DNA from: an uncultured Christensenella sp.
GTDB lineage: Bacteria; Bacillota; Clostridia; Christensenellales; Pumilibacteraceae
Length of the DNA: 64,000 nucleotides
Reading direction: 5' to 3'
Assembly: GCA_910577945.1 (NCBI GenBank)
Contig: CAJTNI010000005.1
Span: 1 to 64,000 of the forward strand
Shown here: in pieces, positions 1 to 64,000 of the stretch
How the letters are laid out: each line of letters starts with the position of its first letter
Position numbering within the stretch: the first letter of the stretch is position 1
Notes under the pieces: generated by a model
What the model was told of the DNA's origin: nothing
Database searches by the model: none
Seen by the model: only the letters and a program-made list of their open reading frames with translations
Made by a program: the position numbers and the translations under genes

Positions 1-958
1 AGACGGCTTGTCAAGTTATATGTGAAAGCCTGCGGCTTAACCGTAGAATTGCATATAAAACTGACTCGCTAGAGTGTAGGAGAGGTAAGCGGAATTCCTA
101 GTGGAGCGGTGGAATGCGTAGATATTAGGAGGAACACCCGAGGCGAAGGCGGCTTACTGGACTATAACTGACGTTGAGGCTCGAAAGCGTGGGTAGCAAA
201 CAGGATTAGATATCCTGGTAGTCCACGCCCTAAACGATGGATACTAGACGAGGGCAGCTTGCCTGTCCGTGTCGTAGCTAACGCATTAAGTATCCCGCCT
301 GTGGAGTACGGCCGCAAGGTTAAAACATAAAGAAATTGACGGGTCCCCGCACAAGCAGCGGAGCATGTGGTTTAATTCGAGGCAACGCGAAGAACCTTAC
401 CAAGACTTGACATTGCGTGACAGCCTGTGAAAGCAGGTCTCCCTTCGGGGCACAAAAACAGATGGTGCATGGTCGTCGTCAGCTCGTGCCGTGAGGTGTT
501 CGGTTAAGTCCGTCAACGAGCGCAACCCTTATTTCCAGTTACCAATATTAAGTTAGGGACTCTGGAAAGACTGCCGCGGATAACGCGGAGGAAGGTGGGG
601 ATGATGTCAGATCATCATGCCTCTTACGTCTTGGGCTACACACGTGCTACAATGGGCGCTACAAAGAGCTGCAAAGCCGTAAGGCCGAGCCAATCTCAAA
701 AAAGCGCTCTCAGTTCGGATTGTGGGCTGAAACCCGCCCACATGAAGTTGGAGTTGCTAGTAATCCCGGATCAGCACGCCGGGGTGAATGCGTTCCCGGG
801 GATTGTACACACCGCCCGTCAAGCCATGGGAGTTGGGGGTACTCGAAGTCGGTCACGCCAACCCGCAAGGGAAGCGTCCGCCTAAGGTAAAACCAATGAC
901 TGGGGTTAAGTCGTAACAAGGTAGCCCTACGAGAACGTGGGGCTGGATCACCTCCTTT
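1..958 (+). rRNA. rrs: 16S ribosomal RNA, 3' ~960 nt (partial at window start)
   Basis: Conserved 16S blocks are present: GGATTAGATA(T)CCTGGTAGTCC, GCATGTGGTTTAATTCGA, GTCGTAACAAGGTAGCC. The gene ends with the anti-SD tail GGATCACCTCCTTT at ~945-958. Confidence 0.95.
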
Positions 959-1042
959 AAGGTCCTACAATTAGAGTAGGCAAATTAGTTCTCAATCGAT
1001 TAATTCACTGAATCTTTTCACTGCAAGTGTTGAATGTAAGAA

Positions 1043-1072
1043 CCTCGTTTTTGAAACGGGGTTTTTTGTTTT
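1043..1072 (+). terminator. Rho-independent terminator immediately after 16S
   Basis: An 8-bp stem (cctcgttt / aaacgggg, one G.U) with a 3-nt loop is followed by ttttttgttttg. Confidence 0.6.
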
Positions 1073-1758
1073 GTAAAATTTGTTAAAGCGCGATTGCGCG
1101 TTTATAGCAAGCGTAGATTTGTCGCTGCCGACAGCTTATACTCGCCGCGTCGCAGGTGCGAGATAAGTTAAACGTTATGAACGACCGCGAGCGCGGCGCA
1201 CTGCGGCAGGGTAGCGACGGACGCATTTCCGACACGGTTTATCGTATCGGCTATATAATTCGCATTGCGCATTCACAAGCTACCGTAAGCTTGTATTTGC
1301 TACGCCGCGTGGGCTATGTTTAGTAATGGTTTTGTATACGCATGTTAGGCGATATGCGCAGCGTTACGCCGTGCGTAATTTCGATAAGAACAAATATATT
1401 CGGTGGAAATACTTTGAGCATTTGTCGTCAAGATAATTTGCATATATTTATGCGCAACGTGCGACTGACGATAGCTCGCGTGCTTTGCGTCGTCGCTGCT
1501 ATAATGTGCGCGTTGCAGACGGCGTCGGCTCGGGGATGTAATACGGTTTGTCGCAAACCCGTTTCCGCAACGAAAAAATCCTCGACTAATAGTCGGGGAA
1601 ATTTTCTGTTCGTCGTATAGACGAGATATATTTGCAAGGACTGTTGATTGCGAAATCGTGTTTGATTTATTCGCGCTCGGTTGCCTTACAATTATATATT
1701 GTGCAGTTTTGCGCGAGCTATGCGCGAATTTGAAAATTTATCGAGAATTTTTGCCGCG

Positions 1759-2661
1759 CTATTCGAAGCAGTCTGGGTTCTCGGAAATGAATTTAATGTA
1801 GTCCTTGCGTTTGACGCATGATTTATCGTGCGAGTAATGCGCGTAGGCGCGTTTAATGCCGTCTTGCAGCCCTATACGCTCGGGCATGAGTATTTTTGCG
1901 CGTGCGTCGTCAAGCTCGTAGGAATACGCAAAAAACGGGAAATACAGGCGTTGTTCGATTGCTTTGCGGCAGCGTCGCAGCGTCGGAGCTTTGCCCGCAG
2001 CGGCGTAGCAGACGCGCGCCCATTCGCTTGCAGTGACGGGAACGTTTCCGATATTGAATATATTTTCGGCGGGCTTTTCAAGCAGCAGTATTTCCGCAAA
2101 ACGGCAAACGTCCTCGACGTGCACGAATTGTAATTTCACGTCGTCGGCGGGAACGCAAAACGGCAAGCCCGTTTCGGCGCAGTCGAATACGAACGCTTCG
2201 CGATATACGTTATTGTATTCGCCGTAAATATACGGCGGGCGAATTACGTATGCGCGCGGAAAGAGAGACAGCGCCGCGTCCTCGGCGGCGATTTTGCCCA
2301 TACCGTAATCGCCCCAATGCTTGTTTGCGCCGCGCTCCGTATTTTCGGTAAACGGCATAGCCGCATGTTCGGGATAGACCGCGCTCGAACTTATCAATAT
2401 GTAGTCGCCGCAGCCGCCGATTGCGCCCAAAAGCTTTTTCACGTGCTCGGCGTTGTATGCAGTTGCGTCCAAAACCGCATCGAAAAACAAATATTTCAGC
2501 GTGTCGCCGAGCGCGTTCCTATCAGCGCTTACGAGTTTTACGCCGTTTGGCTGCGGTTTGGTATTGCGGTTTAGCACGTATACGTCGTGACCGCGTGCGA
2601 CAAAGTATTCCGCCGCGAACCTACTCACAAACACCGTTCCGCCCGTAATCAAGATTTTCAT
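1759..2661 (-). CDS. NAD-dependent epimerase/dehydratase family protein
   Basis: N-terminal Rossmann motif MKILITGGTVFVSRF. Length 300 aa. RBS ggggagacgg lies upstream on the minus strand. Confidence 0.65.
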   Translation of the reverse strand: MKILITGGTVFVSRFAAEYFVARGHDVYVLNRNTKPQPNGVKLVSADRNALGDTLKYLFFDAVLDATAYNAEHVKKLLGAIGGCGDYILISSSAVYPEHAAMPFTENTERGANKHWGDYGMGKIAAEDAALSLFPRAYVIRPPYIYGEYNNVYREAFVFDCAETGLPFCVPADDVKLQFVHVEDVCRFAEILLLEKPAENIFNIGNVPVTASEWARVCYAAAGKAPTLRRCRKAIEQRLYFPFFAYSYELDDARAKILMPERIGLQDGIKRAYAHYSHDKSCVKRKDYIKFISENPDCFE

Positions 2662-2769
2662 TTCCGTCTCCCCGCCGTACGCGTTATATCATAAACGCTT
2701 AAAAGTAATTAGTTTTTTTCACGTGATTGCGCGCACGTTAACGCATTTGCATTATAGCACGGCGCGAAA

Positions 2770-3140
2770 TAAAATTCAATAGAAAAAATCCCCGACACGT
2801 AGAAGAGGCGAGGAAGTTTTCTTATTTCGCCTTAGGTCGGGCGAATGCTTGTAAAGTAATTGCTTTCGGCGTAACAAAAGCTTTGCTTTACACTATTATA
2901 TTGCGCAATAATTTTAACGTTATGCGCGGTAATTCAAAAAAAACGAAAATTATTTTTCGCATGAAAAAATCCGCGGACGTAGCCGCGGAAGTTTTCTCTG
3001 TCGCATATTGCGATTATCAAGACGTCTTGCTTCCCGATGGGTGAATTTGGAAACTGATTGCCTTGTACTTTTATATTGCGCGAATTTTGACGAATTATGC
3101 GCAATATTAAAAATTTATTAGAATTTCGGCTTTTCGCCGA
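2770..3140. repeat. Two diverged tandem ~185-bp direct repeats in the epimerase/PadR intergenic region
   Basis: Unit 1 (~2770-2950) and unit 2 (~2953-3135) share two blocks. The first is gaaaaaatcc(c/g)cg.ac.cgtag...ggaagttttct. The second is ttatattgcgc.a.aattt.acg..atgcgc. Confidence 0.5.
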
Positions 3141-3148
3141 ATATGTGT

Positions 3149-3177
3149 TGACATACTATGTATTGCATGGTATTATG
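3149..3177 (+). promoter_or_regulatory. Sigma70-type promoter of PadR operon, with candidate PadR operator
   Basis: The promoter is TTGACA-17-TATTAT. It overlaps ACATactATGT and a tactat...atagta inverted repeat, consistent with PadR ATGT/ACAT half-sites. Confidence 0.5.
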
Positions 3178-3245
3178 TATTCAATAGTATAAACCACACG
3201 GCACGGAGGGCTAATGCTTATAATATACGATAGCGGAGGGCGGTT

Positions 3246-3557
3246 ATGGACGCGCAGTTGAAAAAGGGGTTGTTGGAGGTGTGCGTGCTTGTGTCGCTCA
3301 AAAAAGAAGAGAGCTACGGGTACAAGATAATAAGCGACATTTCGCCGTACATCGAAATCAGCGAAAGCACCTTGTATCCGATACTCAAACGGTTGGAGGC
3401 GACGGGATGTCTTACTACGCGAAGCAAGGAGTACAACGGACGGCTGCGCAAGTATTACATGATTACCGAGGCGGGTAAGCGCAAAATCAGGGATTCGCTC
3501 GACGATTTGGAGGAGCTGCGGCGCGTGTACGAATTTGTGTACCGCGAAGGGCGCTGA
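3246..3557 (+). CDS. PadR family transcriptional regulator
   Basis: 103 aa winged HTH: SYGYKIISDISPYIEISESTLYPILKRLEATGCL. RBS ggaggg is present. Confidence 0.85.
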   Translation: MDAQLKKGLLEVCVLVSLKKEESYGYKIISDISPYIEISESTLYPILKRLEATGCLTTRSKEYNGRLRKYYMITEAGKRKIRDSLDDLEELRRVYEFVYREGR

Positions 3558-3593
3558 CGCGGCTGAATTGCAACATGGAGGTTAATTCGATAT

Positions 3594-4331
3594 ATGACTA
3601 AGTATGAATGGGAAACGGAGCTAAAACGCAACATTCACCGTTTGCCCGACGACGAAATAAAGCGCGTAATGGAATATTACGGCGAGCTGTTCGACGATAA
3701 AGCCGAGCGCGGCGAAAGCGAGCGCGAGATAATTTTCGAGTTCGGCAATCCCGTCGACGTGGCGGATAAGATATTGTCCGAGTACGACGGCGAATTGAAA
3801 AACGAAATTGAACGCGGCGTTCCCGTGCCGCCGATTTCGAAGGGCGAGGGCGTTGCGCCGTCGAATGCGGACGCGCCGCGCGAGACGGTCGCGCCCAAGC
3901 GTCGCAGCATTACGGTGGAAAACACCTCGGCGCGGAGCGACGGCGCGGGTGCGCGCAAAAGCTCGTCGGGAATGTCGCGCGGCATGCGGGTGCTGTTGTT
4001 CGTATTGATAAACGTGCTTACGTGCTTTGCGTTTTTCATTTGCTTTGCGGCGATATGGATTGTTTTGGGCTCGTTGACCGTTGCGGGCGGTGCAATGAGT
4101 CTGGGCGGCGTGGCGGCGACGGTCGTATCGTGCGGCGCGCTGTTTTGCGGGCATATAGGCGCAGGGCTGGCGCAGCTCGGAATGAGCGTCGCGCTTATCG
4201 GCATAGGCATACTTATGACGATAGTTTTGATTAAGAGTATAATCCTATTCGGAAGAATAACAAAACGAACGTTCGTTTCGATTAAAAATTGGCTTATGTC
4301 CAATGCTCCCAAGGAGACCGAAAATGCGTAA
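3594..4331 (+). CDS. DUF1700 family membrane protein (PadR-associated)
   Basis: The N-terminus reads MTKYEWETELKRNIHRLPDDEIKRVMEYYGELFDD. The C-terminal region is hydrophobic. The gene follows PadR directly. Confidence 0.7.
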   Translation: MTKYEWETELKRNIHRLPDDEIKRVMEYYGELFDDKAERGESEREIIFEFGNPVDVADKILSEYDGELKNEIERGVPVPPISKGEGVAPSNADAPRETVAPKRRSITVENTSARSDGAGARKSSSGMSRGMRVLLFVLINVLTCFAFFICFAAIWIVLGSLTVAGGAMSLGGVAATVVSCGALFCGHIGAGLAQLGMSVALIGIGILMTIVLIKSIILFGRITKRTFVSIKNWLMSNAPKETENA

Positions 4332-5280
4332 GGCTTTTAAGAAATTATTGATAACCGCAATATCGTTTTGTGCGGCAGGCGTATTGATTTTTGTAATCGG
4401 CATGTCTGTAATCGGTTGGGACTTTTACAAGCTCGATACAGCCGAATACACGGCTAAAAGCTATACGCCCGAGGCTGTCGTTTCGTCGTTCGAGCTGGAC
4501 GTCGAATCTTTTCCCGTCATAGTAAAGCGCGGCGACGCCGTGTCGCTCGACTACTACGAGGCGAGCGATTCCGTAGTTTCGGTGGAAACGGTGAACGGCG
4601 TTTTAAAGGTGCGCGAGCGTCAAAGCCGCAATCCTTTCGTAAACATGTTCAATATCGGCAGGTTCAAGCATAAGTACGTGCTGACCGTCGTGGACGGCGG
4701 CGACGTGAGCATATCGGGCGGGACGATAAGCGTGACCTTAGACGGGCTGCAAGCGTCCTCGCTGAGCATCGACGCGCCGAACGCGGACGTGGAAATCAAT
4801 GCGTGTAAATTCGATTCGCTGCGCGTTAAGTCGAGCAATTTGGACGCAAGCATTTTTAACAGCGAAATCGCCGACGTAAAAATATACGACTGCTTGAACG
4901 TCGATTTGGCAATGAGCGGCGGAAGCGGACGCGCGCTTGCAGTTGAAGCCACCAATCTCGACGCGGCGCTCGCAAATATAAATTACGACTCGATGAATTT
5001 TGACGGCATTAACGTTGATATTTCGGCAAACGACGTAATCGCGCGCAGTATAAAAGCCGACGGCACTAATTCCGACTTGGAATTGCAAAGCATATCGGCG
5101 GATATAATCGAGCTGAAAAGCGTCAACCTAACTGCGGAAATCGTCGTTAACGGTCGTGCCGCCGACTACGGCATATACGGCGACGGAAAGGATTTGCCGC
5201 CGAGCCGCCCCGGCGCTACCGATAAGCGCATAACGCTTACGGGCGTTAACAACGACGTGTCGCTGCGCTTTACGGCTTAA
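4324..5280 (+). CDS. DUF4097-like putative adhesin/beta-helical membrane-anchored protein
   Basis: RBS aaggag sits 7 nt upstream of ATG 4324. There is an N-terminal TM segment and a repetitive beta-rich body. It is the third gene of the PadR/DUF1700 module. Confidence 0.55.
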   Translation: MRKAFKKLLITAISFCAAGVLIFVIGMSVIGWDFYKLDTAEYTAKSYTPEAVVSSFELDVESFPVIVKRGDAVSLDYYEASDSVVSVETVNGVLKVRERQSRNPFVNMFNIGRFKHKYVLTVVDGGDVSISGGTISVTLDGLQASSLSIDAPNADVEINACKFDSLRVKSSNLDASIFNSEIADVKIYDCLNVDLAMSGGSGRALAVEATNLDAALANINYDSMNFDGINVDISANDVIARSIKADGTNSDLELQSISADIIELKSVNLTAEIVVNGRAADYGIYGDGKDLPPSRPGATDKRITLTGVNNDVSLRFTA

Positions 5281-5317
5281 TCGCGTCATGATAAATAATT
5301 TCGCAAAAGAAAAATTC

Positions 5318-5372
5318 CCGAAATAGCGTGCTATCTTGGGATTTTTTCTTTTCGCCGTTTGGCGAATCGTCT
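5318..5372 (+). terminator. Rho-independent terminator after the PadR module
   Basis: An imperfect hairpin (cccgaaatagc...gctatcttggg) is followed by attttttctttt. Confidence 0.5.
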
Positions 5373-5498
5373 GTTTGTAAAGCGTTCGACGAGGTATCGT
5401 GTATTTGATGTGTCGATTATGTTTGCTTTACTCTTATAGCTTGCGCTGTTTTCGCTTCGTTATTCATGACAAACGAAAATTATTTTGCGTTTTTATGC

Positions 5499-5526
5499 TT
5501 GACTTATCGAATACGTCGGCGTATAA
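5499..5526 (+). promoter_or_regulatory. Sigma70 promoter for TetR gene
   Basis: TTGACT-16-TATAAT. Confidence 0.55.
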
Positions 5527-5554
5527 TAAAACATATGATTTAAAACATGTGTTT
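5527..5554 (+). promoter_or_regulatory. Candidate TetR operator (inverted repeat)
   Basis: AAAACATATG-atttaaaa-CATGTGTTTT is a 10-bp inverted repeat with one mismatch. It starts immediately downstream of the -10. Confidence 0.45.
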
Positions 5555-5637
5555 TAAATTGTGCGCACCGATAAGCGCCGTTGGCAGCAAAGCAAACGAT
5601 TAAGCCGCAAAAATGCGGTACGGTGCGGGGAGGGAAT

Positions 5638-6213
5638 ATGCCGCCGAAAGCCAAGTTTACAAGAGAGCAAATCGTAAAAGCCGCGCTGGATATAGTCGAG
5701 CGCGACGGTTCGGATGCGCTTACCGCACGCGCATTGGGGCAAGAGCTGAAAAGCTCGGCACGTCCGATTTTTACCGTTTTTGACAGCATGGACGAAGTGC
5801 GTGCCGCCGCTGTCGCCGCCGCTAAATCCGTATATGCCGAGTATGTTGCGCGAGGACTTGCCGAGACGCCCGCATTCAAGGGCGTCGGTACCGAATATAT
5901 TCGCTTTGCCGCCGAAAAGCCTAAGCTGTTCCGATTGCTGTTTATGAGCGAGCGCGACGGCGCGACCGACGTAAATACGGTGCTCGGCGCGATAGACGAC
6001 AGCGCGCCTGCGATTTTGCAGTCGGTTATAGACGGATATTCGCTGGACCGTGATGCAGCCGAGCGGTTGTATTTGCATTTGTGGCTGTATGCTCACGGGA
6101 TAGCCGCATTGATTGCTACGGGCGTTTGCGAGTTTACGGCGGGCGATATTTCCGATATGCTTACAAGCGTTTTCGTCGGCATGCTCGCACGTGAGCGAGA
6201 GAAAAATTTATAG
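5638..6213 (+). CDS. TetR/AcrR family transcriptional regulator
   Basis: HTH FTREQIVKAALDIVERDGSDALTARALGQEL. RBS ggggaggg. 191 aa. Confidence 0.8.
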   Translation: MPPKAKFTREQIVKAALDIVERDGSDALTARALGQELKSSARPIFTVFDSMDEVRAAAVAAAKSVYAEYVARGLAETPAFKGVGTEYIRFAAEKPKLFRLLFMSERDGATDVNTVLGAIDDSAPAILQSVIDGYSLDRDAAERLYLHLWLYAHGIAALIATGVCEFTAGDISDMLTSVFVGMLAREREKNL

Positions 6214-6226
6214 AGGCGATTTGGGT

Positions 6227-6907
6227 ATGCTTAAAGCCGAGGGAATATATAAGGCGTATAACGGCGAGGACGTTTTGAAGGACGTTGCGCTCGAAGTAGA
6301 GGACGGCGAGTTTGTCGTTATTTTGGGCGCGTCGGGCTCGGGCAAGTCCACGCTTTTGAGCGTGTTGTCGGGCTTGGAGCGCGCCGATAAAGGTCGGGTA
6401 TGGTACGACGAGCGCGATATTACCGCGCTTAACGACAAGCAGCTTACGGCGTTTCGGCGCGATACGGTGGGGTTTGTGTTTCAGCAATATTATCTGCTGT
6501 CCAACCTCGACGTTGAAAACAACGTCAAGCTCGGCGCAAGCCTTGTGGGCAACAAGAACTATCGCGAGATTATAGCCGACGTGGGGCTAGTCGAAAAAAT
6601 CAAGAGCATGCCGAGCGAGCTGTCGGGCGGCGAGCAGCAGCGCGTGTGCATTGCCCGTGCGCTCGCCAAAAACCCGCGCGTGCTGTTTGCCGACGAGCCG
6701 ACGGGCGCGCTCGACGAGAGCACGGGCAGGGCGATTCTCGATTACGTTTCGCGCGTCAAGCGTGAGCGCGGCTTCACCGTGATTATGGTCACGCATAACG
6801 CGAATATCGCGGATATGGCGGACAAGGTGGTAAGCATGAACAGCGGCAGGATAGTGGGCGTCGCGAGCAATCCCGCGCCCAAATCCGCATACGATATAGG
6901 GTGGTAA
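6227..6907 (+). CDS. ABC transporter ATP-binding protein (MacB/FtsE-like)
   Basis: Walker [10 protein letters not shown], signature LSGGEQQRV and Walker B LFADEPTG are all present. Confidence 0.85.
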
Positions 6908-6908
6908 A

Positions 6909-8063
6909 ATGCTCGTAGGCATACGCGACGGAATAAAACTCGTCGGAATATCCATAGTTGCGTTTTGCGCGGTGTTCGTGTGCGCGTTCTTTTTGAATTT
7001 TTACGTGGACGTGCAAACCGTTGAGAATGCCGTTACCGAGCAAATGCGCCCGCTGTACGACGCGCAGCTCGCCACGGCGCGATTTACCTGCGCGATTACG
7101 GGCGGGTTTTTGGCGGTTGTCACCGCCGTTATGCTCGCGTTTTATATCAAGCTGTACGTGGACGGGAACGGCGAGCGCATAGGTATTTTGAAGGCGCTCG
7201 GGTACTCGGACGGGCGGCTCGCGCTCGGGTTTTGGGTGTTCGGGCTTAGCGTGCTTATAGGCGCGACGGCGGGCTTGTGCGTGGGGTATGCGTCGATGCC
7301 CGCGATTTACAAGCAACTGACGATAGACGGCTTGCCGAACGTGCCTGTGCGATTTAACGCTTGGCTGCCGATTGCTTTGGTTATCGCGCCGACGGCGTTG
7401 CTGACGGCTTCCGCGTGCCTTTACGCGTATTTTTACGTGCGCAAGCCCGTAATGCGGCTTTTGCGCGGCAGGACGGATATTACGAAAAAGTCGGACAAGC
7501 ATAAAAAGTCGAGCAGGACGATAAGCAAGGATGGGCGTTTTTTGCTGCAAATGTGCTTTGCCGTGCTGCGTTCCAAAAAAGCGTCGGTATTTTTCGTGGC
7601 GTTCTCGAGCTTTTGTTTTTCCGCTATGGTGCAAATGGGCGCGTCCATGTACGACATGGATTCGGGAACTATGGGATTGATGATTTTGCTTATAGGCGTG
7701 ACGCTCGCCGCCGTGTCCATGATAATGGCAGTTACAACGGTAGTGAACGGCAACGCCGCAAGCATAGCGCTAATGCGCGCGTTCGGGTATTCGGACGGAC
7801 AGTGCGCGCTGTCCGTGCTCGGCGGGTATACGCCGTTCGCTTTAATCGGGTTTATCGTCGGCACGGCGTATCAGTACGGATTGCTGCGGATAATGGTAGA
7901 CCTGTTGTTTGCAGACGTTGCGGAAATGCCGGCGTATTCTTATGACGTCGCGCTGACTTTTATCGTGTTTGCCGTGTTTGCGGCGGCGTACGCCGCAGTT
8001 ATGGGCGTATATGCCGTCAGGCTGAAAAGAATATCGATAAAAGCGATAATGCTCGAAAACTAA
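6909..8063 (+). CDS. ABC transporter permease, FtsX-like
   Basis: Polytopic membrane protein. It is translationally coupled to the ATPase (taaaATG). There is an FtsX-like C-terminal 3-TM bundle. Confidence 0.7.
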   Translation: MLVGIRDGIKLVGISIVAFCAVFVCAFFLNFYVDVQTVENAVTEQMRPLYDAQLATARFTCAITGGFLAVVTAVMLAFYIKLYVDGNGERIGILKALGYSDGRLALGFWVFGLSVLIGATAGLCVGYASMPAIYKQLTIDGLPNVPVRFNAWLPIALVIAPTALLTASACLYAYFYVRKPVMRLLRGRTDITKKSDKHKKSSRTISKDGRFLLQMCFAVLRSKKASVFFVAFSSFCFSAMVQMGASMYDMDSGTMGLMILLIGVTLAAVSMIMAVTTVVNGNAASIALMRAFGYSDGQCALSVLGGYTPFALIGFIVGTAYQYGLLRIMVDLLFADVAEMPAYSYDVALTFIVFAVFAAAYAAVMGVYAVRLKRISIKAIMLEN

Positions 8064-8782
8064 TTGCCGCAGCGTTCCGTCGCGCGTTTGCGTACGTCCG
8101 ATACTCGTTTGTTCATTATTCTTCTGCCGATATTTTCGTACATGAATTTTTTGACGCCGCGGTATTTCTGCGAATATCGCGCGTACAGCGCGTCGGGCGA
8201 GTCGAATACGCCCAAATCCTCCACGACGGCGGCTTGCTGTATCGCGGTGGCTTTGCCGCGCCAATCAACTTTAAGCTCTGAAAAATCATCGACCGCAACC
8301 GCGTAATCGAAAAAACGCCCGCGCTGCTCGGGGAACAGCGCGCGCAAGCCCGATAGGTAGATTTTGTCGGTGATGACGCCCTCCAAGCTCAGCCATTCGT
8401 CGTCGTACAATACCTCCGCCCAGGTATGCAAAATCAGCGGCGGGGCGAGCTTCGCCATGAGCTTGGGCATCAGCCCGCGTTGAAATTCCTTGGTCACCTT
8501 AGACCCGTGCAGCCTGCACGGCACGTCGACGGCGCGCAGCAGCGAAGTAATAAGCGTAGCCTTGGTATTGCACTGTCCGAACCCGTCCGCCAAAACCTGC
8601 GAGGCAGTCAGGCTGTCGTACTTGTTGTAGCCCAACGGAACGGCGTTTTGCACATAGTCGTAAATCGCGCCGATTTTGTCGTACGTATCGTTCAGGCTTG
8701 CCCATTTTTGCGCCGCAATCAGCTCGACGATTTCGCGCGCGTCGTAGTTTAGCATTTTCGTACTTTTCAAATAATCGTTCAT
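8060..8782 (-). CDS. Transglutaminase-like superfamily protein (cytoplasmic)
   Basis: Candidate Cys/His/Asp triad: GQCNTKATL ... ILHTWAEV ... D. Confidence 0.55.
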   Translation of the reverse strand: MNDYLKSTKMLNYDAREIVELIAAQKWASLNDTYDKIGAIYDYVQNAVPLGYNKYDSLTASQVLADGFGQCNTKATLITSLLRAVDVPCRLHGSKVTKEFQRGLMPKLMAKLAPPLILHTWAEVLYDDEWLSLEGVITDKIYLSGLRALFPEQRGRFFDYAVAVDDFSELKVDWRGKATAIQQAAVVEDLGVFDSPDALYARYSQKYRGVKKFMYENIGRRIMNKRVSDVRKRATERCGN

Positions 8783-8827
8783 AATCGAAATTCCTCGTTT
8801 GAGATTACTTCGATTATACGCCGTGTA

Positions 8828-9574
8828 TTACGAAAAAACTTTCAAAAATTCGCTGTCTTTTATGAGCGCGGTCGCGGTCATACCCATTTGTTTTTTTACC
8901 GTTGCGGCAAAGTGCGAAGGGCTGTCGAACCCCGCGGACATTGCCGCGTCCGTGACGCTCTTGCCGTCGAGCAATGCGTAAAACGCTTTTTCGAGCATGT
9001 GGTAGAGGATATAGCTTTTGAGCGGCACGCCCGCTTGCTCGCGGAATAAATGCGACAGACGGTCGGGCGAGAGCGACAGCTTTTTCGCAAAGCTTTTTAT
9101 CGTGTGGTCGTAGCAATCGCAGTGCCGCAAAATTGTCAAAAGCTCGGCGATACGCGCGTCCGTTTCCGATACGCTGCGCCTGACGCCCAAAAATGCGGCA
9201 AATTCGGCTATAAACGACAGGTAGCGGAATTTGTCGACGGTTTCGGTCAGCGCGGCGGCAGCGCGCCGTAGCGGCTCGATTTCGTCGTCGAACACGGCGT
9301 AGTCGCCGCCGATTTTCGCCGACAGCTCCTTTGCGAATTGCGAGCTCGGTTGAATCAAAACGGAGAGGCAAAGCGCGCCGTCGCACGAAAATTCATGCGG
9401 CGCGTTTTTGTTTACGACTATACATTTGCCTACGACGCGCTCGTTGCCGACGGTTACGCACAGCTGCGAGGTCAGCCCGATAAAGGCTTGTATCACGCAG
9501 TGCGAGTGCGGCGCGGCGTTTATGCGGTCGCTTATAAACGCGATATTGTCTTTGTCCCAAAACACTTTAAGCAT
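8828..9574 (-). CDS. AraC family transcriptional regulator
   Basis: C-terminal double HTH: SFAKKLSLSPDRLSHLFREQAGVPLKSYILYHMLEKA ... AMSAGFDSPSHFAATVKK. Confidence 0.8.
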   Translation of the reverse strand: MLKVFWDKDNIAFISDRINAAPHSHCVIQAFIGLTSQLCVTVGNERVVGKCIVVNKNAPHEFSCDGALCLSVLIQPSSQFAKELSAKIGGDYAVFDDEIEPLRRAAAALTETVDKFRYLSFIAEFAAFLGVRRSVSETDARIAELLTILRHCDCYDHTIKSFAKKLSLSPDRLSHLFREQAGVPLKSYILYHMLEKAFYALLDGKSVTDAAMSAGFDSPSHFAATVKKQMGMTATALIKDSEFLKVFS

Positions 9575-9580
9575 ACGTAA

Positions 9581-9609
9581 ATTTTAGCACAATGCCCGAC
9601 TTTAATCAA
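9581..9609 (-). promoter_or_regulatory. Leaderless promoter for AraC gene
   Basis: On the minus strand: TTGATT-17-TAAAAT-6-ATG. Confidence 0.5.
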
Positions 9610-9625
9610 CGCTTTGCGGCAACAC

Positions 9626-9658
9626 AAAAGCAGGCTGCGTGAGCGGCCTGCTTTGTCG
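9626..9658 (-). terminator. Terminator after flotillin gene
   Basis: 9-10 bp stem aaaagcaggc / gcctgctttt, followed by a T-rich tail on the minus strand. Confidence 0.55.
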
Positions 9659-9678
9659 CTTTGTATTAAGAGAGTGGT

Positions 9679-11142
9679 TTACGCTTTGGGCGCGCGCGGC
9701 TTTTTGTCGGTCTTGACCTTGTCGTTCGCAGTCGTCGCCGCGGGGGCGGGGAGCGCCGTTTTGTCGTTGACCTTGCCGAGGTAGTCGGGCAGCTCCATGC
9801 CGTTCATCTTGAACAGCTCGTTGAGCGGGGGTACTGCGCCTAGCATGCCCGAGAGGAAGCCCGCCGTGGTGGACTTGCCGTTTTGCATGCTGTCCCATAC
9901 CGTAATCTTGTCGATTTGCAGGTTCTTGATTGCGTTGACCTGCATTGAGACGAGGTCCTCGATTTTGTCGGCGATGAGCATTTTAACTGCGTCGTCGCTC
10001 GTGCCGCCCGTCGCGGATATAATCTTGCCGAAGCCTTCGGCTTGCTTGCTGAGTATTTCGAGCTGACCCTTAGCTTCCGCGACGCGCTTTGCGTATTCCG
10101 CATCCGCTTCGCCCTGCGCGCGGCGTCTGATACGCTCGGCTTCCGCCTCCGCCTCGATTTCCGCCTTTTGTTTTTGAATTTCGGCGTTGACGAGAACGTC
10201 CGCTTCGAGCGTGGCGCGTTCGCGCTTGGCACGCTCGGTTTCCGCGAGCTGCTCGGCTTTGTACGCGTCCTCGTTGGCTTTGGCTTGCGCGATAAACTCC
10301 GCGCTTTGCGCCGTGCGGTTAGCTTCCGCCTCCGCCTCGCGCAGCCTTGCGTTGGATTGGCTTATGAGCACTTTGGATTTGTTTTCGCCCTCGATTGCCT
10401 GCGAGTTTGCCGCGGCAACCTGAATGCGCTGTTCCTTTTGCGCGTTGGCTTGACCGATAGCGCCGTCGCGGTCTTTTTCCGCGACCGACTTTTTGGCGTC
10501 GTTTATGACCTTTGCCGCAGCCTCTTTACCGAGCGCCTCGATATAGCCCGATTCGTCGCTGATATCCGTTACGTTAACGTTGATAAGCCGCAAGCCTATC
10601 TTTTTGAGCTCGCCCTCGACGTTTATGGAAACGGCTTCCAAGAACTTGTCGCGGTCGGTGTTGATTTCCTCGATGTCCATCGTGGCGATAATGAGTCTGA
10701 GCTGACCGAGAATGATATCCTCGGCGAGCCGCTGTATCTCGTTGAGCGGGAGAGAGCGCAGGCGTTCCGCCGCGTTCTGCATGACGCCCGGTTCGGTGGA
10801 GATACCGACGGTAAAGCGCGAGGGCACGTCGATACGAATGTTCTGGCGCGAAAGCGCGTTTTTGAGGTCGATTTGGATTGATATGGGGGTCAAGTCCAAA
10901 AAGCTGTAAGACTGAATGAACGGGACTATGAACGCCGCGCCGCCGTGAATACACCGCGCCGAGCGTGCCGTGCCGTCGGCAGCCTTGCCGACCTTACCGT
11001 AGATAACCATGACCTTGTCGGACGGGCACTTTTTGTAGCGCGTCGCAAGCATGGCGATGATGAGAATGAACAGCAATATCGCCGCGACAACTATCGCTAT
11101 GATACCGCCAATCATTCCGCTTGAAAGGGATAAGAGGTTCAT
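9679..11142 (-). CDS. Flotillin / SPFH (band 7) domain protein, YqiK/FloA-like
   Basis: N-terminal TM, SPFH domain, long Ala/Glu-rich coiled coil (AQAKANEDAYKAEQLAETERAKRE...). RBS aaaggagaaa. Confidence 0.85.
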   Translation of the reverse strand: MNLLSLSSGMIGGIIAIVVAAILLFILIIAMLATRYKKCPSDKVMVIYGKVGKAADGTARSARCIHGGAAFIVPFIQSYSFLDLTPISIQIDLKNALSRQNIRIDVPSRFTVGISTEPGVMQNAAERLRSLPLNEIQRLAEDIILGQLRLIIATMDIEEINTDRDKFLEAVSINVEGELKKIGLRLINVNVTDISDESGYIEALGKEAAAKVINDAKKSVAEKDRDGAIGQANAQKEQRIQVAAANSQAIEGENKSKVLISQSNARLREAEAEANRTAQSAEFIAQAKANEDAYKAEQLAETERAKRERATLEADVLVNAEIQKQKAEIEAEAEAERIRRRAQGEADAEYAKRVAEAKGQLEILSKQAEGFGKIISATGGTSDDAVKMLIADKIEDLVSMQVNAIKNLQIDKITVWDSMQNGKSTTAGFLSGMLGAVPPLNELFKMNGMELPDYLGKVNDKTALPAPAATTANDKVKTDKKPRAPKA

Positions 11143-11190
11143 ATATTTCTCCTTTAAAAAATTTTTGACTTTGTTTAGTTATCCGTACGG

Positions 11191-11973
11191 TTACTTTATA
11201 TCTTCGATAACGATGGACGGCTTTTTGTACCTTTGCACAAGCAGCACGTTCGCGCCCGTGTGACCTATGACTTTGATTTCCGCGGTCGTGGGTATCGGCT
11301 CGCTGCTATCGGTAACTGCGTCGTATTCGGCGTAGCGTTCTTGAATGAGCACGTTTATTTTTCCGAAGCCCGTTCTGTTGGGGGGAATTGTGAGATACAC
11401 CGTGCCCACTTTGCCGACCGCGTTGTTGGGGTTGAGATTGCCGTTGCCTTGCAGCTTTTCCATGCCGATTAACGCGCCAGCCATAGCGCACGCCGCGGCA
11501 AACCCGCTTGCGACCGAGATTAAGATTGCGCCCCACAGCGGCAGGGCGGTGTAGCAAAGCGTGTAGCACATCCAGCTGCCGATTGTGATAAACGCGATTA
11601 TCGAGCGCAAGCTCAACAGCCTTAGCCCGAACGGCATTGTCGCGCCGTGCTCGGTCGCGCCGCCGTGCGAAAGCTCCGCATCCGACGCTCCGCCCACTTG
11701 ATAGTCGGAAATTCCGCCGTCGAGCGCCGAAGATAGTCCGCCGCTTATATCGGAATCGCCGTCGAACGCGCCGTCCATACCGCCGTCATAATCGGTAATT
11801 CCGCCGCCGCCGATATCGGACGCGTCCGCATCGGTCACGCCGCCGCCCGAAATATCCGAATCGGACGCGCCGCTCGCAAGCATGAGTATTATTTGTATTA
11901 TGAGAAATAAGCTCGCGGCGCATGCGATAATAAACGTCGCTTGCTGAAAAACCGTCATACTATTCCACCACAT
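11191..11973 (-). CDS. NfeD-like membrane protein (YqiJ-like), flotillin partner
   Basis: Multi-TM N-terminal region, Gly/Asp-rich linker, C-terminal OB-fold-like beta domain (KVIGHTGANVLLVQRY). The ATG at 11973 has RBS aggagg and lies immediately upstream of the flotillin gene. The upstream TTG at 12006 is less likely. Confidence 0.55.
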   Translation of the reverse strand: MWWNSMTVFQQATFIIACAASLFLIIQIILMLASGASDSDISGGGVTDADASDIGGGGITDYDGGMDGAFDGDSDISGGLSSALDGGISDYQVGGASDAELSHGGATEHGATMPFGLRLLSLRSIIAFITIGSWMCYTLCYTALPLWGAILISVASGFAAACAMAGALIGMEKLQGNGNLNPNNAVGKVGTVYLTIPPNRTGFGKINVLIQERYAEYDAVTDSSEPIPTTAEIKVIGHTGANVLLVQRYKKPSIVIEDIK

Positions 11974-11996
11974 TGCGCTTTTGCCTCCTACGTCGT

Positions 11997-12025
11997 ATTG
12001 TACCAAACTCAGCGCTTTTTGTCAA
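11997..12025 (-). promoter_or_regulatory. Sigma70 promoter of nfeD-flotillin operon
   Basis: On the minus strand: TTGACA-17-TACAAT. Confidence 0.55.
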
Positions 12026-12134
12026 TAGTCGGGTACTAATTTTACAGTTACATTATATATAACAAACATAACGGGATTATTACAAAAAGATTAAATTTAG
12101 ATTAAATCGCGACGTGGCGTCGGAGCGCAGGGCG

Positions 12135-12163
12135 TTGACAAATCGCGGCGCGTGCGCTATAAT
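12135..12163 (+). promoter_or_regulatory. Leaderless promoter of DUF3810 gene
   Basis: TTGACA-17-TATAAT-6-ATG(12170). Confidence 0.55.
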
Positions 12164-12169
12164 TTACGC

Positions 12170-13492
12170 ATGCGTAAAAATCGTATAACGGCGGGAACGC
12201 TCTTAAACGCACGGCGCGCGCGGCTTACGACGCGGTTTTTCGGCTTGCGTTATGCGGCGCGCGTAAAACGCAGGGTTTCGCTTGCGCCCGCCGTGCTTGC
12301 GGCGGTAGCGGCGGGCTTGCTCGTTCCGTTGGTGATAATGAACGCGCTGCGCATAGACGCGGGGCGCGCGGAATGGTGGTCGCGCACCGTCGCGCGCGCG
12401 TACGAGCGAGCGGTGGGCGCGCTTACGTCGTGGCTGCCGATATCGGTGTACGAGCTGTTCGTAGTGATTTTAATCGCCGCGGGGCTGTTTCTTTTCGGGC
12501 GGCTCGTAATCAATCTGTGTCGCGGCGCGTTTATGAGAATAGTGACGGGCGTGCTCGCCGTCGCAGTGGGCGCGGCGTACGTCGGCAACGCGTACATGCT
12601 GTCCATGGGGTTCGGATATTATCGCCGCAAAATGCCGTTGCCGCAAGCGGGCGCGGATTATCGCGTGGAAAAGGTGATAGAGGTTGCCGAGTATTTTTTG
12701 AACGATTACAACGCGCTTGCGCAAAAGCTGCCGCGCGACGAAAACGGGTGCGTGATAAATCCGTACGGGTTCGACGGCACGGCGCGGCGCATCGCCGCCG
12801 AGTACGCCAAGCTGGACGACGGGTATTTCTCGCCGTATACGCCGAACGCGAAGCAGGTGGTCAACAGCTGGCTTATGTCGGACATGCTGATTACGGGCGT
12901 CACGTTTTTGCCGACGGGCGAGGCGAGCTTGAACGTCGGCGCGCCGCCGTCGGTAGTTACTTTCACAACGGCGCACGAGCTGGCGCACACGAAGGGCGTA
13001 CAGCGCGAGGGCGACGCAAACCTCATCGCGCAGTACGTAATGCTTTCGTCCGAGGACGAATACCTGCGGTACTGCGGTTATTACAACGCGTTCGGCGCGG
13101 TGATGTCGGCAATCGTTTTGGCAATGGGCGACGAGCTGCAATACGCAACCGAATACAACAGGCTGGTCGGCGAAATGACCCCGCTGATTTCAGTCGAAAA
13201 ATTGTACGCCAATAAGTATTGGAGCTCGCAGCCCGATATTATCGGAAAGCTCGGCGAGTTCTTTAACGACTTGTATTTAAAGTTCAACGGCGCGAGCAAC
13301 GGCACGGGCAGCTACGGCGACGGCAACCACACGGACGCAATACGCCCGACCGACCCGAGCACGGGCGAGCCGATGACAGACCCCGACACGGGCAAGCCCG
13401 TGTATATCCCCGTGTACTCGACGCTGCAAAAAGTATTCTTTTATCTGTACGAACAAAAAACCGCACGGTTTGGAATAATCAAGGAGTGTTGA
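12170..13492 (+). CDS. DUF3810-like membrane protein with HExxH zinc-metallopeptidase-like motif
   Basis: N-terminal TM segments. TAHELAHTKG carries the HExxH motif. Confidence 0.55.
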   Translation: MRKNRITAGTLLNARRARLTTRFFGLRYAARVKRRVSLAPAVLAAVAAGLLVPLVIMNALRIDAGRAEWWSRTVARAYERAVGALTSWLPISVYELFVVILIAAGLFLFGRLVINLCRGAFMRIVTGVLAVAVGAAYVGNAYMLSMGFGYYRRKMPLPQAGADYRVEKVIEVAEYFLNDYNALAQKLPRDENGCVINPYGFDGTARRIAAEYAKLDDGYFSPYTPNAKQVVNSWLMSDMLITGVTFLPTGEASLNVGAPPSVVTFTTAHELAHTKGVQREGDANLIAQYVMLSSEDEYLRYCGYYNAFGAVMSAIVLAMGDELQYATEYNRLVGEMTPLISVEKLYANKYWSSQPDIIGKLGEFFNDLYLKFNGASNGTGSYGDGNHTDAIRPTDPSTGEPMTDPDTGKPVYIPVYSTLQKVFFYLYEQKTARFGIIKEC

Positions 13493-14901
13493 CAAAACGC
13501 TACGGTTATGATAAACTCAATCGTATGATAAGGGAAGATAATAAATCGCGAGGGGAAACGACTGTATACGAGTACGATACAAACGGGAATATACTGACAA
13601 AAACAGTGTATGCGTTTGCATTGGGCGAAATAGTCGATAGAGCTCCGATAGCGCAAATCCCTTATGCGTATAAGGCGGACGGATGGCGCGACCGCATGGC
13701 GGAGTACAACGGCGAAAAATGCGAGTACGACGCGATAGGCAATCCTACCAAGTACAGAGGCGTAATAACGCAGTTTAAATACTGCGGCAAAATGACCGCG
13801 TACGGCGGCAATACGTACGCATACGACGCAAACGGCGACCGAATCGGAAAAACGGTAAACGGCGTGGAAACGCGGTTTATAACGGCGTCGGGTAAAGTAA
13901 TTCGCAGTATAACAAACGGCGTTGTGACCGATTTCTTTTACGATGCGGGCGGACTTGCGTGCATACGGCATGACGGCTTGGATTACATAGTCCGCAAAAA
14001 CGTGTTTGGCGACGTAACGCATATATACGACAAAGCGGGCAAGCTCGCGGCACGGTACGCGTATGACGTTTGGGGAAAGTGTAAAGTGCTTAACGCAAAC
14101 GGCGTGGAGGATGCCGACGTTCTGTCGATAGGCAACATAAACCCGATACGATACAGAGGGTATTATTTCGATACGGAAAGCAGGCTGTATTACCTGCACG
14201 CACGCTACTATGACCCGGAAACGGGGAGGTTTATATCCGCAGATAACACTCGCTACGTAACCCCCGATGCCGTAAACGGGCTTAATCTGTACGCATACTG
14301 TGCCGATAACCCCGTAATGAACGTAGACCCTAGCGGACATTCGGTGCTGGCGATATTTTTGACGCTGGCGATAGGGGCGTTATTGGGCGGATTGAGCGGC
14401 GGAATAACTTCGCTTGTTTCCGACGGAGATTTTTGGTCGGGTTTTAGTGGAGGCTTGGTTTCGGGCTTAATTTCCACTGCCGGCTTGGGTTTAGCTGTTA
14501 CAATGGGCGGATTGGGGGGAGTTGCTTTATCTGCATTTTTTGGTTTTGGAGCATCGTTCACAGGTAGTATAGTGCAACAGGGATTTGCGAGTAATTGGAC
14601 GAGTTTTGATTTAAAGTCGGCTCGAATTTCAGGATACATAGGCATGACTATGGGAGCAGTTACATATGGACTGACAAACGGTTTTATGCGTGAGGCAGTG
14701 GGGGTGTTTGATAATATATTCGATAAGTCTATCGGCTTTGCGAGAAGATACGCTGAATTTATGTCTTATTCTGTTCCGTCTTTGGTAAGTACGCTGATAT
14801 TTAATTTGCCTGTTACAGTTGCGCAAACGATAATAGAAAGCGTAATCGGGTGCGGAAAATCCGATAAAAGTAAATCTTCATTGGTAGGGGGGATTATTTG
14901 A
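13486..14901 (+). CDS. RHS/YD-repeat protein C-terminal fragment with glycine-zipper membrane toxin tip (orphan polymorphic-toxin module)
   Basis: YD repeats (YEYDTNGNIL, YAYDANGDRIGK). RHS core end motif RYYDPETGRFISAD ... DNPVMNVDPSGH. After that comes a ~180-aa tail with GxxxG motifs and lower GC. The product is only ~470 aa and there is no N-terminal RHS region upstream. Confidence 0.75.
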   Translation: MLTKRYGYDKLNRMIREDNKSRGETTVYEYDTNGNILTKTVYAFALGEIVDRAPIAQIPYAYKADGWRDRMAEYNGEKCEYDAIGNPTKYRGVITQFKYCGKMTAYGGNTYAYDANGDRIGKTVNGVETRFITASGKVIRSITNGVVTDFFYDAGGLACIRHDGLDYIVRKNVFGDVTHIYDKAGKLAARYAYDVWGKCKVLNANGVEDADVLSIGNINPIRYRGYYFDTESRLYYLHARYYDPETGRFISADNTRYVTPDAVNGLNLYAYCADNPVMNVDPSGHSVLAIFLTLAIGALLGGLSGGITSLVSDGDFWSGFSGGLVSGLISTAGLGLAVTMGGLGGVALSAFFGFGASFTGSIVQQGFASNWTSFDLKSARISGYIGMTMGAVTYGLTNGFMREAVGVFDNIFDKSIGFARRYAEFMSYSVPSLVSTLIFNLPVTVAQTIIESVIGCGKSDKSKSSLVGGII

Positions 14902-15389
14902 AAAAAGAATTAAAAGTTGTGCCGTCTATGTTTTGGTTAATCGGCTCAATTGTTCTAATTATAAGTTTGTATTCAATCTTTATATTTTCGTATACATATC
15001 CGCCTGCCCGTCCCGATGAAATCTTTGACCATATATTATTGATATTTTGTACGGGCGTATTACCGACAGTGATATTTGTTACGGCAATACCGCGTGGTAT
15101 ATTTTCGGTAGTTACGATAAGCGAGCGCGGGGTAAGGCGTACGCTGTTTATGGGACGATTCAAGCTTGAAATGAGTTGGGAGGAAATGGCAGAGATGCGG
15201 TATTATCCTCGGCTGCTGCCGTTTGTATTCTTTTCCAAAACCTGCACATTGGACGGTATGTATTACGACAAAATAATAAAAAGGCGGGACGTTATACAGG
15301 TAACGCTGTCAAAGAAAGTATTGCAAGCGATACGGCAGAATACCAAAAAGGAAATAATAAACCTGCCCGAAAGCTATAACGAGCAATAA
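14898..15389 (+). CDS. Putative immunity protein (small 3-TM membrane protein) for the RHS toxin tip
   Basis: Immediately downstream of the RHS tip and overlapping its stop (TGA/ATG). Hydrophobic N-terminus. GC about 40%. Confidence 0.5.
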   Translation: MKKELKVVPSMFWLIGSIVLIISLYSIFIFSYTYPPARPDEIFDHILLIFCTGVLPTVIFVTAIPRGIFSVVTISERGVRRTLFMGRFKLEMSWEEMAEMRYYPRLLPFVFFSKTCTLDGMYYDKIIKRRDVIQVTLSKKVLQAIRQNTKKEIINLPESYNEQ

Positions 15390-15664
15390 AAGACACAAAG
15401 AGCTCTGCACAGTAATGCGTCGGGCTCTTTGCGTATGTCAAAGCTGATATTATACAAATGGTTAAATCACAGGTCTCAAAGTACTGAAATTGGAAAATGT
15501 AGTTTTTAACCGCTAAATTAATAGGAAAAGTGTGTTGGTATTCTAAAAAGTCTGTTATCTACGATTATATTTTCTGCGGAAAATTTATAATTAGTGTTTT
15601 GTTGATAGGCGTTGTGACTATTTGCTACAACTAAAAACAGTCGACACTTTTTGAATACTTTATT

Positions 15665-15710
15665 ATGCAATATTGCATTTATTGACATTTTATTTAAATT
15701 ATGCTAAAAT
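15665..15710 (+). promoter_or_regulatory. Promoter of SIR2-HerA operon with upstream perfect palindrome
   Basis: ATGCAATATTGCAT is a 14-bp perfect palindrome (15665-15678) abutting TTGACA-17-TAAAAT (15682-15710). RBS aaaggag precedes ATG 15770. Confidence 0.5.
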
Positions 15711-15769
15711 ATTAATGTCGCAAATAATTTTTTAATTGGATAGTCATTTCAATTACAAAGGAGATTCTG

Positions 15770-16768
15770 ATGAGAATTTATAACATAGATGAACAAAGGC
15801 AAGATGTGAAATCGTATTTGATTAAATGTTTATCGTCTAACAATATAAGTTTTTTGCTAGGGGCCGGATTTAGTACGCCATTTTTAAGGGTTCTAGGAGG
15901 CTTTGAAGAACGATTAACGGTTGCAATTGAATTAGGAGATGTAAAACAAATAGTGTTATTGGAAAAGGAGTTTTTTAATAATAGTATTTTACCGATTCTT
16001 AATCAAAAAAAATTAGACACTAATATGAAATATCGTGATAGTTTTTTAAATTCTATAAAGAACATTTTAGAAAAACGTCATAGTTCGGTTTTGCATAAAA
16101 TGTTTAATATTTTTACCACGAATTATGATGTGCTTATAGAACAATCTTTGGAACGTAATGCAATTGAATATTCTGATGGATTTTCTGGGCGACTTAATCC
16201 ATTGTATTCAACAACGAATTTTGGAAGAGTTATAAAAAAGACAAGTGCAATAGCTCACAAATCAACAGAAATAGTAACTGCAAATTTGCTAAAACTACAT
16301 GGCTCATTGAATTGGACACAAACAGATGCTGGCATTGCTTTTGAGAATTGTAACCAAAAGATTCAACGTGTAAAAAAGTGCTTACAAAATGACGATGAAT
16401 TTATGTGCACTTATGAAAAAGAGTTCTTAATTATCAACCCTAATAAGGAAAAATTTAACACAACTGTTTTAAATGCGAATTATTATGATCAATTAAGAAT
16501 TTTTGGAAATGAGCTCGAACAAAGGAATGCTCTTTTGTTAGTTTATGGATTTTCGTTTAATGATGAGCACATACGAACAATAGTAGAAAGAGCTTTAATT
16601 AATCCAACATTAACAGTAGTTATATTTGCATTTAGAAAATGGGATGAAGACGCATATAAAGAAAAATTTGACAAATATCACAATGTTGTTGTATTACGTA
16701 ATAGCGGCGAATTCAATATTGAAAGCGTATCGCGGTTTTTTAAGGAGATTGATAATGATATTGAGTGA
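15770..16768 (+). CDS. SIR2-like (SIR2_2/ThsA-type) NAD-dependent domain protein, defense-associated
   Basis: FLLGAGFS (GAGxS), FTTNYDVLIE (TTNYD), KLHGS (catalytic His), LLVYGFSFNDEH. The order and spacing match ThsA-type SIR2 domains. GC about 33%. Confidence 0.8.
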   Translation: MRIYNIDEQRQDVKSYLIKCLSSNNISFLLGAGFSTPFLRVLGGFEERLTVAIELGDVKQIVLLEKEFFNNSILPILNQKKLDTNMKYRDSFLNSIKNILEKRHSSVLHKMFNIFTTNYDVLIEQSLERNAIEYSDGFSGRLNPLYSTTNFGRVIKKTSAIAHKSTEIVTANLLKLHGSLNWTQTDAGIAFENCNQKIQRVKKCLQNDDEFMCTYEKEFLIINPNKEKFNTTVLNANYYDQLRIFGNELEQRNALLLVYGFSFNDEHIRTIVERALINPTLTVVIFAFRKWDEDAYKEKFDKYHNVVVLRNSGEFNIESVSRFFKEIDNDIE

Positions 16769-18524
16769 AGTTTTGAAAATAGGTGAAGTAAGAGAAGTAT
16801 ATGGACATAAAATCAAAGTTGGAATTTATAGCGAAAAAAATGTCGAATACTTAAATTATGACGGAATACCTATTAAAAATGTTGGAATAGGTAGTTTTAT
16901 CATTATCAGAAAAGGATTTTTAAATATAATAGGGAAGGTAGATGGAGAGTTTATAACTGCTACATCTTTAGAAAGTGGCTATGCGGAAAAAGGGCGTGGT
17001 ATAGCAAGAACATTAGATGTGTCTGTTTTAGGACATTTAGAAAACGATCAATTTGTATTTGGTGTTATTGAGCTTCCATTAATAGGTAACTTTGTATACA
17101 TTATAGATGAGAGCCTACAAAAGAATATTTTAGACCATCATTCGCAGTTTGCATTAAATTTAGGTACTTTGATAGAGTATGATAATTATCCATTTAAATT
17201 AGATTTGCAAGAATTGATATGCAGTCATATCGGAATATTTGGTAATACCGGTAGTGGAAAATCAAATACTCTAGCAAAGATATATACTGAACTATTTGAA
17301 AATTATTCTAGCAATCAACAGTTTAAAAAGAATTCAGCCTTTGTTTTTTTTGACTTAAATGGGGAATATAGAAATTCGTTTCCTAATGGTCATTATTATG
17401 AATTGAATTCAATTGAAAATGAAAAATATCCATTAAATGAGCGGTATTTAACAGATATTGAATTTTGGTCGGTTGTTTTACAGGCTTCGGAAAAAACACA
17501 AAAACCGTTCATAAATGAATGTATAAAAAATTATAAAAAATGTAAGCAATCATCAAATTATTTCACGACTCAAAAATTAAGCGAACTTGTTTTTTATAGT
17601 CAAAAGAACTATGGGGATATTAGGGCATTTATAATTCACATATTTACATGCTTAGAACTTGAAGATGAGATCATATCATTTGATGACAATGTAAGCATTG
17701 AGTATAAAAAACTTATAAGCAATACGCGTGGACAATTAGATTATTTGGCGACCTATAATGAATTGTTTGGTGACATGGATGACAAAGTTATTTCTGTAAG
17801 TCATCTAGATGATATCCAAATTTTTTCTTTAATTGTTTATTACACTTATTGTAAAGAATTAAATAAAGGAAAGATTTCGACTCAAAATATTATTCAATTA
17901 TTTAATAGGATGGATAAAATATTATCGGAATTGGGAAATATATTCGAATTCAAGGGTGATTGTCCAAATGAGCATGTTGTTATTATATCATTATTTAATT
18001 TAAATGCAGAATTGAAAAAGTTAGTGACTTATATAATATGTAGAGATAAATATGAGAGTCATAAAAGACATCGTGGAAATGAGCGATTGCAGTCATCCCT
18101 TCATCTAATTATTGAAGAAGCACATAATATCTTATCGTATGAATCCGCGCGCGAGAGTGAGGAGTGGAAGAATACTCGATTAGAAACATTTGAAGAAATT
18201 ATTAAAGAAGGAAGAAAATTCGGAGTTTTTTTGACTATTGCCAGCCAAAGGCCGGCGGATATTTCGGAAACAATTATCTCACAGTTACATAACTTTTTCG
18301 TTCATCGTTTAGTGAATGCTGAAGATTTAAAGCGGATTTATAAGTCTGTTGCATTTTCTGATTCTGTTTCTAATAATATGATTCCAATTTTACCAGCTGG
18401 TGGTTGTTTATTTTCAGGCATTGCGGCTAATTTCCCATTATTAGCAAAAATTGATTGTTTAGAGCAATCTATCGCGCCTAACAGTTCTAACGTTAATTTA
18501 ATAGATATTTGGGGATTAAAATAA
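16755..18524 (+). CDS. HerA/FtsK-like ATPase (DUF87), partner of SIR2
   Basis: Walker A IGIFGNTGSGKSNT, Walker B LIIEEAHNIL, HerA-like FGVFLTIASQRPADI. RBS aaggag lies 7 nt upstream of ATG 16755. It overlaps the SIR2 stop codon (translational coupling). Confidence 0.8.
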   Translation: MILSEVLKIGEVREVYGHKIKVGIYSEKNVEYLNYDGIPIKNVGIGSFIIIRKGFLNIIGKVDGEFITATSLESGYAEKGRGIARTLDVSVLGHLENDQFVFGVIELPLIGNFVYIIDESLQKNILDHHSQFALNLGTLIEYDNYPFKLDLQELICSHIGIFGNTGSGKSNTLAKIYTELFENYSSNQQFKKNSAFVFFDLNGEYRNSFPNGHYYELNSIENEKYPLNERYLTDIEFWSVVLQASEKTQKPFINECIKNYKKCKQSSNYFTTQKLSELVFYSQKNYGDIRAFIIHIFTCLELEDEIISFDDNVSIEYKKLISNTRGQLDYLATYNELFGDMDDKVISVSHLDDIQIFSLIVYYTYCKELNKGKISTQNIIQLFNRMDKILSELGNIFEFKGDCPNEHVVIISLFNLNAELKKLVTYIICRDKYESHKRHRGNERLQSSLHLIIEEAHNILSYESARESEEWKNTRLETFEEIIKEGRKFGVFLTIASQRPADISETIISQLHNFFVHRLVNAEDLKRIYKSVAFSDSVSNNMIPILPAGGCLFSGIAANFPLLAKIDCLEQSIAPNSSNVNLIDIWGLK

Positions 18525-18593
18525 ATTTAATATGGATTTTAACGCAAAAGAATTTATATCACAAAATGGGGGTTGTTCACGGTAAAACGTAAA

Positions 18594-19090
18594 ATGCGCA
18601 TTCTTTTTTCACCGACACTGGTTATTGGTTCGTTAATTGGTTTGTTTTCGTTAGTCGGCATTTATTTACAGTCGTATATGAACCATGTCGAATAGGATTT
18701 AAAGAACATATTGTTATATTTATTATTTGGACATTATGTTGCGTAGGATTAAGTATAGCCGGTGTCGTAACGGGAGCGCGAAAGGTATTTTGCATAATAA
18801 CGATAGATGAGACGGGAATATCTCGGTCGTTTTTAGGTGTGTTTTGCAAGCTGCACATGTCATGGGACAATATAGCGGAGATTTGTTACTTTACAGCGCT
18901 AGCTGAATTTTTGGTATTTTCGAAAAATAAAAAAGTGTCAACAATGACGTATAATAAAATGAGAATGGAGAAAGATGCTATTGAGATGACGATAAGCAGG
19001 CGTAGATACAGAGTAATTAAGCAATATTTACAGCAGCCGATAGTGGGCATGCCCGAAAAAGTCAAAGAACGTTTGGAGCGCGAAAAGTAA
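18594..19090 (+). pseudogene. Frameshifted paralog of the RHS immunity gene
   Basis: Frame 1 gives MRILFSPTLVIGSLIGLFSLVGIYLQSY..*, which aligns with MKKELKVVPSMFWLIGSIVLIISLYSIFIFSY. A second frame continues ...GISRSFLGVFCKLHMSWDNIAEICYF..., which aligns with ...GVRRTLFMGRFKLEMSWEEMAEMRYY... The single frame break is near 18685. Confidence 0.55.
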
Positions 19091-19160
19091 AATAAATGAA
19101 AAATCAAACGACAGTGAAATAATAATTACCAAAAGTTGTTAATCGGCACTTAACCGAGAT

Positions 19161-19192
19161 AGCCCGTATCAATAACGATTCGGGCTTTTTCG
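19161..19192 (+). terminator. Rho-independent terminator
   Basis: agcccg-tatcaataacgatt-cgggct followed by ttttc. Confidence 0.55.
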
Positions 19193-19305
19193 TGCGAAAA
19201 AAGTCGTTCTAAGCGCTTATATAAAAAATTTCTAAAAATATATACTCATTGTAAGTCAATATCCAACAAAAGCGACCGATAGTTCTATATACTTACCGTA
19301 GGCAT

Positions 19306-19755
19306 ATGGAAAATGACGTAGTTAATGGATTTAAAACAACGCTCGCTGAGTTGATGTCGGAAAACGGTCATAGCGCGACCAGCTTGGGGCGCGCTATCGA
19401 CGTGAATATGTTTGTCGTGCGCAAATGGTTGATGCGTGCAAAAGACGTCAAACTGAAATCGCTTATAAAAATAGTAAATTATTTCGGTTGCTCGTTGGAA
19501 TATTTATGCGGTAAGACGGATGAAATTATTACGTACAAGCCGCAGCCGTTGCCGCCTTTTCGCGATTGGCTGAAAACGGTTTTACATAATTGCAATAAAT
19601 CGTCTTACAAGCTGATAAACGACACCAAGATTTCTTCGTCGCAGTACAACAGCTGGTTACACGGCGGAATGCCGATGCTGACTACGCTCGAAACAGTGGC
19701 GGAGTATTTGGACGTCACTCTCGATTATTTGGTGGGGCGTCATGCCGATAAATAG
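19306..19755 (+). CDS. XRE-family transcriptional regulator with two tandem HTH domains
   Basis: Two Cro/C1-type HTH repeats: LAELMSENGHSATSLGRAIDV... and LKTVLHNCNKSSYKLINDTKIS...LDYLVGR. GC about 45%. Confidence 0.65.
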   Translation: MENDVVNGFKTTLAELMSENGHSATSLGRAIDVNMFVVRKWLMRAKDVKLKSLIKIVNYFGCSLEYLCGKTDEIITYKPQPLPPFRDWLKTVLHNCNKSSYKLINDTKISSSQYNSWLHGGMPMLTTLETVAEYLDVTLDYLVGRHADK

Positions 19756-19786
19756 ATAATCGCACACATAATTAAATATTTCTTTT

Positions 19787-20116
19787 GTGTATACGGAGGG
19801 GGAAATGACGGGACAAAAGCAAAACGCATTCGTACACGAGCTTGTGTTGATATTGTATCATTCTAAATTCAGGGATAAATATTTAAGCGCCGAAACGGTT
19901 GCCGGCATTGATAAGTTTATGGATATGTGTCGGGCTAAGGATATGCTGGATAATTCGCAAACCGCATTTGTCGTGGAGCATTATTACGATATACGCAACG
20001 GTTTGACGATAGGCGAACGCCGCGCGCATGTGGGGTTGAGCGACGCCGCGTTGTATCGGTTTAGACTCAAAATAGCAAGCAGTTTAATGAATTGCTTAAA
20101 TACGATAAATACATGA
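19787..20116 (+). CDS. Hypothetical small protein, possible sigma-70 region-4-like HTH (ArpU/Tn916 Orf7-like)
   Basis: The C-terminal segment NGLTIGERRAHVGLSDAALYRFRLKIASS resembles region 4 HTHs. The start may be the ATG at 19805. Confidence 0.35.
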   Translation: MYTEGEMTGQKQNAFVHELVLILYHSKFRDKYLSAETVAGIDKFMDMCRAKDMLDNSQTAFVVEHYYDIRNGLTIGERRAHVGLSDAALYRFRLKIASSLMNCLNTINT

Positions 20117-20188
20117 TTCCGTCGTTATTTAACGTAATAAAAAAATCGGCATTTTCGCCGATTTTCAGGGGTGCGTGAGCGTTGCGCA

Positions 20189-20428
20189 TCACAGCAAAAT
20201 TTTGGGGTCGTACTCGGGTTTTTTGAATACGACGGAGTCGGGCTTGTCGGCGATTTCCTTTCGGAATACGTCCTGCCATTCCTCGGCGGTGTAGTCCTCG
20301 ATGGTGCACGTAATCCAATGCTCGTCCGCGCCGAGGTCTCGGGACAGCACTTCCACAAGGTCGCGCGCGAGTTTTTCCTTTTGCGCTTGCGTTCTGCCTT
20401 CCAGCATTTTAATCGAGATATTGGGCAT
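20189..20428 (-). CDS. 4-oxalocrotonate tautomerase family enzyme
   Basis: MPNISIKMLEGRTQAQKEKLARDLVEVLSRDLGA with N-terminal Pro1. RBS aagagga is present. Confidence 0.7.
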   Translation of the reverse strand: MPNISIKMLEGRTQAQKEKLARDLVEVLSRDLGADEHWITCTIEDYTAEEWQDVFRKEIADKPDSVVFKKPEYDPKILL

Positions 20429-21122
20429 TTTCGGTTTCCTCTTGATTTTTAATTTCTTGTTTCGTTTCCCGTTGCGCACGGGCGTCCGACGCTTTTTTAA
20501 GCGGAGGAAGCAGCTTTAAACGCAACAGCAGCGGAATCATTGCCACGGTAACGGCTATATTGATTGCGGCTACGCCTAGCTGCATTGCGCGCGACGGTCC
20601 GAGGTATACCCAAAACGATTTGTTGATGTACGATTTTAGTTTGAGGTAGTATCTGCACCATACCCATATTGCAAACGAGTCGAACAGTAGCGTATACAGC
20701 ACAGAGCATACCACGCCCGCAAACACGAATTTTACGATGTAGCTTTTGACTGGTAGCTTAAAGCAAAACGCCGCCGTCACGCCGAAGAGCACGCAACCGA
20801 GGGTAAGCAGCGGGTTTATTGGTCCACGTGGAATTATCACCGCGCCGAGTACGTCCGATACAAAGCATACCGTGCCGCCCCCGATAGGACCGACGACTGC
20901 GGCGGCAATCAGCCATATCACGTAAATCAACGTGATTTTAAACGAGTCGGTCAAGGTAAGACACTGTCCGATTAACTTCATCACGATTGATAGTGCGGCA
21001 AACAAGGCGGTGTATGCGAGCCACTTTGTAGTGCCGAAGGTGAGCTGTTGCGAGCGGACTTTACGCGATGAAGTATTCAGCTTGTCCGGAGTCGCAATTT
21101 CCTGTTGAGCGTTTTTACTCAA
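20409..21122 (-). CDS. ECF-transporter S-component-like membrane protein
   Basis: 5-6 TM helices. TTKWLAYTALFAALSIVMK is typical of ECF S components. The start is uncertain: TTG at 21122 with RBS aaaggagaag, or GTG at 21185. Confidence 0.45.
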   Translation of the reverse strand: MSKNAQQEIATPDKLNTSSRKVRSQQLTFGTTKWLAYTALFAALSIVMKLIGQCLTLTDSFKITLIYVIWLIAAAVVGPIGGGTVCFVSDVLGAVIIPRGPINPLLTLGCVLFGVTAAFCFKLPVKSYIVKFVFAGVVCSVLYTLLFDSFAIWVWCRYYLKLKSYINKSFWVYLGPSRAMQLGVAAINIAVTVAMIPLLLRLKLLPPLKKASDARAQRETKQEIKNQEETENAQYLD

Positions 21123-21243
21123 TGTCGGGCTTCTCCTTTGCGACCCGAAGGCCGCGTGTATTTTGTTGTAAGCCAAGTATATCACACGCGGCGGCGCAAA
21201 GTAAAGCGAATGAAAGGGGAGTGACGGTGAAATTTAGCGCACG

Positions 21244-22788
21244 CTACGACGCGCGGTTTATTTTTACGTTTTTGTCTGTTCTCGCGCGTTTTCGCGAAAG
21301 GAACGCGAACCTTTTCGCAGATTTCTTTTCGGACGCGGCGGCTTCGGTATTGCCGATTTTAATAGCGCCGAAGATTACGGCGTTGAGCGTCATGAACGCG
21401 CAGCCGCCCGCCGCGGACACGAACATGGACAGCAGCGCGTACGGAATGAGCGAGGACAAATATTCGCACAGCATGTATGCGGGGAAAAAGCCGGAAAGGC
21501 AGATTACGGCGGGCTTGACGAAGGTCAGCTTGAAGCCCGTGCGGCGCTTGATATCTATTACGTCGAGCACGGACGACACAATCAGGCTGATGCCGAACGC
21601 AATCATAAAAACGTCTATCGTAAAGCGCGAATAAAACGCAAACGAAATCACGTACATTACGCCCGCGCCGATTAGATAGTTTATAAGCGATTTCTTTTCG
21701 AGGTCGAGCGAGTTGAGCATGGACGACGCAATGTTTTCGAACGACAGCGGTATCAACAGCCACGCCGATTTTTTGAGGAATATGCCCGCGTCTGTGTTGT
21801 TGTATATAAACGTGCCTAGGTCGTCGCCGAGCGAGGCGTACACGGGCAGTACGATAGCCGCAATTACGAGCGAGAACGTGAGCGCGTTTTCTATCTGCTT
21901 CTGCATGCTCGCTTTGTCGTTTTCGGCGTACGCCTGCGACAGCGTCGGTATCATGACGAACGCGAGCGAGCCGACGACGGTTATAGGCAGGTACAAAAGC
22001 GGCAGCGACATTCCGACGCACGAGCCGTATATGTACATGGATTGGTCGGTGTTTAGCCCGCTCGACATAAGCAAAAACGGTACTGCGATTGCGATTACGT
22101 AGTTGTTTACGCTCGACGTGGTGCGCGACAGCGTAATGGGCACGGACGAGGATATGAGCGGCTTGAATTGCGTTTTGGGGCTTTTGAGCTTGCGCCCGCC
22201 CGCGAAGTAGAAAATCGCGCACGCGATTGCGGAAATCAGGCACGCGCCCGTCATGGACGTGGCGACCGCTTTGGTCTTGTCGGTGAACAGCGAAAACAGC
22301 ACGACGCATACCGCAATGCGCGCGACTTGCTCGATTAGCTCGACCACGCTCACGGTCGCGAATTTCTTTTCGCCCCACAGCACGCCGCGGAACGCCGAGT
22401 ACACGCCCGAGAACAGCAGCGCGGGCAGCATGAGCAATACCAGCGTCATGGAAAACCCGTCGGCAAACAGCGCGCCGATAGGCTTGTTGAACAGCAGCAC
22501 GACCGCGCAAACGACAATCGCGACTATCGTTTCGAAAATGAGCGCGGCGGAGCACAGCCTCGCGCTGTCGGTGCGGCTTGTCTTTGCCGTCAGCTTGGAC
22601 ACGACGAGCGGCACGCCCGAGGTGAGGAGCGTGAGCAGCACGAAAAAGAACGACAGCGCGACGGAGTACACGCCCATGCCGACCGCGCCTATCTCGCGCG
22701 ACAGATATATCTTGAACAAAAAGCCGAGCACTCGCTCGGCGACCGTAAACGCGGTGAGCGTTATTACGGCACGCGCCATTGATTTCAT
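21244..22788 (-). CDS. MOP-superfamily polysaccharide/lipid II flippase (SpoVB/MurJ-like)
   Basis: 514 aa with ~14 TM helices. The N-terminus ERVLGFLFKIYLSREIGAVGMGVYSVALSFF is typical of polysaccharide biosynthesis proteins. Confidence 0.7.
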   Translation of the reverse strand: MKSMARAVITLTAFTVAERVLGFLFKIYLSREIGAVGMGVYSVALSFFFVLLTLLTSGVPLVVSKLTAKTSRTDSARLCSAALIFETIVAIVVCAVVLLFNKPIGALFADGFSMTLVLLMLPALLFSGVYSAFRGVLWGEKKFATVSVVELIEQVARIAVCVVLFSLFTDKTKAVATSMTGACLISAIACAIFYFAGGRKLKSPKTQFKPLISSSVPITLSRTTSSVNNYVIAIAVPFLLMSSGLNTDQSMYIYGSCVGMSLPLLYLPITVVGSLAFVMIPTLSQAYAENDKASMQKQIENALTFSLVIAAIVLPVYASLGDDLGTFIYNNTDAGIFLKKSAWLLIPLSFENIASSMLNSLDLEKKSLINYLIGAGVMYVISFAFYSRFTIDVFMIAFGISLIVSSVLDVIDIKRRTGFKLTFVKPAVICLSGFFPAYMLCEYLSSLIPYALLSMFVSAAGGCAFMTLNAVIFGAIKIGNTEAAASEKKSAKRFAFLSRKRARTDKNVKINRAS

Positions 22789-22904
22789 GGCACTATATTA
22801 TGTCGAAAGCGGTCATAAAATGATAGCCGTGCGTACGTGCCGTCGCACAATGTGTGCGTAACATTACAATTTGATTATAAATAAGCTAAAATACGCCGCA
22901 ATTC

Positions 22905-22933
22905 TTGCTATTCCGCATAAACGGTGATAAAAT
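22905..22933 (+). promoter_or_regulatory. Candidate leaderless promoter, GTG start
   Basis: TTGCTA-17-TAAAAT-6-GTG(22940). Confidence 0.4.
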
Positions 22934-22939
22934 ATATAC

Positions 22940-25390
22940 GTGGAGATATTGCGCAAAAATTCGATATATTCCGCTTGCAAGCGCATATGCGCTGCAATCA
23001 TCGCGGCAGCGCTCGCCGCGACGCTTTTTGCGTGCGCCGCGCCGATAAGTATTTCGTTCTACGCGAGCGAGCTCGTCATGTACGTGGGCGAAACGCGCGA
23101 TATAGCGTACTACGCGCAGCTCACGCCGTCGTACGGCGCAGTCGTCGAATTGGAAGTAGACGGCGAGTGCGTCGAGGCGGACGGAACGCGCGTGACCGCC
23201 GTCGCCGCGGGCGAGGCTGTCGTTACTGCGCGCACCGCTACCGACAGCGCTACAATCAAAATCAAAGCGGAATACCGCGCCGCCAACGGCGTATATTTAA
23301 CAACGGACGGAAAAACTGTGCAAAACGTAAAGGCGGGCGACACGCCAGAGCCCGTGGCGTTTTCCGCCGCTACGGACGACTACGCCGACCCCGACGCGCA
23401 ATACGTTTGGACGGTCAACGGCAGTAAGGTCGGCGAGGGGCGCGGCTTCGAGCTTGCGCCCGAAGCGTACGGCGAGTACGCCGTTACGGTAAGCTGCAAC
23501 GGCGTTGCGCGGACGGAGACAGTGCGAATTTACAGAGAGACGGACGCACGCGCGTATTACGACGGCGCGCTCAATCAGGACGGCGATTATTCCGCGGTGC
23601 GGTTTTTCGCGGTCGAGAGCGCGGACTCGCGCAATCCGCGTTCGGTGTTCGAATGGACGGTAAACGGCGAAGTCGCGAGCCGTTCGCAGATATTCGACTT
23701 TACGCCGACGGCGGCGGGCGAATACGAAATCGCGGTTGCGGTCAACGGTGCGGCGCGGCGGTTCGAGGGCGGCGACAGCGTGCTTGTAACAGCTACGGGA
23801 GTGCGCGCGCCCGACGTGTTCGAGGTGGCGTTCGACGACTGCGACGGCGTGTTTGTGCGCTGGCGCGACGGCATGACGGCGCGCGGCGTTTCCGTAACCG
23901 ACCCGAGCGGCGTTAGGCGCGTGTATGAGCTGACTGACGCGCGCTATGCAGAGCGGTTTGCGGGCGGCGAGTTCGACGCGACGGGGCTTATCGAGGTTTG
24001 TGCGGACAATGCGGGCGTATACAAGCTTCGCATAACGGCGGACGGGCGCGGCGACGAATGCGAATTTATGCAGTACGACAGAACCGCAGAGCCGTATTTG
24101 ACCGAAAACGTATTGTGCCGAAATTCCTTTATATCCGACGCTGCACAAGCCGATGAATGGGTGCGCGAGCTGTACGCTTGCGGCATAACGCGCGCGGAGT
24201 GCTACGTCGCGCGCGGCGTCGAAAATATCGAGTCGGCGATTATCGCGGCGGCGCAAGCGCTGGGATTGACGGCGGAGACGCAGGCGAACGGGGCGGTCGT
24301 ATCGGTAGCGTTCGGCGATTATGCAAACGCGCCCGCGGTCGCTACGCCCGCGCCTGCGATAACTCAAATATATTCGGTGCTGCCGCACATAGAATACGAC
24401 ACGGCGCAAAGACGCAACGCGGCGTACGTTTTGCCGATTGACAGAATAAAAAAATCGGTGCGTGTGGATAATTCCGAGCAGCTGTTGTGCGTCGCGCTCG
24501 GCGGTCGTCGTCCCGCGCCCGAGAGCGGCAGCGCCGCAGGTCGGATATACGGCGTCGCGCGGCGCGTGCTGCTGAGCATTATCGGCGCGGACTACGCGCC
24601 GTCGCAAAAGGCGCATGCGATTTACGATTGGCTGCAATGGAGTACGAAAAAGGCGAACGCAGCGGCGGCGGACGGCAGCGCGAGGTATTTGGAGGGGTTG
24701 TTCGGCGACGGCAAGCCCGAGGACGGCGACGGCATTGCGCCGACGGGCGCGCTCGATTCGCTCGGCATGAGCAAGGCGTTTGCGCTTTTGTGTCGCATGG
24801 AAGGCATAGAATGCGATATCGAACGCGACGCCGACGGGTATTACAATACCGTCGCGCTTGACGGAATAACGTATATAGCGAACGTCTACGGCGGCGAAAG
24901 CTCGGGCGTCGTATCGACGCGGCGCGTCGAGCTGACCTCGCACGCGGGGATTATGCTGCCCTACGACGGCGCGATTTTCGACGACGGCGAGCTGTATTAT
25001 TTGCAAAAGGGCTTTTACGACGGCGAGTATTACGATTACTATATCGACGCCGCGGAGCGCGACGATTACGAGACGTGCAGGGCGGCGGTGTTTGCCGCGT
25101 TTTCGGAGCGGGCGCGCGGGGGCGTGACCGTGCCGAGCGTAGACGGCATCACCACGTTCGAGCACGGCACGCTCGGCGCGGAGTTTATGCTCGGCGGCGT
25201 CGTCACCGACGCGACGGTAAGCGGCGTTTCCGCTATGCTGCGGCGCGCGGCGGTCGAATATTACGAGGTATTTATTAACAAAAACGTGCCCGACGCGGTA
25301 GTCGACGGTATACGCGTGTACCGCGAAGGGAACGTTATGCATATAACCGTAACTGTTCCCGCAGGCTCGGGAAAAATCGAGGGCGTATGA
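22940..25390 (+). CDS. Lipoprotein with BIG2 Ig-like domains and a degenerate (triad-less) transglutaminase-like domain
   Basis: Lipobox LFAC. BIG2-like repeats. KAHAIYDW...GMSKAFALLCRMEGIECD aligns to the downstream paralog but has no Cys, His or Asp at the triad positions. Confidence 0.65.
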   Translation: MEILRKNSIYSACKRICAAIIAAALAATLFACAAPISISFYASELVMYVGETRDIAYYAQLTPSYGAVVELEVDGECVEADGTRVTAVAAGEAVVTARTATDSATIKIKAEYRAANGVYLTTDGKTVQNVKAGDTPEPVAFSAATDDYADPDAQYVWTVNGSKVGEGRGFELAPEAYGEYAVTVSCNGVARTETVRIYRETDARAYYDGALNQDGDYSAVRFFAVESADSRNPRSVFEWTVNGEVASRSQIFDFTPTAAGEYEIAVAVNGAARRFEGGDSVLVTATGVRAPDVFEVAFDDCDGVFVRWRDGMTARGVSVTDPSGVRRVYELTDARYAERFAGGEFDATGLIEVCADNAGVYKLRITADGRGDECEFMQYDRTAEPYLTENVLCRNSFISDAAQADEWVRELYACGITRAECYVARGVENIESAIIAAAQALGLTAETQANGAVVSVAFGDYANAPAVATPAPAITQIYSVLPHIEYDTAQRRNAAYVLPIDRIKKSVRVDNSEQLLCVALGGRRPAPESGSAAGRIYGVARRVLLSIIGADYAPSQKAHAIYDWLQWSTKKANAAAADGSARYLEGLFGDGKPEDGDGIAPTGALDSLGMSKAFALLCRMEGIECDIERDADGYYNTVALDGITYIANVYGGESSGVVSTRRVELTSHAGIMLPYDGAIFDDGELYYLQKGFYDGEYYDYYIDAAERDDYETCRAAVFAAFSERARGGVTVPSVDGITTFEHGTLGAEFMLGGVVTDATVSGVSAMLRRAAVEYYEVFINKNVPDAVVDGIRVYREGNVMHITVTVPAGSGKIEGV

Positions 25391-27954
25391 GAAAAAGATT
25401 TATCAGGCTGATAAGCGTAGTAACGGCGCTGGCTGTGTGCGCGTTTCCCGCGCTGCTGCTGTGCGGCTGTTCGTTCTTTTCGTTGGGCGTATCGGACGGC
25501 GTGGAGTTTACGCGCTCGGCGGTCACAATCGGAGTGGGCGAAACGTACGACCTCGCCGATATAATTTACAGCGAAACGCGCTCGTATAATCTTTCCGTAA
25601 CGTCGGGCGACGCGTACGTGTCGCTGTCCGGCACGCGCGTTCGGGGCGTTGCGGCGGGCACTGCCGTCATTAAGGCGGAAACGTTTATGTACTCGGACAC
25701 CGTGCGGGTGCGCGTGAAGGAGGCTGAGAGCGACGGGCTCGACGTTGTTTACGACGGGGCTTTGACGCAAACCTTGGGGCAAACCGCCGAGGTGTTGTTT
25801 ACGCCCGTCGCTAGCGGTTCGGTAAGTAACGGCACTGTGGATTGGTATATAAACGGCGAAAAGCGCACGACGCTTGCGGCAAGCGACGCGTTCGCTTTCG
25901 AGCCGACGGCGGCGGGCGAGTTTAAGGTGCGCGCGGAGAGCGGCGCGCATGCCGTCGAACACACGGTGCGCGCATACTATGCGACGGACGCGGAGCTCAA
26001 AGTCGAAGGCGCGCTGAATCAACCCTCCGAGCCGTTTGCGAGCGTTACGTTTATTGCCGATATCGAGCGCGACGCGCGCAATCCCGACGGTTATGCGGAG
26101 TGGTTTGTGGACGGCGAAGCGGTAAAGGCGGGCACGGACGCGCGGTTCGTTTATAACCCCGTTGCGGGCGAGCATACCGTTTCTGTACGGGTAAACGGCG
26201 GTAGGATTTATAAGCGGACTGTGCGTTGCGTGGGCAGTATTACGCCCGCCGTGCCGTCGCTCGAATACGATAATCTTTTCCCGCATGCGTATTTAAAGCA
26301 TGACGCAAAGGGGCGCGTCGCGGTGGAAATCACTTCGCCTACGGGCAGCGTTGCCGAATATGCGCAGACCGATTCGGAGTATTCCGCGCTGTTCGGCGAC
26401 GAGGGCTTCGACGTCGGCGGTTTGATATCGCTGTGCGCCGACGGCACGTCGCGGCGCGCGTATCGGTTCAGGGTAAAATCGCTGGGCGACGGCGACGCGT
26501 TGACGGAGAGCGAATACTCGCAGTACTACACGTTTACGCAGCTGCCCGCCGATGTTAAGCCGTATTTGCAGCAGCGGTATATGGATAAGGACTATTATAT
26601 AACGTCCGCATACGAGTTTGTAAACGTATTGGAATATAACGTGCTGTTCCGCAGCAAAACGACGGCTAACCCGCGTATATCGTACGATTGCTATATCGCG
26701 TTCGAAACGGAGCTTACGGCGGAGCAGCTGTGGTACGACGCGTTCGAGCTTGCCGCGACGAGCGGGTATTACAACAATATCAAAACGACGCTCAAAAACA
26801 GCGTGTTTTCGGTGTCGTGCACGGTCGATACGGTCAATTCGCCGTCTACGCAGTCGCGCGACGCGCACGGAGAAAGCGATTACGCCACGCCGCTGCACGC
26901 GGTCGTTCCGCATATCAATTACGACGAGAACAAGTACAGAGCGGCGAACTGTAAGTTCCCCATCGACGGGCTGACGAATACTCAATCCGTCGAGTATACA
27001 GACGAGCTGTACATGACGGCGGAAAACAACGCGCGTCCAGTGCCCGTGCGCGGTTCGGCGGCGGACGCGGTTTATCAAGCGGCGCGCGATATTTTGCGCA
27101 AGATTTGCACTGACGATATGACCGATAAGCAAAAGGCGCACGCGATTTACGATTGGGTTATGTGGCAGGTCACGTACGACACGCCCGCCGCGGACAAAGG
27201 CGGCGAGGACTATTCGGCGTACTACATGGAGGGCGTGTTCGGCGACGGCAAAACCGCAATCGGCGGCAAGGTGTACAATCCGTACGCCGTTTGCGACGGC
27301 ATGAGCAAGGCGTATTCGCTTATGTGCAATATCGAGGGCATACCATGTAAGCGCGTGGGCGGCGTTGCGGGCACGTCGCTCGACAGCGCGGGCGGGCACG
27401 CTTGGAACAAGGTTTTCGTGGAAGGCGGTTGGTACGTAGTCGATTGCACTTGGGGCGATTCTATCGGACAGCTTAATTTGGGCGGGCGCGACGCGGAGTA
27501 CGAGCTCGGATTGCACGACCACCTGTTCCTGACCGACGCGCAAGCCGACTTGACGCATTTCGAGCCGTACGAATCGGGCGACAGCTCCGTAATCTACGCG
27601 CCCGAAACGCCCGCGCGCCCGCTGGACGTTTATCGCGATATGACCTACAACGGCGTCAAAATAAACTGCCGCATTACGTGCGGCGAGAACGCAACGGCAA
27701 GGCTTGCCGAGATAGGCGAAGCGTTTGCGCGCGCGTACGTCAAGCGCGATTCGATAACCGTGCCGGGCGGAGAGAACGGAGGCGTGTACGAGCTCGATTA
27801 CGAGGGCTTGGAAATATGCGTCGGCGACGGAGTTGTGTTATCCGAGCAGAGCGCGCGGTCCGCGCTCGTCGATTCCATACGCGCAGTGCATCGCAACGCC
27901 GACGTGCGGGTGTTCTCTTTCGACGGAACGCTGCTCGTGCTGATGCGCGTTTAA
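25387..27954 (+). CDS. Lipoprotein with BIG2 domains and intact transglutaminase-like cysteine protease domain
   Basis: Lipobox LLCGC. Core AVCDGMSKAYSLMCNIEGIPCKRVGG ... GGHAWNKVFVEGGWYVVDCTWGD (Cys-His-Asp). It overlaps the upstream gene (ATGA). Confidence 0.75.
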   Translation: MRKRFIRLISVVTALAVCAFPALLLCGCSFFSLGVSDGVEFTRSAVTIGVGETYDLADIIYSETRSYNLSVTSGDAYVSLSGTRVRGVAAGTAVIKAETFMYSDTVRVRVKEAESDGLDVVYDGALTQTLGQTAEVLFTPVASGSVSNGTVDWYINGEKRTTLAASDAFAFEPTAAGEFKVRAESGAHAVEHTVRAYYATDAELKVEGALNQPSEPFASVTFIADIERDARNPDGYAEWFVDGEAVKAGTDARFVYNPVAGEHTVSVRVNGGRIYKRTVRCVGSITPAVPSLEYDNLFPHAYLKHDAKGRVAVEITSPTGSVAEYAQTDSEYSALFGDEGFDVGGLISLCADGTSRRAYRFRVKSLGDGDALTESEYSQYYTFTQLPADVKPYLQQRYMDKDYYITSAYEFVNVLEYNVLFRSKTTANPRISYDCYIAFETELTAEQLWYDAFELAATSGYYNNIKTTLKNSVFSVSCTVDTVNSPSTQSRDAHGESDYATPLHAVVPHINYDENKYRAANCKFPIDGLTNTQSVEYTDELYMTAENNARPVPVRGSAADAVYQAARDILRKICTDDMTDKQKAHAIYDWVMWQVTYDTPAADKGGEDYSAYYMEGVFGDGKTAIGGKVYNPYAVCDGMSKAYSLMCNIEGIPCKRVGGVAGTSLDSAGGHAWNKVFVEGGWYVVDCTWGDSIGQLNLGGRDAEYELGLHDHLFLTDAQADLTHFEPYESGDSSVIYAPETPARPLDVYRDMTYNGVKINCRITCGENATARLAEIGEAFARAYVKRDSITVPGGENGGVYELDYEGLEICVGDGVVLSEQSARSALVDSIRAVHRNADVRVFSFDGTLLVLMRV

Positions 27955-27972
27955 TCTAAAATATCCAAAACA

Positions 27973-28010
27973 AAACCCCCAAGTGCCGCGGCGCGACGTT
28001 CGGGGGTTTT
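27973..28010. terminator. Bidirectional terminator between convergent genes
   Basis: aaaaccccc...gggggtttt hairpin. Confidence 0.55.
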
Positions 28011-28022
28011 CGATTGGCGGAT

Positions 28023-28787
28023 TTAAAGCGCGGAGAACGCCGCGAAAAATTCTTTCTCGGGCGCGCGCCAGCACGTTTCGTCGTGAACGCCCTCGTTGTT
28101 TACGGTCAGCGTCAGGTTTTTCGCGCCGCCGCGGCGCAACGCGTCCGTAAGCATGAACGCCGATTGCACGTAGAGCTGCGGCACGGCTTTTATAAGCTCG
28201 GGGTCGTCGAGCTCGCCCGATAGCTCGCTGCCGCCGCAGTACGCTTGATAGTACGCGTCGTCGTCGAGGCTGAGCGCGTCGAAAAACTTTTCGTACGCGG
28301 CGTGGCAAATAAACAGCGGGGCGGAAAACAATCCGTACGCGATAAACTTGTCGGGCTTGCGCGCGGCAAAACCGAGCGTGGCGAGCGCGCCCGCCGACGA
28401 GCCCAGCATCGCGTACTTTTTAAACCCGAACCGTTTATCGAGATACGGCAGCAGCATTTCTTCCAAATAGTCGAAATATTCGGCGGCTTTTCCGCCCGTA
28501 CCTCCGCAGGACGGCTTGTACTCGTCGAGCTCTATGGGAAAGGGCAGGTAGTCGTCCATTCGCGTCGGAGTGCAATCAACGCCGATAATCGCCGTGTTTT
28601 TTACGCCCGCGCTTTTGAGCGCGTCGAGCGCGCGCCAGCTCTTTTTGTAGGCGGCGTCCTCGTCGTAAAACACGTTTTGACCGTCGTGCATGATAATAGC
28701 GCGGTCGGCGCTTTTGGGCGCGTAAATGCGCACCGTGCGCGCGTAACCGTTTTTGGAAATTACGGCTATTTCGTATTTGCGTTTCAT
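28023..28787 (-). CDS. Esterase (alpha/beta hydrolase, esterase D-like family)
   Basis: YAMLGSSAGALATL carries the GxSxG motif. The N-terminus ARTVRIYAPKS...IIMHDGQNVF is esterase-like. Confidence 0.7.
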   Translation of the reverse strand: MKRKYEIAVISKNGYARTVRIYAPKSADRAIIMHDGQNVFYDEDAAYKKSWRALDALKSAGVKNTAIIGVDCTPTRMDDYLPFPIELDEYKPSCGGTGGKAAEYFDYLEEMLLPYLDKRFGFKKYAMLGSSAGALATLGFAARKPDKFIAYGLFSAPLFICHAAYEKFFDALSLDDDAYYQAYCGGSELSGELDDPELIKAVPQLYVQSAFMLTDALRRGGAKNLTLTVNNEGVHDETCWRAPEKEFFAAFSAL

Positions 28788-28905
28788 ATAAAACCTCTTT
28801 TTCGCCGCGACGAGTACGTCGCGCGCGTGATTTTCAGCTTACGATAAGTTTATCGCGTCGCGCGCAAAAAGTCAATATTTATGCGAAAATTTATGCGACA
28901 AAGTA

Positions 28906-28934
28906 TTGATTTTGATAATACCGTGTGCTATAAT
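28906..28934 (+). promoter_or_regulatory. Leaderless promoter of CCA-adding enzyme gene
   Basis: TTGATT-17-TATAAT-6-ATG(28941). Confidence 0.55.
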
Positions 28935-28940
28935 TGCGGT

Positions 28941-30278
28941 ATGAAAATCGAATTGGATAAAAAGTCCGCCGAGTTTATTTGCGGGCTTGGTGAAAATGTG
29001 TACGTAGTCGGCGGCTACGTGCGCAATAGCCTATGCGGATATAAGACCACCGATATAGATATCGCGGGGCCCGTGCCCGCGCTTGCGCTCAACCTGCCGC
29101 CGCACACGTCCATGACAATGGTCAACCACCGCATGGGCACGGCGCAGCTTATAAACGACGGCGTAAAGTACGAATATACGCCGTTCAGAGTGGAGGTTTA
29201 CAACGAGGGCGGCGCGCACACGCCGTCGCAGGTGTATTTTACTACCGATTTGAACGCCGACGCAATGCGCCGCGATTTTTGTTGCAACGCGGTGTATTAC
29301 GACGTGCGAAAGGACGAGCTGGTCGACCCGCTCAACGGCTTGCGCGATATAGAACAAAAGATTTTGCGCGGCTGCAACAAGCGCGTTTTCGAGTCGGACG
29401 GGCTGAGGCTGCTGCGGCTCGCGCGGCTCGCCGCCGAGCTCGGGTTTAAAATAAACGGCGAAACGGGCGCGTCGGCAAAAGCCAATTCCGCCAAGCTCGC
29501 GGATATCACGTCGGAGCGCAAGCGCACCGAGCTAGATAAGATTTTGCACGCGGACACGGTGAACGGCATAGCCAACGCGCAGTACAGGGGCTTGCGGCTT
29601 TTAAAGCAGCTCGATTTGTGGAAATATTTGATTCCCGAGCTTGCCGATTGCGACGGTATCGCGCAGCCCGAACAGTATCACAAGTACGACGTAATGGAGC
29701 ATTCGTTCCAATGCGTGCGGTACGCGCCGCCCGTGCACAACGTGCGGCTTGCCGCGCTGCTGCACGACGTTGGCAAAGCGTACTGTCTCAAAAATTTCGG
29801 AAATTTCCACGGGCACGAAAAGTGCTCGGGCGTAGCGGCGCGCATTATTCTCAACAGATTGCGTTACCCGAACGACGTAATCAATCAGGTCGTGCGGCTG
29901 TGCTCGTTGCATATGTACGATATGCGCGGCGAAACGCGCGAGGCAAAGGCGCGCGTGTTCGTGGCTAAGAATTACGATATTATCGACAAGCTCGTCGCGC
30001 TCATTCGCGCGGACAGATTGGCGACGGGCGTTATGACCAAAGAGGAAACGGACAAGCCGCACAGGTTCGAGACGATACGCGCGCAAATGCTGTCCGACGG
30101 CGCGCCCATACTCAAAAAATCGCTCAAAATTTCGGGCAAGGACTTGATAGATATGGGGTTCGAGGGCGAGGCGATTTCCGCCGCGCTGGAAGAGCTCTGG
30201 CGCGACTGCGTAATAAACCCCAAAAACAATACGCCCGAGCATCTTTTCAAAATGGCGGAAAAGCTGCCTAAGCGATAA
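28941..30278 (+). CDS. cca: CCA tRNA nucleotidyltransferase with HD domain
   Basis: Pol beta-like head GGYVRNSLCGYKTTDIDIAGP and RRDFCCNAVYYD. HD motif LLHDVGK. Confidence 0.8.
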   Translation: MKIELDKKSAEFICGLGENVYVVGGYVRNSLCGYKTTDIDIAGPVPALALNLPPHTSMTMVNHRMGTAQLINDGVKYEYTPFRVEVYNEGGAHTPSQVYFTTDLNADAMRRDFCCNAVYYDVRKDELVDPLNGLRDIEQKILRGCNKRVFESDGLRLLRLARLAAELGFKINGETGASAKANSAKLADITSERKRTELDKILHADTVNGIANAQYRGLRLLKQLDLWKYLIPELADCDGIAQPEQYHKYDVMEHSFQCVRYAPPVHNVRLAALLHDVGKAYCLKNFGNFHGHEKCSGVAARIILNRLRYPNDVINQVVRLCSLHMYDMRGETREAKARVFVAKNYDIIDKLVALIRADRLATGVMTKEETDKPHRFETIRAQMLSDGAPILKKSLKISGKDLIDMGFEGEAISAALEELWRDCVINPKNNTPEHLFKMAEKLPKR

Positions 30279-30352
30279 GGCGCAAAAATCATAAATATAT
30301 ATTGCAATAAGCTCGTTCGGCACAAGTCAAACGGGCTTATTTCGATTGAGTA

Positions 30353-30381
30353 TTGACATGATATTATATTTGTGATACAAT
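30353..30381 (+). promoter_or_regulatory. Consensus sigma70 promoter for small lipoprotein gene
   Basis: TTGACA-17-TACAAT, then RBS ggagg, then ATG 30402. Confidence 0.55.
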
Positions 30382-30401
30382 GATAACGGAGGTGCTGCGA
30401 T

Positions 30402-30584
30402 ATGGGCGAGAGAAATGCGATTAGAAAAATTCGGAATATAATAATAGCTATAACAGTATTGTGCGCGCTGTTTTTAACGGCTTGCGGTGATAAAAAAGAC
30501 TGTCGCGGATGCGGAGCGTTTTTTGCGCAGTGGGCGGACGGATATCGAAAAGCGCCGCGACAATGCAAATGGATAGCCGATTAA
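30402..30584 (+). CDS. Small putative lipoprotein (60 aa)
   Basis: Signal peptide with lipobox LTAC. It has a strong promoter and RBS. The mature part is Cys-rich. Confidence 0.4.
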   Translation: MGERNAIRKIRNIIIAITVLCALFLTACGDKKDCRGCGAFFAQWADGYRKAPRQCKWIAD

Positions 30585-30750
30585 ATATTCGAATATCGTT
30601 ATTATGAATCGTGTGGATTACGGGTACAGGCGTAAGCGCGGTGCTAATCCGCGTATGCGCTCGGCTAATGCGGTATATCCGCAAATCGTATGTGTTTTAT
30701 GGCGTTTGGGTCGAATAGTTTCGCGGTTATTCGACATACTACAATACGGA

Positions 30751-32040
30751 ATGAATGCGAGTATGTGGAGTATAATACTGTGCGCGGCGGCAGTATGCGC
30801 GTTTCCGTGCGGCATACATAAGGCGGAAACACATGTCGCGTCGCAGTGCGCGCCCTGCGCGGCGGTTGCGGCGCAGCCCGAGGCGGACGGCGGCGAGCCC
30901 GAGCGCGTCGCTCGAATAACCGTCGACGCAAAGGGTAAGCGGTTTACTTATACAGACGACAGGATAATTCCGTCCGATTTTACCGTAGCCGAATATATCG
31001 AAACGCATAAAATAAACGCGCCGCTTTCCGAAAAGCTGGAATTTGCGGATAGCCTTCTCAAAAAGGGCGCAAGCTACAAAACCGCGCTCGGCGTGTGCTT
31101 TCCTCGACTGTCGGCGACCGTGGACAAGGTGGCGGCGCAGTTGTACGTGCCCGCCGTGAACGCCGAGGTCGTTTATAAAAACGGCATATATTCGGTAACC
31201 GACGACCGCGCGGGGGCGACGCTCGACGAGAATAAGCTGTACGCGGGCATATACTATTGCTTCAAGTTCGGCGGCGAAAACATAAGCGCGACGGCGGTGC
31301 GCGTCAACCCCGAAATCACGAGCGCGGCGCTCAAAAGCAATCTCGTGCTGCGTTCTGCGTATACGACCGATTTTCACACGTCCACGGCGGATAGGGCGCA
31401 CAACGTTACGCTCGCGCTGCGCAAGTTCGACGGGTTTAGAATACGCGCGGGCGAAACCGTGTCGTTCAATCGAGTAGTGGGCGCGCGCACCGAGGAGAAC
31501 GGCTTTAAAAAAGCCAAAATCATAGTGGACGGCAAATATACCGACGGCGTAGGCGGCGGCGTGTGTCAAGCGTCGACTGCGGTTTATAACGCGGCGCTTT
31601 TGGCGGGGCTCAAATGCAGCGCCAACGCGCATTCCATTTGCCCGTCGTACTGCCCCGCAGGGCTCGACGCCATGATAAGCACGGCGAGCGACCTCACTAT
31701 AACAAATACGACCGCGCACGACGTGTTCGTTTCGGTTAAATGCTCGGGCGGCAAAGCCACCGTCAAAATGATAGGCGAGCGCAACGAGTACGAAATCGTG
31801 CCCGAAAGCGTAACCGTCAATACGTTTCCGTTCGCCGACGTGGAAATCGTAGACAGGGAACGTAAGTTTTTCGGCGCGGACGCAGTGTCGGGCGACAGAC
31901 TGCTTGTGTCGCTCGGCAAGGACGGCATAATCAGCGAAACGTATCTTAAATATTACAAGGACGGCAAATTCGTTAAGCGCGTAAAGATACGCGGCAACGA
32001 ATACAAATCGTCGCCGCAAATCGTAGCCGTCGCGCCGTAA
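30751..32040 (+). CDS. VanW family protein with C-terminal G5-like domain
   Basis: The VanW core contains GGGVCQASTAVYNAALLAGL. The N-terminal signal peptide is MNASMWSIILCAAAVCAF. The start at 30751 follows TACAAT-5-ATG; the ORF track extends upstream to 30604. Confidence 0.65.
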   Translation: MNASMWSIILCAAAVCAFPCGIHKAETHVASQCAPCAAVAAQPEADGGEPERVARITVDAKGKRFTYTDDRIIPSDFTVAEYIETHKINAPLSEKLEFADSLLKKGASYKTALGVCFPRLSATVDKVAAQLYVPAVNAEVVYKNGIYSVTDDRAGATLDENKLYAGIYYCFKFGGENISATAVRVNPEITSAALKSNLVLRSAYTTDFHTSTADRAHNVTLALRKFDGFRIRAGETVSFNRVVGARTEENGFKKAKIIVDGKYTDGVGGGVCQASTAVYNAALLAGLKCSANAHSICPSYCPAGLDAMISTASDLTITNTTAHDVFVSVKCSGGKATVKMIGERNEYEIVPESVTVNTFPFADVEIVDRERKFFGADAVSGDRLLVSLGKDGIISETYLKYYKDGKFVKRVKIRGNEYKSSPQIVAVAP

Positions 32041-32374
32041 AGCATTTAAATTAAGAATGAATAGCGAAGTCGGCTTGTCGCTCAGAGCGTAGAGAAGCGA
32101 GCTTGGCGTATGTACGTTTCGCCGAAAAATAACTGTAAATATATTGTCGTTTCGAGCCGTTGCGAAGCAACGCGTCGAGAAATCTATTTATATAGGAGAG
32201 AATTCTCCGCTTTTCTCGGTTTGCGCCAAATCTCGTGCGTGCCGAAACGTAAACATTATTGTCTGTTTTTGCGCGCGCTCGATTAGTGCCGCATGCAAGT
32301 GCTATCATATACTACACGCGATAGTCGCGGCGCATACAGCCGAATAACCTACGTATCGCGTGCGGGAGAATGCC

Positions 32375-33742
32375 ATGCGATTGAACAAGGCGCAAACGAC
32401 TGTAATCGTGCTGTTGAATTTGCTGATTGCCGCGCTGGTGGCGTACATATTTTTATCGCCGTACTTTGTCAAAGCGGGCGGCGGACAAGGCGGCACGCCG
32501 CCCGACGGCGACCCGCCCAATCAGGGCGCTAATACCGACCCCGTACCGCCGCACAATAAGCTGCGCGACGCAATCGCGGGCAAAACGCCCGAAATTTTAC
32601 GCGAAACGCGGCTTATGGGTACGGGCGACGAGCACGTTGTGTCGGTATTTTTCAAGGACGGCGTGACTTACGTGTTCGGCAATGCGGGCGTCGGCGACCT
32701 CGATTTCGACAGCTACGGCGGGTTTTTATGTACGGTAAACGGCGCGGGGACTATTCTCGGCTTTACGTACTTTGCGGGCGCGATAACGGCGGCGTCCGCC
32801 GTGGGCGGCGGGTATGCGGTGGCGACCGAGAGCGGCGCAGGCACGGGTGACGCGACGGCAAAGCTGTATTTTGTAGATTATACGGGCGACGCGCGCGAGA
32901 CCGCCACGCTGGACGGCGCGGCGCGCGACGTGTTCGCGTTAGACAACAACAAGCTGGCGGTGGTCACGCAGCCTACTAGCTCGTCGCTCAAATTCAGCGA
33001 GTACGCAACGGGCGAGGGCGAGTTTGCGCTCGGCAGGAGTACGCGCATAGAATGCTGGTATAATCTGACTTATTTCGATTGCTACGACCTCGGCGGCACG
33101 TACGTTATTTCCGCGCGCGCACACAGTCTGCCGCTGTACGACGCCGTCGTATTCTTTACTTTTGTGCCCGGCGGGAGCGAAACGGCGCACTACTACGGCG
33201 GCAGCAACGACGCAAAGACGAGACCGTACGCTGTCATGCCGTTCGGCGGCGGATACTTCGCGCTCGCCGACAAGGGCGGGCTTGCAACGCTTATAAGCGT
33301 AGATTACGCGTTCAAGAGCTATCACTCGTCGTCGCTCGATTTCACGTTCGAGGACGCGCGGCTGTTCTTTACGGGCGGCAAGTATTACGCGTGCTTCGAC
33401 CGCGCCGACGGCGCGATAACGTACGAGCTCGACGAAAATCTGGGCAGGCGCAGGCTCGACGGCTTGGGCGGGGCGTCCGTGCGGTGCGCGGCGAGCGTGG
33501 GCGAAACTGCGCTTGTAGGCGTAAAGGGCGAGTATAAGGACGGCAAGCGCGACAATAAGGCGTTGGAGCTGCACTTGCCCGCGTCGGGCAAATCGCTGTC
33601 GCTCGACGTGACGGACGGCGAGGCGTACGGCGCGAATAAATCCGCCGACGGCATAACTCTCGTTATAACGGCTCGCGGCGGCGAAGCGTTGTCATCGCCC
33701 AGCGGCGGCAGCGACGTTTATATCGTTACGGTCAAGCTGTGA
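32375..33742 (+). CDS. Hypothetical membrane-anchored secreted protein
   Basis: N-terminal TM anchor, Gly/Pro-rich linker, beta-rich body. No recognisable motif. RBS gggaga precedes ATG 32375. Confidence 0.45.
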   Translation: MRLNKAQTTVIVLLNLLIAALVAYIFLSPYFVKAGGGQGGTPPDGDPPNQGANTDPVPPHNKLRDAIAGKTPEILRETRLMGTGDEHVVSVFFKDGVTYVFGNAGVGDLDFDSYGGFLCTVNGAGTILGFTYFAGAITAASAVGGGYAVATESGAGTGDATAKLYFVDYTGDARETATLDGAARDVFALDNNKLAVVTQPTSSSLKFSEYATGEGEFALGRSTRIECWYNLTYFDCYDLGGTYVISARAHSLPLYDAVVFFTFVPGGSETAHYYGGSNDAKTRPYAVMPFGGGYFALADKGGLATLISVDYAFKSYHSSSLDFTFEDARLFFTGGKYYACFDRADGAITYELDENLGRRRLDGLGGASVRCAASVGETALVGVKGEYKDGKRDNKALELHLPASGKSLSLDVTDGEAYGANKSADGITLVITARGGEALSSPSGGSDVYIVTVKL

Positions 33743-33837
33743 TAATATTAAAAACGCAAGCTCGCCCGAGCGAGCGGGCGAGCTTGCGTTGCGCTACAAC
33801 CGTGGACAGCTTGCCGTATGTTTCGGTTTTGCAGCGA

Positions 33838-34419
33838 TTATATAGCTTGAACGTCGGCAAGAATTTTCGTCAGTTCCGCGATTGATTTTTTGCCTCGTTT
33901 TATTTGAACGCTGTCGATTATCACTCGTATCGGTGTGTAGACAACGCCTATGACCGTACCTACGATGCACATTATTATCTTCATCCAAAATCCGTCTTTG
34001 CGCTCGATATTTCCGTTTTCGTCGATAACGTATTCTACGCCTTGTTCCATTTCCTTTTGTCTGTGCATTTGCTTAGCTGCTTTGTGCCAAGTTATGCCCG
34101 TATAGATTCCGCACAAAGCGATTCCGCAAATAAGCGCCACCAAATCTATTCCGTTTTCGCCGACAAAAGCGGCGATAATAAGGAATAATCCTATCGCGTA
34201 TAATATGCAGCTCACAATTATGCGGATAAGTCGGCTCTTATTGTCTTTTCGGTAAATCCCAATCGCTTTATTAGTCTTGTCGCAAAGGCAATCGACGCAC
34301 AACGTGCCGTACTGCTCTTTGATAAACGCGGTCTTATCCGCGCACTCTTTGCATATCCCCGCACCGCAAACGTTGCATTGCGCAACCGCGCCGCGGTCGG
34401 GGTGTCGTTCACATTCCAT
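33838..34419 (-). CDS. Zinc-ribbon (CxxC x2) N-terminal domain membrane protein
   Basis: MECERHPDRGAVAQCNVCGAGICKECADK...CVDCLC is followed by 3-4 TM helices. RBS ataggagaaaaa. Confidence 0.45.
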   Translation of the reverse strand: MECERHPDRGAVAQCNVCGAGICKECADKTAFIKEQYGTLCVDCLCDKTNKAIGIYRKDNKSRLIRIIVSCILYAIGLFLIIAAFVGENGIDLVALICGIALCGIYTGITWHKAAKQMHRQKEMEQGVEYVIDENGNIERKDGFWMKIIMCIVGTVIGVVYTPIRVIIDSVQIKRGKKSIAELTKILADVQAI

Positions 34420-34490
34420 GTTTTTCTCCTATAAAGATTTTTTCGGCAAGCTTAATTCTTTCGCATATTTATGCGAATAAGAATTTTGTG

Positions 34491-34547
34491 TATGAGAATA
34501 CTCATACTACAAATATTATATATGTATTTACTCATAATGTCAATGAG
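34491..34547 (+). promoter_or_regulatory. Two inverted-repeat operators upstream of XRE regulator
   Basis: TATGAGaataCTCATA (34491-34506) and CTCATaatgtcaATGAG (34531-34547) share TATGAG/CTCATA half-sites. TATAAT at 34564 sits 6 nt before ATG 34576. Confidence 0.45.
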
Positions 34548-34575
34548 TTTTTGCATTTCAGTGTATAATTTTTTT

Positions 34576-34917
34576 ATGTTTGGCAGCGTTATAAAAGAAT
34601 TGAGAGCGGAAATGGGTATTACGCAAGCAAAGCTTGCGAGTATACTAGGGTGCAGTCAATCGATGATTGCTCGGTGGGAAAAAGGCGAGTGTGAGCCCAC
34701 CGAGTCGGTAATAGTGAAAGCCGCCGATACGTTTAACGTTTCCACGGATATAATATTGGGACGCGACTATCAGCGCGAGCCGATATTGCGCGCGTCGTAT
34801 TGCGTTAACGCAAGAAAAACGTCGGGCGTCGGCGCGGGCAAACGTGCATGGCTTATTTCCAAATACGACTCTGCGTCCGACGATATCAGAAAAGCCGTCG
34901 ATAAATTGTTATCGTAA
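34576..34917 (+). CDS. XRE family HTH transcriptional regulator
   Basis: GSVIKELRAEMGITQAKLASILGCSQSMIARWEKGECEP is an HTH_3. The gene is leaderless (TATAAT-6-ATG). Confidence 0.75.
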   Translation: MFGSVIKELRAEMGITQAKLASILGCSQSMIARWEKGECEPTESVIVKAADTFNVSTDIILGRDYQREPILRASYCVNARKTSGVGAGKRAWLISKYDSASDDIRKAVDKLLS

Positions 34918-34952
34918 AGCGATATTATTCGCCGCTATACCGCTTATTGTGC

Positions 34953-35990
34953 TTAGTTTTTATTAAGCGTTTCTTTTATTATATCGCAAATTTGTTTTGT
35001 GCCGTCCACGCTTAGCTCGGACATGGCGCGCGCGTATCTGTCTTTTGCGTTGAACAGCTCGGCGACGGCGGCGGCGAGAGTAGTAGGCGTCATGTCCGAT
35101 TCGCGCAGCACTTTTATTGCGCCGCGCTCCTCGTAATAGCGCGCGTTTTGCAGCTGGTCGCCGCGCGACGCTTTTTCGAGCGGTATGCACAGCGCGGGAA
35201 TTTTGAGCGCGATTGCCTCCGCGAGCGCGTTTGCGCCGCCGCGCGTAACTATCATATCGACGCTTGCGTAAAGGCCGGGCATGTCGTTTTCAAACTCGAT
35301 AGGGCGGTAGCCGCGCTGTTTTTCGCAAACGGCTTTGCCTTTGCCCGTTACGTGTATAACGTCGAAGCAGGCGGTGAGCTTGGGCAGCGCCGATTTTACG
35401 CAGTCGTTGATTGCCGCCGCGCCGCTCGACCCGCCGACTACGGCGATTACGGGCTTCGAGCCGTCGAACCCGAACGCCGCTCTTTTGCTCTTGCCGCGGT
35501 ACAGCGCGGGGTTGAGCGGCGCGCCTACGTGTTCGGCGCGCTTGATGCGCGCTGCGCACGGCTCGAACGCGCACAATATGCGCTGCGACTTGCGCTTTGC
35601 GAGCTTGGTGCACAGCCCGGGCGAAAAATCGCTTTCGTGACTGACGACGGGTATGCGCCCCGCGCCGAGCACGACGGGCAGCGCGGCGTACCCGCCCTTG
35701 CTGAAAATAAGGTCGGGCTTGATTTCGTTCAAAACCTTTTTCGCCGACTTTACGCAGGCGTGAAGCTTGAACGGAACGGCGAGGTTTTTAAAGAATTTGT
35801 CGCGGCGCAGCTTTACGGCTGAAATCGTGTAAAACGGTATGCCGCGCGCCTCGCACAGCGATTTTTCCATGCCGTCGCAGCCGATATATACGCAACGGCA
35901 GTCGCCGCCCAGCGCGGAAATAATCGCGAGATTGGGCATGACGTGTCCCGCCGTGCCGCCGCCTGCAAACGCTATTGTGTACATAGGCAT
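34953..35990 (-). CDS. murG: Undecaprenyldiphospho-muramoylpentapeptide beta-N-acetylglucosaminyltransferase MurG
   Basis: IAFAGGGTAGHVMPNLAI is the G-loop. GT28 C-terminal domain. 345 aa. RBS aaaggagaaa. Confidence 0.9.
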   Translation of the reverse strand: MPMYTIAFAGGGTAGHVMPNLAIISALGGDCRCVYIGCDGMEKSLCEARGIPFYTISAVKLRRDKFFKNLAVPFKLHACVKSAKKVLNEIKPDLIFSKGGYAALPVVLGAGRIPVVSHESDFSPGLCTKLAKRKSQRILCAFEPCAARIKRAEHVGAPLNPALYRGKSKRAAFGFDGSKPVIAVVGGSSGAAAINDCVKSALPKLTACFDVIHVTGKGKAVCEKQRGYRPIEFENDMPGLYASVDMIVTRGGANALAEAIALKIPALCIPLEKASRGDQLQNARYYEERGAIKVLRESDMTPTTLAAAVAELFNAKDRYARAMSELSVDGTKQICDIIKETLNKN

Positions 35991-36019
35991 TTTCTCCTTT
36001 TTGTCCGATAAAACGCTGT

Positions 36020-36048
36020 TGACAAACGCCGTCGCCTTGTGATAGAAT
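36020..36048 (+). promoter_or_regulatory. Sigma70 promoter for alpha/beta hydrolase gene
   Basis: TTGACA-17-ATAGAAT. Confidence 0.45.
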
Positions 36049-36113
36049 ACGTAAAAGGCACAGCGCTCGCTTGTCTGATTACCTTGATAATATACTCATA
36101 AACAGCGTGTTTT

Positions 36114-37028
36114 ATGAACGGAGGGATTATGTACGAATATATGGAGCTTACGGGCGGAAAGCGCGTGGCGGTCATGATTTGGGAGGACGTAAGCGCGCCG
36201 CGCGGCGCGGTCGTCATGGTGCACGGAATGTGCGAATACGTCGCGCGATACGACGATTTTTGCAGGTTTCTCAACCGCAACGGCTATTACGTAATCGGCA
36301 TGGATAACCGCGGGTTCGGCGATACCGACCCCGACGCGCGCGGCAAGGGCTACAAGGACATGTTCGAGGACACCGTGGACGATATAAAGCGCGAGGTGGA
36401 AATAGCCAAAGCGCGTTGGAATACGGAAACGGTTTTCGTAATCGGGCACAGCTACGGCAGTATACTTACGCAGCGGTTTATAGAAAAGTACCACGCCGAC
36501 GTGGCGGGCGCGATACTTTGCGGAACCACTATGCAGAGCGGCGCTATGTTGGCGCTCGGGCGCAGGCTCGCGCGCGGCAAGGCGAAAAAGAACCCCGACG
36601 CGCCCGGCAAGCTGTTTGCCAAGCTGACTTTCGAGAGCTACGACAAAAAATTAAAGGACGGCGTAAACGGCTGGATTAACCGCGACAAGGAGGCGGTTGC
36701 GCGGTACAACGCCGACGAGCGCTGCGCGGGCGTCGGCATATGCTCTGTCATGTTCTACAAAGAAATGTTCGAGGGGCTTACGCGTATCAACCGCGAGCGC
36801 GGACGCGTACCGAGCGACTTTAAGCTCATGATAGCGTCGGGCACGGACGACGGCGTGGGCGGCTACGGCAAGCTGATTAAAAAGCTTGTTAAGGCGTATC
36901 GCAAGGAGTGCGGCATTGTCCCGCGCGTGAAAATGTACGAGGGCGGCAGGCACGAAATTCTCAACGAAATAAACAAGGGCGTCGTGTACGAGGATTTTGT
37001 CGAGTTCTTGGACGATTGCGCGAAATAA
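36114..37028 (+). CDS. Alpha/beta hydrolase (lysophospholipase / monoacylglycerol lipase-like)
   Basis: HGMCEY...GMDNRGFGDT, and nucleophile elbow GHSYGS. The start is 36114 or 36129 (ggaggg upstream). Confidence 0.7.
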   Translation: MNGGIMYEYMELTGGKRVAVMIWEDVSAPRGAVVMVHGMCEYVARYDDFCRFLNRNGYYVIGMDNRGFGDTDPDARGKGYKDMFEDTVDDIKREVEIAKARWNTETVFVIGHSYGSILTQRFIEKYHADVAGAILCGTTMQSGAMLALGRRLARGKAKKNPDAPGKLFAKLTFESYDKKLKDGVNGWINRDKEAVARYNADERCAGVGICSVMFYKEMFEGLTRINRERGRVPSDFKLMIASGTDDGVGGYGKLIKKLVKAYRKECGIVPRVKMYEGGRHEILNEINKGVVYEDFVEFLDDCAK

Positions 37029-37029
37029 T

Positions 37030-38130
37030 ATGAAAAAGTGCGTCAAGATAACTTTGCTGAGCGTCGGCATTCCCGTGCTCGCGTTTATACTGATTGTCGT
37101 GTCCTATCTGCTGTACGTGGTGTGCACGTATTCGCGCATAGCGGACAACCTCGCGCTGAGCGTGGCGAACAACCACGAAACGGTCGCCGACGGCGCGGGC
37201 GAGTACACGGTTATGACTTATAACGTAGGGTTCGGCGCGTACAGCCCCGATTACACGTTTTTCATGGATACGGGCGTAATGCGCGACGGCACAAAGACGA
37301 CGGGCAAGTACGGCAAGGCGATTTCCGCCGACGACGTGCGCAAAAACACCGACGGGTCGGTGGGCGTGATACAAAAATACAGCCCCGACTTCGCCATAAT
37401 TCAAGAGGTCGATTACGATTCGTCGCGCAGCTACAAGGTGGACCAGCGCGCGGCGTTTACGGGTATAGACGGGTACGGGTCGGTATTTGCCGAAAACTAC
37501 CACAGCAGCTATTTGGCGTATCCGTTCGGCGACCCGCACGGCAAGAACAACGCGGGCATAGTCACGTTGAGCAAGTACAAGGTCGCGGACAGCGTGCGGC
37601 GCAGCTTTCCGATATCGGGCGGGTTTTCAAAGTTCACCGATTTGGATAGATGCTTTTCGGTCACGCACGTCCCCGTCGGCGACAAAACGCTGTCGCTTAT
37701 ATCGCTGCATATGTCGGCGTACGACAAGGGCGGAGTAATTCGCAAAAAGCAGGCGGAAATGCTCAAAGGCGTTTTGCAAGAGGAATACGACAAGGGATAT
37801 TACGTTATCGCGGGCGGCGATTTCAATCAGGATTTAATCGGCAATCTCGAAAAGTTCGCGAGCGAACAGCAAATCCCCGAGTGGGTCGCGACTTACGACG
37901 AAAACGACCTGCCGCAGGGCTTTTCCATAGCGACCGATTTCCATTCGACGGTGGGCTCGTGCCGCGGCGCGGACGTGGTGTGGAAGCGCGATTGGACGTA
38001 CACCTGCGTGATAGACGGCTTTATCGTTTCCGATAATATCGCCGTTAAAAAAGCCGAAATAATAGACAACGATTTCGCGTTTTCCGACCACAATCCCGTA
38101 TTGCTTACGTTTGAGTTTAACGCGAATTAG
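37030..38130 (+). CDS. Endonuclease/exonuclease/phosphatase (EEP) family membrane-anchored protein
   Basis: N-terminal TM segment. EEP motifs VMTYNVGFG, IQEVD, GGDFNQD, SDHNPV. Confidence 0.65.
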   Translation: MKKCVKITLLSVGIPVLAFILIVVSYLLYVVCTYSRIADNLALSVANNHETVADGAGEYTVMTYNVGFGAYSPDYTFFMDTGVMRDGTKTTGKYGKAISADDVRKNTDGSVGVIQKYSPDFAIIQEVDYDSSRSYKVDQRAAFTGIDGYGSVFAENYHSSYLAYPFGDPHGKNNAGIVTLSKYKVADSVRRSFPISGGFSKFTDLDRCFSVTHVPVGDKTLSLISLHMSAYDKGGVIRKKQAEMLKGVLQEEYDKGYYVIAGGDFNQDLIGNLEKFASEQQIPEWVATYDENDLPQGFSIATDFHSTVGSCRGADVVWKRDWTYTCVIDGFIVSDNIAVKKAEIIDNDFAFSDHNPVLLTFEFNAN

Positions 38131-38140
38131 AGGATAAACA

Positions 38141-38602
38141 ATGTTCAATATTGTATTGGTCGAGCCCGAAATTCCCCAAAATACGGGCAATATATCGCGC
38201 ACCTGCGCGTGCACGGGCGCGGCGTTGCACATAGTCAAGCCCATGGGGTTCGAGATAACCGACGCCAAGCTCAAACGCGCGGGGCTCGATTATTGGGACA
38301 AGCTGAATTTGACGTATTACGAAAATCTAAACGAATTCTTCGAACGCAACGCGGGCGGGCGGTTCTTTTACCTGTCGAAAAAGGCGAGCAAGCGCTACAC
38401 GGACGCGGAGTACCGCGACGGCGATTTTCTCGTGTTCGGCAAGGAGACCAAGGGCTTGCCCGAGTACGTCGTTTTCGACAACCCCGACACCGCGCTGCGC
38501 ATACCCATGGCGGCGGGCTTGCGCTCGCTCAACCTATCGAACACCGTGGCTTTGGTGCTGTACGAGGCGTTGCGGCAAACGGGGTTCGCGGGGTTGTCTT
38601 AG
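38141..38602 (+). CDS. trmL: tRNA (cytidine/uridine-2'-O)-methyltransferase TrmL (SpoU family)
   Basis: MFNIVLVEPEIPQNTGNISRTCACTGAALHIVKPMGF...KRAGLDYW. 153 aa. Confidence 0.85.
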   Translation: MFNIVLVEPEIPQNTGNISRTCACTGAALHIVKPMGFEITDAKLKRAGLDYWDKLNLTYYENLNEFFERNAGGRFFYLSKKASKRYTDAEYRDGDFLVFGKETKGLPEYVVFDNPDTALRIPMAAGLRSLNLSNTVALVLYEALRQTGFAGLS

Positions 38603-38780
38603 CGCGTAACGAGTAATTCGGAATATGCAATCGCGACGCTGCGCGCGACTTGTCTGCGCTTGTTTCGATTTTATTCAATCAAGGATGCGCATTGTCGGTT
38701 AGGGCTGACGATGAGACGCGCGCTTGACGGAAGTCTGTTTACGCGCTTTGCATTGCGCGTTACTAATTGTTTAAATTCAG

Positions 38781-38809
38781 TTGAGAAAAATTTTTATTTG
38801 TGCTACAAT
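38781..38809 (+). promoter_or_regulatory. Sigma70 promoter of topoisomerase operon
   Basis: TTGAGA-17-TACAAT. RBS ggagga precedes ATG 38839. Confidence 0.5.
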
Positions 38810-38838
38810 GAAATGCAACACGCAACGGAGGAGCTTTT

Positions 38839-40794
38839 ATGTCTGATTATAATGCGGGTAATATAAAGGTTTTGGAGGGGCTCGACGCCGTACGACTGCG
38901 TCCCGGTATGTATATCGGTACGACGGGCGTCAAGGGCTTGCATCATATATTGTGGGAGATAGTGGACAACTCGATAGACGAGGTGTCCAACGGCTACGGC
39001 ACGGGGCTTACGGTGACCGTTTACGCCGACGGCAGCGCGTCTGTGGAGGACGACGGCAGAGGTATGCCCGTCGATATCCACCCGCAGCTCGGCGTGTCGG
39101 GCGTAGAGGTCATATTTACGCAGCTGCACGCGGGCGGCAAGTTCGACAGCAGCAACTACGCGCACTCGGGCGGCTTGCACGGCGTGGGCGCGTCTGTCAC
39201 TAACGCGCTATCCGAATGGCTGACCGTCGAGGTTTTCCGCAACGGCACTACGTATCGCATGGAGTTCGAGTCCAAGGACGTCAACGGCGACGGCGAGGTC
39301 AAGGGCGGCATACCCAAGTATTCGCTCATCGACACGGGCGAAAAGACGGACAAGCACGGCACGAAGGTGCGGTTCAAGCCCGACGCGCGCATATTCGAAA
39401 CTGTGGTGTTTCAGTTCGAGACGATAGCGCGGCGGTTGAAGGAACTTGCGTTCCTCAATAAGGGCGTCGGCATAAAGCTCGTGGACGAGCGCGTGCGCGT
39501 CGGCGACGGCTATCGCGCGTTGGAATACAAATACGACGGCGGCATTATCGATTTCGTAAAGTATATCAACGAGGCTCGCAACACGCTGTACGACGAGCCT
39601 ATCATGCTCAAAGGCGAGCGCGACGGCATTTCCATGGAATTGGCGTTCCAGCACACCGATGCGTACACCGAGAATTTGTTTTCGTACGTAAACAACATTC
39701 CCACCACGGAAGGCGGCACGCACGAAACGGGCTTTAAGGCGGCGTATACCAAGGTCATGAACGACTTTGCGCGGCGCGTGGGCATGCTCAAAGACAAGGA
39801 CGCAAACCTGTTGGGCGACGATTACCGCGAGGGGCTTACCGCCGTTTTGTCCATACAGATGACCAACGTGCAGTTCGAGGGTCAAACCAAAACCAAGCTC
39901 GGCAATCCCGCGGCGCGCATAGCAATCGAAGCGCTCGTATCGCAGCTTTTGAGCGAGTATTTCCAAGACGCCAAAAACGAGGACGTCGGCGAGGCGATAC
40001 TCAAAAAGGGCATGCTCGCGGCAAAGGTGCGCGAGGCGGCGCGCAAGGAAAAGGAAATCACGCGCGCCAAGAACGCGATAGACAACTTCAATCTAGTCGG
40101 CAAGCTCACGCCGTGCACGGGCAAAAAGCCCGAGAACAACGAGTTGTTCATCGTCGAGGGCGACAGCGCGGGCGGCACGTGCAAGCAGGCGCGCGCGCGG
40201 TCGTATCAGGCGATTTTGCCGCTCAGGGGCAAGCCGCTCAACGCCGAGAAAAAGCGTATAGACCAGGTGCTCGCCAACGAGGAAATACGCACGCTCATAT
40301 CGGCGCTCGGCTCGGGGATAGGCGAGGATTTCAACGTGGACAACCTCAACTATCACAAGGTGATTATACTGTCCGACGCGGACGTCGACGGATATCATAT
40401 CCGCGCCATACTGCTGACCTTCTTCTTCCGCTACATGAAGGATTTGATTAACGAGGGGCACGTGTATATCGGGCTGCCGCCGCTGTACAAAATCGAAAAG
40501 GGCAACAATGTGGAGTACGCGTACGACGACGCGGCGCTCGCCGACGCAAAGGCGAGAATGGGCAAGGGCGCGTCCGTACAGCGCTATAAGGGCTTGGGCG
40601 AAATGAACGCCGACCAGCTCTGGGAAACGACGATGAATCCCGAACAGCGCGCGCTTATGCAGGTTACGATAGAGGACGCGGCGGAGGCGGAAAAGCTGGT
40701 GTCCGTACTTATGGGCGACGCCGTAGAGCTACGCCGCGAGTATATTATCGAGCACGCCGACTTTAACAAGGTGGACGGGTTCAAGCCCGCGTAA
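38839..40794 (+). CDS. parE: Type IIA topoisomerase B subunit (ParE-like; GyrB not excluded)
   Basis: GHKL ATPase, TOPRIM (EGDSAGG) and tail motifs. The ParE call follows from the partner A subunit lacking a GyrA box. Confidence 0.65.
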   Translation: MSDYNAGNIKVLEGLDAVRLRPGMYIGTTGVKGLHHILWEIVDNSIDEVSNGYGTGLTVTVYADGSASVEDDGRGMPVDIHPQLGVSGVEVIFTQLHAGGKFDSSNYAHSGGLHGVGASVTNALSEWLTVEVFRNGTTYRMEFESKDVNGDGEVKGGIPKYSLIDTGEKTDKHGTKVRFKPDARIFETVVFQFETIARRLKELAFLNKGVGIKLVDERVRVGDGYRALEYKYDGGIIDFVKYINEARNTLYDEPIMLKGERDGISMELAFQHTDAYTENLFSYVNNIPTTEGGTHETGFKAAYTKVMNDFARRVGMLKDKDANLLGDDYREGLTAVLSIQMTNVQFEGQTKTKLGNPAARIAIEALVSQLLSEYFQDAKNEDVGEAILKKGMLAAKVREAARKEKEITRAKNAIDNFNLVGKLTPCTGKKPENNELFIVEGDSAGGTCKQARARSYQAILPLRGKPLNAEKKRIDQVLANEEIRTLISALGSGIGEDFNVDNLNYHKVIILSDADVDGYHIRAILLTFFFRYMKDLINEGHVYIGLPPLYKIEKGNNVEYAYDDAALADAKARMGKGASVQRYKGLGEMNADQLWETTMNPEQRALMQVTIEDAAEAEKLVSVLMGDAVELRREYIIEHADFNKVDGFKPA

Positions 40795-40953
40795 CGCGTT
40801 AACCGCGCATGCGCTACTTGCGCAAGGCTTCGGCTATGCCGAGGCTTCGCGTATTGCGGGCGCAATTTCGCCGCGAGCGTTGCGGCGTTCGGCGCGCAAA
40901 TACGTAGGATATAATCGCAATCATTCTTCGACATTTATAATCGGTGATATAAT

Positions 40954-43410
40954 ATGGCACAAGACGATAACAGCAAAAACGTAAGCAAATCGCTAATTGT
41001 TCAGACCATGGAGGACGTAATGCGCGACTCCATGATTCCGTACTCGGAATCGGTCATTCTCGACCGCGCGTTGCCGCGCGTGGAGGACGGACTCAAACCC
41101 GTTCAGCGTCGCATACTTTACACCATGCAGCAGCTCGGCATTACGCCCGACAAGCCTTACCGCAAGAGCGCGCGTATCGTCGGCGACTGCTTGGGTAAGC
41201 TGCACCCGCACGGCGATTCGTCCATATATCAAGCGATGGTGCGCATGGCGCAACCGTTTAATATGGGCGCGCCGCTCGTAGACGGGCACGGAAACTTCGG
41301 GTCTGTGGACGGCGACGGCGCGGCGGCTATGCGTTATACCGAGGCAAGGCTGACGCCGTTGGCTTTGGAGCTACTGCGCGATATAGACAAAAACACGGTC
41401 AAATGGTCGTGGAACTTCGACGATACGTTGCTCGAACCCGACATTTTGCCGGGGCGCTTCCCCAATCTTTTGGTAAACGGCGCGACGGGCATAGCGGTAG
41501 GTCTTGCGACCAACATTCCGCCGCACAACCTCATGGAGACAATCGACGGCGTTATCGCGTATATCGACAATCCGCGCATATCGCTTAAAGATATGATGAA
41601 GATAATCAAAGGTCCGGATTTCCCGACGGGCGGCGTGATTATCCCCAACGACCTCGAAACGGCGTACGAAACGGGCAAGGGTAAAATAGCCATTCGCGCC
41701 AAGCTGCATATAGAAAACGGCGACAACGACAAAAAGCTTATCGTTATCGACGAAGTGCCGTACGGCGTGAACAAGGCGCAGCTTTTGGAAAGCATAATCA
41801 AAGTGCGCGAGGACAAAAAGGGCGTGCTCTCCGGCATAACCGACGTTGTGGACGAGTCCGACCGCGTGGGCATGCGCGCCGTAATAAAGGTCAAGCGCGA
41901 TTTCAACCCCAAAGAGATTATCAACGCGCTGTTCAAGTACACCAATTTGTCGATAAATTTCTCGTTCAATATGGTCGCGATTGCCGACGGCAAGCCTCAG
42001 CTCATGGGCTTGCTGGACATTATCGCGTACTACGTAAACTATCAGCGCGAGGTCGTGCTGCGCCGCACCAAGTACGAGCTGGACGCGGCGAGAAAGCGCG
42101 AGCATATTTTGGAGGGCTTGGTTATCGCCGTACGCAATATCGACGAGGTAATCAAGATTATCAAGGCGAGCGCGAACACGACCGCCGCGAAAGAGGCGCT
42201 CAGAAAGCGTTTCGAGCTGTCGGAGATTCAGGCGCAGGCGGTGCTCGACATTCGTTTGGCGCGGCTCACGCACCTCGAAATATTCAAGCTGGAAAAAGAG
42301 CTTGCCGACATACGCAGCGAGATAGCGCGCTTGGAGGCGATTGTCGCGTCCAAAAAGCTGCAAATGGAGCTTGTAAAGACCGAGCTTTTGGGCATTCGCA
42401 AGCAGTATAAGGAAAACCGCAAGAGCGCGGTCGTCAAGGGCGTGGAGCAGTACGTCGTGCCGAGCGACGACGAAAAACCGACGTTCGAGTACGTGGTCGC
42501 CGTCAACGGATACCGTCAGCTCAAAAAGATGCTCGTCAAAAACTTTACGATGGCGACCAAGGACTTTACCGATACGTCCACGCTCAACGAGATATGTTCG
42601 AGCATTGTCAAAGCCAAGTCGACGGACAGAGTGTTTGTGTTCACCAACCTCGGCAACTGCTACAAGGTGGACGTGGAGAGTATTCCCGACGGCAAGTGGC
42701 GGGAGAAGGGCGCGTCGCTCAAAGCGATTGTCGCCGACGCGACGGAAAACGAGTTCCCGCTGTATGTGCGTTTGGTCGAGGAAAAACTGCCCAAGGGCAG
42801 TCTGTTGTTCTACACCAAGAACGGTCTTGTCAAAAAATCGCCGTGGAGCGAGTACGGCGTGGTCAAGTCGGCGTTTGCCGCGACCAAGCTGCGCGACGGC
42901 GACAGCGTAATCGCTATCGAGGACGAGGTCGAAGGCTCGTCGCTTATGATTATAACCAAGCAAGGCATGTGCCTTAACGCCGACATGTCGGACGTACCCG
43001 CGCAAAACCGTATCGCCACTGGCGTTAAGGGCATTGCGCTCGCCGACGGCGACGACTGCGTGCTCATTCGCCAAGTCAACGGCGACGGCGAGATTGCGAT
43101 TGTAACCGACCGCGGCTTTGCCAAGCGCGTGCTCGTTTCGCAAATAGACGTAATGACGCGCTACCGCAAGGGCGTGAAAATCATGGATTTCGGAAAGGGC
43201 AAGGCGGACAACGGCAAAGAGGTAACGTTCGCGTCGTGCGTGACCGTGCCGTACAAAATAGTGCTCAACGTGGACGACGAATATCTGACCGCGTACTCGA
43301 CGGAAAACCTGCCCATAGAAAACCGCACGCATGCGGGCAGACCGCTGCTCAAAGGCAAGCACACGATTAACGCCTGCTATATATACAACGACAAGCTTAT
43401 TAACGGTTGA
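40954..43410 (+). CDS. parC: Type IIA topoisomerase A subunit, ParC-like (no GyrA box)
   Basis: [29 protein letters not shown] with the catalytic Tyr. The C-terminal domain contains no QRRGGKG GyrA-box. Confidence 0.65.
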
Positions 43411-43514
43411 CCGTAGTCAATCGTTACCGCAAAAGCCGCGACCGACAGTCTGCGGCTTTTGCATTGCATATAAATCGCGGCGCGGCGTAATGCCTGCACG
43501 GCGCGGTCAATCGC

Positions 43515-43543
43515 TTGACAAAAGGCGATATAAGGAATATAAT
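43515..43543 (+). promoter_or_regulatory. Leaderless promoter of lgt
   Basis: TTGACA-17-TATAAT-6-ATG(43550). Confidence 0.55.
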
Positions 43544-43549
43544 CAAGCT

Positions 43550-44665
43550 ATGAATATAAGCTTGTTGAGCGCCGTTAACTATTACGGTTTGATAATAGCG
43601 TGCGGAATAGTGATTTGCGTGGTGGGCGCGTACTTTGCGGCCAAGCACCGCGGCATAGAAGGCGATATCGTAATCGATATAATCGTCATATGCTTGCCGC
43701 TCGCTATATTGGGCGCGCGCATATATTACGTTATTTTCGACGCGATTGCGGGCAACCATTGGACGTTTTCCAAGTTTTTCGGTTTCAGCGGCGAGGACGG
43801 GCATTTCGTCGGCTTGGAGGGCTTGGCGATTTACGGCGGACTAATCGGCGCGGTTATCGGAGCGGTTATACTGTGGCTGTGGAAAAACCGCAAGAAGAAC
43901 CCCGAGAACAAGCGCATAACGTTTTTGCAAATACTCGACTTGGGATTTACATTTATCATACTCGGTCAAGCCGTAGGGCGGTGGGGCAACTTTGCCAACC
44001 AAGAGGCGTACGGCGGCGAGATAACCAATCCCGCGTTGCAGTTTTTCCCGATAGGCGTGTTTATAGAAAAGGAAAGCGCGTGGCATTACGCGACATTCTT
44101 TTACGAGTCGCTGTGGAACACGATAGGCTTTGCCATACTGCTGTACTTGTATTTGGGCAAGTACAAGAGCTTCGACGGATTCAACCTCTTCGCATACTGC
44201 ATATATTACGGTATAGGCAGAGCGTGGATAGAGGGCTTGCGTACCGACAGCCTGTGGCTGGTGCCGCCGTCGGGCGGGTTCGCGGGAATACGCGTGAGTC
44301 AGTTGTTGAGCATACTGCTGATACTGTTCGGCATAGGCGCGATAATTTTCCATATCGTGCGCGCCAAAAAGGCGGGCAAAAAGACGTTTATCTTCGTAAA
44401 CCGCGCCAAGCTCTGCGACGAGTATTACGGATACGAAAAGACCAAGCTCGCGCACCCTATGCCCGACATAACGTTCTTTAAGGACAGAAACAAGCAAAAG
44501 AAGGATAACGTGATTGTTGACGAGAACGGCGTCGCCATTCGGCTCGACGATACGCCCGATAACGACGGCGGCATCGAAACGCCGCGCGAAACACCCGACG
44601 AAAAGATACGCGCAACGGCGCAAGCGGAGTCGGAGGAAGAGTATGAAGACAAGTGGGACGACTGA
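43550..44665 (+). CDS. lgt: Prolipoprotein diacylglyceryl transferase Lgt with ~95-aa acidic C-terminal extension
   Basis: Lgt signature GQAVGRWGNFANQEAYG and conserved TM pattern. The tail (...DENGVAIRLDDTPDNDGG...EEEYEDKWDD) has no counterpart in typical Lgt. Confidence 0.8.
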   Translation: MNISLLSAVNYYGLIIACGIVICVVGAYFAAKHRGIEGDIVIDIIVICLPLAILGARIYYVIFDAIAGNHWTFSKFFGFSGEDGHFVGLEGLAIYGGLIGAVIGAVILWLWKNRKKNPENKRITFLQILDLGFTFIILGQAVGRWGNFANQEAYGGEITNPALQFFPIGVFIEKESAWHYATFFYESLWNTIGFAILLYLYLGKYKSFDGFNLFAYCIYYGIGRAWIEGLRTDSLWLVPPSGGFAGIRVSQLLSILLILFGIGAIIFHIVRAKKAGKKTFIFVNRAKLCDEYYGYEKTKLAHPMPDITFFKDRNKQKKDNVIVDENGVAIRLDDTPDNDGGIETPRETPDEKIRATAQAESEEEYEDKWDD

Positions 44666-45203
44666 CGGCGTAGACGGGGTGCTCCCTCTCACTAAAAAGC
44701 AAAAAATCGCGGGCAACGTGTCGATGGGAGTGCTGCTCGTGGCGGCGGGCGTAATTCTCGCGTTGGCGGGCGCGGGCGTGATAAACGTTTCCGTGCGCAA
44801 AATCGCAGCGGCGACGATATTGCTTGCATTCGGTACGGGAGTGCTTATCGGCGCGCTCATAGCAAAAAATTCCATATCCATGTGGATTGCGGGCGTCATA
44901 CTGTCGTGCGCGCTTACTTCGCTTTTGGTCGCGGTCACGCCCGCGTCGTATTACAATCTTTTCCCGATATATATCGCCGCGCCCGCGGTCGGCTGCGCGC
45001 TGTCCGTGATATTCGCGGACGCCAAGCTCGCTTGCGTCAAGTGCGGCGTGTTTTTCTCTGTGCTCGCGGGATTGTTCGCGCTTGCGTCCTCGGGGCTGTG
45101 CGGCTGGGGGCTTACGGGCGGACTGATTGCGGCTTTCGGCGGAGTGTGCGTAATCGCGTACGCCGTCGGTATTTTTTTGAAAAAGGACCAAGATAATGCG
45201 TAA
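44643..45203 (+). CDS. Hypothetical polytopic membrane protein
   Basis: RBS ggaggaag precedes ATG 44643, which overlaps the end of lgt. 5-6 TM helices rich in Gly/Ala. Confidence 0.4.
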   Translation: MKTSGTTDGVDGVLPLTKKQKIAGNVSMGVLLVAAGVILALAGAGVINVSVRKIAAATILLAFGTGVLIGALIAKNSISMWIAGVILSCALTSLLVAVTPASYYNLFPIYIAAPAVGCALSVIFADAKLACVKCGVFFSVLAGLFALASSGLCGWGLTGGLIAAFGGVCVIAYAVGIFLKKDQDNA

Positions 45204-46620
45204 TCTCACAATGATGACCGATTTCTATCAGCTCACAATGATGAACGGATATTTCTTGGAGGGGAAGGCTCGGGAGACTGCGGTTTTCGACGTGTTTTTC
45301 CGTCAGAAAAGCACCATGAATTACGCCGTTTTCGCGGGGCTCGACCAGGCAATCGACTATATCAAGGAGCTGCATTTCAGCGCGGAGGATATCGAGTATC
45401 TGCGCTCGCTGGGCACGTTCGACGCAGGGTTCTTGGATTATCTGTCGGGCTTTAAGTTCACGGGCGATTTGTACTCGGTGCGCGAGGGCGATATCGTCTA
45501 TCCGCAAGAGCCTATAATAATAGTAAAAGCGCCGTTAATCGAGGCGCAGCTCATAGAAACGGCGTTATTGAATATCGTCAGTCATCAAACGCTCATCGCC
45601 ACCAAGTCGGCGCGAATAGTGTCGGCGGCGCGTGGCAAGAGCGTGGTGGAGTTCGGGCTCAGGCGCGCGCAAGGCCCGGACGCGGGCATTTACGGCGCGC
45701 GCGCGTCGATTATAGGCGGCTGCAACGGCACTAGCAACGTGCTCACGGGACAAATGTTCAACATTCCCGTAAAGGGCACGCATTCGCATAGCTGGGTAAT
45801 GAGCTTCCCGAGCGAGCTCGACGCGTTCCGCGCGTTTGCCAAAACGTATCCCGACGCCTGCTTGCTGCTCGTGGATACATACGATTCGGTGCAGGGCATA
45901 AAGAACGCGATAACCGTTTTCGACGAGCTCAAAGCGGCGGGGCACAAGCCCGTAGGCATTCGCTTGGATAGCGGCGATTTGGCGTACCTGAGTAAGCTTG
46001 CGCGAAAAATGCTCGACGATGCGGGCTTTAACGACGCTATCATCTTCGCGTCGGGCGATATAGACGAGTATTTGTTGGAATCGCTGTTTTCGCAGGGCGC
46101 GAAAATCGACGTGTACGGCGTAGGCACAAAGCTGATTACGAGCGAGGATATGCCGTCGCTCGGCGGCGTGTACAAGCTGTCGCAAATCACGCTCGACGGC
46201 AAGACCGAGCCGCGCATGAAGATATCCGATTCGATAGTCAAGGTCACGAACCCCGGGCTTAAAACGCTGTATCGGTTGTACGACAAAAAGAGCGGCATGG
46301 CGGTTGCCGATTTGATTGCGCTGGACGGCGAAAAGCTCACCAAGCCGCTTACGCTGACGCACGAGACCGAGCGCTGGAAAACGACGACGCTCGACGACTA
46401 CGACGCGCGGTGCATGCTGCATAAAATATTCGATAACGGCAAGAATGTATACGAAAGCCCCGCGCTAGACAAGATAGTCGAGTTTGCCAACGCCGAAAAG
46501 GCGAGGTTTTGGGACGAGTACAAGCGCATAGACAATCCGCAGATTTACAAGGTGAACGTTTCCGACGAGCTGTACAGCTTGAAGCACACCATACTCAAAC
46601 AGCACAGACACAAGAAATAA
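45196..46620 (+). CDS. pncB: Nicotinate phosphoribosyltransferase
   Basis: N-terminal MTDFYQLTMMNGYF. Conserved NAPRTase blocks: GTHSHSWVMSF and VGIRLDSGDL. 474 aa. Confidence 0.85.
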   Translation: MRNLTMMTDFYQLTMMNGYFLEGKARETAVFDVFFRQKSTMNYAVFAGLDQAIDYIKELHFSAEDIEYLRSLGTFDAGFLDYLSGFKFTGDLYSVREGDIVYPQEPIIIVKAPLIEAQLIETALLNIVSHQTLIATKSARIVSAARGKSVVEFGLRRAQGPDAGIYGARASIIGGCNGTSNVLTGQMFNIPVKGTHSHSWVMSFPSELDAFRAFAKTYPDACLLLVDTYDSVQGIKNAITVFDELKAAGHKPVGIRLDSGDLAYLSKLARKMLDDAGFNDAIIFASGDIDEYLLESLFSQGAKIDVYGVGTKLITSEDMPSLGGVYKLSQITLDGKTEPRMKISDSIVKVTNPGLKTLYRLYDKKSGMAVADLIALDGEKLTKPLTLTHETERWKTTTLDDYDARCMLHKIFDNGKNVYESPALDKIVEFANAEKARFWDEYKRIDNPQIYKVNVSDELYSLKHTILKQHRHKK

Positions 46621-46656
46621 CGTACGAAAGCCGACAAAGATTGCTTGTAGGGAATA

Positions 46657-47295
46657 ATGGACGGTAAAAAGAAGGTATACACAAAAGCCGATTTCGACGC
46701 GTACGCCGAGGCGGTCAAGCACGAGTTGGAGCAGGTGTTGTTGCGTCAGCGCGAGCGTATCGACGAGCTGCGCACGCAGTTGGACGCCGCCGAAAAAAAG
46801 GTCGCGGACAACGAGAGCAAGAAAGAGCTTGTGTACAAGGCGATAACCGCCGCGCTCAAAAAGGCGGACGATATCGAGCGCGTCACGCTCATCAAGTACA
46901 ATCAGGAAATAGCGCAATTAAAGAGCTTTCACAATAGATGGGTGGGATACTTTAACCGCATAATGGCGCAATACCCGCTCGACGACGAGCTTGCCGCGGC
47001 AAGCAAGGTCAACGGCAGAATCGCCGAGGTGCTCGGCAAAACGGGCGACCTCGACGAGCAATACCGCGCCGAGCGCGAGCGGCTTATGCAATCGGTCGCG
47101 GACGACGACAGCTTCGACGTGTCGGAGGCGAGCGCGGCGGCAGCGGAGTCTGCCGCACAGTTTGCCCAAAGCGCGACGGACGACGAGTATAAGGACCGTT
47201 CGCCGTCGGGATTTTCCATAGCGGAGGCGTTGCACCCCAAGGACGACTTAATGGACATTATGCGCGAGCTGGGCGTAATAATGGACGACGAATAA
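46657..47295 (+). CDS. DivIVA-domain coiled-coil protein
   Basis: N-terminal TKADFDAYAEAVKHELEQV, then a coiled coil and an acidic C-terminus. Confidence 0.45.
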   Translation: MDGKKKVYTKADFDAYAEAVKHELEQVLLRQRERIDELRTQLDAAEKKVADNESKKELVYKAITAALKKADDIERVTLIKYNQEIAQLKSFHNRWVGYFNRIMAQYPLDDELAAASKVNGRIAEVLGKTGDLDEQYRAERERLMQSVADDDSFDVSEASAAAAESAAQFAQSATDDEYKDRSPSGFSIAEALHPKDDLMDIMRELGVIMDDE

Positions 47296-47304
47296 GATTT
47301 GGCT

Positions 47305-47352
47305 TAAAACGCAAAGCGCGCCCGAACGTGATGGGCGCGTTTTGCGTTTTAA
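47305..47352. terminator. Bidirectional terminator
   Basis: aaaacgcaaagcgcgccc-gaacgtgat-gggcgcgttttgcgtttt is a long near-perfect hairpin flanked by A/T runs. Confidence 0.65.
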
Positions 47353-47357
47353 AAATA

Positions 47358-48054
47358 TCATATAACGTTTTTTACGCGCAGAACAATGACGGCGACGGCG
47401 AACGTCGCGGCAATCCCCGCCCATATTCCGAATACGATTAAAAGCGTGTGGTCGCGCGGTTCTTTCGGCAGCGGAGCATATTCCTCGGACGCAACGGTCG
47501 TAAAGGTCAATTCGGTTTGCGGTAAGCCGTCGAGGCGGGCGGTGCAAACGCCGTTTTCGCAAGCGAGCGCGACGGACGAATTTTTTATTTGCAGCGGCGA
47601 CGCGATTTCTATATCGAGCGTGCCGAATTGCGCCCAGCATGAGGCGGGCGACAGCAGATACGTGTACGTGTGCATTTCGGCGTCGTGTTTTCGCGTGATT
47701 AACGGATACACGGGTGCGGTGGAATTTACGACGGACGCTTTTGCGGGAACGTGCAACGAATATTCGTACCACAACATTGTTTTGCTTTCGAGCGAAGCCA
47801 ACGCGTCGCACGGCTTTGCGAGCGCTTTCGTATACTGCTTTGGGCGTGTCGGCGATATCGAAGGCGAGACGTTCGCCGACGACTGTGAGCGGGCATTCTC
47901 CGACGGTGATTACGGCAGGGCCTGCCGCGCCGCGCCACGAGTATGGCGCGGAGTTTGCGCGCGCCCGATAGGCGGGCGTCGGCATTGCGACCGATGCGCC
48001 CGCGATTGACAGTATCGCCGCTGCCGATATTGCGTAAAGCTTGCGTTTTTGCAT
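47358..48054 (-). pseudogene. Secreted C-terminally TM-anchored protein with apparent frameshift
   Basis: The signal peptide MQKRKLYAISAAAILSIAGASVA is in the frame starting 48054. The body and C-terminal TM anchor (...LLIVFGIWAGIAATFAVAVIVLRVKNVI) are in another frame. The frames switch near 47820-47840. Confidence 0.4.
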
Positions 48055-48220
48055 TTTCGCGTACCTCGACGAGGCAAAGCGTGTGTCGCTTCGATTATTG
48101 CTACTACGCTATATACAACACCGCAGCGCAAGATTTGTCCCGTAAGCGACGCGTGCGAAACGGAAATTATTATTACATGGCGGTCGCGTTGTCGGCGGGG
48201 TAGAGCAAAAGATTTTCGCA

Positions 48221-48253
48221 GAAAAAAATCCCGTACGGCGTTGCGTACGGGAT
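48221..48253 (-). terminator. Terminator of rpsT
   Basis: 10-bp perfect stem atcccgtacg / cgtacgggat, with a T7 tail on the minus strand. Confidence 0.65.
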
Positions 48254-48267
48254 TGCTTGTTCGATTA

Positions 48268-48855
48268 TTATTCGGCTTTGTCCGCTTCGGGCTTTTCCTC
48301 GGTCGTCGCTGCCGCGGCGTCCTCGGCTTTTGCTGCCTTTTTGGCGGCGGTCTTTTTGGGCGCTTTCTCCGCCTTTTCCTTTACCGCTTTTTCCTTCTTT
48401 TCCTTGGCGGGCTTTTCCTCGGCTTTTTCCTTGGTAGCCTTTTGCTTTTTCTGCTCGGCTTTTTCCGCTTCTTTTTCGAGCTGCTTGGCGCGGAACTCGG
48501 CGCGGGCTGCCTCGCGCGCTTCCTTGGCGGCGCGCGCCTTTTCGGCGGCGATGGTCTTGTTGTCCTTTTTGACGACGACAGTTACCTTGCCGCTCTTAAT
48601 ATCGCTGAGCCGCTTGGAGATAGCCGACTTCTTGTTGGCGGCTGCGTTTTTGTGAATGATGCCCGCCGTAACGCTCTTGTCGATAATGGACATAGTGAGG
48701 GGGAGAAGGCGCTCTGCCTCCTCGATATTGGCGGAATCGATTGCTTTATTAAACGCCTTGATGGCGTTGTTCATTTTGGAACGGTCCGCTCTGTTGCGAG
48801 CGTTTTTCTTTTTTGTAATCAGCACGCGCTTTTTTGCGGATTTGATGTTGGGCAC
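48268..48855 (-). CDS. rpsT: 30S ribosomal protein S20 with ~105-aa Lys/Ala/Glu-rich C-terminal extension
   Basis: The N-terminal MPNIKSAKKRVLITKKKNARNRADRS...AISKRLSDI is canonical S20. The tail consists of KAEKA/EKAKE-type repeats. Confidence 0.8.
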   Translation of the reverse strand: MPNIKSAKKRVLITKKKNARNRADRSKMNNAIKAFNKAIDSANIEEAERLLPLTMSIIDKSVTAGIIHKNAAANKKSAISKRLSDIKSGKVTVVVKKDNKTIAAEKARAAKEAREAARAEFRAKQLEKEAEKAEQKKQKATKEKAEEKPAKEKKEKAVKEKAEKAPKKTAAKKAAKAEDAAAATTEEKPEADKAE

Positions 48856-48971
48856 GGTATGAACTCCTTTCTCTCGTTTTTATCAATAATGATTATAGCA
48901 TATCGTACGGCCTTTTGCAACTGTTAAACGGCATTACGTTTAAAAAATTTTCTTTTACAAACAATAAATTT

Positions 48972-49739
48972 ATGGAAAATCGCGGAATTTTAACCGACAT
49001 GGCAGTCGAGTTTTGCAAAAGCGCGAAAAATCGCGACGACGGAGTAATCAGTTATTACGAGGTTGAGGTGGACGGCGCGCTTGCCAAAAAGCTCGCGCGG
49101 CCTCAGGGCAGGTATACGACGCTGGAAACGCGCGCCGTCGTTACGGGCAGGACGGACGATTACGGACGCGTTACCGAGGCTTTGGGCGCGTGCATACGCG
49201 AATACTGCAAGGGCGCGGATAAAATCATGGTCGTGGGGCTCGGCAATCCCGACCTGACCGCCGACGCGCTCGGCGACCGCGTTTTCAAACGGCTTATAAT
49301 AACGCGCCACCTCAATCCCGACAAATACGTGTGCGCGCTCACGCCCAACGTGCTCGGCATGACGGGCATAGAGAGCTACGATATAATATCCGCCGTATCG
49401 GCAAGGGTCAAGCCCGACGCGCTCGTCGTGGTGGACGCCCTGACGGCCGCCGCGCCGAACCGCATAGCGTCGGCGTTTCAGGTGACGGACAGCGGCATAA
49501 CCCCGGGGAGCGGCGTGGAAAACCACCGACGCAGGCTCGACCGCGCGTCGCTCGGCGTAAACGTGGTGTCGGTGGGCGTGCCGCTCGTCGTGTATTCGTC
49601 CACAATCGCCAAGGAGTATTGCGACGGCGCGGAGGAAACGGGGCGGGACATGATAGTAACGCCAAAGGACGTGGATATACTCGTCGAGGATTGCGCCAAG
49701 ATAATAGCGGGCGCAATCAACGGGCTGACGGGCGTTTGA
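48972..49739 (+). CDS. gpr: Germination protease GPR (spore protease), short form
   Basis: LTDMAVE, GRYTTLE, VVGLGNPDLTADALGD, MTGIESYDII, KPDALVVVDALTA and VTDSGITPGSGVEN align with B. subtilis GPR blocks. Confidence 0.75.
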   Translation: MENRGILTDMAVEFCKSAKNRDDGVISYYEVEVDGALAKKLARPQGRYTTLETRAVVTGRTDDYGRVTEALGACIREYCKGADKIMVVGLGNPDLTADALGDRVFKRLIITRHLNPDKYVCALTPNVLGMTGIESYDIISAVSARVKPDALVVVDALTAAAPNRIASAFQVTDSGITPGSGVENHRRRLDRASLGVNVVSVGVPLVVYSSTIAKEYCDGAEETGRDMIVTPKDVDILVEDCAKIIAGAINGLTGV

Positions 49740-49809
49740 CGCGCACATAGCTCGGGCTTTGCGTGCGAACGCGCGCACCGCTTTGACTTGGAGCGCATAT
49801 ATAAAACGT

Positions 49810-50529
49810 ATGCGCGAAAATCCTATCGGCGTATTCGACAGCGGCGTGGGCGGGCTGTTTGTGCTCAACCGCCTTGCTGCCGCGCTGCCGAGCGAACGGT
49901 TTATCTATCTTGCCGACGAGGCGAATATGCCGTACGGCGTAAAAGACGACGGCGAAATCAAGCGTGCGGCGTGCGCGTGCGCGAGCACGCTGTTTTCCAT
50001 GAACTGCAAAGCGTTGGTCGTGGCTTGCAATACCGCGACGGCGGTCGCCGTGGACGATATAAGACGGTTGTATCCGAATAGGATAGTAATCGGATTGGAG
50101 CCCGCTGTCAAGCCGTGCTGCAACGAGCTCGGAAAAAACGGGTATGCCGTCGCGCTCGTTACGCCCGCAACGGCGGAATCGCGAAAGTTCAAGAGGCTCG
50201 CCGCGGCGGCGGGCGACCGTCTCGTGAGCGCGCCGCAGCCGCATTTGGCGCGCATGATAGAGGAAAACGTTTGCGATTTGTCCGCCGTCGAGCCGTACGT
50301 GAAGGAAATATTAAGCCCGTACGAAACAGCCGAATCGGTGATACTCGGGTGTTCGCATTACTCGTGCATTGCGAACGCGGTCAAGCGGTTTTACGGCGGG
50401 AACATAAAAATATACGACGGCGCGGACGGCGCGGCGGCGCGGCTGTCGTACTGCCTCGCGCTCGCGGGCTTGCTCGCGCCGCAGTGCGAGACGGGGTCGA
50501 TGCGGTTTTTGAGCACCGCTCGGGCGTGA
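49810..50529 (+). CDS. murI: Glutamate racemase
   Basis: IGVFDSGVGGLFVL, ADEANMPYG, VVACNTAT and GCSHY motifs. Confidence 0.9.
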   Translation: MRENPIGVFDSGVGGLFVLNRLAAALPSERFIYLADEANMPYGVKDDGEIKRAACACASTLFSMNCKALVVACNTATAVAVDDIRRLYPNRIVIGLEPAVKPCCNELGKNGYAVALVTPATAESRKFKRLAAAAGDRLVSAPQPHLARMIEENVCDLSAVEPYVKEILSPYETAESVILGCSHYSCIANAVKRFYGGNIKIYDGADGAAARLSYCLALAGLLAPQCETGSMRFLSTARA

Positions 50530-50739
50530 CCGCGCGGGCTGACCGCGCGCAATTCGCGAGTGCTTCGGCATGCGCGAATTGCGATTATTCTTAGCGGACA
50601 AGCCCTTTGTAATGTAATAAAGCTTATAAATAGTTTACTCTTACTAATTAAGTTGAATTTGCGTCTATGATAAAATTAAGTACGAATACGGCGACCGAGG
50701 GGTGCGCGCGTAAATCTTATCGGGAAAACGGAGAGAATT

Positions 50740-52275
50740 ATGAAAAAGGCGATTGCTGTGTTGTTGTCGGCGGTAATGGCGCTGTCGACGGCGGCTGCGC
50801 TCGGCGCGTGCGCGGGTACGAGCGGTAAGGACGGTAAGGACGGAATAAACGGCACTAACGGAGTTAACGGAGCGGACGGAATGAACGGTACGGACGGCAA
50901 GGACGGAGCGGACGGAATAGACGGGGTCGACGGCAAGTCGGCATACGAGCTGTTTTGCGAGGCGCACCCCGATTATACGGGCGACGAGGCGCAATGGCTC
51001 AAAGATTATGCGAGCGGCAAGCTCGCCGATTCCAAGTATTACGGTATCGTGTCGTTCGGCAGAGATTTCAACGGCACGGTTACGGCGGGCACGGCGACCT
51101 CGGACGGGTCGACGCTGTCGCTCGACAGCTGCGTAATCAAGCTTAACGAGGCGGTCGTGCTGCCCACTGCGGAGAATGCGGAGTGGGAGATAAGCATCGG
51201 CGGCGTGCTCGCCAACGGCGGGGGCAGCGCGGAGCTTTTGGCGAGCCTCGATAAATCCACCGTCGGGAGAATTTATTTCGGCGTGTACGCGGACAAAAAC
51301 CTCGCTTACCTCGGCGCGAATATAGGCGGAATTTACTTTAATTATTGCTGGAACGTGAGCGGCGACAAAATCAAATCGGCGCACGAATACACGTTGCGGT
51401 ATAAGGACGGCGTGTACGGGCTGTCGGTGGACGGCGGCAAGTTCGACAGGTTTTCCACGCTCAACAACAATCAGTCGAACAGCGTAAATATCTCCGACGC
51501 GGTCGTCGCGAGCCGAGACTTTAACGACAAGGTACGCGCGATAACGGGGCAGGATTATTTCGAGTTTACGAGTATCGGCGCGGACACGCACAAGTGCTCG
51601 TGCAAGCTGAATTACATAGACGCGAAAACCTCGTCGATTTACACGTACGAGAACGCGTCCAAGCACCCGCTCTACGGCAAGACCGTTTACCATTTGGGTT
51701 CGTCCATATCGTACGGTTATTCTAACAACGGCGTATCGTTTGCCGAGCAAATCGCGTCGCTTACGGGCAGCAAATACGTCAAGCAGACGGTGAGCGGCAC
51801 GACGCTTTCCACCGTTTATGCCGATTCGTACGTCGAGCGCTGGGCAAACTTTACGTTCGACGACGCGCCCGAGTTTTTGGTTTTGCAGTTAAGCACAAAC
51901 GACTTTACGCGCGGCGGCATCGACTTGGGCTCGGTCACGACGGCGCAGTCGGGGTTCGACACCAAAACCGCAACGGGCGCGATTGAGCACATTATCGCCG
52001 AGACCAAAAAGAAATCGCCCGACACGCAAGTGGTAATTTACACCTGCGCGGTCAAATCGGGTTGGGGCGCGAGACAGCAGTACGCGGGATTTATAAACAC
52101 CAATCTGCGCATGCTGCGCGAAAAGTGGGGCGTGACGGTAGTCGATTTGTTCAACGCTCAAACGGTGAATACCACGGCGTGGATGAGCGACGACATTCAC
52201 CCCAACGGCGCGCAGTACGCAAACCTTTTTACCGTACGCATGATAAACGCCATGACCGAGGCGTGCAAAAAATAA
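50740..52275 (+). CDS. Lipoprotein with collagen-like G-X-Y repeats and SGNH/GDSL hydrolase domain
   Basis: Lipobox LGAC. 14 consecutive GXY triplets (GKDGKDGINGTNGVNGADGMNGTDGKDGADGIDGVDGKS). SGNH blocks GSSISYG, LSTNDF and DDIHPN. Confidence 0.6.
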   Translation: MKKAIAVLLSAVMALSTAAALGACAGTSGKDGKDGINGTNGVNGADGMNGTDGKDGADGIDGVDGKSAYELFCEAHPDYTGDEAQWLKDYASGKLADSKYYGIVSFGRDFNGTVTAGTATSDGSTLSLDSCVIKLNEAVVLPTAENAEWEISIGGVLANGGGSAELLASLDKSTVGRIYFGVYADKNLAYLGANIGGIYFNYCWNVSGDKIKSAHEYTLRYKDGVYGLSVDGGKFDRFSTLNNNQSNSVNISDAVVASRDFNDKVRAITGQDYFEFTSIGADTHKCSCKLNYIDAKTSSIYTYENASKHPLYGKTVYHLGSSISYGYSNNGVSFAEQIASLTGSKYVKQTVSGTTLSTVYADSYVERWANFTFDDAPEFLVLQLSTNDFTRGGIDLGSVTTAQSGFDTKTATGAIEHIIAETKKKSPDTQVVIYTCAVKSGWGARQQYAGFINTNLRMLREKWGVTVVDLFNAQTVNTTAWMSDDIHPNGAQYANLFTVRMINAMTEACKK

Positions 52276-52294
52276 CTCTACGGGAATACCGCTT

Positions 52295-54808
52295 ATGAAA
52301 GAATTTATAACGGGCAAGATTCGGATACAGCTTTTGAGCCGCGATATAATTCGCCTCGAATTGCGCGGTAAGGACGGATTTTGCGACGACGACACATATT
52401 TCGTGCCGCACCGCGATTTTGCGGGGTGCGACGGCGACGCGCGCGTCGCGGACGGCATGCTCGTTGTCGCCGTGGGCGAGCTTAGTATCGCCGTGCCCGA
52501 AAACGCGCAATCGCTCAAAGGCGCGCGGCTTACCCGCGGCGACGACGCTTGGTCGTACAGGCGCAAGCGCAACGTCGGCGAGCTGCCGCTGCCGTCGAAA
52601 ACGCCGTTCGTGTTCGAGGTGACGGACTGCCCGCGAATAACGCTGCCCGACGGCGGATATCGACGCGGCGCGGAATACAAAATCGACGAGCGCGCGAACG
52701 ACGTGTATTTGCTCGTTTGCGACAGAGACTGCAAAAAGTTGCGCCGCTTATACGTGGAGCTTACGGGCAGACCCGAGCTTGTGCGGCTCGCCACGCTCGG
52801 GCTGTGGAATTCTAGATATTTCGCGCACAGCGACGCGTCGGCGCGCGAAATGATAGACGAGTACGCGCGGCGCGACGTGCCGCTCGACAACATGGTGCTC
52901 GACACCGATTGGCGCAAGGCGTCCGACCGCGGCATAGGCTACGAGGTAGACGACGCGCTGTTTCCCGATATGCGCGCGTTTTTCGACTACGCGCACGCGC
53001 ACGGCGTGGAGATTATGTTCAACGACCACCCCGAGCCTGTGGACGGCGCGCGTTCGGCGCTGGATGGGCGGGAGATAGAGTACCGCGCCGATAATCTGAT
53101 TGCGCATTTGAAAAACGGGCTGGACTATTGGTGGTACGACAGGAATTGGCATACCAAGCTAATCAGCCCGTCGCCCGCGGTCAATCCCGAAAGCATAGGC
53201 ATGTATATTTTTCACGACGTCACGAAGCAGGCGTTCGAGGCTCTTGCGGACGGCAAACCGCCGCGCCGACCCGTTATCATGGCTAACGTCGATAACGTAG
53301 CCAACGGCAACTACATGGGCGTAAACGACACCGCCACGCATAGATATTCGGTGCAGTGGACGGGCGACGTCGGTTCGGACGGCGCGACGCTTGCCTCCGA
53401 GATAAAAAATCTGGCGCTCGGGCAAAACAGCTGTATTACGTATATCAATTCCGACTGCGGCGGACATACGGGCAATCCGACAAAGCGCGAATACGTGCGG
53501 TGGATGCAGTTCGGCGCGTTCTCGCCGATATTCAGACCGCACTGCTCAAACTGCGTGGAGCGCTTCCGCGAGCCGTGGGCGTACGACGACGAAACGCTCG
53601 ATATAACGCGCGAGTACGTAAAAATGCGGTACAGGCTGTTGCCGTTGCTGTATAAGAGCGCGTACGAGAGCTACGCTTGCGGCGCGCCGCTTTTCGCGCC
53701 GCTCAATTACGCGTATGCGGACGACAAGCGCGCCAAAAACGTTTTCGACGAGTACATGCTAGGTAACGCCGTGCTTGTCGCGCCGTTGTGCGGCGTAGAG
53801 CCCAAAAAGCTGACGGCGGCTAACTATGCCGCGCCCGTTTCCGCCGTGTATTACGGCGGCATCGAATGCGCGGGCGCGCCGCTGTGGCGCACCGAGTACG
53901 GAACGCTCGATTTGTATTGGCACGGCGATTCGCCGCACGAGACCGTGCCGCCCTATTATTTTTCGGCGGTTTTCCAAACGGAGCTGATATTCGACAAGGA
54001 CGTCGAGCTTATCGTAGAGTCGGACGACGGCGTAACGGTGTACGTCGACGGCGAAATGACCTTGGAGGATAAGAATTTCCACGGCGCGGCAAAGATGAGC
54101 GCGGGCATGCTTAAAGGCGGCGTGCCGCACAAAATCAAAATAAATTATTTTCAGGGCGAGGGCGAGGCGTCGATTGCATTGTATTGCAACGTGGCGGACG
54201 CAAAGCGCAGCCTTGACGCGCGCAGCATATACCTGCCGCAGGGCGAGTGGCTGGACCCGTTCGGCGGTGAGATGTACGACGGGCGCAGGGCGCATTTCGC
54301 GTCGTACCCGCTCGGCGCGCTGCCGCTGTTCGTAAAGCGCGGCAGCGTAATACCGCTCGTCGATTGCAAGCAAAATACAAAGCTTATAGATTGGGGCAAC
54401 GTGACGCTCGATTACTACCCGTCCAAAACCGAAAAGTATTCCGACTACATTTACGAGGACGACGGCGAAACCGTCGCGTACAAATCGGGCGCGTACAGGA
54501 TAAGCCCGTTTACCGCAGAGTACGACGCGGCGCGCAGAACGTACCGACTGACGCTGTCGCGCAGCACGGGCGGGTACGCGGGCGTGCAAAAGCGGCGCGG
54601 CGCGGTCAAGTTCCATTTGCTGGACGGCGTGGGCGAGATAGCGCGCGTCACCGTAAACGGCGCGCCCGTCATGCTGCAAGCGATTAAGCGCGATATCGGC
54701 GCGTATCCGTTTTCGACGGGCGGCGGCGCGCGCGACGCGGACGTGATAATCGTCGGTTTCGAGCACGACGTAAACGGCGAAACGGTAATCGAGCTCGCGG
54801 AAAAATAA
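52295..54808 (+). CDS. GH31-like glycoside hydrolase with PA14 domain (cytoplasmic paralog)
   Basis: GLDYWWYDRNW aligns to the GH31 nucleophile block G.D..W.DMNE. RYSVQWTGDV is the acid/base block. A PA14-like insert is present. There is no signal peptide. Confidence 0.6.
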   Translation: MKEFITGKIRIQLLSRDIIRLELRGKDGFCDDDTYFVPHRDFAGCDGDARVADGMLVVAVGELSIAVPENAQSLKGARLTRGDDAWSYRRKRNVGELPLPSKTPFVFEVTDCPRITLPDGGYRRGAEYKIDERANDVYLLVCDRDCKKLRRLYVELTGRPELVRLATLGLWNSRYFAHSDASAREMIDEYARRDVPLDNMVLDTDWRKASDRGIGYEVDDALFPDMRAFFDYAHAHGVEIMFNDHPEPVDGARSALDGREIEYRADNLIAHLKNGLDYWWYDRNWHTKLISPSPAVNPESIGMYIFHDVTKQAFEALADGKPPRRPVIMANVDNVANGNYMGVNDTATHRYSVQWTGDVGSDGATLASEIKNLALGQNSCITYINSDCGGHTGNPTKREYVRWMQFGAFSPIFRPHCSNCVERFREPWAYDDETLDITREYVKMRYRLLPLLYKSAYESYACGAPLFAPLNYAYADDKRAKNVFDEYMLGNAVLVAPLCGVEPKKLTAANYAAPVSAVYYGGIECAGAPLWRTEYGTLDLYWHGDSPHETVPPYYFSAVFQTELIFDKDVELIVESDDGVTVYVDGEMTLEDKNFHGAAKMSAGMLKGGVPHKIKINYFQGEGEASIALYCNVADAKRSLDARSIYLPQGEWLDPFGGEMYDGRRAHFASYPLGALPLFVKRGSVIPLVDCKQNTKLIDWGNVTLDYYPSKTEKYSDYIYEDDGETVAYKSGAYRISPFTAEYDAARRTYRLTLSRSTGGYAGVQKRRGAVKFHLLDGVGEIARVTVNGAPVMLQAIKRDIGAYPFSTGGGARDADVIIVGFEHDVNGETVIELAEK

Positions 54809-54822
54809 CGCAGATAAAAGAC

Positions 54823-54849
54823 AAAAAAACGCTCCGTACGGAGCGTTTT
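54823..54849. terminator. Bidirectional terminator
   Basis: aaacgctccg-ta-cggagcgttt, flanked by A7 and T4. Confidence 0.6.
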
Positions 54850-54873
54850 GCGTTGCGGGAAATGCGTCAAGCG

Positions 54874-55755
54874 TCACGGGGGGGGGGTAGAATGCACCCT
54901 TTTTCTATATAATTCGGGCGATTCGCCCGATTTTTTCTTGAACAGATAGGAAAAGTAATTTTGCTCGCAAAACCCCAAAAGCTCGGCGATTTCGCCTATG
55001 CGCAGCGACGACGTGACGAGAATGTTTTTCGCTATGTCCATTTTGCTGTCGATATAATAGGCGTACGGCGTGGTGCGATAGTATTTTTTGAACTCGTTTA
55101 TAACCTGCGCCTTGGAAACGAGGAGCTGCTCCGCAATCGCCTCCACGGTGATATTGCCGTAGATATTGTCGTCCAAAAGCGCTTTCGTCGCTTTGGCAAT
55201 GTTGGACGCATGTATGACCTTGTGCTCGTTTTGCGCCAAGCGGTTGATTATCTTGAATATAATCTCCGCCGCCACGTAGCACACCTCCTCGTTGAACGTG
55301 GTGGTCTTGGCGAGCTGGAACAGCTCGAAGAACAGCGCTTTGCAGTTGGAGTTTTTAAAAACTATTCTGTCCGACAGCCCGTACGCGCGCAGTATTTCGC
55401 TTATTATGCTGCTGTGTATGTTAATCCATATCTTTTCGTACGGGTCGGTCTTGTCCGACCAATACTTATGCCGCGTGCCCTCGGATAGGATATACAAATC
55501 GTCCTGCTTGACGGTAAAGGTGCGGTTGTCGCAAACGATATAGCCTACGCCGCTAAGCACGTACTCGAATATAAAATAATCGCTGTGCTTGCGCTCTATA
55601 AAGTAGTCGGGGTTGGGGTGGGAAATGCCGATGCACTCGACGAAAATCGGCATGCTCATGTCGCCCACGAAATGGGTCAATTCCTCGTTTGACACGTCGC
55701 CGTAGCTTATATTATGGAACGGGTCAATCAGTTGTTTGCGGGAATTGTTTTTCAT
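54874..55755 (-). CDS. AraC family regulator (cupin sensor plus AraC HTH)
   Basis: C-terminal HTH AIAEQLLVSKAQVINEFKK...IGEIAELLGFCEQNYFSYLFKK. Start ATG at 55755. The ORF track extends to 55923. Confidence 0.7.
   Translation of the reverse strand: MKNNSRKQLIDPFHNISYGDVSNEELTHFVGDMSMPIFVECIGISHPNPDYFIERKHSDYFIFEYVLSGVGYIVCDNRTFTVKQDDLYILSEGTRHKYWSDKTDPYEKIWINIHSSIISEILRAYGLSDRIVFKNSNCKALFFELFQLAKTTTFNEEVCYVAAEIIFKIINRLAQNEHKVIHASNIAKATKALLDDNIYGNITVEAIAEQLLVSKAQVINEFKKYYRTTPYAYYIDSKMDIAKNILVTSSLRIGEIAELLGFCEQNYFSYLFKKKSGESPELYRKRVHSTPPP
54878..54887. repeat. G10/C10 homopolymeric tract overlapping last codons of AraC gene
   Basis: gggggggggg on the plus strand encodes the terminal PPP of the minus-strand AraC ORF. 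Confidence 0.9.
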
Positions 55756-55913
55756 TTTCTCACTTTTTCGGATACGTAAAATTAAGAAATCGACTTTAAT
55801 TTTGCTTACATTTGCTTTAATTATCCTCATTCCGTTTGGGAACTTAAAACAATTATAATTGTATTGTAGTTTATTGTCAAGCAAAATAACCAATTCAATA
55901 TAGGAGAAAAAGG

Positions 55914-58900
55914 ATGTCGGCATTTAAGAGCAAAAAATTCAAAAAGATTTTGTCATTGCTTTTGGCGTCGGTTATGGCTGTGCCGTTCGGCGCTACCGTT
56001 CTTGCCGCTTGCGGCGACAAGAACAATCCTTCGGATGACCCGCCCGCAGATTGCACCGAGCACGTTGACGAGGACAAAAACGGCAAGTGCGACAACTGCG
56101 GCGAGGATATGCCCAAAGACCCCGATGAGCCCGACCCCGAAGAAAAGGAGCGGTATATCACGGTTGACAATATTCGCGTCGGGCTGCTGTCGGATACGGT
56201 GGTGCGCGTCGAGTACAAGGGCAAGTCGGGGTTCGAGGACCGCGACACCTTTTACGTGTCCAACCGCGACGCCAAGGAGGCGCCCGATTTCACCGAGACC
56301 ACGGTGGACGGCAACCGCGTAATCACCACGTCCAACTATAAAGTCTACGTTCCGCAAAACGCGACGAGCCTCGACGGCGTGCGCATTGTGTCCGCAGCCG
56401 ACGAGGAGCTGTGGCGGTATGCGGGCGAAACCACGTCCAACGTTTACATACCCAGCCCGTCCGACGCGCTCGACAGCTGGTATTTCAGCGACAGCCCGCG
56501 CATTGTTCCGTCCGAATACGGCTACGGAATAAGCGAGAGCTCCGACCCGCTCAACGGTTGGGATTTCGGCAACGACGCGCCCGACTGCTACGTGTTTTTG
56601 CCTAACGGCGATTACAAGCAGTTTTGCGACGATTACGTTACGTATACGGGCAGGAGCGAGATGATATCGCTGCAAATGCTCGGTTATTGGGATTCGCGCT
56701 GGTACGCTTACGACGAAAAGACGGCGATGCAGCAGATTAAGGACTACACCGACAGGGGTTACAGCATAGACATACTCGTCTTGGACAAGGATTGGCATGC
56801 GGATAACGGGCTCGACGGCGTAGGATATCAGATTAACACCGAGCTGTTCCCCAACATGGCGGAGTTTTTGGACGAGTGCCACGAGCTCGGCATAAATATC
56901 ATGTTCAACGACCATCCCGAGCCCGTCAAGGGCACGGGCAACCTGCTCGACGGCGAGGAGGTTGAGTACCGCAACAAGCAGCTCACCGCCATACTTTCGC
57001 TCGGTCTCGATTATTGGTGGTACGACAGAAACTGGTCGGTTTCGCTCAACCCGATTGACAAGGATATTTCCGTATTCGCGACGGGCATGTACGCGTTCCA
57101 ATTCGTCACCAACGAGCATTTGCAGTCCATAACAGACCTCGGCGAGTACGCCGACCGCGCGCTCATAATGGGCAACGTGGACGGATGCTTGCACGGGCGT
57201 TGGAACTACGCGTCCGATATTTCCGCGCATAAGTATTCCATTCAGTGGACGGGCGACATCAACACGGACACGACCGCGCTTGCGCAGGAAATTTACGCGT
57301 CGGTGTTCGGCGGCGCGGAGGTGGGTATTCCGTACATGTCCTCCGACCTCGGCGGACACACCGCGTCCGTTTCGGACGATATGTACATTCGCTGGTTGCA
57401 GTACGGCGCGCTGTCCACGATTTGCCGCGTGCACTGCACCAACGTGGAGCAAATAGGTCAGGACGGCCGCATGCCGTGGCTGTTCGGCGAAACTGCGGAG
57501 GACGTCGTTAAGGAATACGTCGGCATGCGCTATCGCTTGCTGCCGCTGTTCTACGCGCTTTCCCGTGAAAACTACGACAGCGGTTTGCCTATCATGCGCC
57601 GCACGGATATCGAATATCCGCAGTACAACGAGGCGTCGCGCAACGACCAATACATGCTCGGCAAGCACCTTTTGGTCGCGCCGTTCGACTCTGCGGAAAA
57701 GCTCGACGCCGTTCCCACGGAATGGCTGACCACCGTAGACGGCAATCATAACGGCTTGGACGCCACGTATTTCGAGGGTAAGTTCGGCACGGTGCGCTCC
57801 CGCAAAATCGACGCAAACGTTTATTTCAATTGGGAAAACGGCGGGCCGCAGGGCTTGGGCTCGGATAATTTCTCGGTGCGCTGGGAAGGCAAAGTCAAGA
57901 TAGGCGAAAAAGATTCGCGGCTGTGCTTCTTTGCCGACGACGGCGTAAGAGCCTGGGTGGACGGCAAGCTTGTAGCGGACGGCTACGGCGTTTACGACAA
58001 AATGCTGTACACCGATTACTATGCGGCGGGCAGCGAGCACACAATCAAAATAGATTATTACGAGGAGTACGGCGGCGCGCACGTGTACATGTATTACGGC
58101 GAGCGCGGCGAGGACGGCGCAATGATGCCCAACACGCGCACGGTGTTTATCCCCGACGGCACGTGGGTGGACGTTTGGTCGGGCACGCGCTATAACGGTC
58201 CGCAGACGATTACCGTATCGCACGGGCTTACCACTTCGCCCATATTCGTGCGCGAGGGCTCGGTATTCGCGCTCGCGGAAAACATGAAGAACACGTCCGA
58301 AAAGGATTGGAGCAACATGACGCTCGACGTGTACGCGGGCACGGAGGCTACGGACACGCTGCTGTACGAGGACGACGTCAAGACGCAGGCGTACAAGGAC
58401 GGCAAGTGCCGTAAAACGCTTATCACCAACGAGTACGCCGACGGCAAGTTCACCGTCAAGGTAAATCCCGCCGAGGGCGAGTTCACGGGCGACCGCGCGT
58501 TTACCGAACGGAATTGGACGGTGCGCATTCACGCCAAACCCGAGTGGGGCGCGATTTCGAGCATAAGAGTAAACGGCAAGAGCCTGTCCAGCGGCAGCAT
58601 TCGTTCGTTCAAAAAGAGCGCCGATTCCACGCCGTTCGCGCTTACGGGCGCGGCGCTCGACGGCGACGTCTATCAGTTCAATGTTACTGCCGACGTGTAC
58701 GAGCTCACCGAAATCGTGTTCACGTTCAAGAACGAAATCACCGAGGCGGAAAAGCCCGAATACGACGACAGCGAATCCGATTTGTCGGTAGAGCTGCAAG
58801 AGGCGGGCGACGAAATCAATCTTACGAGCGTAGGCGACGTGGATTGGGCGTATTTCGGCGTAGACAGCGTGGACGTGACCGCGCGCAAAAACACTGCGGA

Positions 58901-59900
58901 GCGCTATATCGGCGCTTTGGAGACCTATGCGACTTGCAGCCTGCTTTCGTACTCGACGCTGTACGCGTCCTGGACGGACGGCGCGGCGAATATGCCCGCG
59001 GCTAAGGCGGTCACGACGGGGCTTGTGTCCAAGAAGGATTTTGCGTTCACGTTCAAGGTGAACGATACCAAGCGCTATTACGTAATCAACCTCGGCGGCG
59101 AAAACTGCAAAGCCAAGCTCACGCTGCGCGACAGGGCGGGCAGAGCGCAAACAATCAATTTCGGCAATTTGTACGGCTCGTTCGCGTACCGCGCGGTTAT
59201 CGAGGCGCAGAGCGCGGCGGAGACCGAGTTTACCGCCACTTACGCGGTAGTGGTCAGCCGTCCGAACGGCACCGATACGCATTCCAGCGTATTCGTAAGC
59301 TCGGCATACGTTACGACGGAGCTTAAAGACGCGGTCAAGACGGACGTAACCAACGTGTCGGCTAAGATAGCGTTAAAGGACGCGCCCGCAACCGCCAATC
59401 TTTCGGAAACGAACGTAAGCGGCATGGCGGTGGTCGATTGGCGGCACTTCGGCATGACCGACACCGATATGTACATAGAAAAAACGGGCGGCGACGTAAT
59501 CGGCAAAACGCTGTTTTCCAGCCCTCAGCCCTTCTTCGACTACGCGACGAGCATCGGCTGGAACGACGGCGAGCAAATCGCAACCGAAACAGGTTCGATA
59601 AACGGCACGTGCACGTCGGGCGAGATTACGCTGTATCTTAACGTGTCTGCGGGCACGTCCAAGATTCTGCTTTACACGGGCACATGGCGCGCGACCAACA
59701 CGGTGCGCGTGTACAACAGCAAAAATCAGTTGATAGCGTCCGGTCAGTCGTTCAGCGCGGGCGAGCAATCCGCGCCGCGGCTTGCGGAAATCGACGTTAA
59801 CACCGAAATCGACACCACGATAATCGTCCGAATAGCTTGCACAAGCGGCAGCGGCAACGTTTCGCTCGCGGGCATGCAGGTGCTGGCGGCGGCAAAATAA
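55914..59900 (+). CDS. Secreted lipoprotein: GH31-like glycoside hydrolase plus PA14 plus two C-terminal uncharacterized ~190-aa domains
   Basis: Lipobox LAAC and an acidic linker. GLDYWWYDRNW and KYSIQWTGDI. PA14 (FSVRWEGKVKI...DDGVRAWVDGK). The two C-terminal repeats contain a (V/L)YTGxW motif. Confidence 0.6.
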   Translation: MSAFKSKKFKKILSLLLASVMAVPFGATVLAACGDKNNPSDDPPADCTEHVDEDKNGKCDNCGEDMPKDPDEPDPEEKERYITVDNIRVGLLSDTVVRVEYKGKSGFEDRDTFYVSNRDAKEAPDFTETTVDGNRVITTSNYKVYVPQNATSLDGVRIVSAADEELWRYAGETTSNVYIPSPSDALDSWYFSDSPRIVPSEYGYGISESSDPLNGWDFGNDAPDCYVFLPNGDYKQFCDDYVTYTGRSEMISLQMLGYWDSRWYAYDEKTAMQQIKDYTDRGYSIDILVLDKDWHADNGLDGVGYQINTELFPNMAEFLDECHELGINIMFNDHPEPVKGTGNLLDGEEVEYRNKQLTAILSLGLDYWWYDRNWSVSLNPIDKDISVFATGMYAFQFVTNEHLQSITDLGEYADRALIMGNVDGCLHGRWNYASDISAHKYSIQWTGDINTDTTALAQEIYASVFGGAEVGIPYMSSDLGGHTASVSDDMYIRWLQYGALSTICRVHCTNVEQIGQDGRMPWLFGETAEDVVKEYVGMRYRLLPLFYALSRENYDSGLPIMRRTDIEYPQYNEASRNDQYMLGKHLLVAPFDSAEKLDAVPTEWLTTVDGNHNGLDATYFEGKFGTVRSRKIDANVYFNWENGGPQGLGSDNFSVRWEGKVKIGEKDSRLCFFADDGVRAWVDGKLVADGYGVYDKMLYTDYYAAGSEHTIKIDYYEEYGGAHVYMYYGERGEDGAMMPNTRTVFIPDGTWVDVWSGTRYNGPQTITVSHGLTTSPIFVREGSVFALAENMKNTSEKDWSNMTLDVYAGTEATDTLLYEDDVKTQAYKDGKCRKTLITNEYADGKFTVKVNPAEGEFTGDRAFTERNWTVRIHAKPEWGAISSIRVNGKSLSSGSIRSFKKSADSTPFALTGAALDGDVYQFNVTADVYELTEIVFTFKNEITEAEKPEYDDSESDLSVELQEAGDEINLTSVGDVDWAYFGVDSVDVTARKNTAERYIGALETYATCSLLSYSTLYASWTDGAANMPAAKAVTTGLVSKKDFAFTFKVNDTKRYYVINLGGENCKAKLTLRDRAGRAQTINFGNLYGSFAYRAVIEAQSAAETEFTATYAVVVSRPNGTDTHSSVFVSSAYVTTELKDAVKTDVTNVSAKIALKDAPATANLSETNVSGMAVVDWRHFGMTDTDMYIEKTGGDVIGKTLFSSPQPFFDYATSIGWNDGEQIATETGSINGTCTSGEITLYLNVSAGTSKILLYTGTWRATNTVRVYNSKNQLIASGQSFSAGEQSAPRLAEIDVNTEIDTTIIVRIACTSGSGNVSLAGMQVLAAAK

Positions 59901-59924
59901 TCGTAACCGACGGTATGGGATACC

Positions 59925-62900
59925 GTGAAATATCAGGAGGAGAATATGAAAAAGACAAGGACACTTATCGTACTGCTTATAAGCATACTTACGGTCTGTC
60001 TTGCGCTCGCGGCATGCGGAAAACCCGACGCGCCCGCCGAGTATTCGCTCGACACGACCGAAGTGACGCTTATGGTGGGCGACACGCACCAAATCAAAGT
60101 TTCGTCCACGTCGGACGCGGAATTTACCGTCGCTTACGAGTCGGATACGCCCGACGCGGCGTCGGTTAGCGACGGCGGACTTGTAACCGCGGTCAAGCCC
60201 GGTACGGCAAAAATAAAAGCGACGGTGGACGGTAACGAGCTTGTGCTCAACGTAACCGTCGAGCATAAATACGCGCTCAATAAGACGACCGAGCAGCTGA
60301 GCGTGGGCGACACGTTGCAGCTTAACGTGATAACGACGCCCAACAAGAACGTGACGCCGACCTGGACGGTCGCGCCCGAGGGCGTTGTCACGGTTTCGGA
60401 AAGCGGGCTTGTTTCCGCCGTTGCGGAGGGCGACGCAACCGTCACGGCGACGGTGGACGGCAAAACGCTCGACTGCAAAATAACGGTCACAGAGGAATTG
60501 GTATTCTATACCTATACGCTCAATCACGTCTCCGCAAACCTGGAAAAGGGCAGCACGCTCGAATTGGTGCTCACCAGCGAGGATAGAGAGGAATTCGAGG
60601 TCGAGTGGGAATCGGCTGATACCGATATCGCGACGGTGGACGAAAACGGCGTGGTTACCGCGGTCAAAACGGGTAAAACCACAGTCGAGGCTAAGGTGGA
60701 CGGCGAGGTCGTAGGCGAATGCGCAATCACCGTATTCGAGTACGTTTACGAATATCCCGAGACCTTGTCGGTCGATTACGGCGACGAGGAAGCGGAGATT
60801 GAAGTTACCGTTACTCCGAGCAAAACGACCAACTACACGTACGAGCTCGACAAGGACGGCGTGATTACCGTCGATACCAACGGCAAGCTTACGACCGTAA
60901 GCGTCGGCACGGCTACCGTCACGATTAAGGACGGCGAAAAGGCAGTCGGCGCTTGCGTCGTCACGGTCAACGCCGTGGTCGAGTTTGACGAAAAACTCAA
61001 CATGCACGTCGGCGACGTACACGAGCTCGCAATTACGGAGCAGCCCGCGGGCAGCGTCGAGAAACTCACGTTCGCCGTAACGGACGGCGCGGACGTCGTG
61101 CAATTGGGCGAGGACGGCAAAACTCTTACCGCGCTCAAAAACGGCACTGCCACCGTCAAGGCGACCGCCGACGGCAAGGAAATGACCTGCACGGTCAACG
61201 TAAGCAATCTCTACATAACCGAGTTCAAAACCGAATTGCTGGAAATGGATAAGGAAAACCCTATCGATATCGGCGCGGGCGCGGAGTATTGGGAGCAGTA
61301 CATTGCAACCAACGAGATTAACCACAAGCGCTACGACACGAGCGCCGAGGACGTAATCGAGCGTACGCTCTCTCACGACGGCAAATTTTTGCCCGATTAC
61401 AAAGCGTGGCTCGCATGGAGCGGCGGCGCGAACGGCTCGAATTGCTCGTGCGGCAAATGCAATAAGGACACTCAGAACGGCGGCGACGGCGGCTGGACAG
61501 CCGACGGAACTAAGGCGTATTGTACAGACGTTCTCGGCAGCACGATAAGCCTTGACGTCAAGGTGTTCCCCGGACAGTCGACCGTTAAGGTTTACACGGG
61601 CGGATACAACCTCAAAGAAAACGTCACCGTCAAAATCGGCGACGACGTGCTCGGCACGGCGACGATAGACAACAAGGGCGCGCACAATTCCAACTCGGTC
61701 GTGTTGTCGGTAGACGTAAAAGAGCCGACGACGGTTACCGTCGTGTTGGAATTCGCCGACGATTACGGCGACACGGGACACTCGGTAATGTCGCTTGCGG
61801 GCGCAAGCGTCAGCGGCGATACGTATCGCCTCAAAAAATACGATACGCGTCTTGTGGTAGGTGATACCGAAGCGATTGTAGTCGTCAAAGGCGAAAACGG
61901 GTCTCCCGCCAATGTAAAGTATGAATCGGAAAATCCCGAAATCGCGACGGTAGACAGCGACGGCGTTGTGACGGCGATAGCTGACGGTAGCACTGTTGTG
62001 ACGGTTAATGCTGACGGGCGTATTCGTGAGTTTATCGTTAACGTCGGTTACGATTATACGCTTAACAGTAAGGATATCACGTTGATGTCGGGTCAAACGC
62101 ACCAAATTGTAGTTACCTCCAATCCCGAGGGTTCTACCGAATCCGTAATATACGACAGCAACGACGATAATGTTGCAACGGTTTCCGAATCGGGCTTGAT
62201 TACCGCCGTGGCAAACGGTACGGCTATAGTAACGGTTTCGATTGGCGACAAGGTTTACGAAATTTCAGTTAAAGTTGCGAACGCGGCGGTTACGGTTTCC
62301 AACAATCGTTTCGAGGGACAGTATATTGATTTGACTACGCCTGATACCGTATATTGGGAATATTATTTGTACAATGAAATAACTTCGCCTACGGGTAAAA
62401 CCGATTTAATCGATGGTAATATCGCAGGACATGCGGGCGAAGATAATGGCTACGGCGCGTTTATAAATTTCGTCGGCGGTAATCCTAAACAAAATTCTTA
62501 CGACGATGCGGCATATAAAAAATACAGTAAAGGCGCTACTTATGAATTTACCGTCAACGTGCCGCAAGGACACCACGAAATTCGCGTGTATACGGGCGCA
62601 TGGGAAAATACCGTTAATAAGACGTCGCTTTGGGACGGAAATACCGAAATTGCTTCCTGTACCATTCCCAAGACGGGCGGCGGCGTATCTATGCTCGTTA
62701 CGTTTGACGTGACCACTGCTCAAAGCGTTCCGCTTACGCTTAAAATCAACGCCGAAGAAGGTGATAATTGTCGATTGATGGCAATCGCCATAGTTGATAA
62801 TGATTTCGATTTCGAAGCGGCTACAACGACGGTATCCCTCAACCAAGAAAAAACCGTAGAAATGACGGGACACGACGTTAATTTGTCCGAAATCGGCGAT

Positions 62901-63425
62901 ATAGATTGGGTCAAGTTCAATGTCGAAAATGTTAACGGCTCGGCTACCGGTAACGTAGTTAAAAAATCTAATGCCAATTACTTGCCTTCGACAACGAGCA
63001 ATACGTGGAACGAGTGGAATTACAAAGCGAATATGACTTGGAACGACGGCGATTCTTCCGTTAACGCAGGAGATTGCAAGGACGGCGATTTGAGCGACGG
63101 CAAGCATAATAACTTTATCGCCAACATTTATTGCCTTAACACCACTGTAAAAGTTGACGAAAACGTTAAAACGATAACCGTTTATGCGACGGGTTGGAAA
63201 GCGTCTTATTCGATAATGATAACCGATTCCAATGGTAACGTTATAATGAATCAGGCGATTTGCGAAAGGCGCGGCGACGATAGTGTTGCGTACGCGATTA
63301 CGGTTAACGTTTCGGCAACGGCTGAGGATATTTTGACCGTCGGCATTGTGAGAACCAACAACGACGGAAACGTAGGTGTGGCAGCGGTTGCTCTCGGCGG
63401 CAACACGACACCCGTAGCGCCGTAA
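59925..63425 (+). CDS. Large surface lipoprotein with ~7 BIG2 Ig-like domains and three copies of the same uncharacterized ~190-aa domain
   Basis: Lipobox LAAC. Repeated ~75-aa BIG2 units (e.g. ...GLVTAVKPGTAKIKATVDGNELVLNVTV). The three ~190-aa domains carry VKVYTGGYN, IRVYTGAWEN and TVYATGWKAS motifs. Confidence 0.6.
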   Translation: MKYQEENMKKTRTLIVLLISILTVCLALAACGKPDAPAEYSLDTTEVTLMVGDTHQIKVSSTSDAEFTVAYESDTPDAASVSDGGLVTAVKPGTAKIKATVDGNELVLNVTVEHKYALNKTTEQLSVGDTLQLNVITTPNKNVTPTWTVAPEGVVTVSESGLVSAVAEGDATVTATVDGKTLDCKITVTEELVFYTYTLNHVSANLEKGSTLELVLTSEDREEFEVEWESADTDIATVDENGVVTAVKTGKTTVEAKVDGEVVGECAITVFEYVYEYPETLSVDYGDEEAEIEVTVTPSKTTNYTYELDKDGVITVDTNGKLTTVSVGTATVTIKDGEKAVGACVVTVNAVVEFDEKLNMHVGDVHELAITEQPAGSVEKLTFAVTDGADVVQLGEDGKTLTALKNGTATVKATADGKEMTCTVNVSNLYITEFKTELLEMDKENPIDIGAGAEYWEQYIATNEINHKRYDTSAEDVIERTLSHDGKFLPDYKAWLAWSGGANGSNCSCGKCNKDTQNGGDGGWTADGTKAYCTDVLGSTISLDVKVFPGQSTVKVYTGGYNLKENVTVKIGDDVLGTATIDNKGAHNSNSVVLSVDVKEPTTVTVVLEFADDYGDTGHSVMSLAGASVSGDTYRLKKYDTRLVVGDTEAIVVVKGENGSPANVKYESENPEIATVDSDGVVTAIADGSTVVTVNADGRIREFIVNVGYDYTLNSKDITLMSGQTHQIVVTSNPEGSTESVIYDSNDDNVATVSESGLITAVANGTAIVTVSIGDKVYEISVKVANAAVTVSNNRFEGQYIDLTTPDTVYWEYYLYNEITSPTGKTDLIDGNIAGHAGEDNGYGAFINFVGGNPKQNSYDDAAYKKYSKGATYEFTVNVPQGHHEIRVYTGAWENTVNKTSLWDGNTEIASCTIPKTGGGVSMLVTFDVTTAQSVPLTLKINAEEGDNCRLMAIAIVDNDFDFEAATTTVSLNQEKTVEMTGHDVNLSEIGDIDWVKFNVENVNGSATGNVVKKSNANYLPSTTSNTWNEWNYKANMTWNDGDSSVNAGDCKDGDLSDGKHNNFIANIYCLNTTVKVDENVKTITVYATGWKASYSIMITDSNGNVIMNQAICERRGDDSVAYAITVNVSATAEDILTVGIVRTNNDGNVGVAAVALGGNTTPVAP

Positions 63426-63536
63426 GGAAAAGACTTAAAATAACGCGCTTGCTACGCATTCCCTCGCAATTTGCGGGGGAATGCGAGCGGCTGTATATCG
63501 ACAGATACAAATCAAGCGCATTACTTGGAGGAATAA

Positions 63537-64000
63537 TGAAAAAACGATTATTGACGTTGTTTGTTGCCGTAATGCTCGCTTTGACGGCGGGCGCGCTGTT
63601 TGCGTGCAGCGGCGGCAAGCACAAGATAACGGTGAATAATTCGGGCAACGGCTCGGTCGAGCTTAGCGTGAGCTCCGCCGCCGCCGGCGACAGCGTTTCC
63701 GTCAAGCTCGTGCCCGACAGCGGGTACGTGGCGGAAAGCGCGACGGTAAACGACGCGGCGCAGGAGATTGCGGACAATGCGTTTACCTTTACGATGCCCG
63801 ATTCGGACGTTACGGTTTCGGTCGTTTTCGCAAAGCAAAAGTACGGCTTGAATTATATTCGGGCGGTCGGCGGCTCGGTCACTGCCGCTGCCGATGCGTA
63901 CGAGAGCGGCGCGTCGGTGACGCTCGTCGTTAAGCCCGATTACGGCTATACGCTTTCGAGCCTTTCCGTGGACGGCAGCGCGGTCGAGGTCGCGTCGGAC
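63537..64000 (+). CDS. Lipoprotein (partial, continues beyond window)
   Basis: MKKRLLTLFVAVMLALTAGALFAC has the lipobox. RBS ggagg. Ig-like beta-rich repeats follow. Confidence 0.4.

Follow-up and report, generated by a model that had tools for sequence, protein, structure and literature searches.

Tandem transglutaminase-like lipoproteins in Pumilibacteraceae: a putative pseudoenzyme encoded directly upstream of its presumptively active paralog

Described relatives of the tandem pair

Pseudoenzyme partners are a recurring means of controlling dangerous extracytoplasmic hydrolases, and several of the bacterial transglutaminase-like proteins with solved structures, among them LapG, PeiW and TgpA, act on envelope components, PeiW and PeiP being pseudomurein endoisopeptidases. 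We know of no pseudoenzyme partner described for bacterial transglutaminase-like lipoproteins. The locus presented here lies in a window of 64,000 nucleotides (the whole stretch of DNA analysed) from an uncultured Christensenella sp. of the Pumilibacteraceae and encodes two such lipoproteins in tandem, referred to below as A (upstream) and B (downstream).

The closest solved structure to these proteins is TglA of Streptococcus pyogenes (PDB 9CRN), which the B-family profile also matches by sequence (E 5.7e-14) and whose motifs C..HAWN..DvTWGD align with those of B. TglA is a single module of 361-379 residues without the Ig-like stalk of A and B, shows an identity of only 13-16%, and keeps the catalytic triad, whereas A does not. 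Our search of the accessible literature found no function for this streptococcal protein, the name TglA there denoting an unrelated 3-thiaglutamate peptide. The structure deposited as 'a TGase' (4XZ7), a putative cysteine protease of Cytophaga (3ISR), the periplasmic domain of P. aeruginosa TgpA (6G49/6G4H), LapG and PeiW/PeiP are extracytoplasmic like A and B, but their likeness is one of fold only (7-19% identity), their accessory domains differ, and to our knowledge none of them has been described as a dead/live tandem. The Mycoplasma family MAG6410 (NCBIfam NF045980) likewise consists of lipoproteins with a transglutaminase-related core, which B matches with an E of 1.3e-14; the match is partial, covering profile positions 152-266 of 622 and scoring 53.6 bits where the cutoff is 450, so that B is not a member of this family, and A gave no match to the profile.

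Transglutaminase folds with binding or scaffold roles and no activity are known from eukaryotes in protein 4.2 (EPB42), XPC/Rad4, FBXO21, menin and DRC7 (PMC10318531). These proteins share with A a transglutaminase fold devoid of catalytic residues, but they are eukaryotic and intracellular, have no live paralog next door and are not close to A, which, unlike them, stems from a bacterial lipoprotein duplication. Within the Clostridia, the Csp proteins of Clostridioides difficile combine the protease CspB with the pseudoproteases CspA and CspC, and the dead copy is reported to act in regulation or sensing (PMC7200643, PMC12880746). The Csp system resembles A and B in encoding a dead paralog with an active enzyme, but it comprises spore proteins of subtilisin fold without homology to either of them, and the analogy is one of logic only. 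The A/B pair is a new bacterial variant of the known theme of pseudoenzyme paralogs and not a new kind of system.

Architecture of the two proteins and loss of the triad in A

The features of the locus are collected in Table 1. An alternative start of gene A, a TTG at 22949, gives the 813-aa form found in public data, where gene calls for A differ in their start (770 or 813 aa). Both proteins are classed at pattern level as bacterial lipoproteins and putative SPase II substrates, each having a lipobox of the form [LVI]-x-[GAS]-C whose cysteine is conserved: Cys32 is kept in at least 90% of aligned A-family members, and Gly27-Cys28 is invariant in 27 aligned B sequences.

Table 1. Features of the tandem locus and its surroundings, in positions of the window
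Feature	Position	Strand	Basis or detail
MOP-family flippase (Polysacc_synt/MurJ/SpoVB-like), divergent from gene A	21244..22788	-	Pfam
Promoter-like site, TTGCTA, 17 nt, TG-TAAAAT	22905..22933	+	Consensus scan only, weak; AT-rich intergenic stretch that separates gene A from the divergent flippase gene
Gene A, putative 816-aa lipoprotein, predicted dead transglutaminase-like paralog	22940..25390	+	GTG start; ORF check
Gene A signal peptide, lipobox L-F-A-C (...AATLFAC32)	22940..23035	+	Cys32 codon 23033..23035
Gene A Ig-like stalk: Big_2-like N-terminal domain, then PKD/PKD_3/BiPBP_C-like domains, then further beta region	23048..24061	+	Pfam
Gene A C-terminal module, 442 aa: small alpha/beta subdomain, transglutaminase-like fold, C-terminal alpha/beta subdomain	24062..25387	+	
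Gene A degenerate transglutaminase-like core, residues 535-673	24542..24958	+	Alignments, codon check
Gene A codon Ser607 (for Cys)	24758..24760	+	
Gene A codon Gly633 (His position)	24836..24838	+	
Gene A codon Asn648 (for Asp)	24881..24883	+	
ATGA overlap of A stop and B start, GAGGG just before	25387..25390	+	Sequence
Gene B, putative 855-aa lipoprotein, intact transglutaminase-like (papain-fold) domain	25387..27954	+	ATG start; ORF check
Gene B signal peptide, lipobox L-C-G-C (...ALLLCGC28)	25387..25470	+	Cys28 codon 25468..25470
Gene B match to PF01841 Transglut_core (clan Peptidase_CA), residues 569-687	27091..27447	+	Pfam E 2.1e-14, 54.1 bits, cutoff 23
Gene B catalytic codon Cys636	27292..27294	+	Codon check
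Gene B catalytic codon His671	27397..27399	+	Codon check
Gene B catalytic codon Asp686	27442..27444	+	Codon check

That A and B are paralogs over their full length is evident from BLASTP (31% identity over 704 aa, E 1e-70) and from comparison of their family profiles with hhalign (probability 100%, E 3e-107, 759 aligned columns), in agreement with the initial annotation, which had called them tandem lipobox paralogs. Its account of their architecture stands for the lipobox, an Ig-like part and the C-terminal transglutaminase-like domain; the Big_2 repeats that it named give way to one Big_2-like N-terminal domain followed by PKD/PKD_3/BiPBP_C-like domains, no more than 10 of the 43 family members have a Big_2 match in Pfam, and among PDB entries the A stalk gave a profile match to the Ig-like cell surface protein 7biz.

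The live site proposed for B is well supported. The motifs AVCDGMSKAY, GGHAWN and VVDCTWGD are present as quoted, Cys636, His671 and Asp686 do not vary across 27 aligned B sequences, the triad recurs in 49 of 51 more distant relatives, and PF01841 is matched by all 26 B-family members scanned. Given this invariant Cys-His-Asp triad, B is a presumptive extracytoplasmic cysteine enzyme, whether peptidase, amidase or transglutaminase.

The corresponding columns of A hold Ser607, Gly633 (or a gap) and Asn648, in a domain that carries the motifs QKAHAIYDW and GMSKAFALLCRMEGIEC and aligns with that of B. Neither Cys nor His stands at a triad column in any of 27 genome-derived copies of A or in about 50 cluster representatives. 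The Cys column is occupied by Ser, Asp, Glu, Ala or Arg, with Ser in about 78% of copies, and the His column is variable or deleted, with Tyr in many orthologs. The substitutions first read from the window copy, Ser for Cys and Asn for Asp, are correct for that copy, but the Tyr assigned to the His position belongs beside it, Tyr634 and Tyr635 adjoining the Gly633 that aligns with the histidine. The change from Asp to Asn is confined to the window copy and a 97%-identical relative (P0001), Asp being kept in all other A orthologs. About a dozen further residues of the active-site shell are changed in A; V635, D637, S640, R656, A672, W673, T688, W689 and Y597 (B numbering), all invariant in B and the outgroups, are all replaced. 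The A-family alignment showed no new conserved Cys, His or Ser: the invariant C618 and H559 and the His at A661/668 are common to B and lie outside the triad. Residues invariant in A and not found in B are R502, K690, E485, E706, Y552, Q566 and G415.

Sequence profiles no longer recognise the domain in A. The window copy gave no Pfam match to PF01841 at E<=1, at most 3 of 17 A-family members scanned match it at E<=0.01, and a search of the PDB by sequence with the A-family profile found no transglutaminase chain, so that A belongs to the transglutaminase-like family through its homology to B only. AF2 models of A and B (pLDDT 88.9 and 89.3) predict that A keeps the transglutaminase/papain-like fold, and after TglA the next structure matches, Foldseek included, are other proteins of transglutaminase fold (4xz7, 3isr, 3kd4, LapG, FXIII, TG2/3, PeiW and protein 4.2), which agrees with the earlier view of A as the same fold without catalytic residues. 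Elsewhere in the window, the third transglutaminase-like gene reported previously is confirmed at 8060..8782 on the minus strand (PF01841 E 1.8e-13; no signal peptide).

Linkage, origin and genomic neighbourhood of the pair

The stop codon of A and the start codon of B share a four-nucleotide ATGA, and this overlap, with the GAGGG that precedes it, points to the translational coupling proposed at the outset. In 22 related loci the distance from A stop to B start ranges from -20 to +47 nt, with overlaps of 1 or 4 nt in nine, and A immediately precedes B at every one of the 26 loci with enough upstream sequence, the conservation in relatives that had been suggested as a check. Common strand, minimal or negative spacing and conserved order mark A and B as a predicted operon with translational coupling. 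The pairwise distances of A and B also covary when the flippase and CCA genes are controlled for (partial r 0.63, permutation p 0.0005), a correlation that may reflect merely a rate class common to surface proteins. Between the flippase and CCA genes the partial correlation is of similar size (0.66).

Paralogy, tandem arrangement and a single syntenic slot lead us to infer that the pair arose by local gene duplication. In a first neighbour-joining tree A and B were sister clades derived from single-copy outgroups, with a stem branch of 0.57 substitutions per site for A versus 0.19. Tandems with a dead upstream and a live downstream copy also occur in two other lineages, L075 and L080. When L080 was added to the tree, A and B each remained monophyletic with 100% bootstrap, while their joint monophyly received 55%; the upstream L080 copy fell with A in 47% of replicates, and the two L080 copies came out as sisters in 42%. 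Because support at this depth is low, we claim only the monophyly of A and that of B, and leave the number and timing of duplications unclaimed. A homolog search with the combined A and B alignment returned only the A family and unrelated Ig-repeat proteins and gained no outgroups for the structure alignments. Relatives at E<=1e-30 amount to 1,640. The genome scan was seeded with the catalytic motifs CDG[MI]SKAY and GGHAWNKV and is biased toward live copies, so that dead copies elsewhere in 'single-copy' genomes would escape it.

The flippase gene adjoins the transglutaminase-like gene or genes in relatives, single-copy ones included, and synteny also extends to a VanW/PG_binding_4 protein. 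The best NCBIfam match of the flippase is SpoVB (TIGR02900, E 3.5e-63), at 214 bits against a cutoff of 372, and the protein is therefore not a SpoVB equivalog; MOP-family flippases of the MurJ/SpoVB type also serve vegetative wall synthesis. Synteny inside one bacterial family weakly suggests a functional link of A and B to the flippase.

Selection on A and its possible role

A is under purifying selection, with a dN/dS of about 0.2 that extends to the dead core: the values are 0.19-0.25 for the whole gene and 0.17-0.26 for the core of A, and 0.14-0.22 and 0.11-0.18, respectively, for B. No part of A is better conserved than this core, whose mean pairwise identity is 0.50, and the ORF of about 800 aa is intact in 26 genomes at species level as well as in about 50 cluster representatives, in orthologs 37-97% identical. 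Homologous to a presumptive enzyme, stripped of its triad residues and maintained by selection, A has the attributes of a putative pseudoenzyme.

Each of the two proteins would be a membrane-anchored lipoprotein comprising the lipobox Cys, an Ig-like stalk and the C-terminal transglutaminase-like module, and A would work as a pseudoenzyme together with B at the outer face of the cytoplasmic membrane. A protein that appears catalytically dead and yet is conserved by selection is most likely a non-catalytic partner, and that role is made plausible by the strict co-occurrence of A and B, their tight coupling and the correlation of their evolutionary distances; on these sequence-based grounds we regard a partnership of A with B as moderately probable. 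In the likeliest arrangement A would be heteromeric and roughly equimolar with B, and would either bind or present substrate or regulate or position the enzyme. From lipoprotein anchoring and the conserved synteny with a MurJ/SpoVB-type flippase we weakly infer that the target may lie in the cell envelope, as a peptidoglycan peptide, a wall polymer or a surface protein.

Several other readings of A deserve weighing against this partnership. A may instead have been neofunctionalised into a stand-alone binder, such as an adhesin, a lectin-like protein or a receptor lipoprotein, whose old cleft binds a ligand without B and whose place in the tandem is a relic of duplication; the residues invariant in A alone and its long, accelerated stem (0.57 versus 0.19) would suit such a change of function, and the dead transglutaminase-fold proteins of eukaryotes do serve as binders and scaffolds (PMC10318531). 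The strict co-occurrence, fixed order and stop/start overlap at the 26 loci, the recurrence of the dead-upstream/live-downstream layout in L075 and L080, and the covarying distances all count against independence while remaining compatible with it, and we consider this reading unlikely, though one to be taken seriously. Continued catalysis by another apparatus, for instance with Ser607 as nucleophile or with migrated residues, would be in keeping with the frequency of Ser, a potential nucleophile, at the Cys column (about 78% of copies), with the Asp kept in nearly all A orthologs and with the active-site migration documented in the papain-like superfamily (PMC10318531). It is nevertheless very unlikely, as Ser alternates with Asp, Arg, Glu and Ala so that no nucleophile is conserved, the His column varies or is deleted, A has no invariant Cys, His or Ser of its own, those Cys and His residues that are invariant in it being non-triad positions common to B, and the window copy has lost even the Asp (Asn648).

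Decay to a pseudogene, or an annotation artefact, might be read from the faster evolution of A than of B (mean pairwise identity 0.39 versus 0.49, lower for A in 349 of 351 pairs) and from the disagreement of public start calls; this is extremely improbable, the lipobox being conserved, the fold confidently predicted and the ORF intact in orthologs down to 37% identity, and decay is effectively refuted by that integrity together with a dN/dS of about 0.2 in all regions. A role for the pair in cross-linking the spore coat or cortex during sporulation, the former of which the initial annotation had entertained, would draw on the SpoVB match of the divergent neighbour and on the cross-linking of Bacillus spore coats by transglutaminases (PMC10318531). 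We judge it highly improbable and do not retain the spore-coat proposal: both proteins have lipoprotein signal peptides for export, neither matches the Bacillus spore-coat Tgl family (PF20085) in Pfam at E<=1, the flippase falls short of the equivalog cutoff, and sporulation is absent from the published description of the host family.

Degenerate LytM factors, which control amidases, offer a model for a more elaborate form of the partnership. By that analogy A and B would form an obligate heteromeric envelope-remodelling machine in which A gates or targets B, acting with the MurJ/SpoVB-type flippase next door in the Pumilibacteraceae, whose cells are very small, and having evolved convergently at least twice in Clostridia (in the A/B clade, in L075 and possibly in L080); we regard this extension as speculative and decidedly doubtful.

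The A subfamily comprises about 50 clusters at 50% identity. As Pfam fails to recognise the domain, public databases call them 'hypothetical' and attach no transglutaminase annotation. The finding opens no long-standing question. It does provide a natural experiment on the passage from a papain-fold enzyme to a non-catalytic partner, with an ancestor-like single copy in Pumilibacter, the dead/live pair of the Anaerocaecibacter clade and comparable pairs in two further lineages. Anaerocaecibacter muris CLA-AA-M11, a cultured isolate from the mouse gut, also encodes the pair, at L015 5440..7965 and 7863..10571, and there it could show what role the 'transglutaminase domain-containing' proteins play that abound on the surface of gut Clostridia.

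Paralogy, triad and predicted fold

The upstream gene A and the downstream gene B lie exactly where the initial annotation had placed two same-strand ORFs, and their products are full-length paralogs, with 31% identity across 704 aa (BLASTP, E 1e-70) and a family-to-family alignment of 759 columns (hhalign, probability 100%, E 3e-107). The proposed coupling is borne out by the ATGA in which the A stop overlaps the B start, with GAGGG immediately 5', and by short A–B spacing in relatives (-20 to +47 nt in 22 loci measured, with an overlap of 1 or 4 nt in 9 of them). The divergent intergenic region 5' of A is a 150 bp AT-rich stretch with promoter-like hexamers. The start of A is ambiguous (candidate region 22940..22951), with public calls of 813 aa versus 770 aa; conservation of the lipobox Cys32 across A orthologs favours the long form, and the 770-aa calls, lacking a signal peptide, would make A wrongly appear cytoplasmic.

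In both A and B, a lipoprotein signal peptide bearing a conserved Cys precedes a stalk of Ig-like domains, and a transglutaminase-fold module makes up the C-terminal part. This shared architecture had been recognized correctly, apart from its description as BIG2 repeats: Pfam matches of A are limited to the Ig-like PKD_3, PKD and BiPBP_C, and just 10 of the 43 family members show Big_2, a pattern indicating a single Big_2-like domain with PKD/BiPBP_C-like domains after it. B belongs to PF01841 (Transglut_core; residues 569-687, E 2.1e-14) and retains the catalytic triad of papain-fold enzymes, as claimed, at Cys636, His671 and Asp686, whereas a Pfam scan of the window copy of A gave no PF01841 match. 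The triad positions of A hold Ser607, Gly633 and Asn648, with Tyr634 and Tyr635 following Gly633 (codons verified in both genes). All motifs quoted for the two proteins were found, and the reported loss of Cys and replacement of Asp by Asn hold; Tyr for His is off by one residue in the window copy and right for many orthologs. As a homolog falling short of the PF01841 score and the triad, A is, judged from its sequence, best called a transglutaminase-like pseudoenzyme. Membership of A and B in the MAG6410 lipoprotein equivalog and in Bacillus Tgl was also considered and rejected.

The C-terminal halves modelled from a 44-sequence alignment reached a mean pLDDT of 88.9 for A (442 aa) and 89.3 for B (476 aa), each with a pTM of 0.91. 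The closest solved relative is S. pyogenes TglA, for which the literature searched yielded no function; the next matches are the transglutaminase-fold proteins 4xz7, 3isr, 3kd4, LapG, factor XIII, TG2/TG3, PNGase, arylamine N-acetyltransferases, PeiW, protein 4.2 and Rad4/XPC. A Foldseek search with B was consistent with these matches, so A does belong with the transglutaminase fold. Neither finding named by the initial annotation as contrary to its reading, a catalytic Cys, His and Asp in A after all or an unrelated fold, was encountered.

Conservation, selection and origin of the pair

Homology searches returned 17 orthologs of A (37-97% identity) and 27 of B (44-99%); PF01841 is present in all of the latter, and none of the former has a precomputed hit to it. 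Scanning a single genome for each species gave 79 loci, a set biased to live copies by its live-motif seeds. The pair is conserved in relatives: an A-type gene lies directly upstream on the same strand in 26/26 loci with a B ortholog of 44-54% identity and sufficient upstream sequence. The triad columns read C-H-D in 79 of 82 sequences of B and more distant relatives, one exception being a truncated ORF. Among A copies in the genome loci, the Cys column holds Ser (21), Asp (5) or Arg (1) and never Cys, the His column is variable or deleted and never His, and the Asp column is kept in all but the window copy; when 1.84 billion cluster representatives were searched in full by HMM, about 50 A-type clusters emerged with the same residue pattern. 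A has substitutions at thirteen positions that are invariant in B and the outgroups (V635, D637, S640, R656, G659, A661, A672, W673, T688, W689, Y597, M578 and M592). A has gained invariant residues of its own (R502, K690, E485, E706, Y552, Q566 and G415), with no new Cys, His or Ser among them in the A versus B/outgroup alignment.

A has diverged further than B, with a mean pairwise identity of 0.39 versus 0.49, lower values in 349 of 351 genome pairs, and longer stem and crown branches in the NJ tree. Both genes are nevertheless under purifying selection: in close genome pairs (NG86), whole-gene dN/dS is 0.19-0.25 for A and 0.14-0.22 for B, and that of the transglutaminase-like core is 0.17-0.26 and 0.11-0.18. 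These low values, together with conservation of the dead core as the best-conserved part of A (mean identity 0.50), rule out a decaying pseudogene and identify A as a functional gene.

Loci of the pair clade share the order tautomerase, ECF-S component, MOP-family flippase (divergent), A, B, esterase (convergent), CCA-adding enzyme and VanW/PG_binding_4 protein. Pumilibacter and other more distant relatives carry one triad-intact gene in the same slot, between flippase and CCA gene, a distribution suggestive of tandem duplication in situ. Each of A and B is monophyletic (100/100 NJ bootstraps), and just 55% of replicates make them sisters. Two more dead-upstream/live-downstream tandems lie outside the A clade. 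One, at locus L075 from an anaerobic-digester Clostridiales MAG, pairs copies with 27% identity (E 3e-40) that group as sisters in 74% of bootstraps, and its upstream copy reads ALSAGVAK, QSWNK and IDASKAR; this tandem is followed by genes for a 282-aa protein without a Pfam match and for a de-N-acetylase of the PIG-L family, a possible hint of glycan or cell-wall modification. The other, at locus L080, reads NASALAYAK, DWAWNM and FDAALSD upstream and VCDGMSKA, GGHAWV and CDPTWGD downstream, in pair-clade synteny with YitT/DUF2179 and peptidase M48 genes inserted between flippase and dead copy.

Neighbouring genes

The third transglutaminase-like gene named by the initial annotation was recovered; with Cys71 (GFGQCNTKA) and His119 (LHTWAEV) in place and a signal peptide lacking, its product is presumably an active cytoplasmic protein, and it is related to the pair at superfamily level only. 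The esterase gene lies directly 3' of B in every pair-clade locus with downstream sequence (L001-L028) and also at L080, and was found in no single-copy outgroup locus; its presence tracks the dead/live pair. The VanW-domain gene, whose PG_binding_4 match is weak and sub-cutoff (20.9 bits versus 22.1), is syntenic with the transglutaminase-like locus in pair-clade genomes and in many, not all, single-copy relatives. A low-GC island looks like an inserted variable region, since its flanks, DUF3810 and the tautomerase gene, are directly adjacent in L080; its SIR2-like and HerA/DUF87 genes are predicted to form a SIR2-HerA anti-phage defence pair.

Features of the window and of two related loci
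Feature	Coordinates	Strand	Details
Gene A	22940..25390	+	ORF, 816 aa, GTG start
Gene B	25387..27954	+	ORF, 855 aa, ATG start
A start candidate GTG	22940	+	816-aa form
A start candidate TTG	22949	+	GGAG upstream; 813-aa form in public gene calls
A start candidate internal ATG			public calls of 770 aa, no signal peptide
Third transglutaminase-like gene	8060..8782	-	240 aa; PF01841 E 1.8e-13
DUF3810 gene	12152..13492		flank of low-GC island
Low-GC island	13486..20116		GC 0.29-0.40 versus ~0.55 elsewhere
RHS-repeat protein fragment	13486..14901		low-GC island
Small ORF	14898..15389		low-GC island
SIR2-like gene	15770..16768		low-GC island; PADLOC E 2e-64
HerA/DUF87 ATPase gene	16626..18524		low-GC island; PADLOC E 4.8e-136
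Cro/C1 HTH gene	19306..19755		low-GC island
PF00756 'putative esterase' gene	28023..28787	-	convergent with B
VanW-domain protein gene	30604..32040		two genes downstream
L075 dead/live tandem	L075 3760..12025		larger transglutaminase-like lipoproteins, 1058 + 1139 aa
L080 dead/live tandem	L080 6001..11298		P0099, 825 aa (A/W/D at triad columns) + 893-aa live copy

Possible roles and significance

The dead/live observation is confirmed overall and the pseudoenzyme reading of A is supported. B would be an extracytoplasmic cysteine enzyme whose stalk keeps the catalytic module away from the membrane, and A, produced together with B in similar amounts, could be its non-catalytic partner, helping to bind or present the substrate, to regulate B or to position it. 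Such a partner function is plausible for two genes that are tightly coupled and strictly co-inherited in the loci compared. Covariation of A and B distances, with flippase and CCA genes controlled (partial r 0.63, permutation p 0.0005), lends it some support, although the similar flippase–CCA partial correlation (0.66) means that a shared rate class could account for this signal. Membrane anchoring and gene neighborhood hint, weakly, at a cell-envelope target. The suggested spore-coat role is unsupported: neither A nor B matches the Tgl family, and the flippase, at 214 bits against a SpoVB cutoff of 372, is a generic MurJ/SpoVB-type MOP flippase. Sporulation is likewise absent from the description of the host family.

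Dead transglutaminase-fold proteins are established in eukaryotes (protein 4.2, XPC/Rad4 and FBXO21; PMC10318531), and Clostridia have dead/live sets of subtilisin-like Csp proteins (PMC7200643). The literature searched, with incomplete coverage that leaves absence unproven, held no account of a bacterial tandem of dead and live transglutaminase-like lipoproteins. In the Pumilibacteraceae (GTDB f__CAG-552), small, strictly anaerobic mouse-gut bacteria that include the cultured carrier Anaerocaecibacter muris (locus L015), the A/B pair is a new bacterial form of the well-known pseudoenzyme-paralog theme, and it gains interest from the recurrence of the dead/live pattern in separate lineages and from an A subfamily that at present carries no annotation.

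Follow-up and report, generated by a model that had tools for sequence, protein, structure and literature searches.

Carbohydrate-binding modules (CBMs) of families CBM6 (PDB 1uy1, 1o8p), CBM35 (2w3j, 2w46), CBM36 (1ux7), CBM22 (4xun, 1h6x) and CBM4 (3k4z, 1k42) are built on a beta-jelly-roll, the fold class predicted for the domain that we describe here. The new domain is 40–60 residues longer than these modules, on which 100–130 of its residues superpose at 2.6–3.4 Å; a sequence relationship to them is undetectable with Pfam or with profile searches of the PDB, and the signature of the domain is peculiar to it. The GH31 alpha-1,6-glucosyltransferase of Paenibacillus sp. 598K (5x7o) is also a GH31 protein with C-terminal beta-sandwich modules of the CBM type, which we take to be CBM35 and CBM61; unlike the new domain, these belong to established CBM families. 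In the Bacteroidota, SusE and SusF are non-catalytic glycan-binding lipoproteins encoded beside the enzymes of polysaccharide utilization loci (PULs), and they combine an Ig-like N-terminal part with tandem CBM-like domains. The product of one of the two genes considered below, gene B, may be a functional analogue of SusE/SusF, although its host is a monoderm in which the anchor would sit in the cytoplasmic membrane, its domains come from other families, there is no SusC/D partner, and import would use an ABC transporter that depends on a solute-binding protein (SBP).

The gene pair and its neighborhood

Within the window, by which we mean the whole 64,000-nucleotide stretch that was analyzed, genes A and B lie co-directionally on the forward strand. 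Gene A (55914..59900) encodes a lipoprotein of 1328 aa, with the lipobox VLAAC in its translation. Pfam resolves a GH31 core with a PA14 insert, the GH31 C-terminal domains and DUF5110, and leaves residues ~940–1328, where two copies of the new domain are located, without annotation. Judged by sequence, the catalytic part is that of a GH31 enzyme, as it matches the TIM-barrel family (Glyco_hydro_31_2nd, E 4e-37) and retains the nucleophile and acid/base Asp residues in the motifs WWYD (D371) and WTGD (D448). In the alignment these correspond to D341 and D394 of LlGH31_u1, the catalytic residues of that enzyme (PMC9061262). LlGH31_u1 (7wj9), an alpha-1,3-glucosidase, is also the nearest solved structure to the catalytic domain of gene A (E 3e-45), nearer than 5x7o.

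Gene B (59946..63425, forward strand) encodes a lipoprotein of 1159 aa from the ATG at 59946, with the lipobox ALAAC in its translation. The reading frame is open from a GTG at 59925, which would give 1166 aa; the protein P0003, 99% identical to the gene B product, has 1159 aa. The layout is four Big_2 domains, a first copy of the new domain (B1), two Big_2-like domains, and two further copies (B2 and B3). Pfam finds seven Big_2 stretches in all, and residues ~430–630 and ~790–1166 are without annotation. The first array of Ig-like repeats (approximately 60027..61208; Pfam Big_2 and Big-like) is presumed to form a stalk, and the second block, between B1 and B2 (61818..62282), is matched by HL_N-beta and Big-like at residues 663–701 and 743–786.

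The surroundings of the pair are those of a polysaccharide utilization locus. An AraC-family gene (54874..55923, reverse strand; Pfam AraC_binding and HTH_18), divergent from gene A, is the likely regulator; AraC genes adjoin the GH31 gene in the related locus L081 as well. A GDSL esterase gene also lies upstream of gene A, alongside the regulator and a second GH31 gene (52295..54808, forward strand), whose 837-aa product contains a PA14 insert and lacks both a signal peptide and the new domain. The gene after B, of which the window covers the start (63536..64000, forward strand), encodes a protein with Flg_new_2 repeats. Downstream of this gene, the near-identical contig L084 has genes for an SBP, two permeases of the ABC type and two GH43 enzymes, and a related locus contains GH115_C, SASA and GDSL genes. 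The hints as to the ligand conflict, since the nearest solved GH31 is an alpha-1,3-glucosidase and the GH43, GH115 and esterase genes suggest a plant heteroxylan or a polysaccharide of the arabinogalactan type; we therefore deduce no ligand from the GH31 enzyme.

The order of a GH31 gene followed by a Big_2 gene is kept in 18 of 80 related loci from gut and rumen metagenome-assembled genomes, which were collected with the whole GH31 protein, rather than the domain, as the query. Across the pair-bearing loci the number of copies of the new domain ranges from 0 to 5 in the GH31 protein and from 0 to 6 in the Big_2 protein. By analogy with CBMs, of which it is typical, this variation is that expected of modular gain and loss.

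Five copies of one domain

A preliminary description of this DNA had proposed that one non-catalytic domain is repeated five times in the two proteins, and this is confirmed by three lines of evidence. An HMM iterated from a single copy converged at 63 domain copies in 22 proteins, and these include exactly the five segments in the window. When the entire window is scanned in six frames, the same five copies and no others are found, two in the GH31 lipoprotein and three in the Big_2 lipoprotein, within about 50 nt of the boundaries given earlier. Finally, although raw pairwise identity between the five copies is only 21–32%, they align significantly when each is represented by a profile built separately from its own orthologs. 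With hhalign, these profiles give E 5e-16 for A2 and B3, 7e-14 for B1 and B2, 7e-10 for B2 and B3, 1.5e-8 for A1 and B3, and 8e-6 for A1 and A2, so that all five copies are connected at E 1e-8 to 1e-16. The connection between A2 and B3 is also made through third-party copies in the proteins P0019 and P0062, with single-sequence phmmer values of 1e-13 to 1e-20 (7.5e-19 for A2 against the P0062 copy). The five segments are thus homologous copies of one domain of about 170–195 residues (roughly 175). Recent duplication between genes A and B was considered and rejected, because the orthologs of each copy are found across genomes at 42–55% protein identity, while the copies are only ~20% identical to one another.

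All five copies are on the forward strand. In gene A, copy A1 occupies 58782..59300 (residues ~958–1129) and copy A2, a DW-type copy with the motif LLYTGTW, occupies 59379..59888 (residues ~1154–1325). In gene B, the YW-type copies B1 (61227..61817) and B2 (62289..62798, motif IRVYTGAW) are followed by the DW-type copy B3 (62841..63401, motif VYATGW). The signature of the domain is (D/Y)W...WxDG...YxGxW...GN. Over 422 copies, and in B3 numbering, W24 is conserved in 95%, W68 in 83% (97% aromatic), G71 in 88%, Y116 in 76% (95% aromatic) and N178 in 70%, while position 120, a Trp in B3, is aromatic in 84%. Counted along the gene B product, W24, W68, Y116 and W120 of B3 are W995, W1039, Y1087 and W1091. 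W24 and Y116 are situated inside predicted strands, and the alignment contains no conserved stretch of 7–10 columns. The N-terminal block noted in the preliminary description is correct when written as (D/Y)W, as is the hydrophobic strand at the C-terminus. The central YTG(G/A/T)(W/Y) block attributed to all copies is present in four; A1, the most diverged copy, has Asn and Glu in place of both aromatic residues there, and the claim that all copies share the block is therefore wrong. A1 also lacks the C-terminal G-N motif, and thus three signature positions in all. B1 carries a Cys/Gly-rich insertion, NCSCGKCNKDTQNGGDGGW, whose conservation across 17 orthologs is 90% or higher. Among B1 orthologs, conservation is greater in the N-terminal half, which is rich in loops (0.74), than in the C-terminal strands (0.59). 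W24, W68, Y116 and W120, together with D70 and N178, may form a binding or Ca2+ site.

Fold, family and alternative identities

The AlphaFold2 model of B3 has a pLDDT of 95 and a pTM of 0.92, and that of the diverged copy A1 reaches 84 and 0.83. With high confidence, the models predict a beta-jelly-roll (beta-sandwich), the class used by many CBMs and the fold that characterizes CBM6, CBM35 and CBM36. The best Foldseek matches include the CBM6 entries 1uy1, 1uy2 and 1o8p, and most of the leading neighbors are CBMs. Modules that do not bind free glycans are among the equally good neighbors, namely the repeats of reelin, MAM domains, domains of phage tailspikes and the receptor-binding domains of the CDTb, iota and Vip toxins.

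The domain is far from confined to genes A and B. Exhaustive HMMER searching retrieves 1413 cluster representatives at E ≤1e-3 and 415 at E ≤1e-10; a word-index search is weak for so diverged a family, and returned two relatives for the GH31 C-terminal pair and one for an alignment of 54 copies. In the 145 proteins in which copies were counted (144 of the best 150 of the 1413 matches, and P0123), every protein has 1–8 copies, usually 2–6, and heterotypic tandem pairs occur, as in gene B, where a YW-type copy precedes a DW-type one. GH31 is the fusion partner in 21 of 32 sampled proteins and dockerin in 5. Further partners typical of CBMs are PA14, GH92, an MGH1-like/trehalase-like glycoside hydrolase, sulfatase, GDSL esterases, 3-keto-disaccharide hydrolase and SLH, and the domain also occurs together with Ig-like repeats. 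The CAZy definition describes a CBM as a contiguous sequence within a carbohydrate-active enzyme that forms a discrete, independently folding domain and has demonstrated carbohydrate-binding activity. As to the first two of these features, the new domain lies contiguously within the GH31 protein here, and within GH31, GH92, sulfatase and other proteins elsewhere; it folds on its own in single-copy models, and P0225, a protein of 191 aa, consists of a single copy.

These data can also be read in terms of a structural, spacer or adhesin-type beta-sandwich, which would build surface fibers or bind host or bacterial proteins. Many long members are indeed adhesin-like and enzyme-free, with only Ig-like, cadherin-like, He_PIG, Big_9, FIVAR and RibLong repeats beside the domain, and reelin, MAM and the toxin domains are fold neighbors at similar Z. 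We nonetheless regard this as unlikely. Against a spacer or adhesin stand the repeated fusion to dockerins and to unrelated glycan-active enzymes (GH31, GH92, sulfatase and esterases) and an ortholog copy number that varies in the manner of CBMs. The conserved Trp/Tyr positions and loops exceed what a spacer needs, and in gene B that role is already filled by the Big_2 repeats.

A carbohydrate-binding domain might instead be a diverged branch of an existing family, either a CAZy CBM with no Pfam model or structure, or DUF4082 (PF13313), an uncharacterized bacterial beta-sandwich domain. One of 59 diverse members matches DUF4082 at E 2.9e-6, the only curated family to score better than 1e-4, and weak sub-threshold matches are to galactose-binding-like families (GBD_Hemicentin 0.004, Lectin_like 0.004, PL4 'CBM-like' 0.001, F5_F8_type_C 0.06). 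On sequence grounds, a distant relationship to DUF4082 is conceivable. None of the window copies and none of the other 58 members matches DUF4082, however, and for these same sequences no Pfam family rises above noise. Pfam CBM_6 and CBM_35 gave no match at E <10 for the five window copies or 10 diverse members, and none for the 59 diverse members at a cutoff of E <0.1. With two family profiles, no CBM6, CBM35 or CBM36 chain in the PDB is found at E <10, and nothing among 177,635 PDB sequences falls under E 0.05. P0062, which consists of two copies only, has no precomputed Pfam match, recent Pfam versions included, and the database names of members are limited to "DUF5110 domain-containing", "Ig-like" and "hypothetical". 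We found no characterized homolog in the PDB or the searchable literature, nor any description of the domain in the literature. Assignment to an existing family thus appears improbable. As for other identities of the copies, the Big_2 and Big-like stretches of gene B fall outside them, and the copies are jelly-rolls of 170–195 aa rather than Ig domains of ~80 aa; SLH and PA14 are ruled out by the Pfam searches. By sequence, no common CBM, SLH or Ig family is matched, and the statement of the preliminary description on common CBM and SLH motifs is upheld.

Very improbable, finally, is the idea that the domain anchors its proteins to the cell's own peptidoglycan or a secondary wall polymer, for although the proteins are extracellular and a few family members have SLH domains, each of the two window proteins already has a lipoprotein anchor, other members bear their own dockerin or SLH besides the domain, tandem pairs of heterotypic copies and numbers of up to 6–8 copies in one protein are unusual for such anchors, and neither the two proteins nor the copies taken singly give a Pfam match to SLH, LysM, CW_binding or SH3b. 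The cell-surface anchoring raised in the preliminary description is disfavored on account of the separate anchors in the window proteins and their relatives, while its notion of a non-catalytic domain common to a GH31 and an Ig-rich protein is supported.

A candidate module for glycan capture

We consider it probable, with some reserve, that the five segments represent a single, hitherto unannotated beta-jelly-roll domain that serves as a non-catalytic carbohydrate-binding module. The lack of a curated-family match, the CBM-like fold and the recurrence in more than 1000 proteins make it a good candidate for a new CBM family. If the domain does bind carbohydrate, N-terminal lipid anchors would tether both proteins to the cytoplasmic membrane of monoderm, Christensenellales-like gut Clostridia, and the Big_2 repeats would act as stalks that keep the modules off the cell. 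Several modules together could capture polysaccharide multivalently. The GH31 exo-alpha-glycosidase, bound to the same polymer through its two C-terminal copies, would remove alpha-linked sugars, and the products would be imported by the ABC transporter encoded directly downstream.

A more far-reaching proposal, which we put forward tentatively, is that the domain founds a new CBM family which Christensenellales-like and other gut and rumen Clostridia use, and that the non-catalytic lipoprotein of gene B is the Gram-positive equivalent of the surface glycan-binding proteins of Bacteroidota, its heterotypic tandem modules on Ig stalks catching the glycan that the GH31 enzyme trims. Differences among the copies, such as the Cys/Gly-rich loop of B1, the division into YW and DW types and the degeneration of A1, might then reflect distinct specificities.

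The Christensenellales and their uncultured relatives among the Clostridia are abundant in the gut and rumen and are associated with health, and to our knowledge their capture of glycans is almost unstudied. The family comprises 1400 or more sequence clusters, and in each protein that bears the domain a large part lacks annotation, around one quarter in gene A and around one half in gene B. The advance is incremental, a new family with a familiar fold and functional class rather than a new principle. Were it defined as a CBM family and its ligands determined, it would improve CAZyme annotation, supply a substrate hint for a GH31 clade that is poorly understood and has the nigerose-specific GH31_u1 enzymes as relatives, and offer a testable model of Gram-positive surface glycan capture.

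Homology of the five domain copies

Genes A and B, which encode a GH31 lipoprotein and a Big_2 lipoprotein, respectively, are co-directional in the window. Gene A (55914–59900, + strand) is an ORF of 1328 aa with an N-terminal lipoprotein signal ending in VLAAC, in which Pfam recognizes a GH31 TIM barrel, a PA14 insert, a GH31 C-terminal domain and DUF5110, and nothing past ~aa 940. Gene B (+ strand) is open from a GTG at 59925, and its start is probably the ATG at 59946, because the 99% identical homolog P0003 is 1159 aa long. It carries the lipobox ALAAC and seven Big_2/Big-like stretches; aa ~430–630 and ~790–1166 are without Pfam annotation. NCBIfam adds nothing further on the unannotated stretches of either gene. 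The preliminary description had located five copies of one domain here, and a six-frame scan shows its coordinates to be essentially right, with A1 at 58782–59300 and A2 at 59379–59888 in gene A, and B1 at 61227–61817, B2 at 62289–62798 and B3 at 62841–63401 in gene B. The scan of the full 64-kb window reveals no other copy.

Pairwise identity among the five segments is only 21–32% over collinear BLASTP stretches, and relatives were therefore gathered for further testing: two orthologs of the gene A C-terminus, sixteen full-length gene B orthologs, the four-copy protein P0019 and P0062, a 459-aa protein with two copies only. In single-sequence phmmer searches, A2 and B3 match the same third-party copies with E values of 1e-13 to 1e-20. 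An iterated HMM seeded with A2 converged at 63 copies and matches, in the proteins of genes A and B, those five segments and no others. As a non-circular test, a separate ortholog alignment was built for each copy and these were cross-compared by hhalign, which connects all five (A2–B3, E 5e-16; B1–B2, 7e-14; B2–B3, 7e-10; A2–B2, 4e-9; A1–B3, 1.5e-8; A1–A2, 8e-6). The five copies are homologous, and all three approaches confirm the proposed repeat across two genes.

Predicted fold and search for a known family

The AlphaFold2 model of B3, from a 54-copy alignment, is very confident (pLDDT 95, pTM 0.92) and all-beta with ~14 strands; for A1, the most diverged copy, the model is likewise all-beta and confident (pLDDT 84). 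CBM6 structures are near the top of the Foldseek ranking (E ~5e-4, TM 0.35–0.5), and reelin repeats, MAM domains, phage tailspike/depolymerase domains and binary-toxin receptor-binding domains are neighbors of equal Z. With identities of ≤16% and 100–130 of ~180 residues superposed, the models place the domain in the beta-jelly-roll (galactose-binding-like) class common to many CBMs, an assignment of class and not of any one family. We consider it reasonably probable that the domain belongs to an undescribed family of non-catalytic modules that bind glycans, and that two membrane-anchored lipoproteins display it in multiple copies. Some of the equal-Z neighbors would also fit a structural or adhesin role, a reading that appears unlikely.

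Pfam gives no match at E <10 for the window copies, apart from sub-threshold matches of B3 to two galactose-binding-like/lectin-like models (E 0.004, 17 bits vs a cut-off of 27). In phmmer, the segments match no sequence in the whole PDB, and profiles of 54 close and of 59 diverse copies find nothing in the PDB better than E 0.05. P0062, which is little else but its two copies, is without a precomputed Pfam match; members are named "DUF5110 domain-containing", "Ig-like domain-containing" or "hypothetical" in their sources, and literature searches returned no description of the domain. It is absent from curated families. Pfam searches with 10 distant copies singly and with the 59 diverse copies as a set point to no consistent family, the only notable match being that of one of the 59 to DUF4082 (E 2.9e-6), a lead to a remote relationship that is possible. 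It is rather improbable that the domain diverged from within a family already known, for instance DUF4082 or a CAZy CBM lacking a structure; were it so, the function would be kept and the novelty lowered.

Signature, copy types and domain partners

Across 422 copies, the signature (B3 numbering) comprises L16, (D/Y)23-W24 (W in 95%), I49, W68-x-D70-G71, Y116-x-G118-x-W120 and G177-N178. The motif description given previously is right for four copies; A1 has lost the aromatic residues of the YxGxW block, with Y116 replaced by N and W120 by E, and its G-N motif is gone. Its orthologs, in P0001 and P0002, show these losses too, and the modeled fold is kept despite them; A1 is possibly a degenerate or re-specialized copy. 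Among adjacent pairs, counted over B2–B3 (62289–63401) and family members P0124–P0267, 41 have a copy with Y ahead of W24 (YW) followed by one with D (DW), whereas the opposite order occurs in 4 and YW–YW in 1. B2–B3 exemplifies this recurrent heterotypic pair, which suggests that the tandem works as a unit. Separately, B1 alone contains an insertion, NCSCGKCNKDTQNGGDGGW (~aa 497–525 of gene B), with three Cys as CxCxxC and a Gly/Asp-rich loop, at least 90% conserved across 17 orthologs; it may be a loop that binds metal or carries a disulfide, located at the presumed binding end of the sandwich.

When 1.84 billion cluster representatives were searched exhaustively with HMMER, 1413 proteins matched at E ≤1e-3, 415 at ≤1e-10 and 92 at ≤1e-30. 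In 145 proteins (144 of 150 listed matches, and P0123), nearly all have 2–6 copies and one has 8. The domain also occurs beyond Firmicutes, as in P0155, a 6070-aa "putative Ig domain-containing protein" from a Pseudomonadota MAG with eight evenly spaced copies. When 60 full-length members were scanned with Pfam, the domain proved to be modularly associated with carbohydrate-active enzymes: the catalytic partners are GH31 (often with PA14), GH92, an MGH1-like/trehalase-like hydrolase, sulfatases, GDSL esterases and 3-keto-disaccharide hydrolase. Dockerin and SLH domains are further fusion partners, and diverse Ig-like, cadherin-like, fn3, FIVAR and Flg_new repeats accompany the domain as well. 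The cell-surface anchoring suggested earlier, with the domain attaching to the cell's own wall, is very unlikely since anchoring is already provided by lipid, dockerin or SLH.

Locus context and proposed role

The best 80 gene A relatives on one-genome-per-species GTDB contigs are all from uncultured gut or rumen MAGs, labeled Christensenella, Christensenellaceae, Clostridia, Acutalibacteraceae, Ruminococcaceae or Lachnospiraceae. The GH31 genes at these loci carry 0 (5 genes), 1 (28), 2 (21), 3 (9) or 5 (1) copies, and a Big_2 protein with 0–6 copies directly follows GH31 in 18 loci; the synteny is conserved. In a related genome (locus L081, 7460–11377), two proteins take the place of gene B, a two-copy Big_2 protein and P0062, and P0019 (1219 aa) looks like the unsplit form. 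In the window, a divergent AraC regulator, a second GH31 (52295–54808; PA14 insert, without signal peptide or the new domain) and a GDSL esterase (50740–52272; N-terminal collagen-like repeat) lie 5' of the pair, and a 972-aa Flg_new_2 repeat protein begins at 63536 and is still open at the window end (64000). The locus extends past this end, since on a near-identical contig (L084, 6546–16435) genes for a 601-aa solute-binding protein, two ABC permeases and two GH43 enzymes come after the Flg_new_2 gene; one related locus adds GH115_C, SASA and GDSL genes. This is a Gram-positive polysaccharide-utilization locus. Elsewhere in the window, a low-GC island (13486–19755; GC 0.29–0.40 vs ~0.55 outside it) encodes an RHS-repeat ORF (13486–14898), a SIR2_2 protein (15770–16765), a HerA/DUF87 ATPase (16626–18521) and an HTH protein (19306–19752), and looks like a horizontally acquired SIR2–HerA anti-phage defense pair beside the RHS-repeat ORF.

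The closest solved relative of the gene A GH31 core is LlGH31_u1 (7wj9, E 3e-45), a nigerose-specific alpha-1,3-glucosidase (PMC9061262). D371 (WWYD) and D448 (WTGD) align with its catalytic D341 and D394, and the enzyme is therefore probably active. LlGH31_u1 is too distant for specificity to be transferred; the GH43, GH115 and esterase genes nearby favor plant heteroglycans instead. With several copies displayed on both membrane-anchored lipoproteins, the gene B product would capture substrate and the gene A product would trim it on one polymer, followed by ABC import. Carbohydrate binding, with a putative ligand and putative binding residues, and a stalk role of Big_2 are inferred. The candidate new CBM proposed in the preliminary description is partly supported, in that fold and context agree with it; its anchoring alternative is unlikely. 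The kind of module is already well known and brings no surprise in principle; what is new is the domain family, and its value lies in the annotation of gut Clostridia and of the GH31_u1-related clade.
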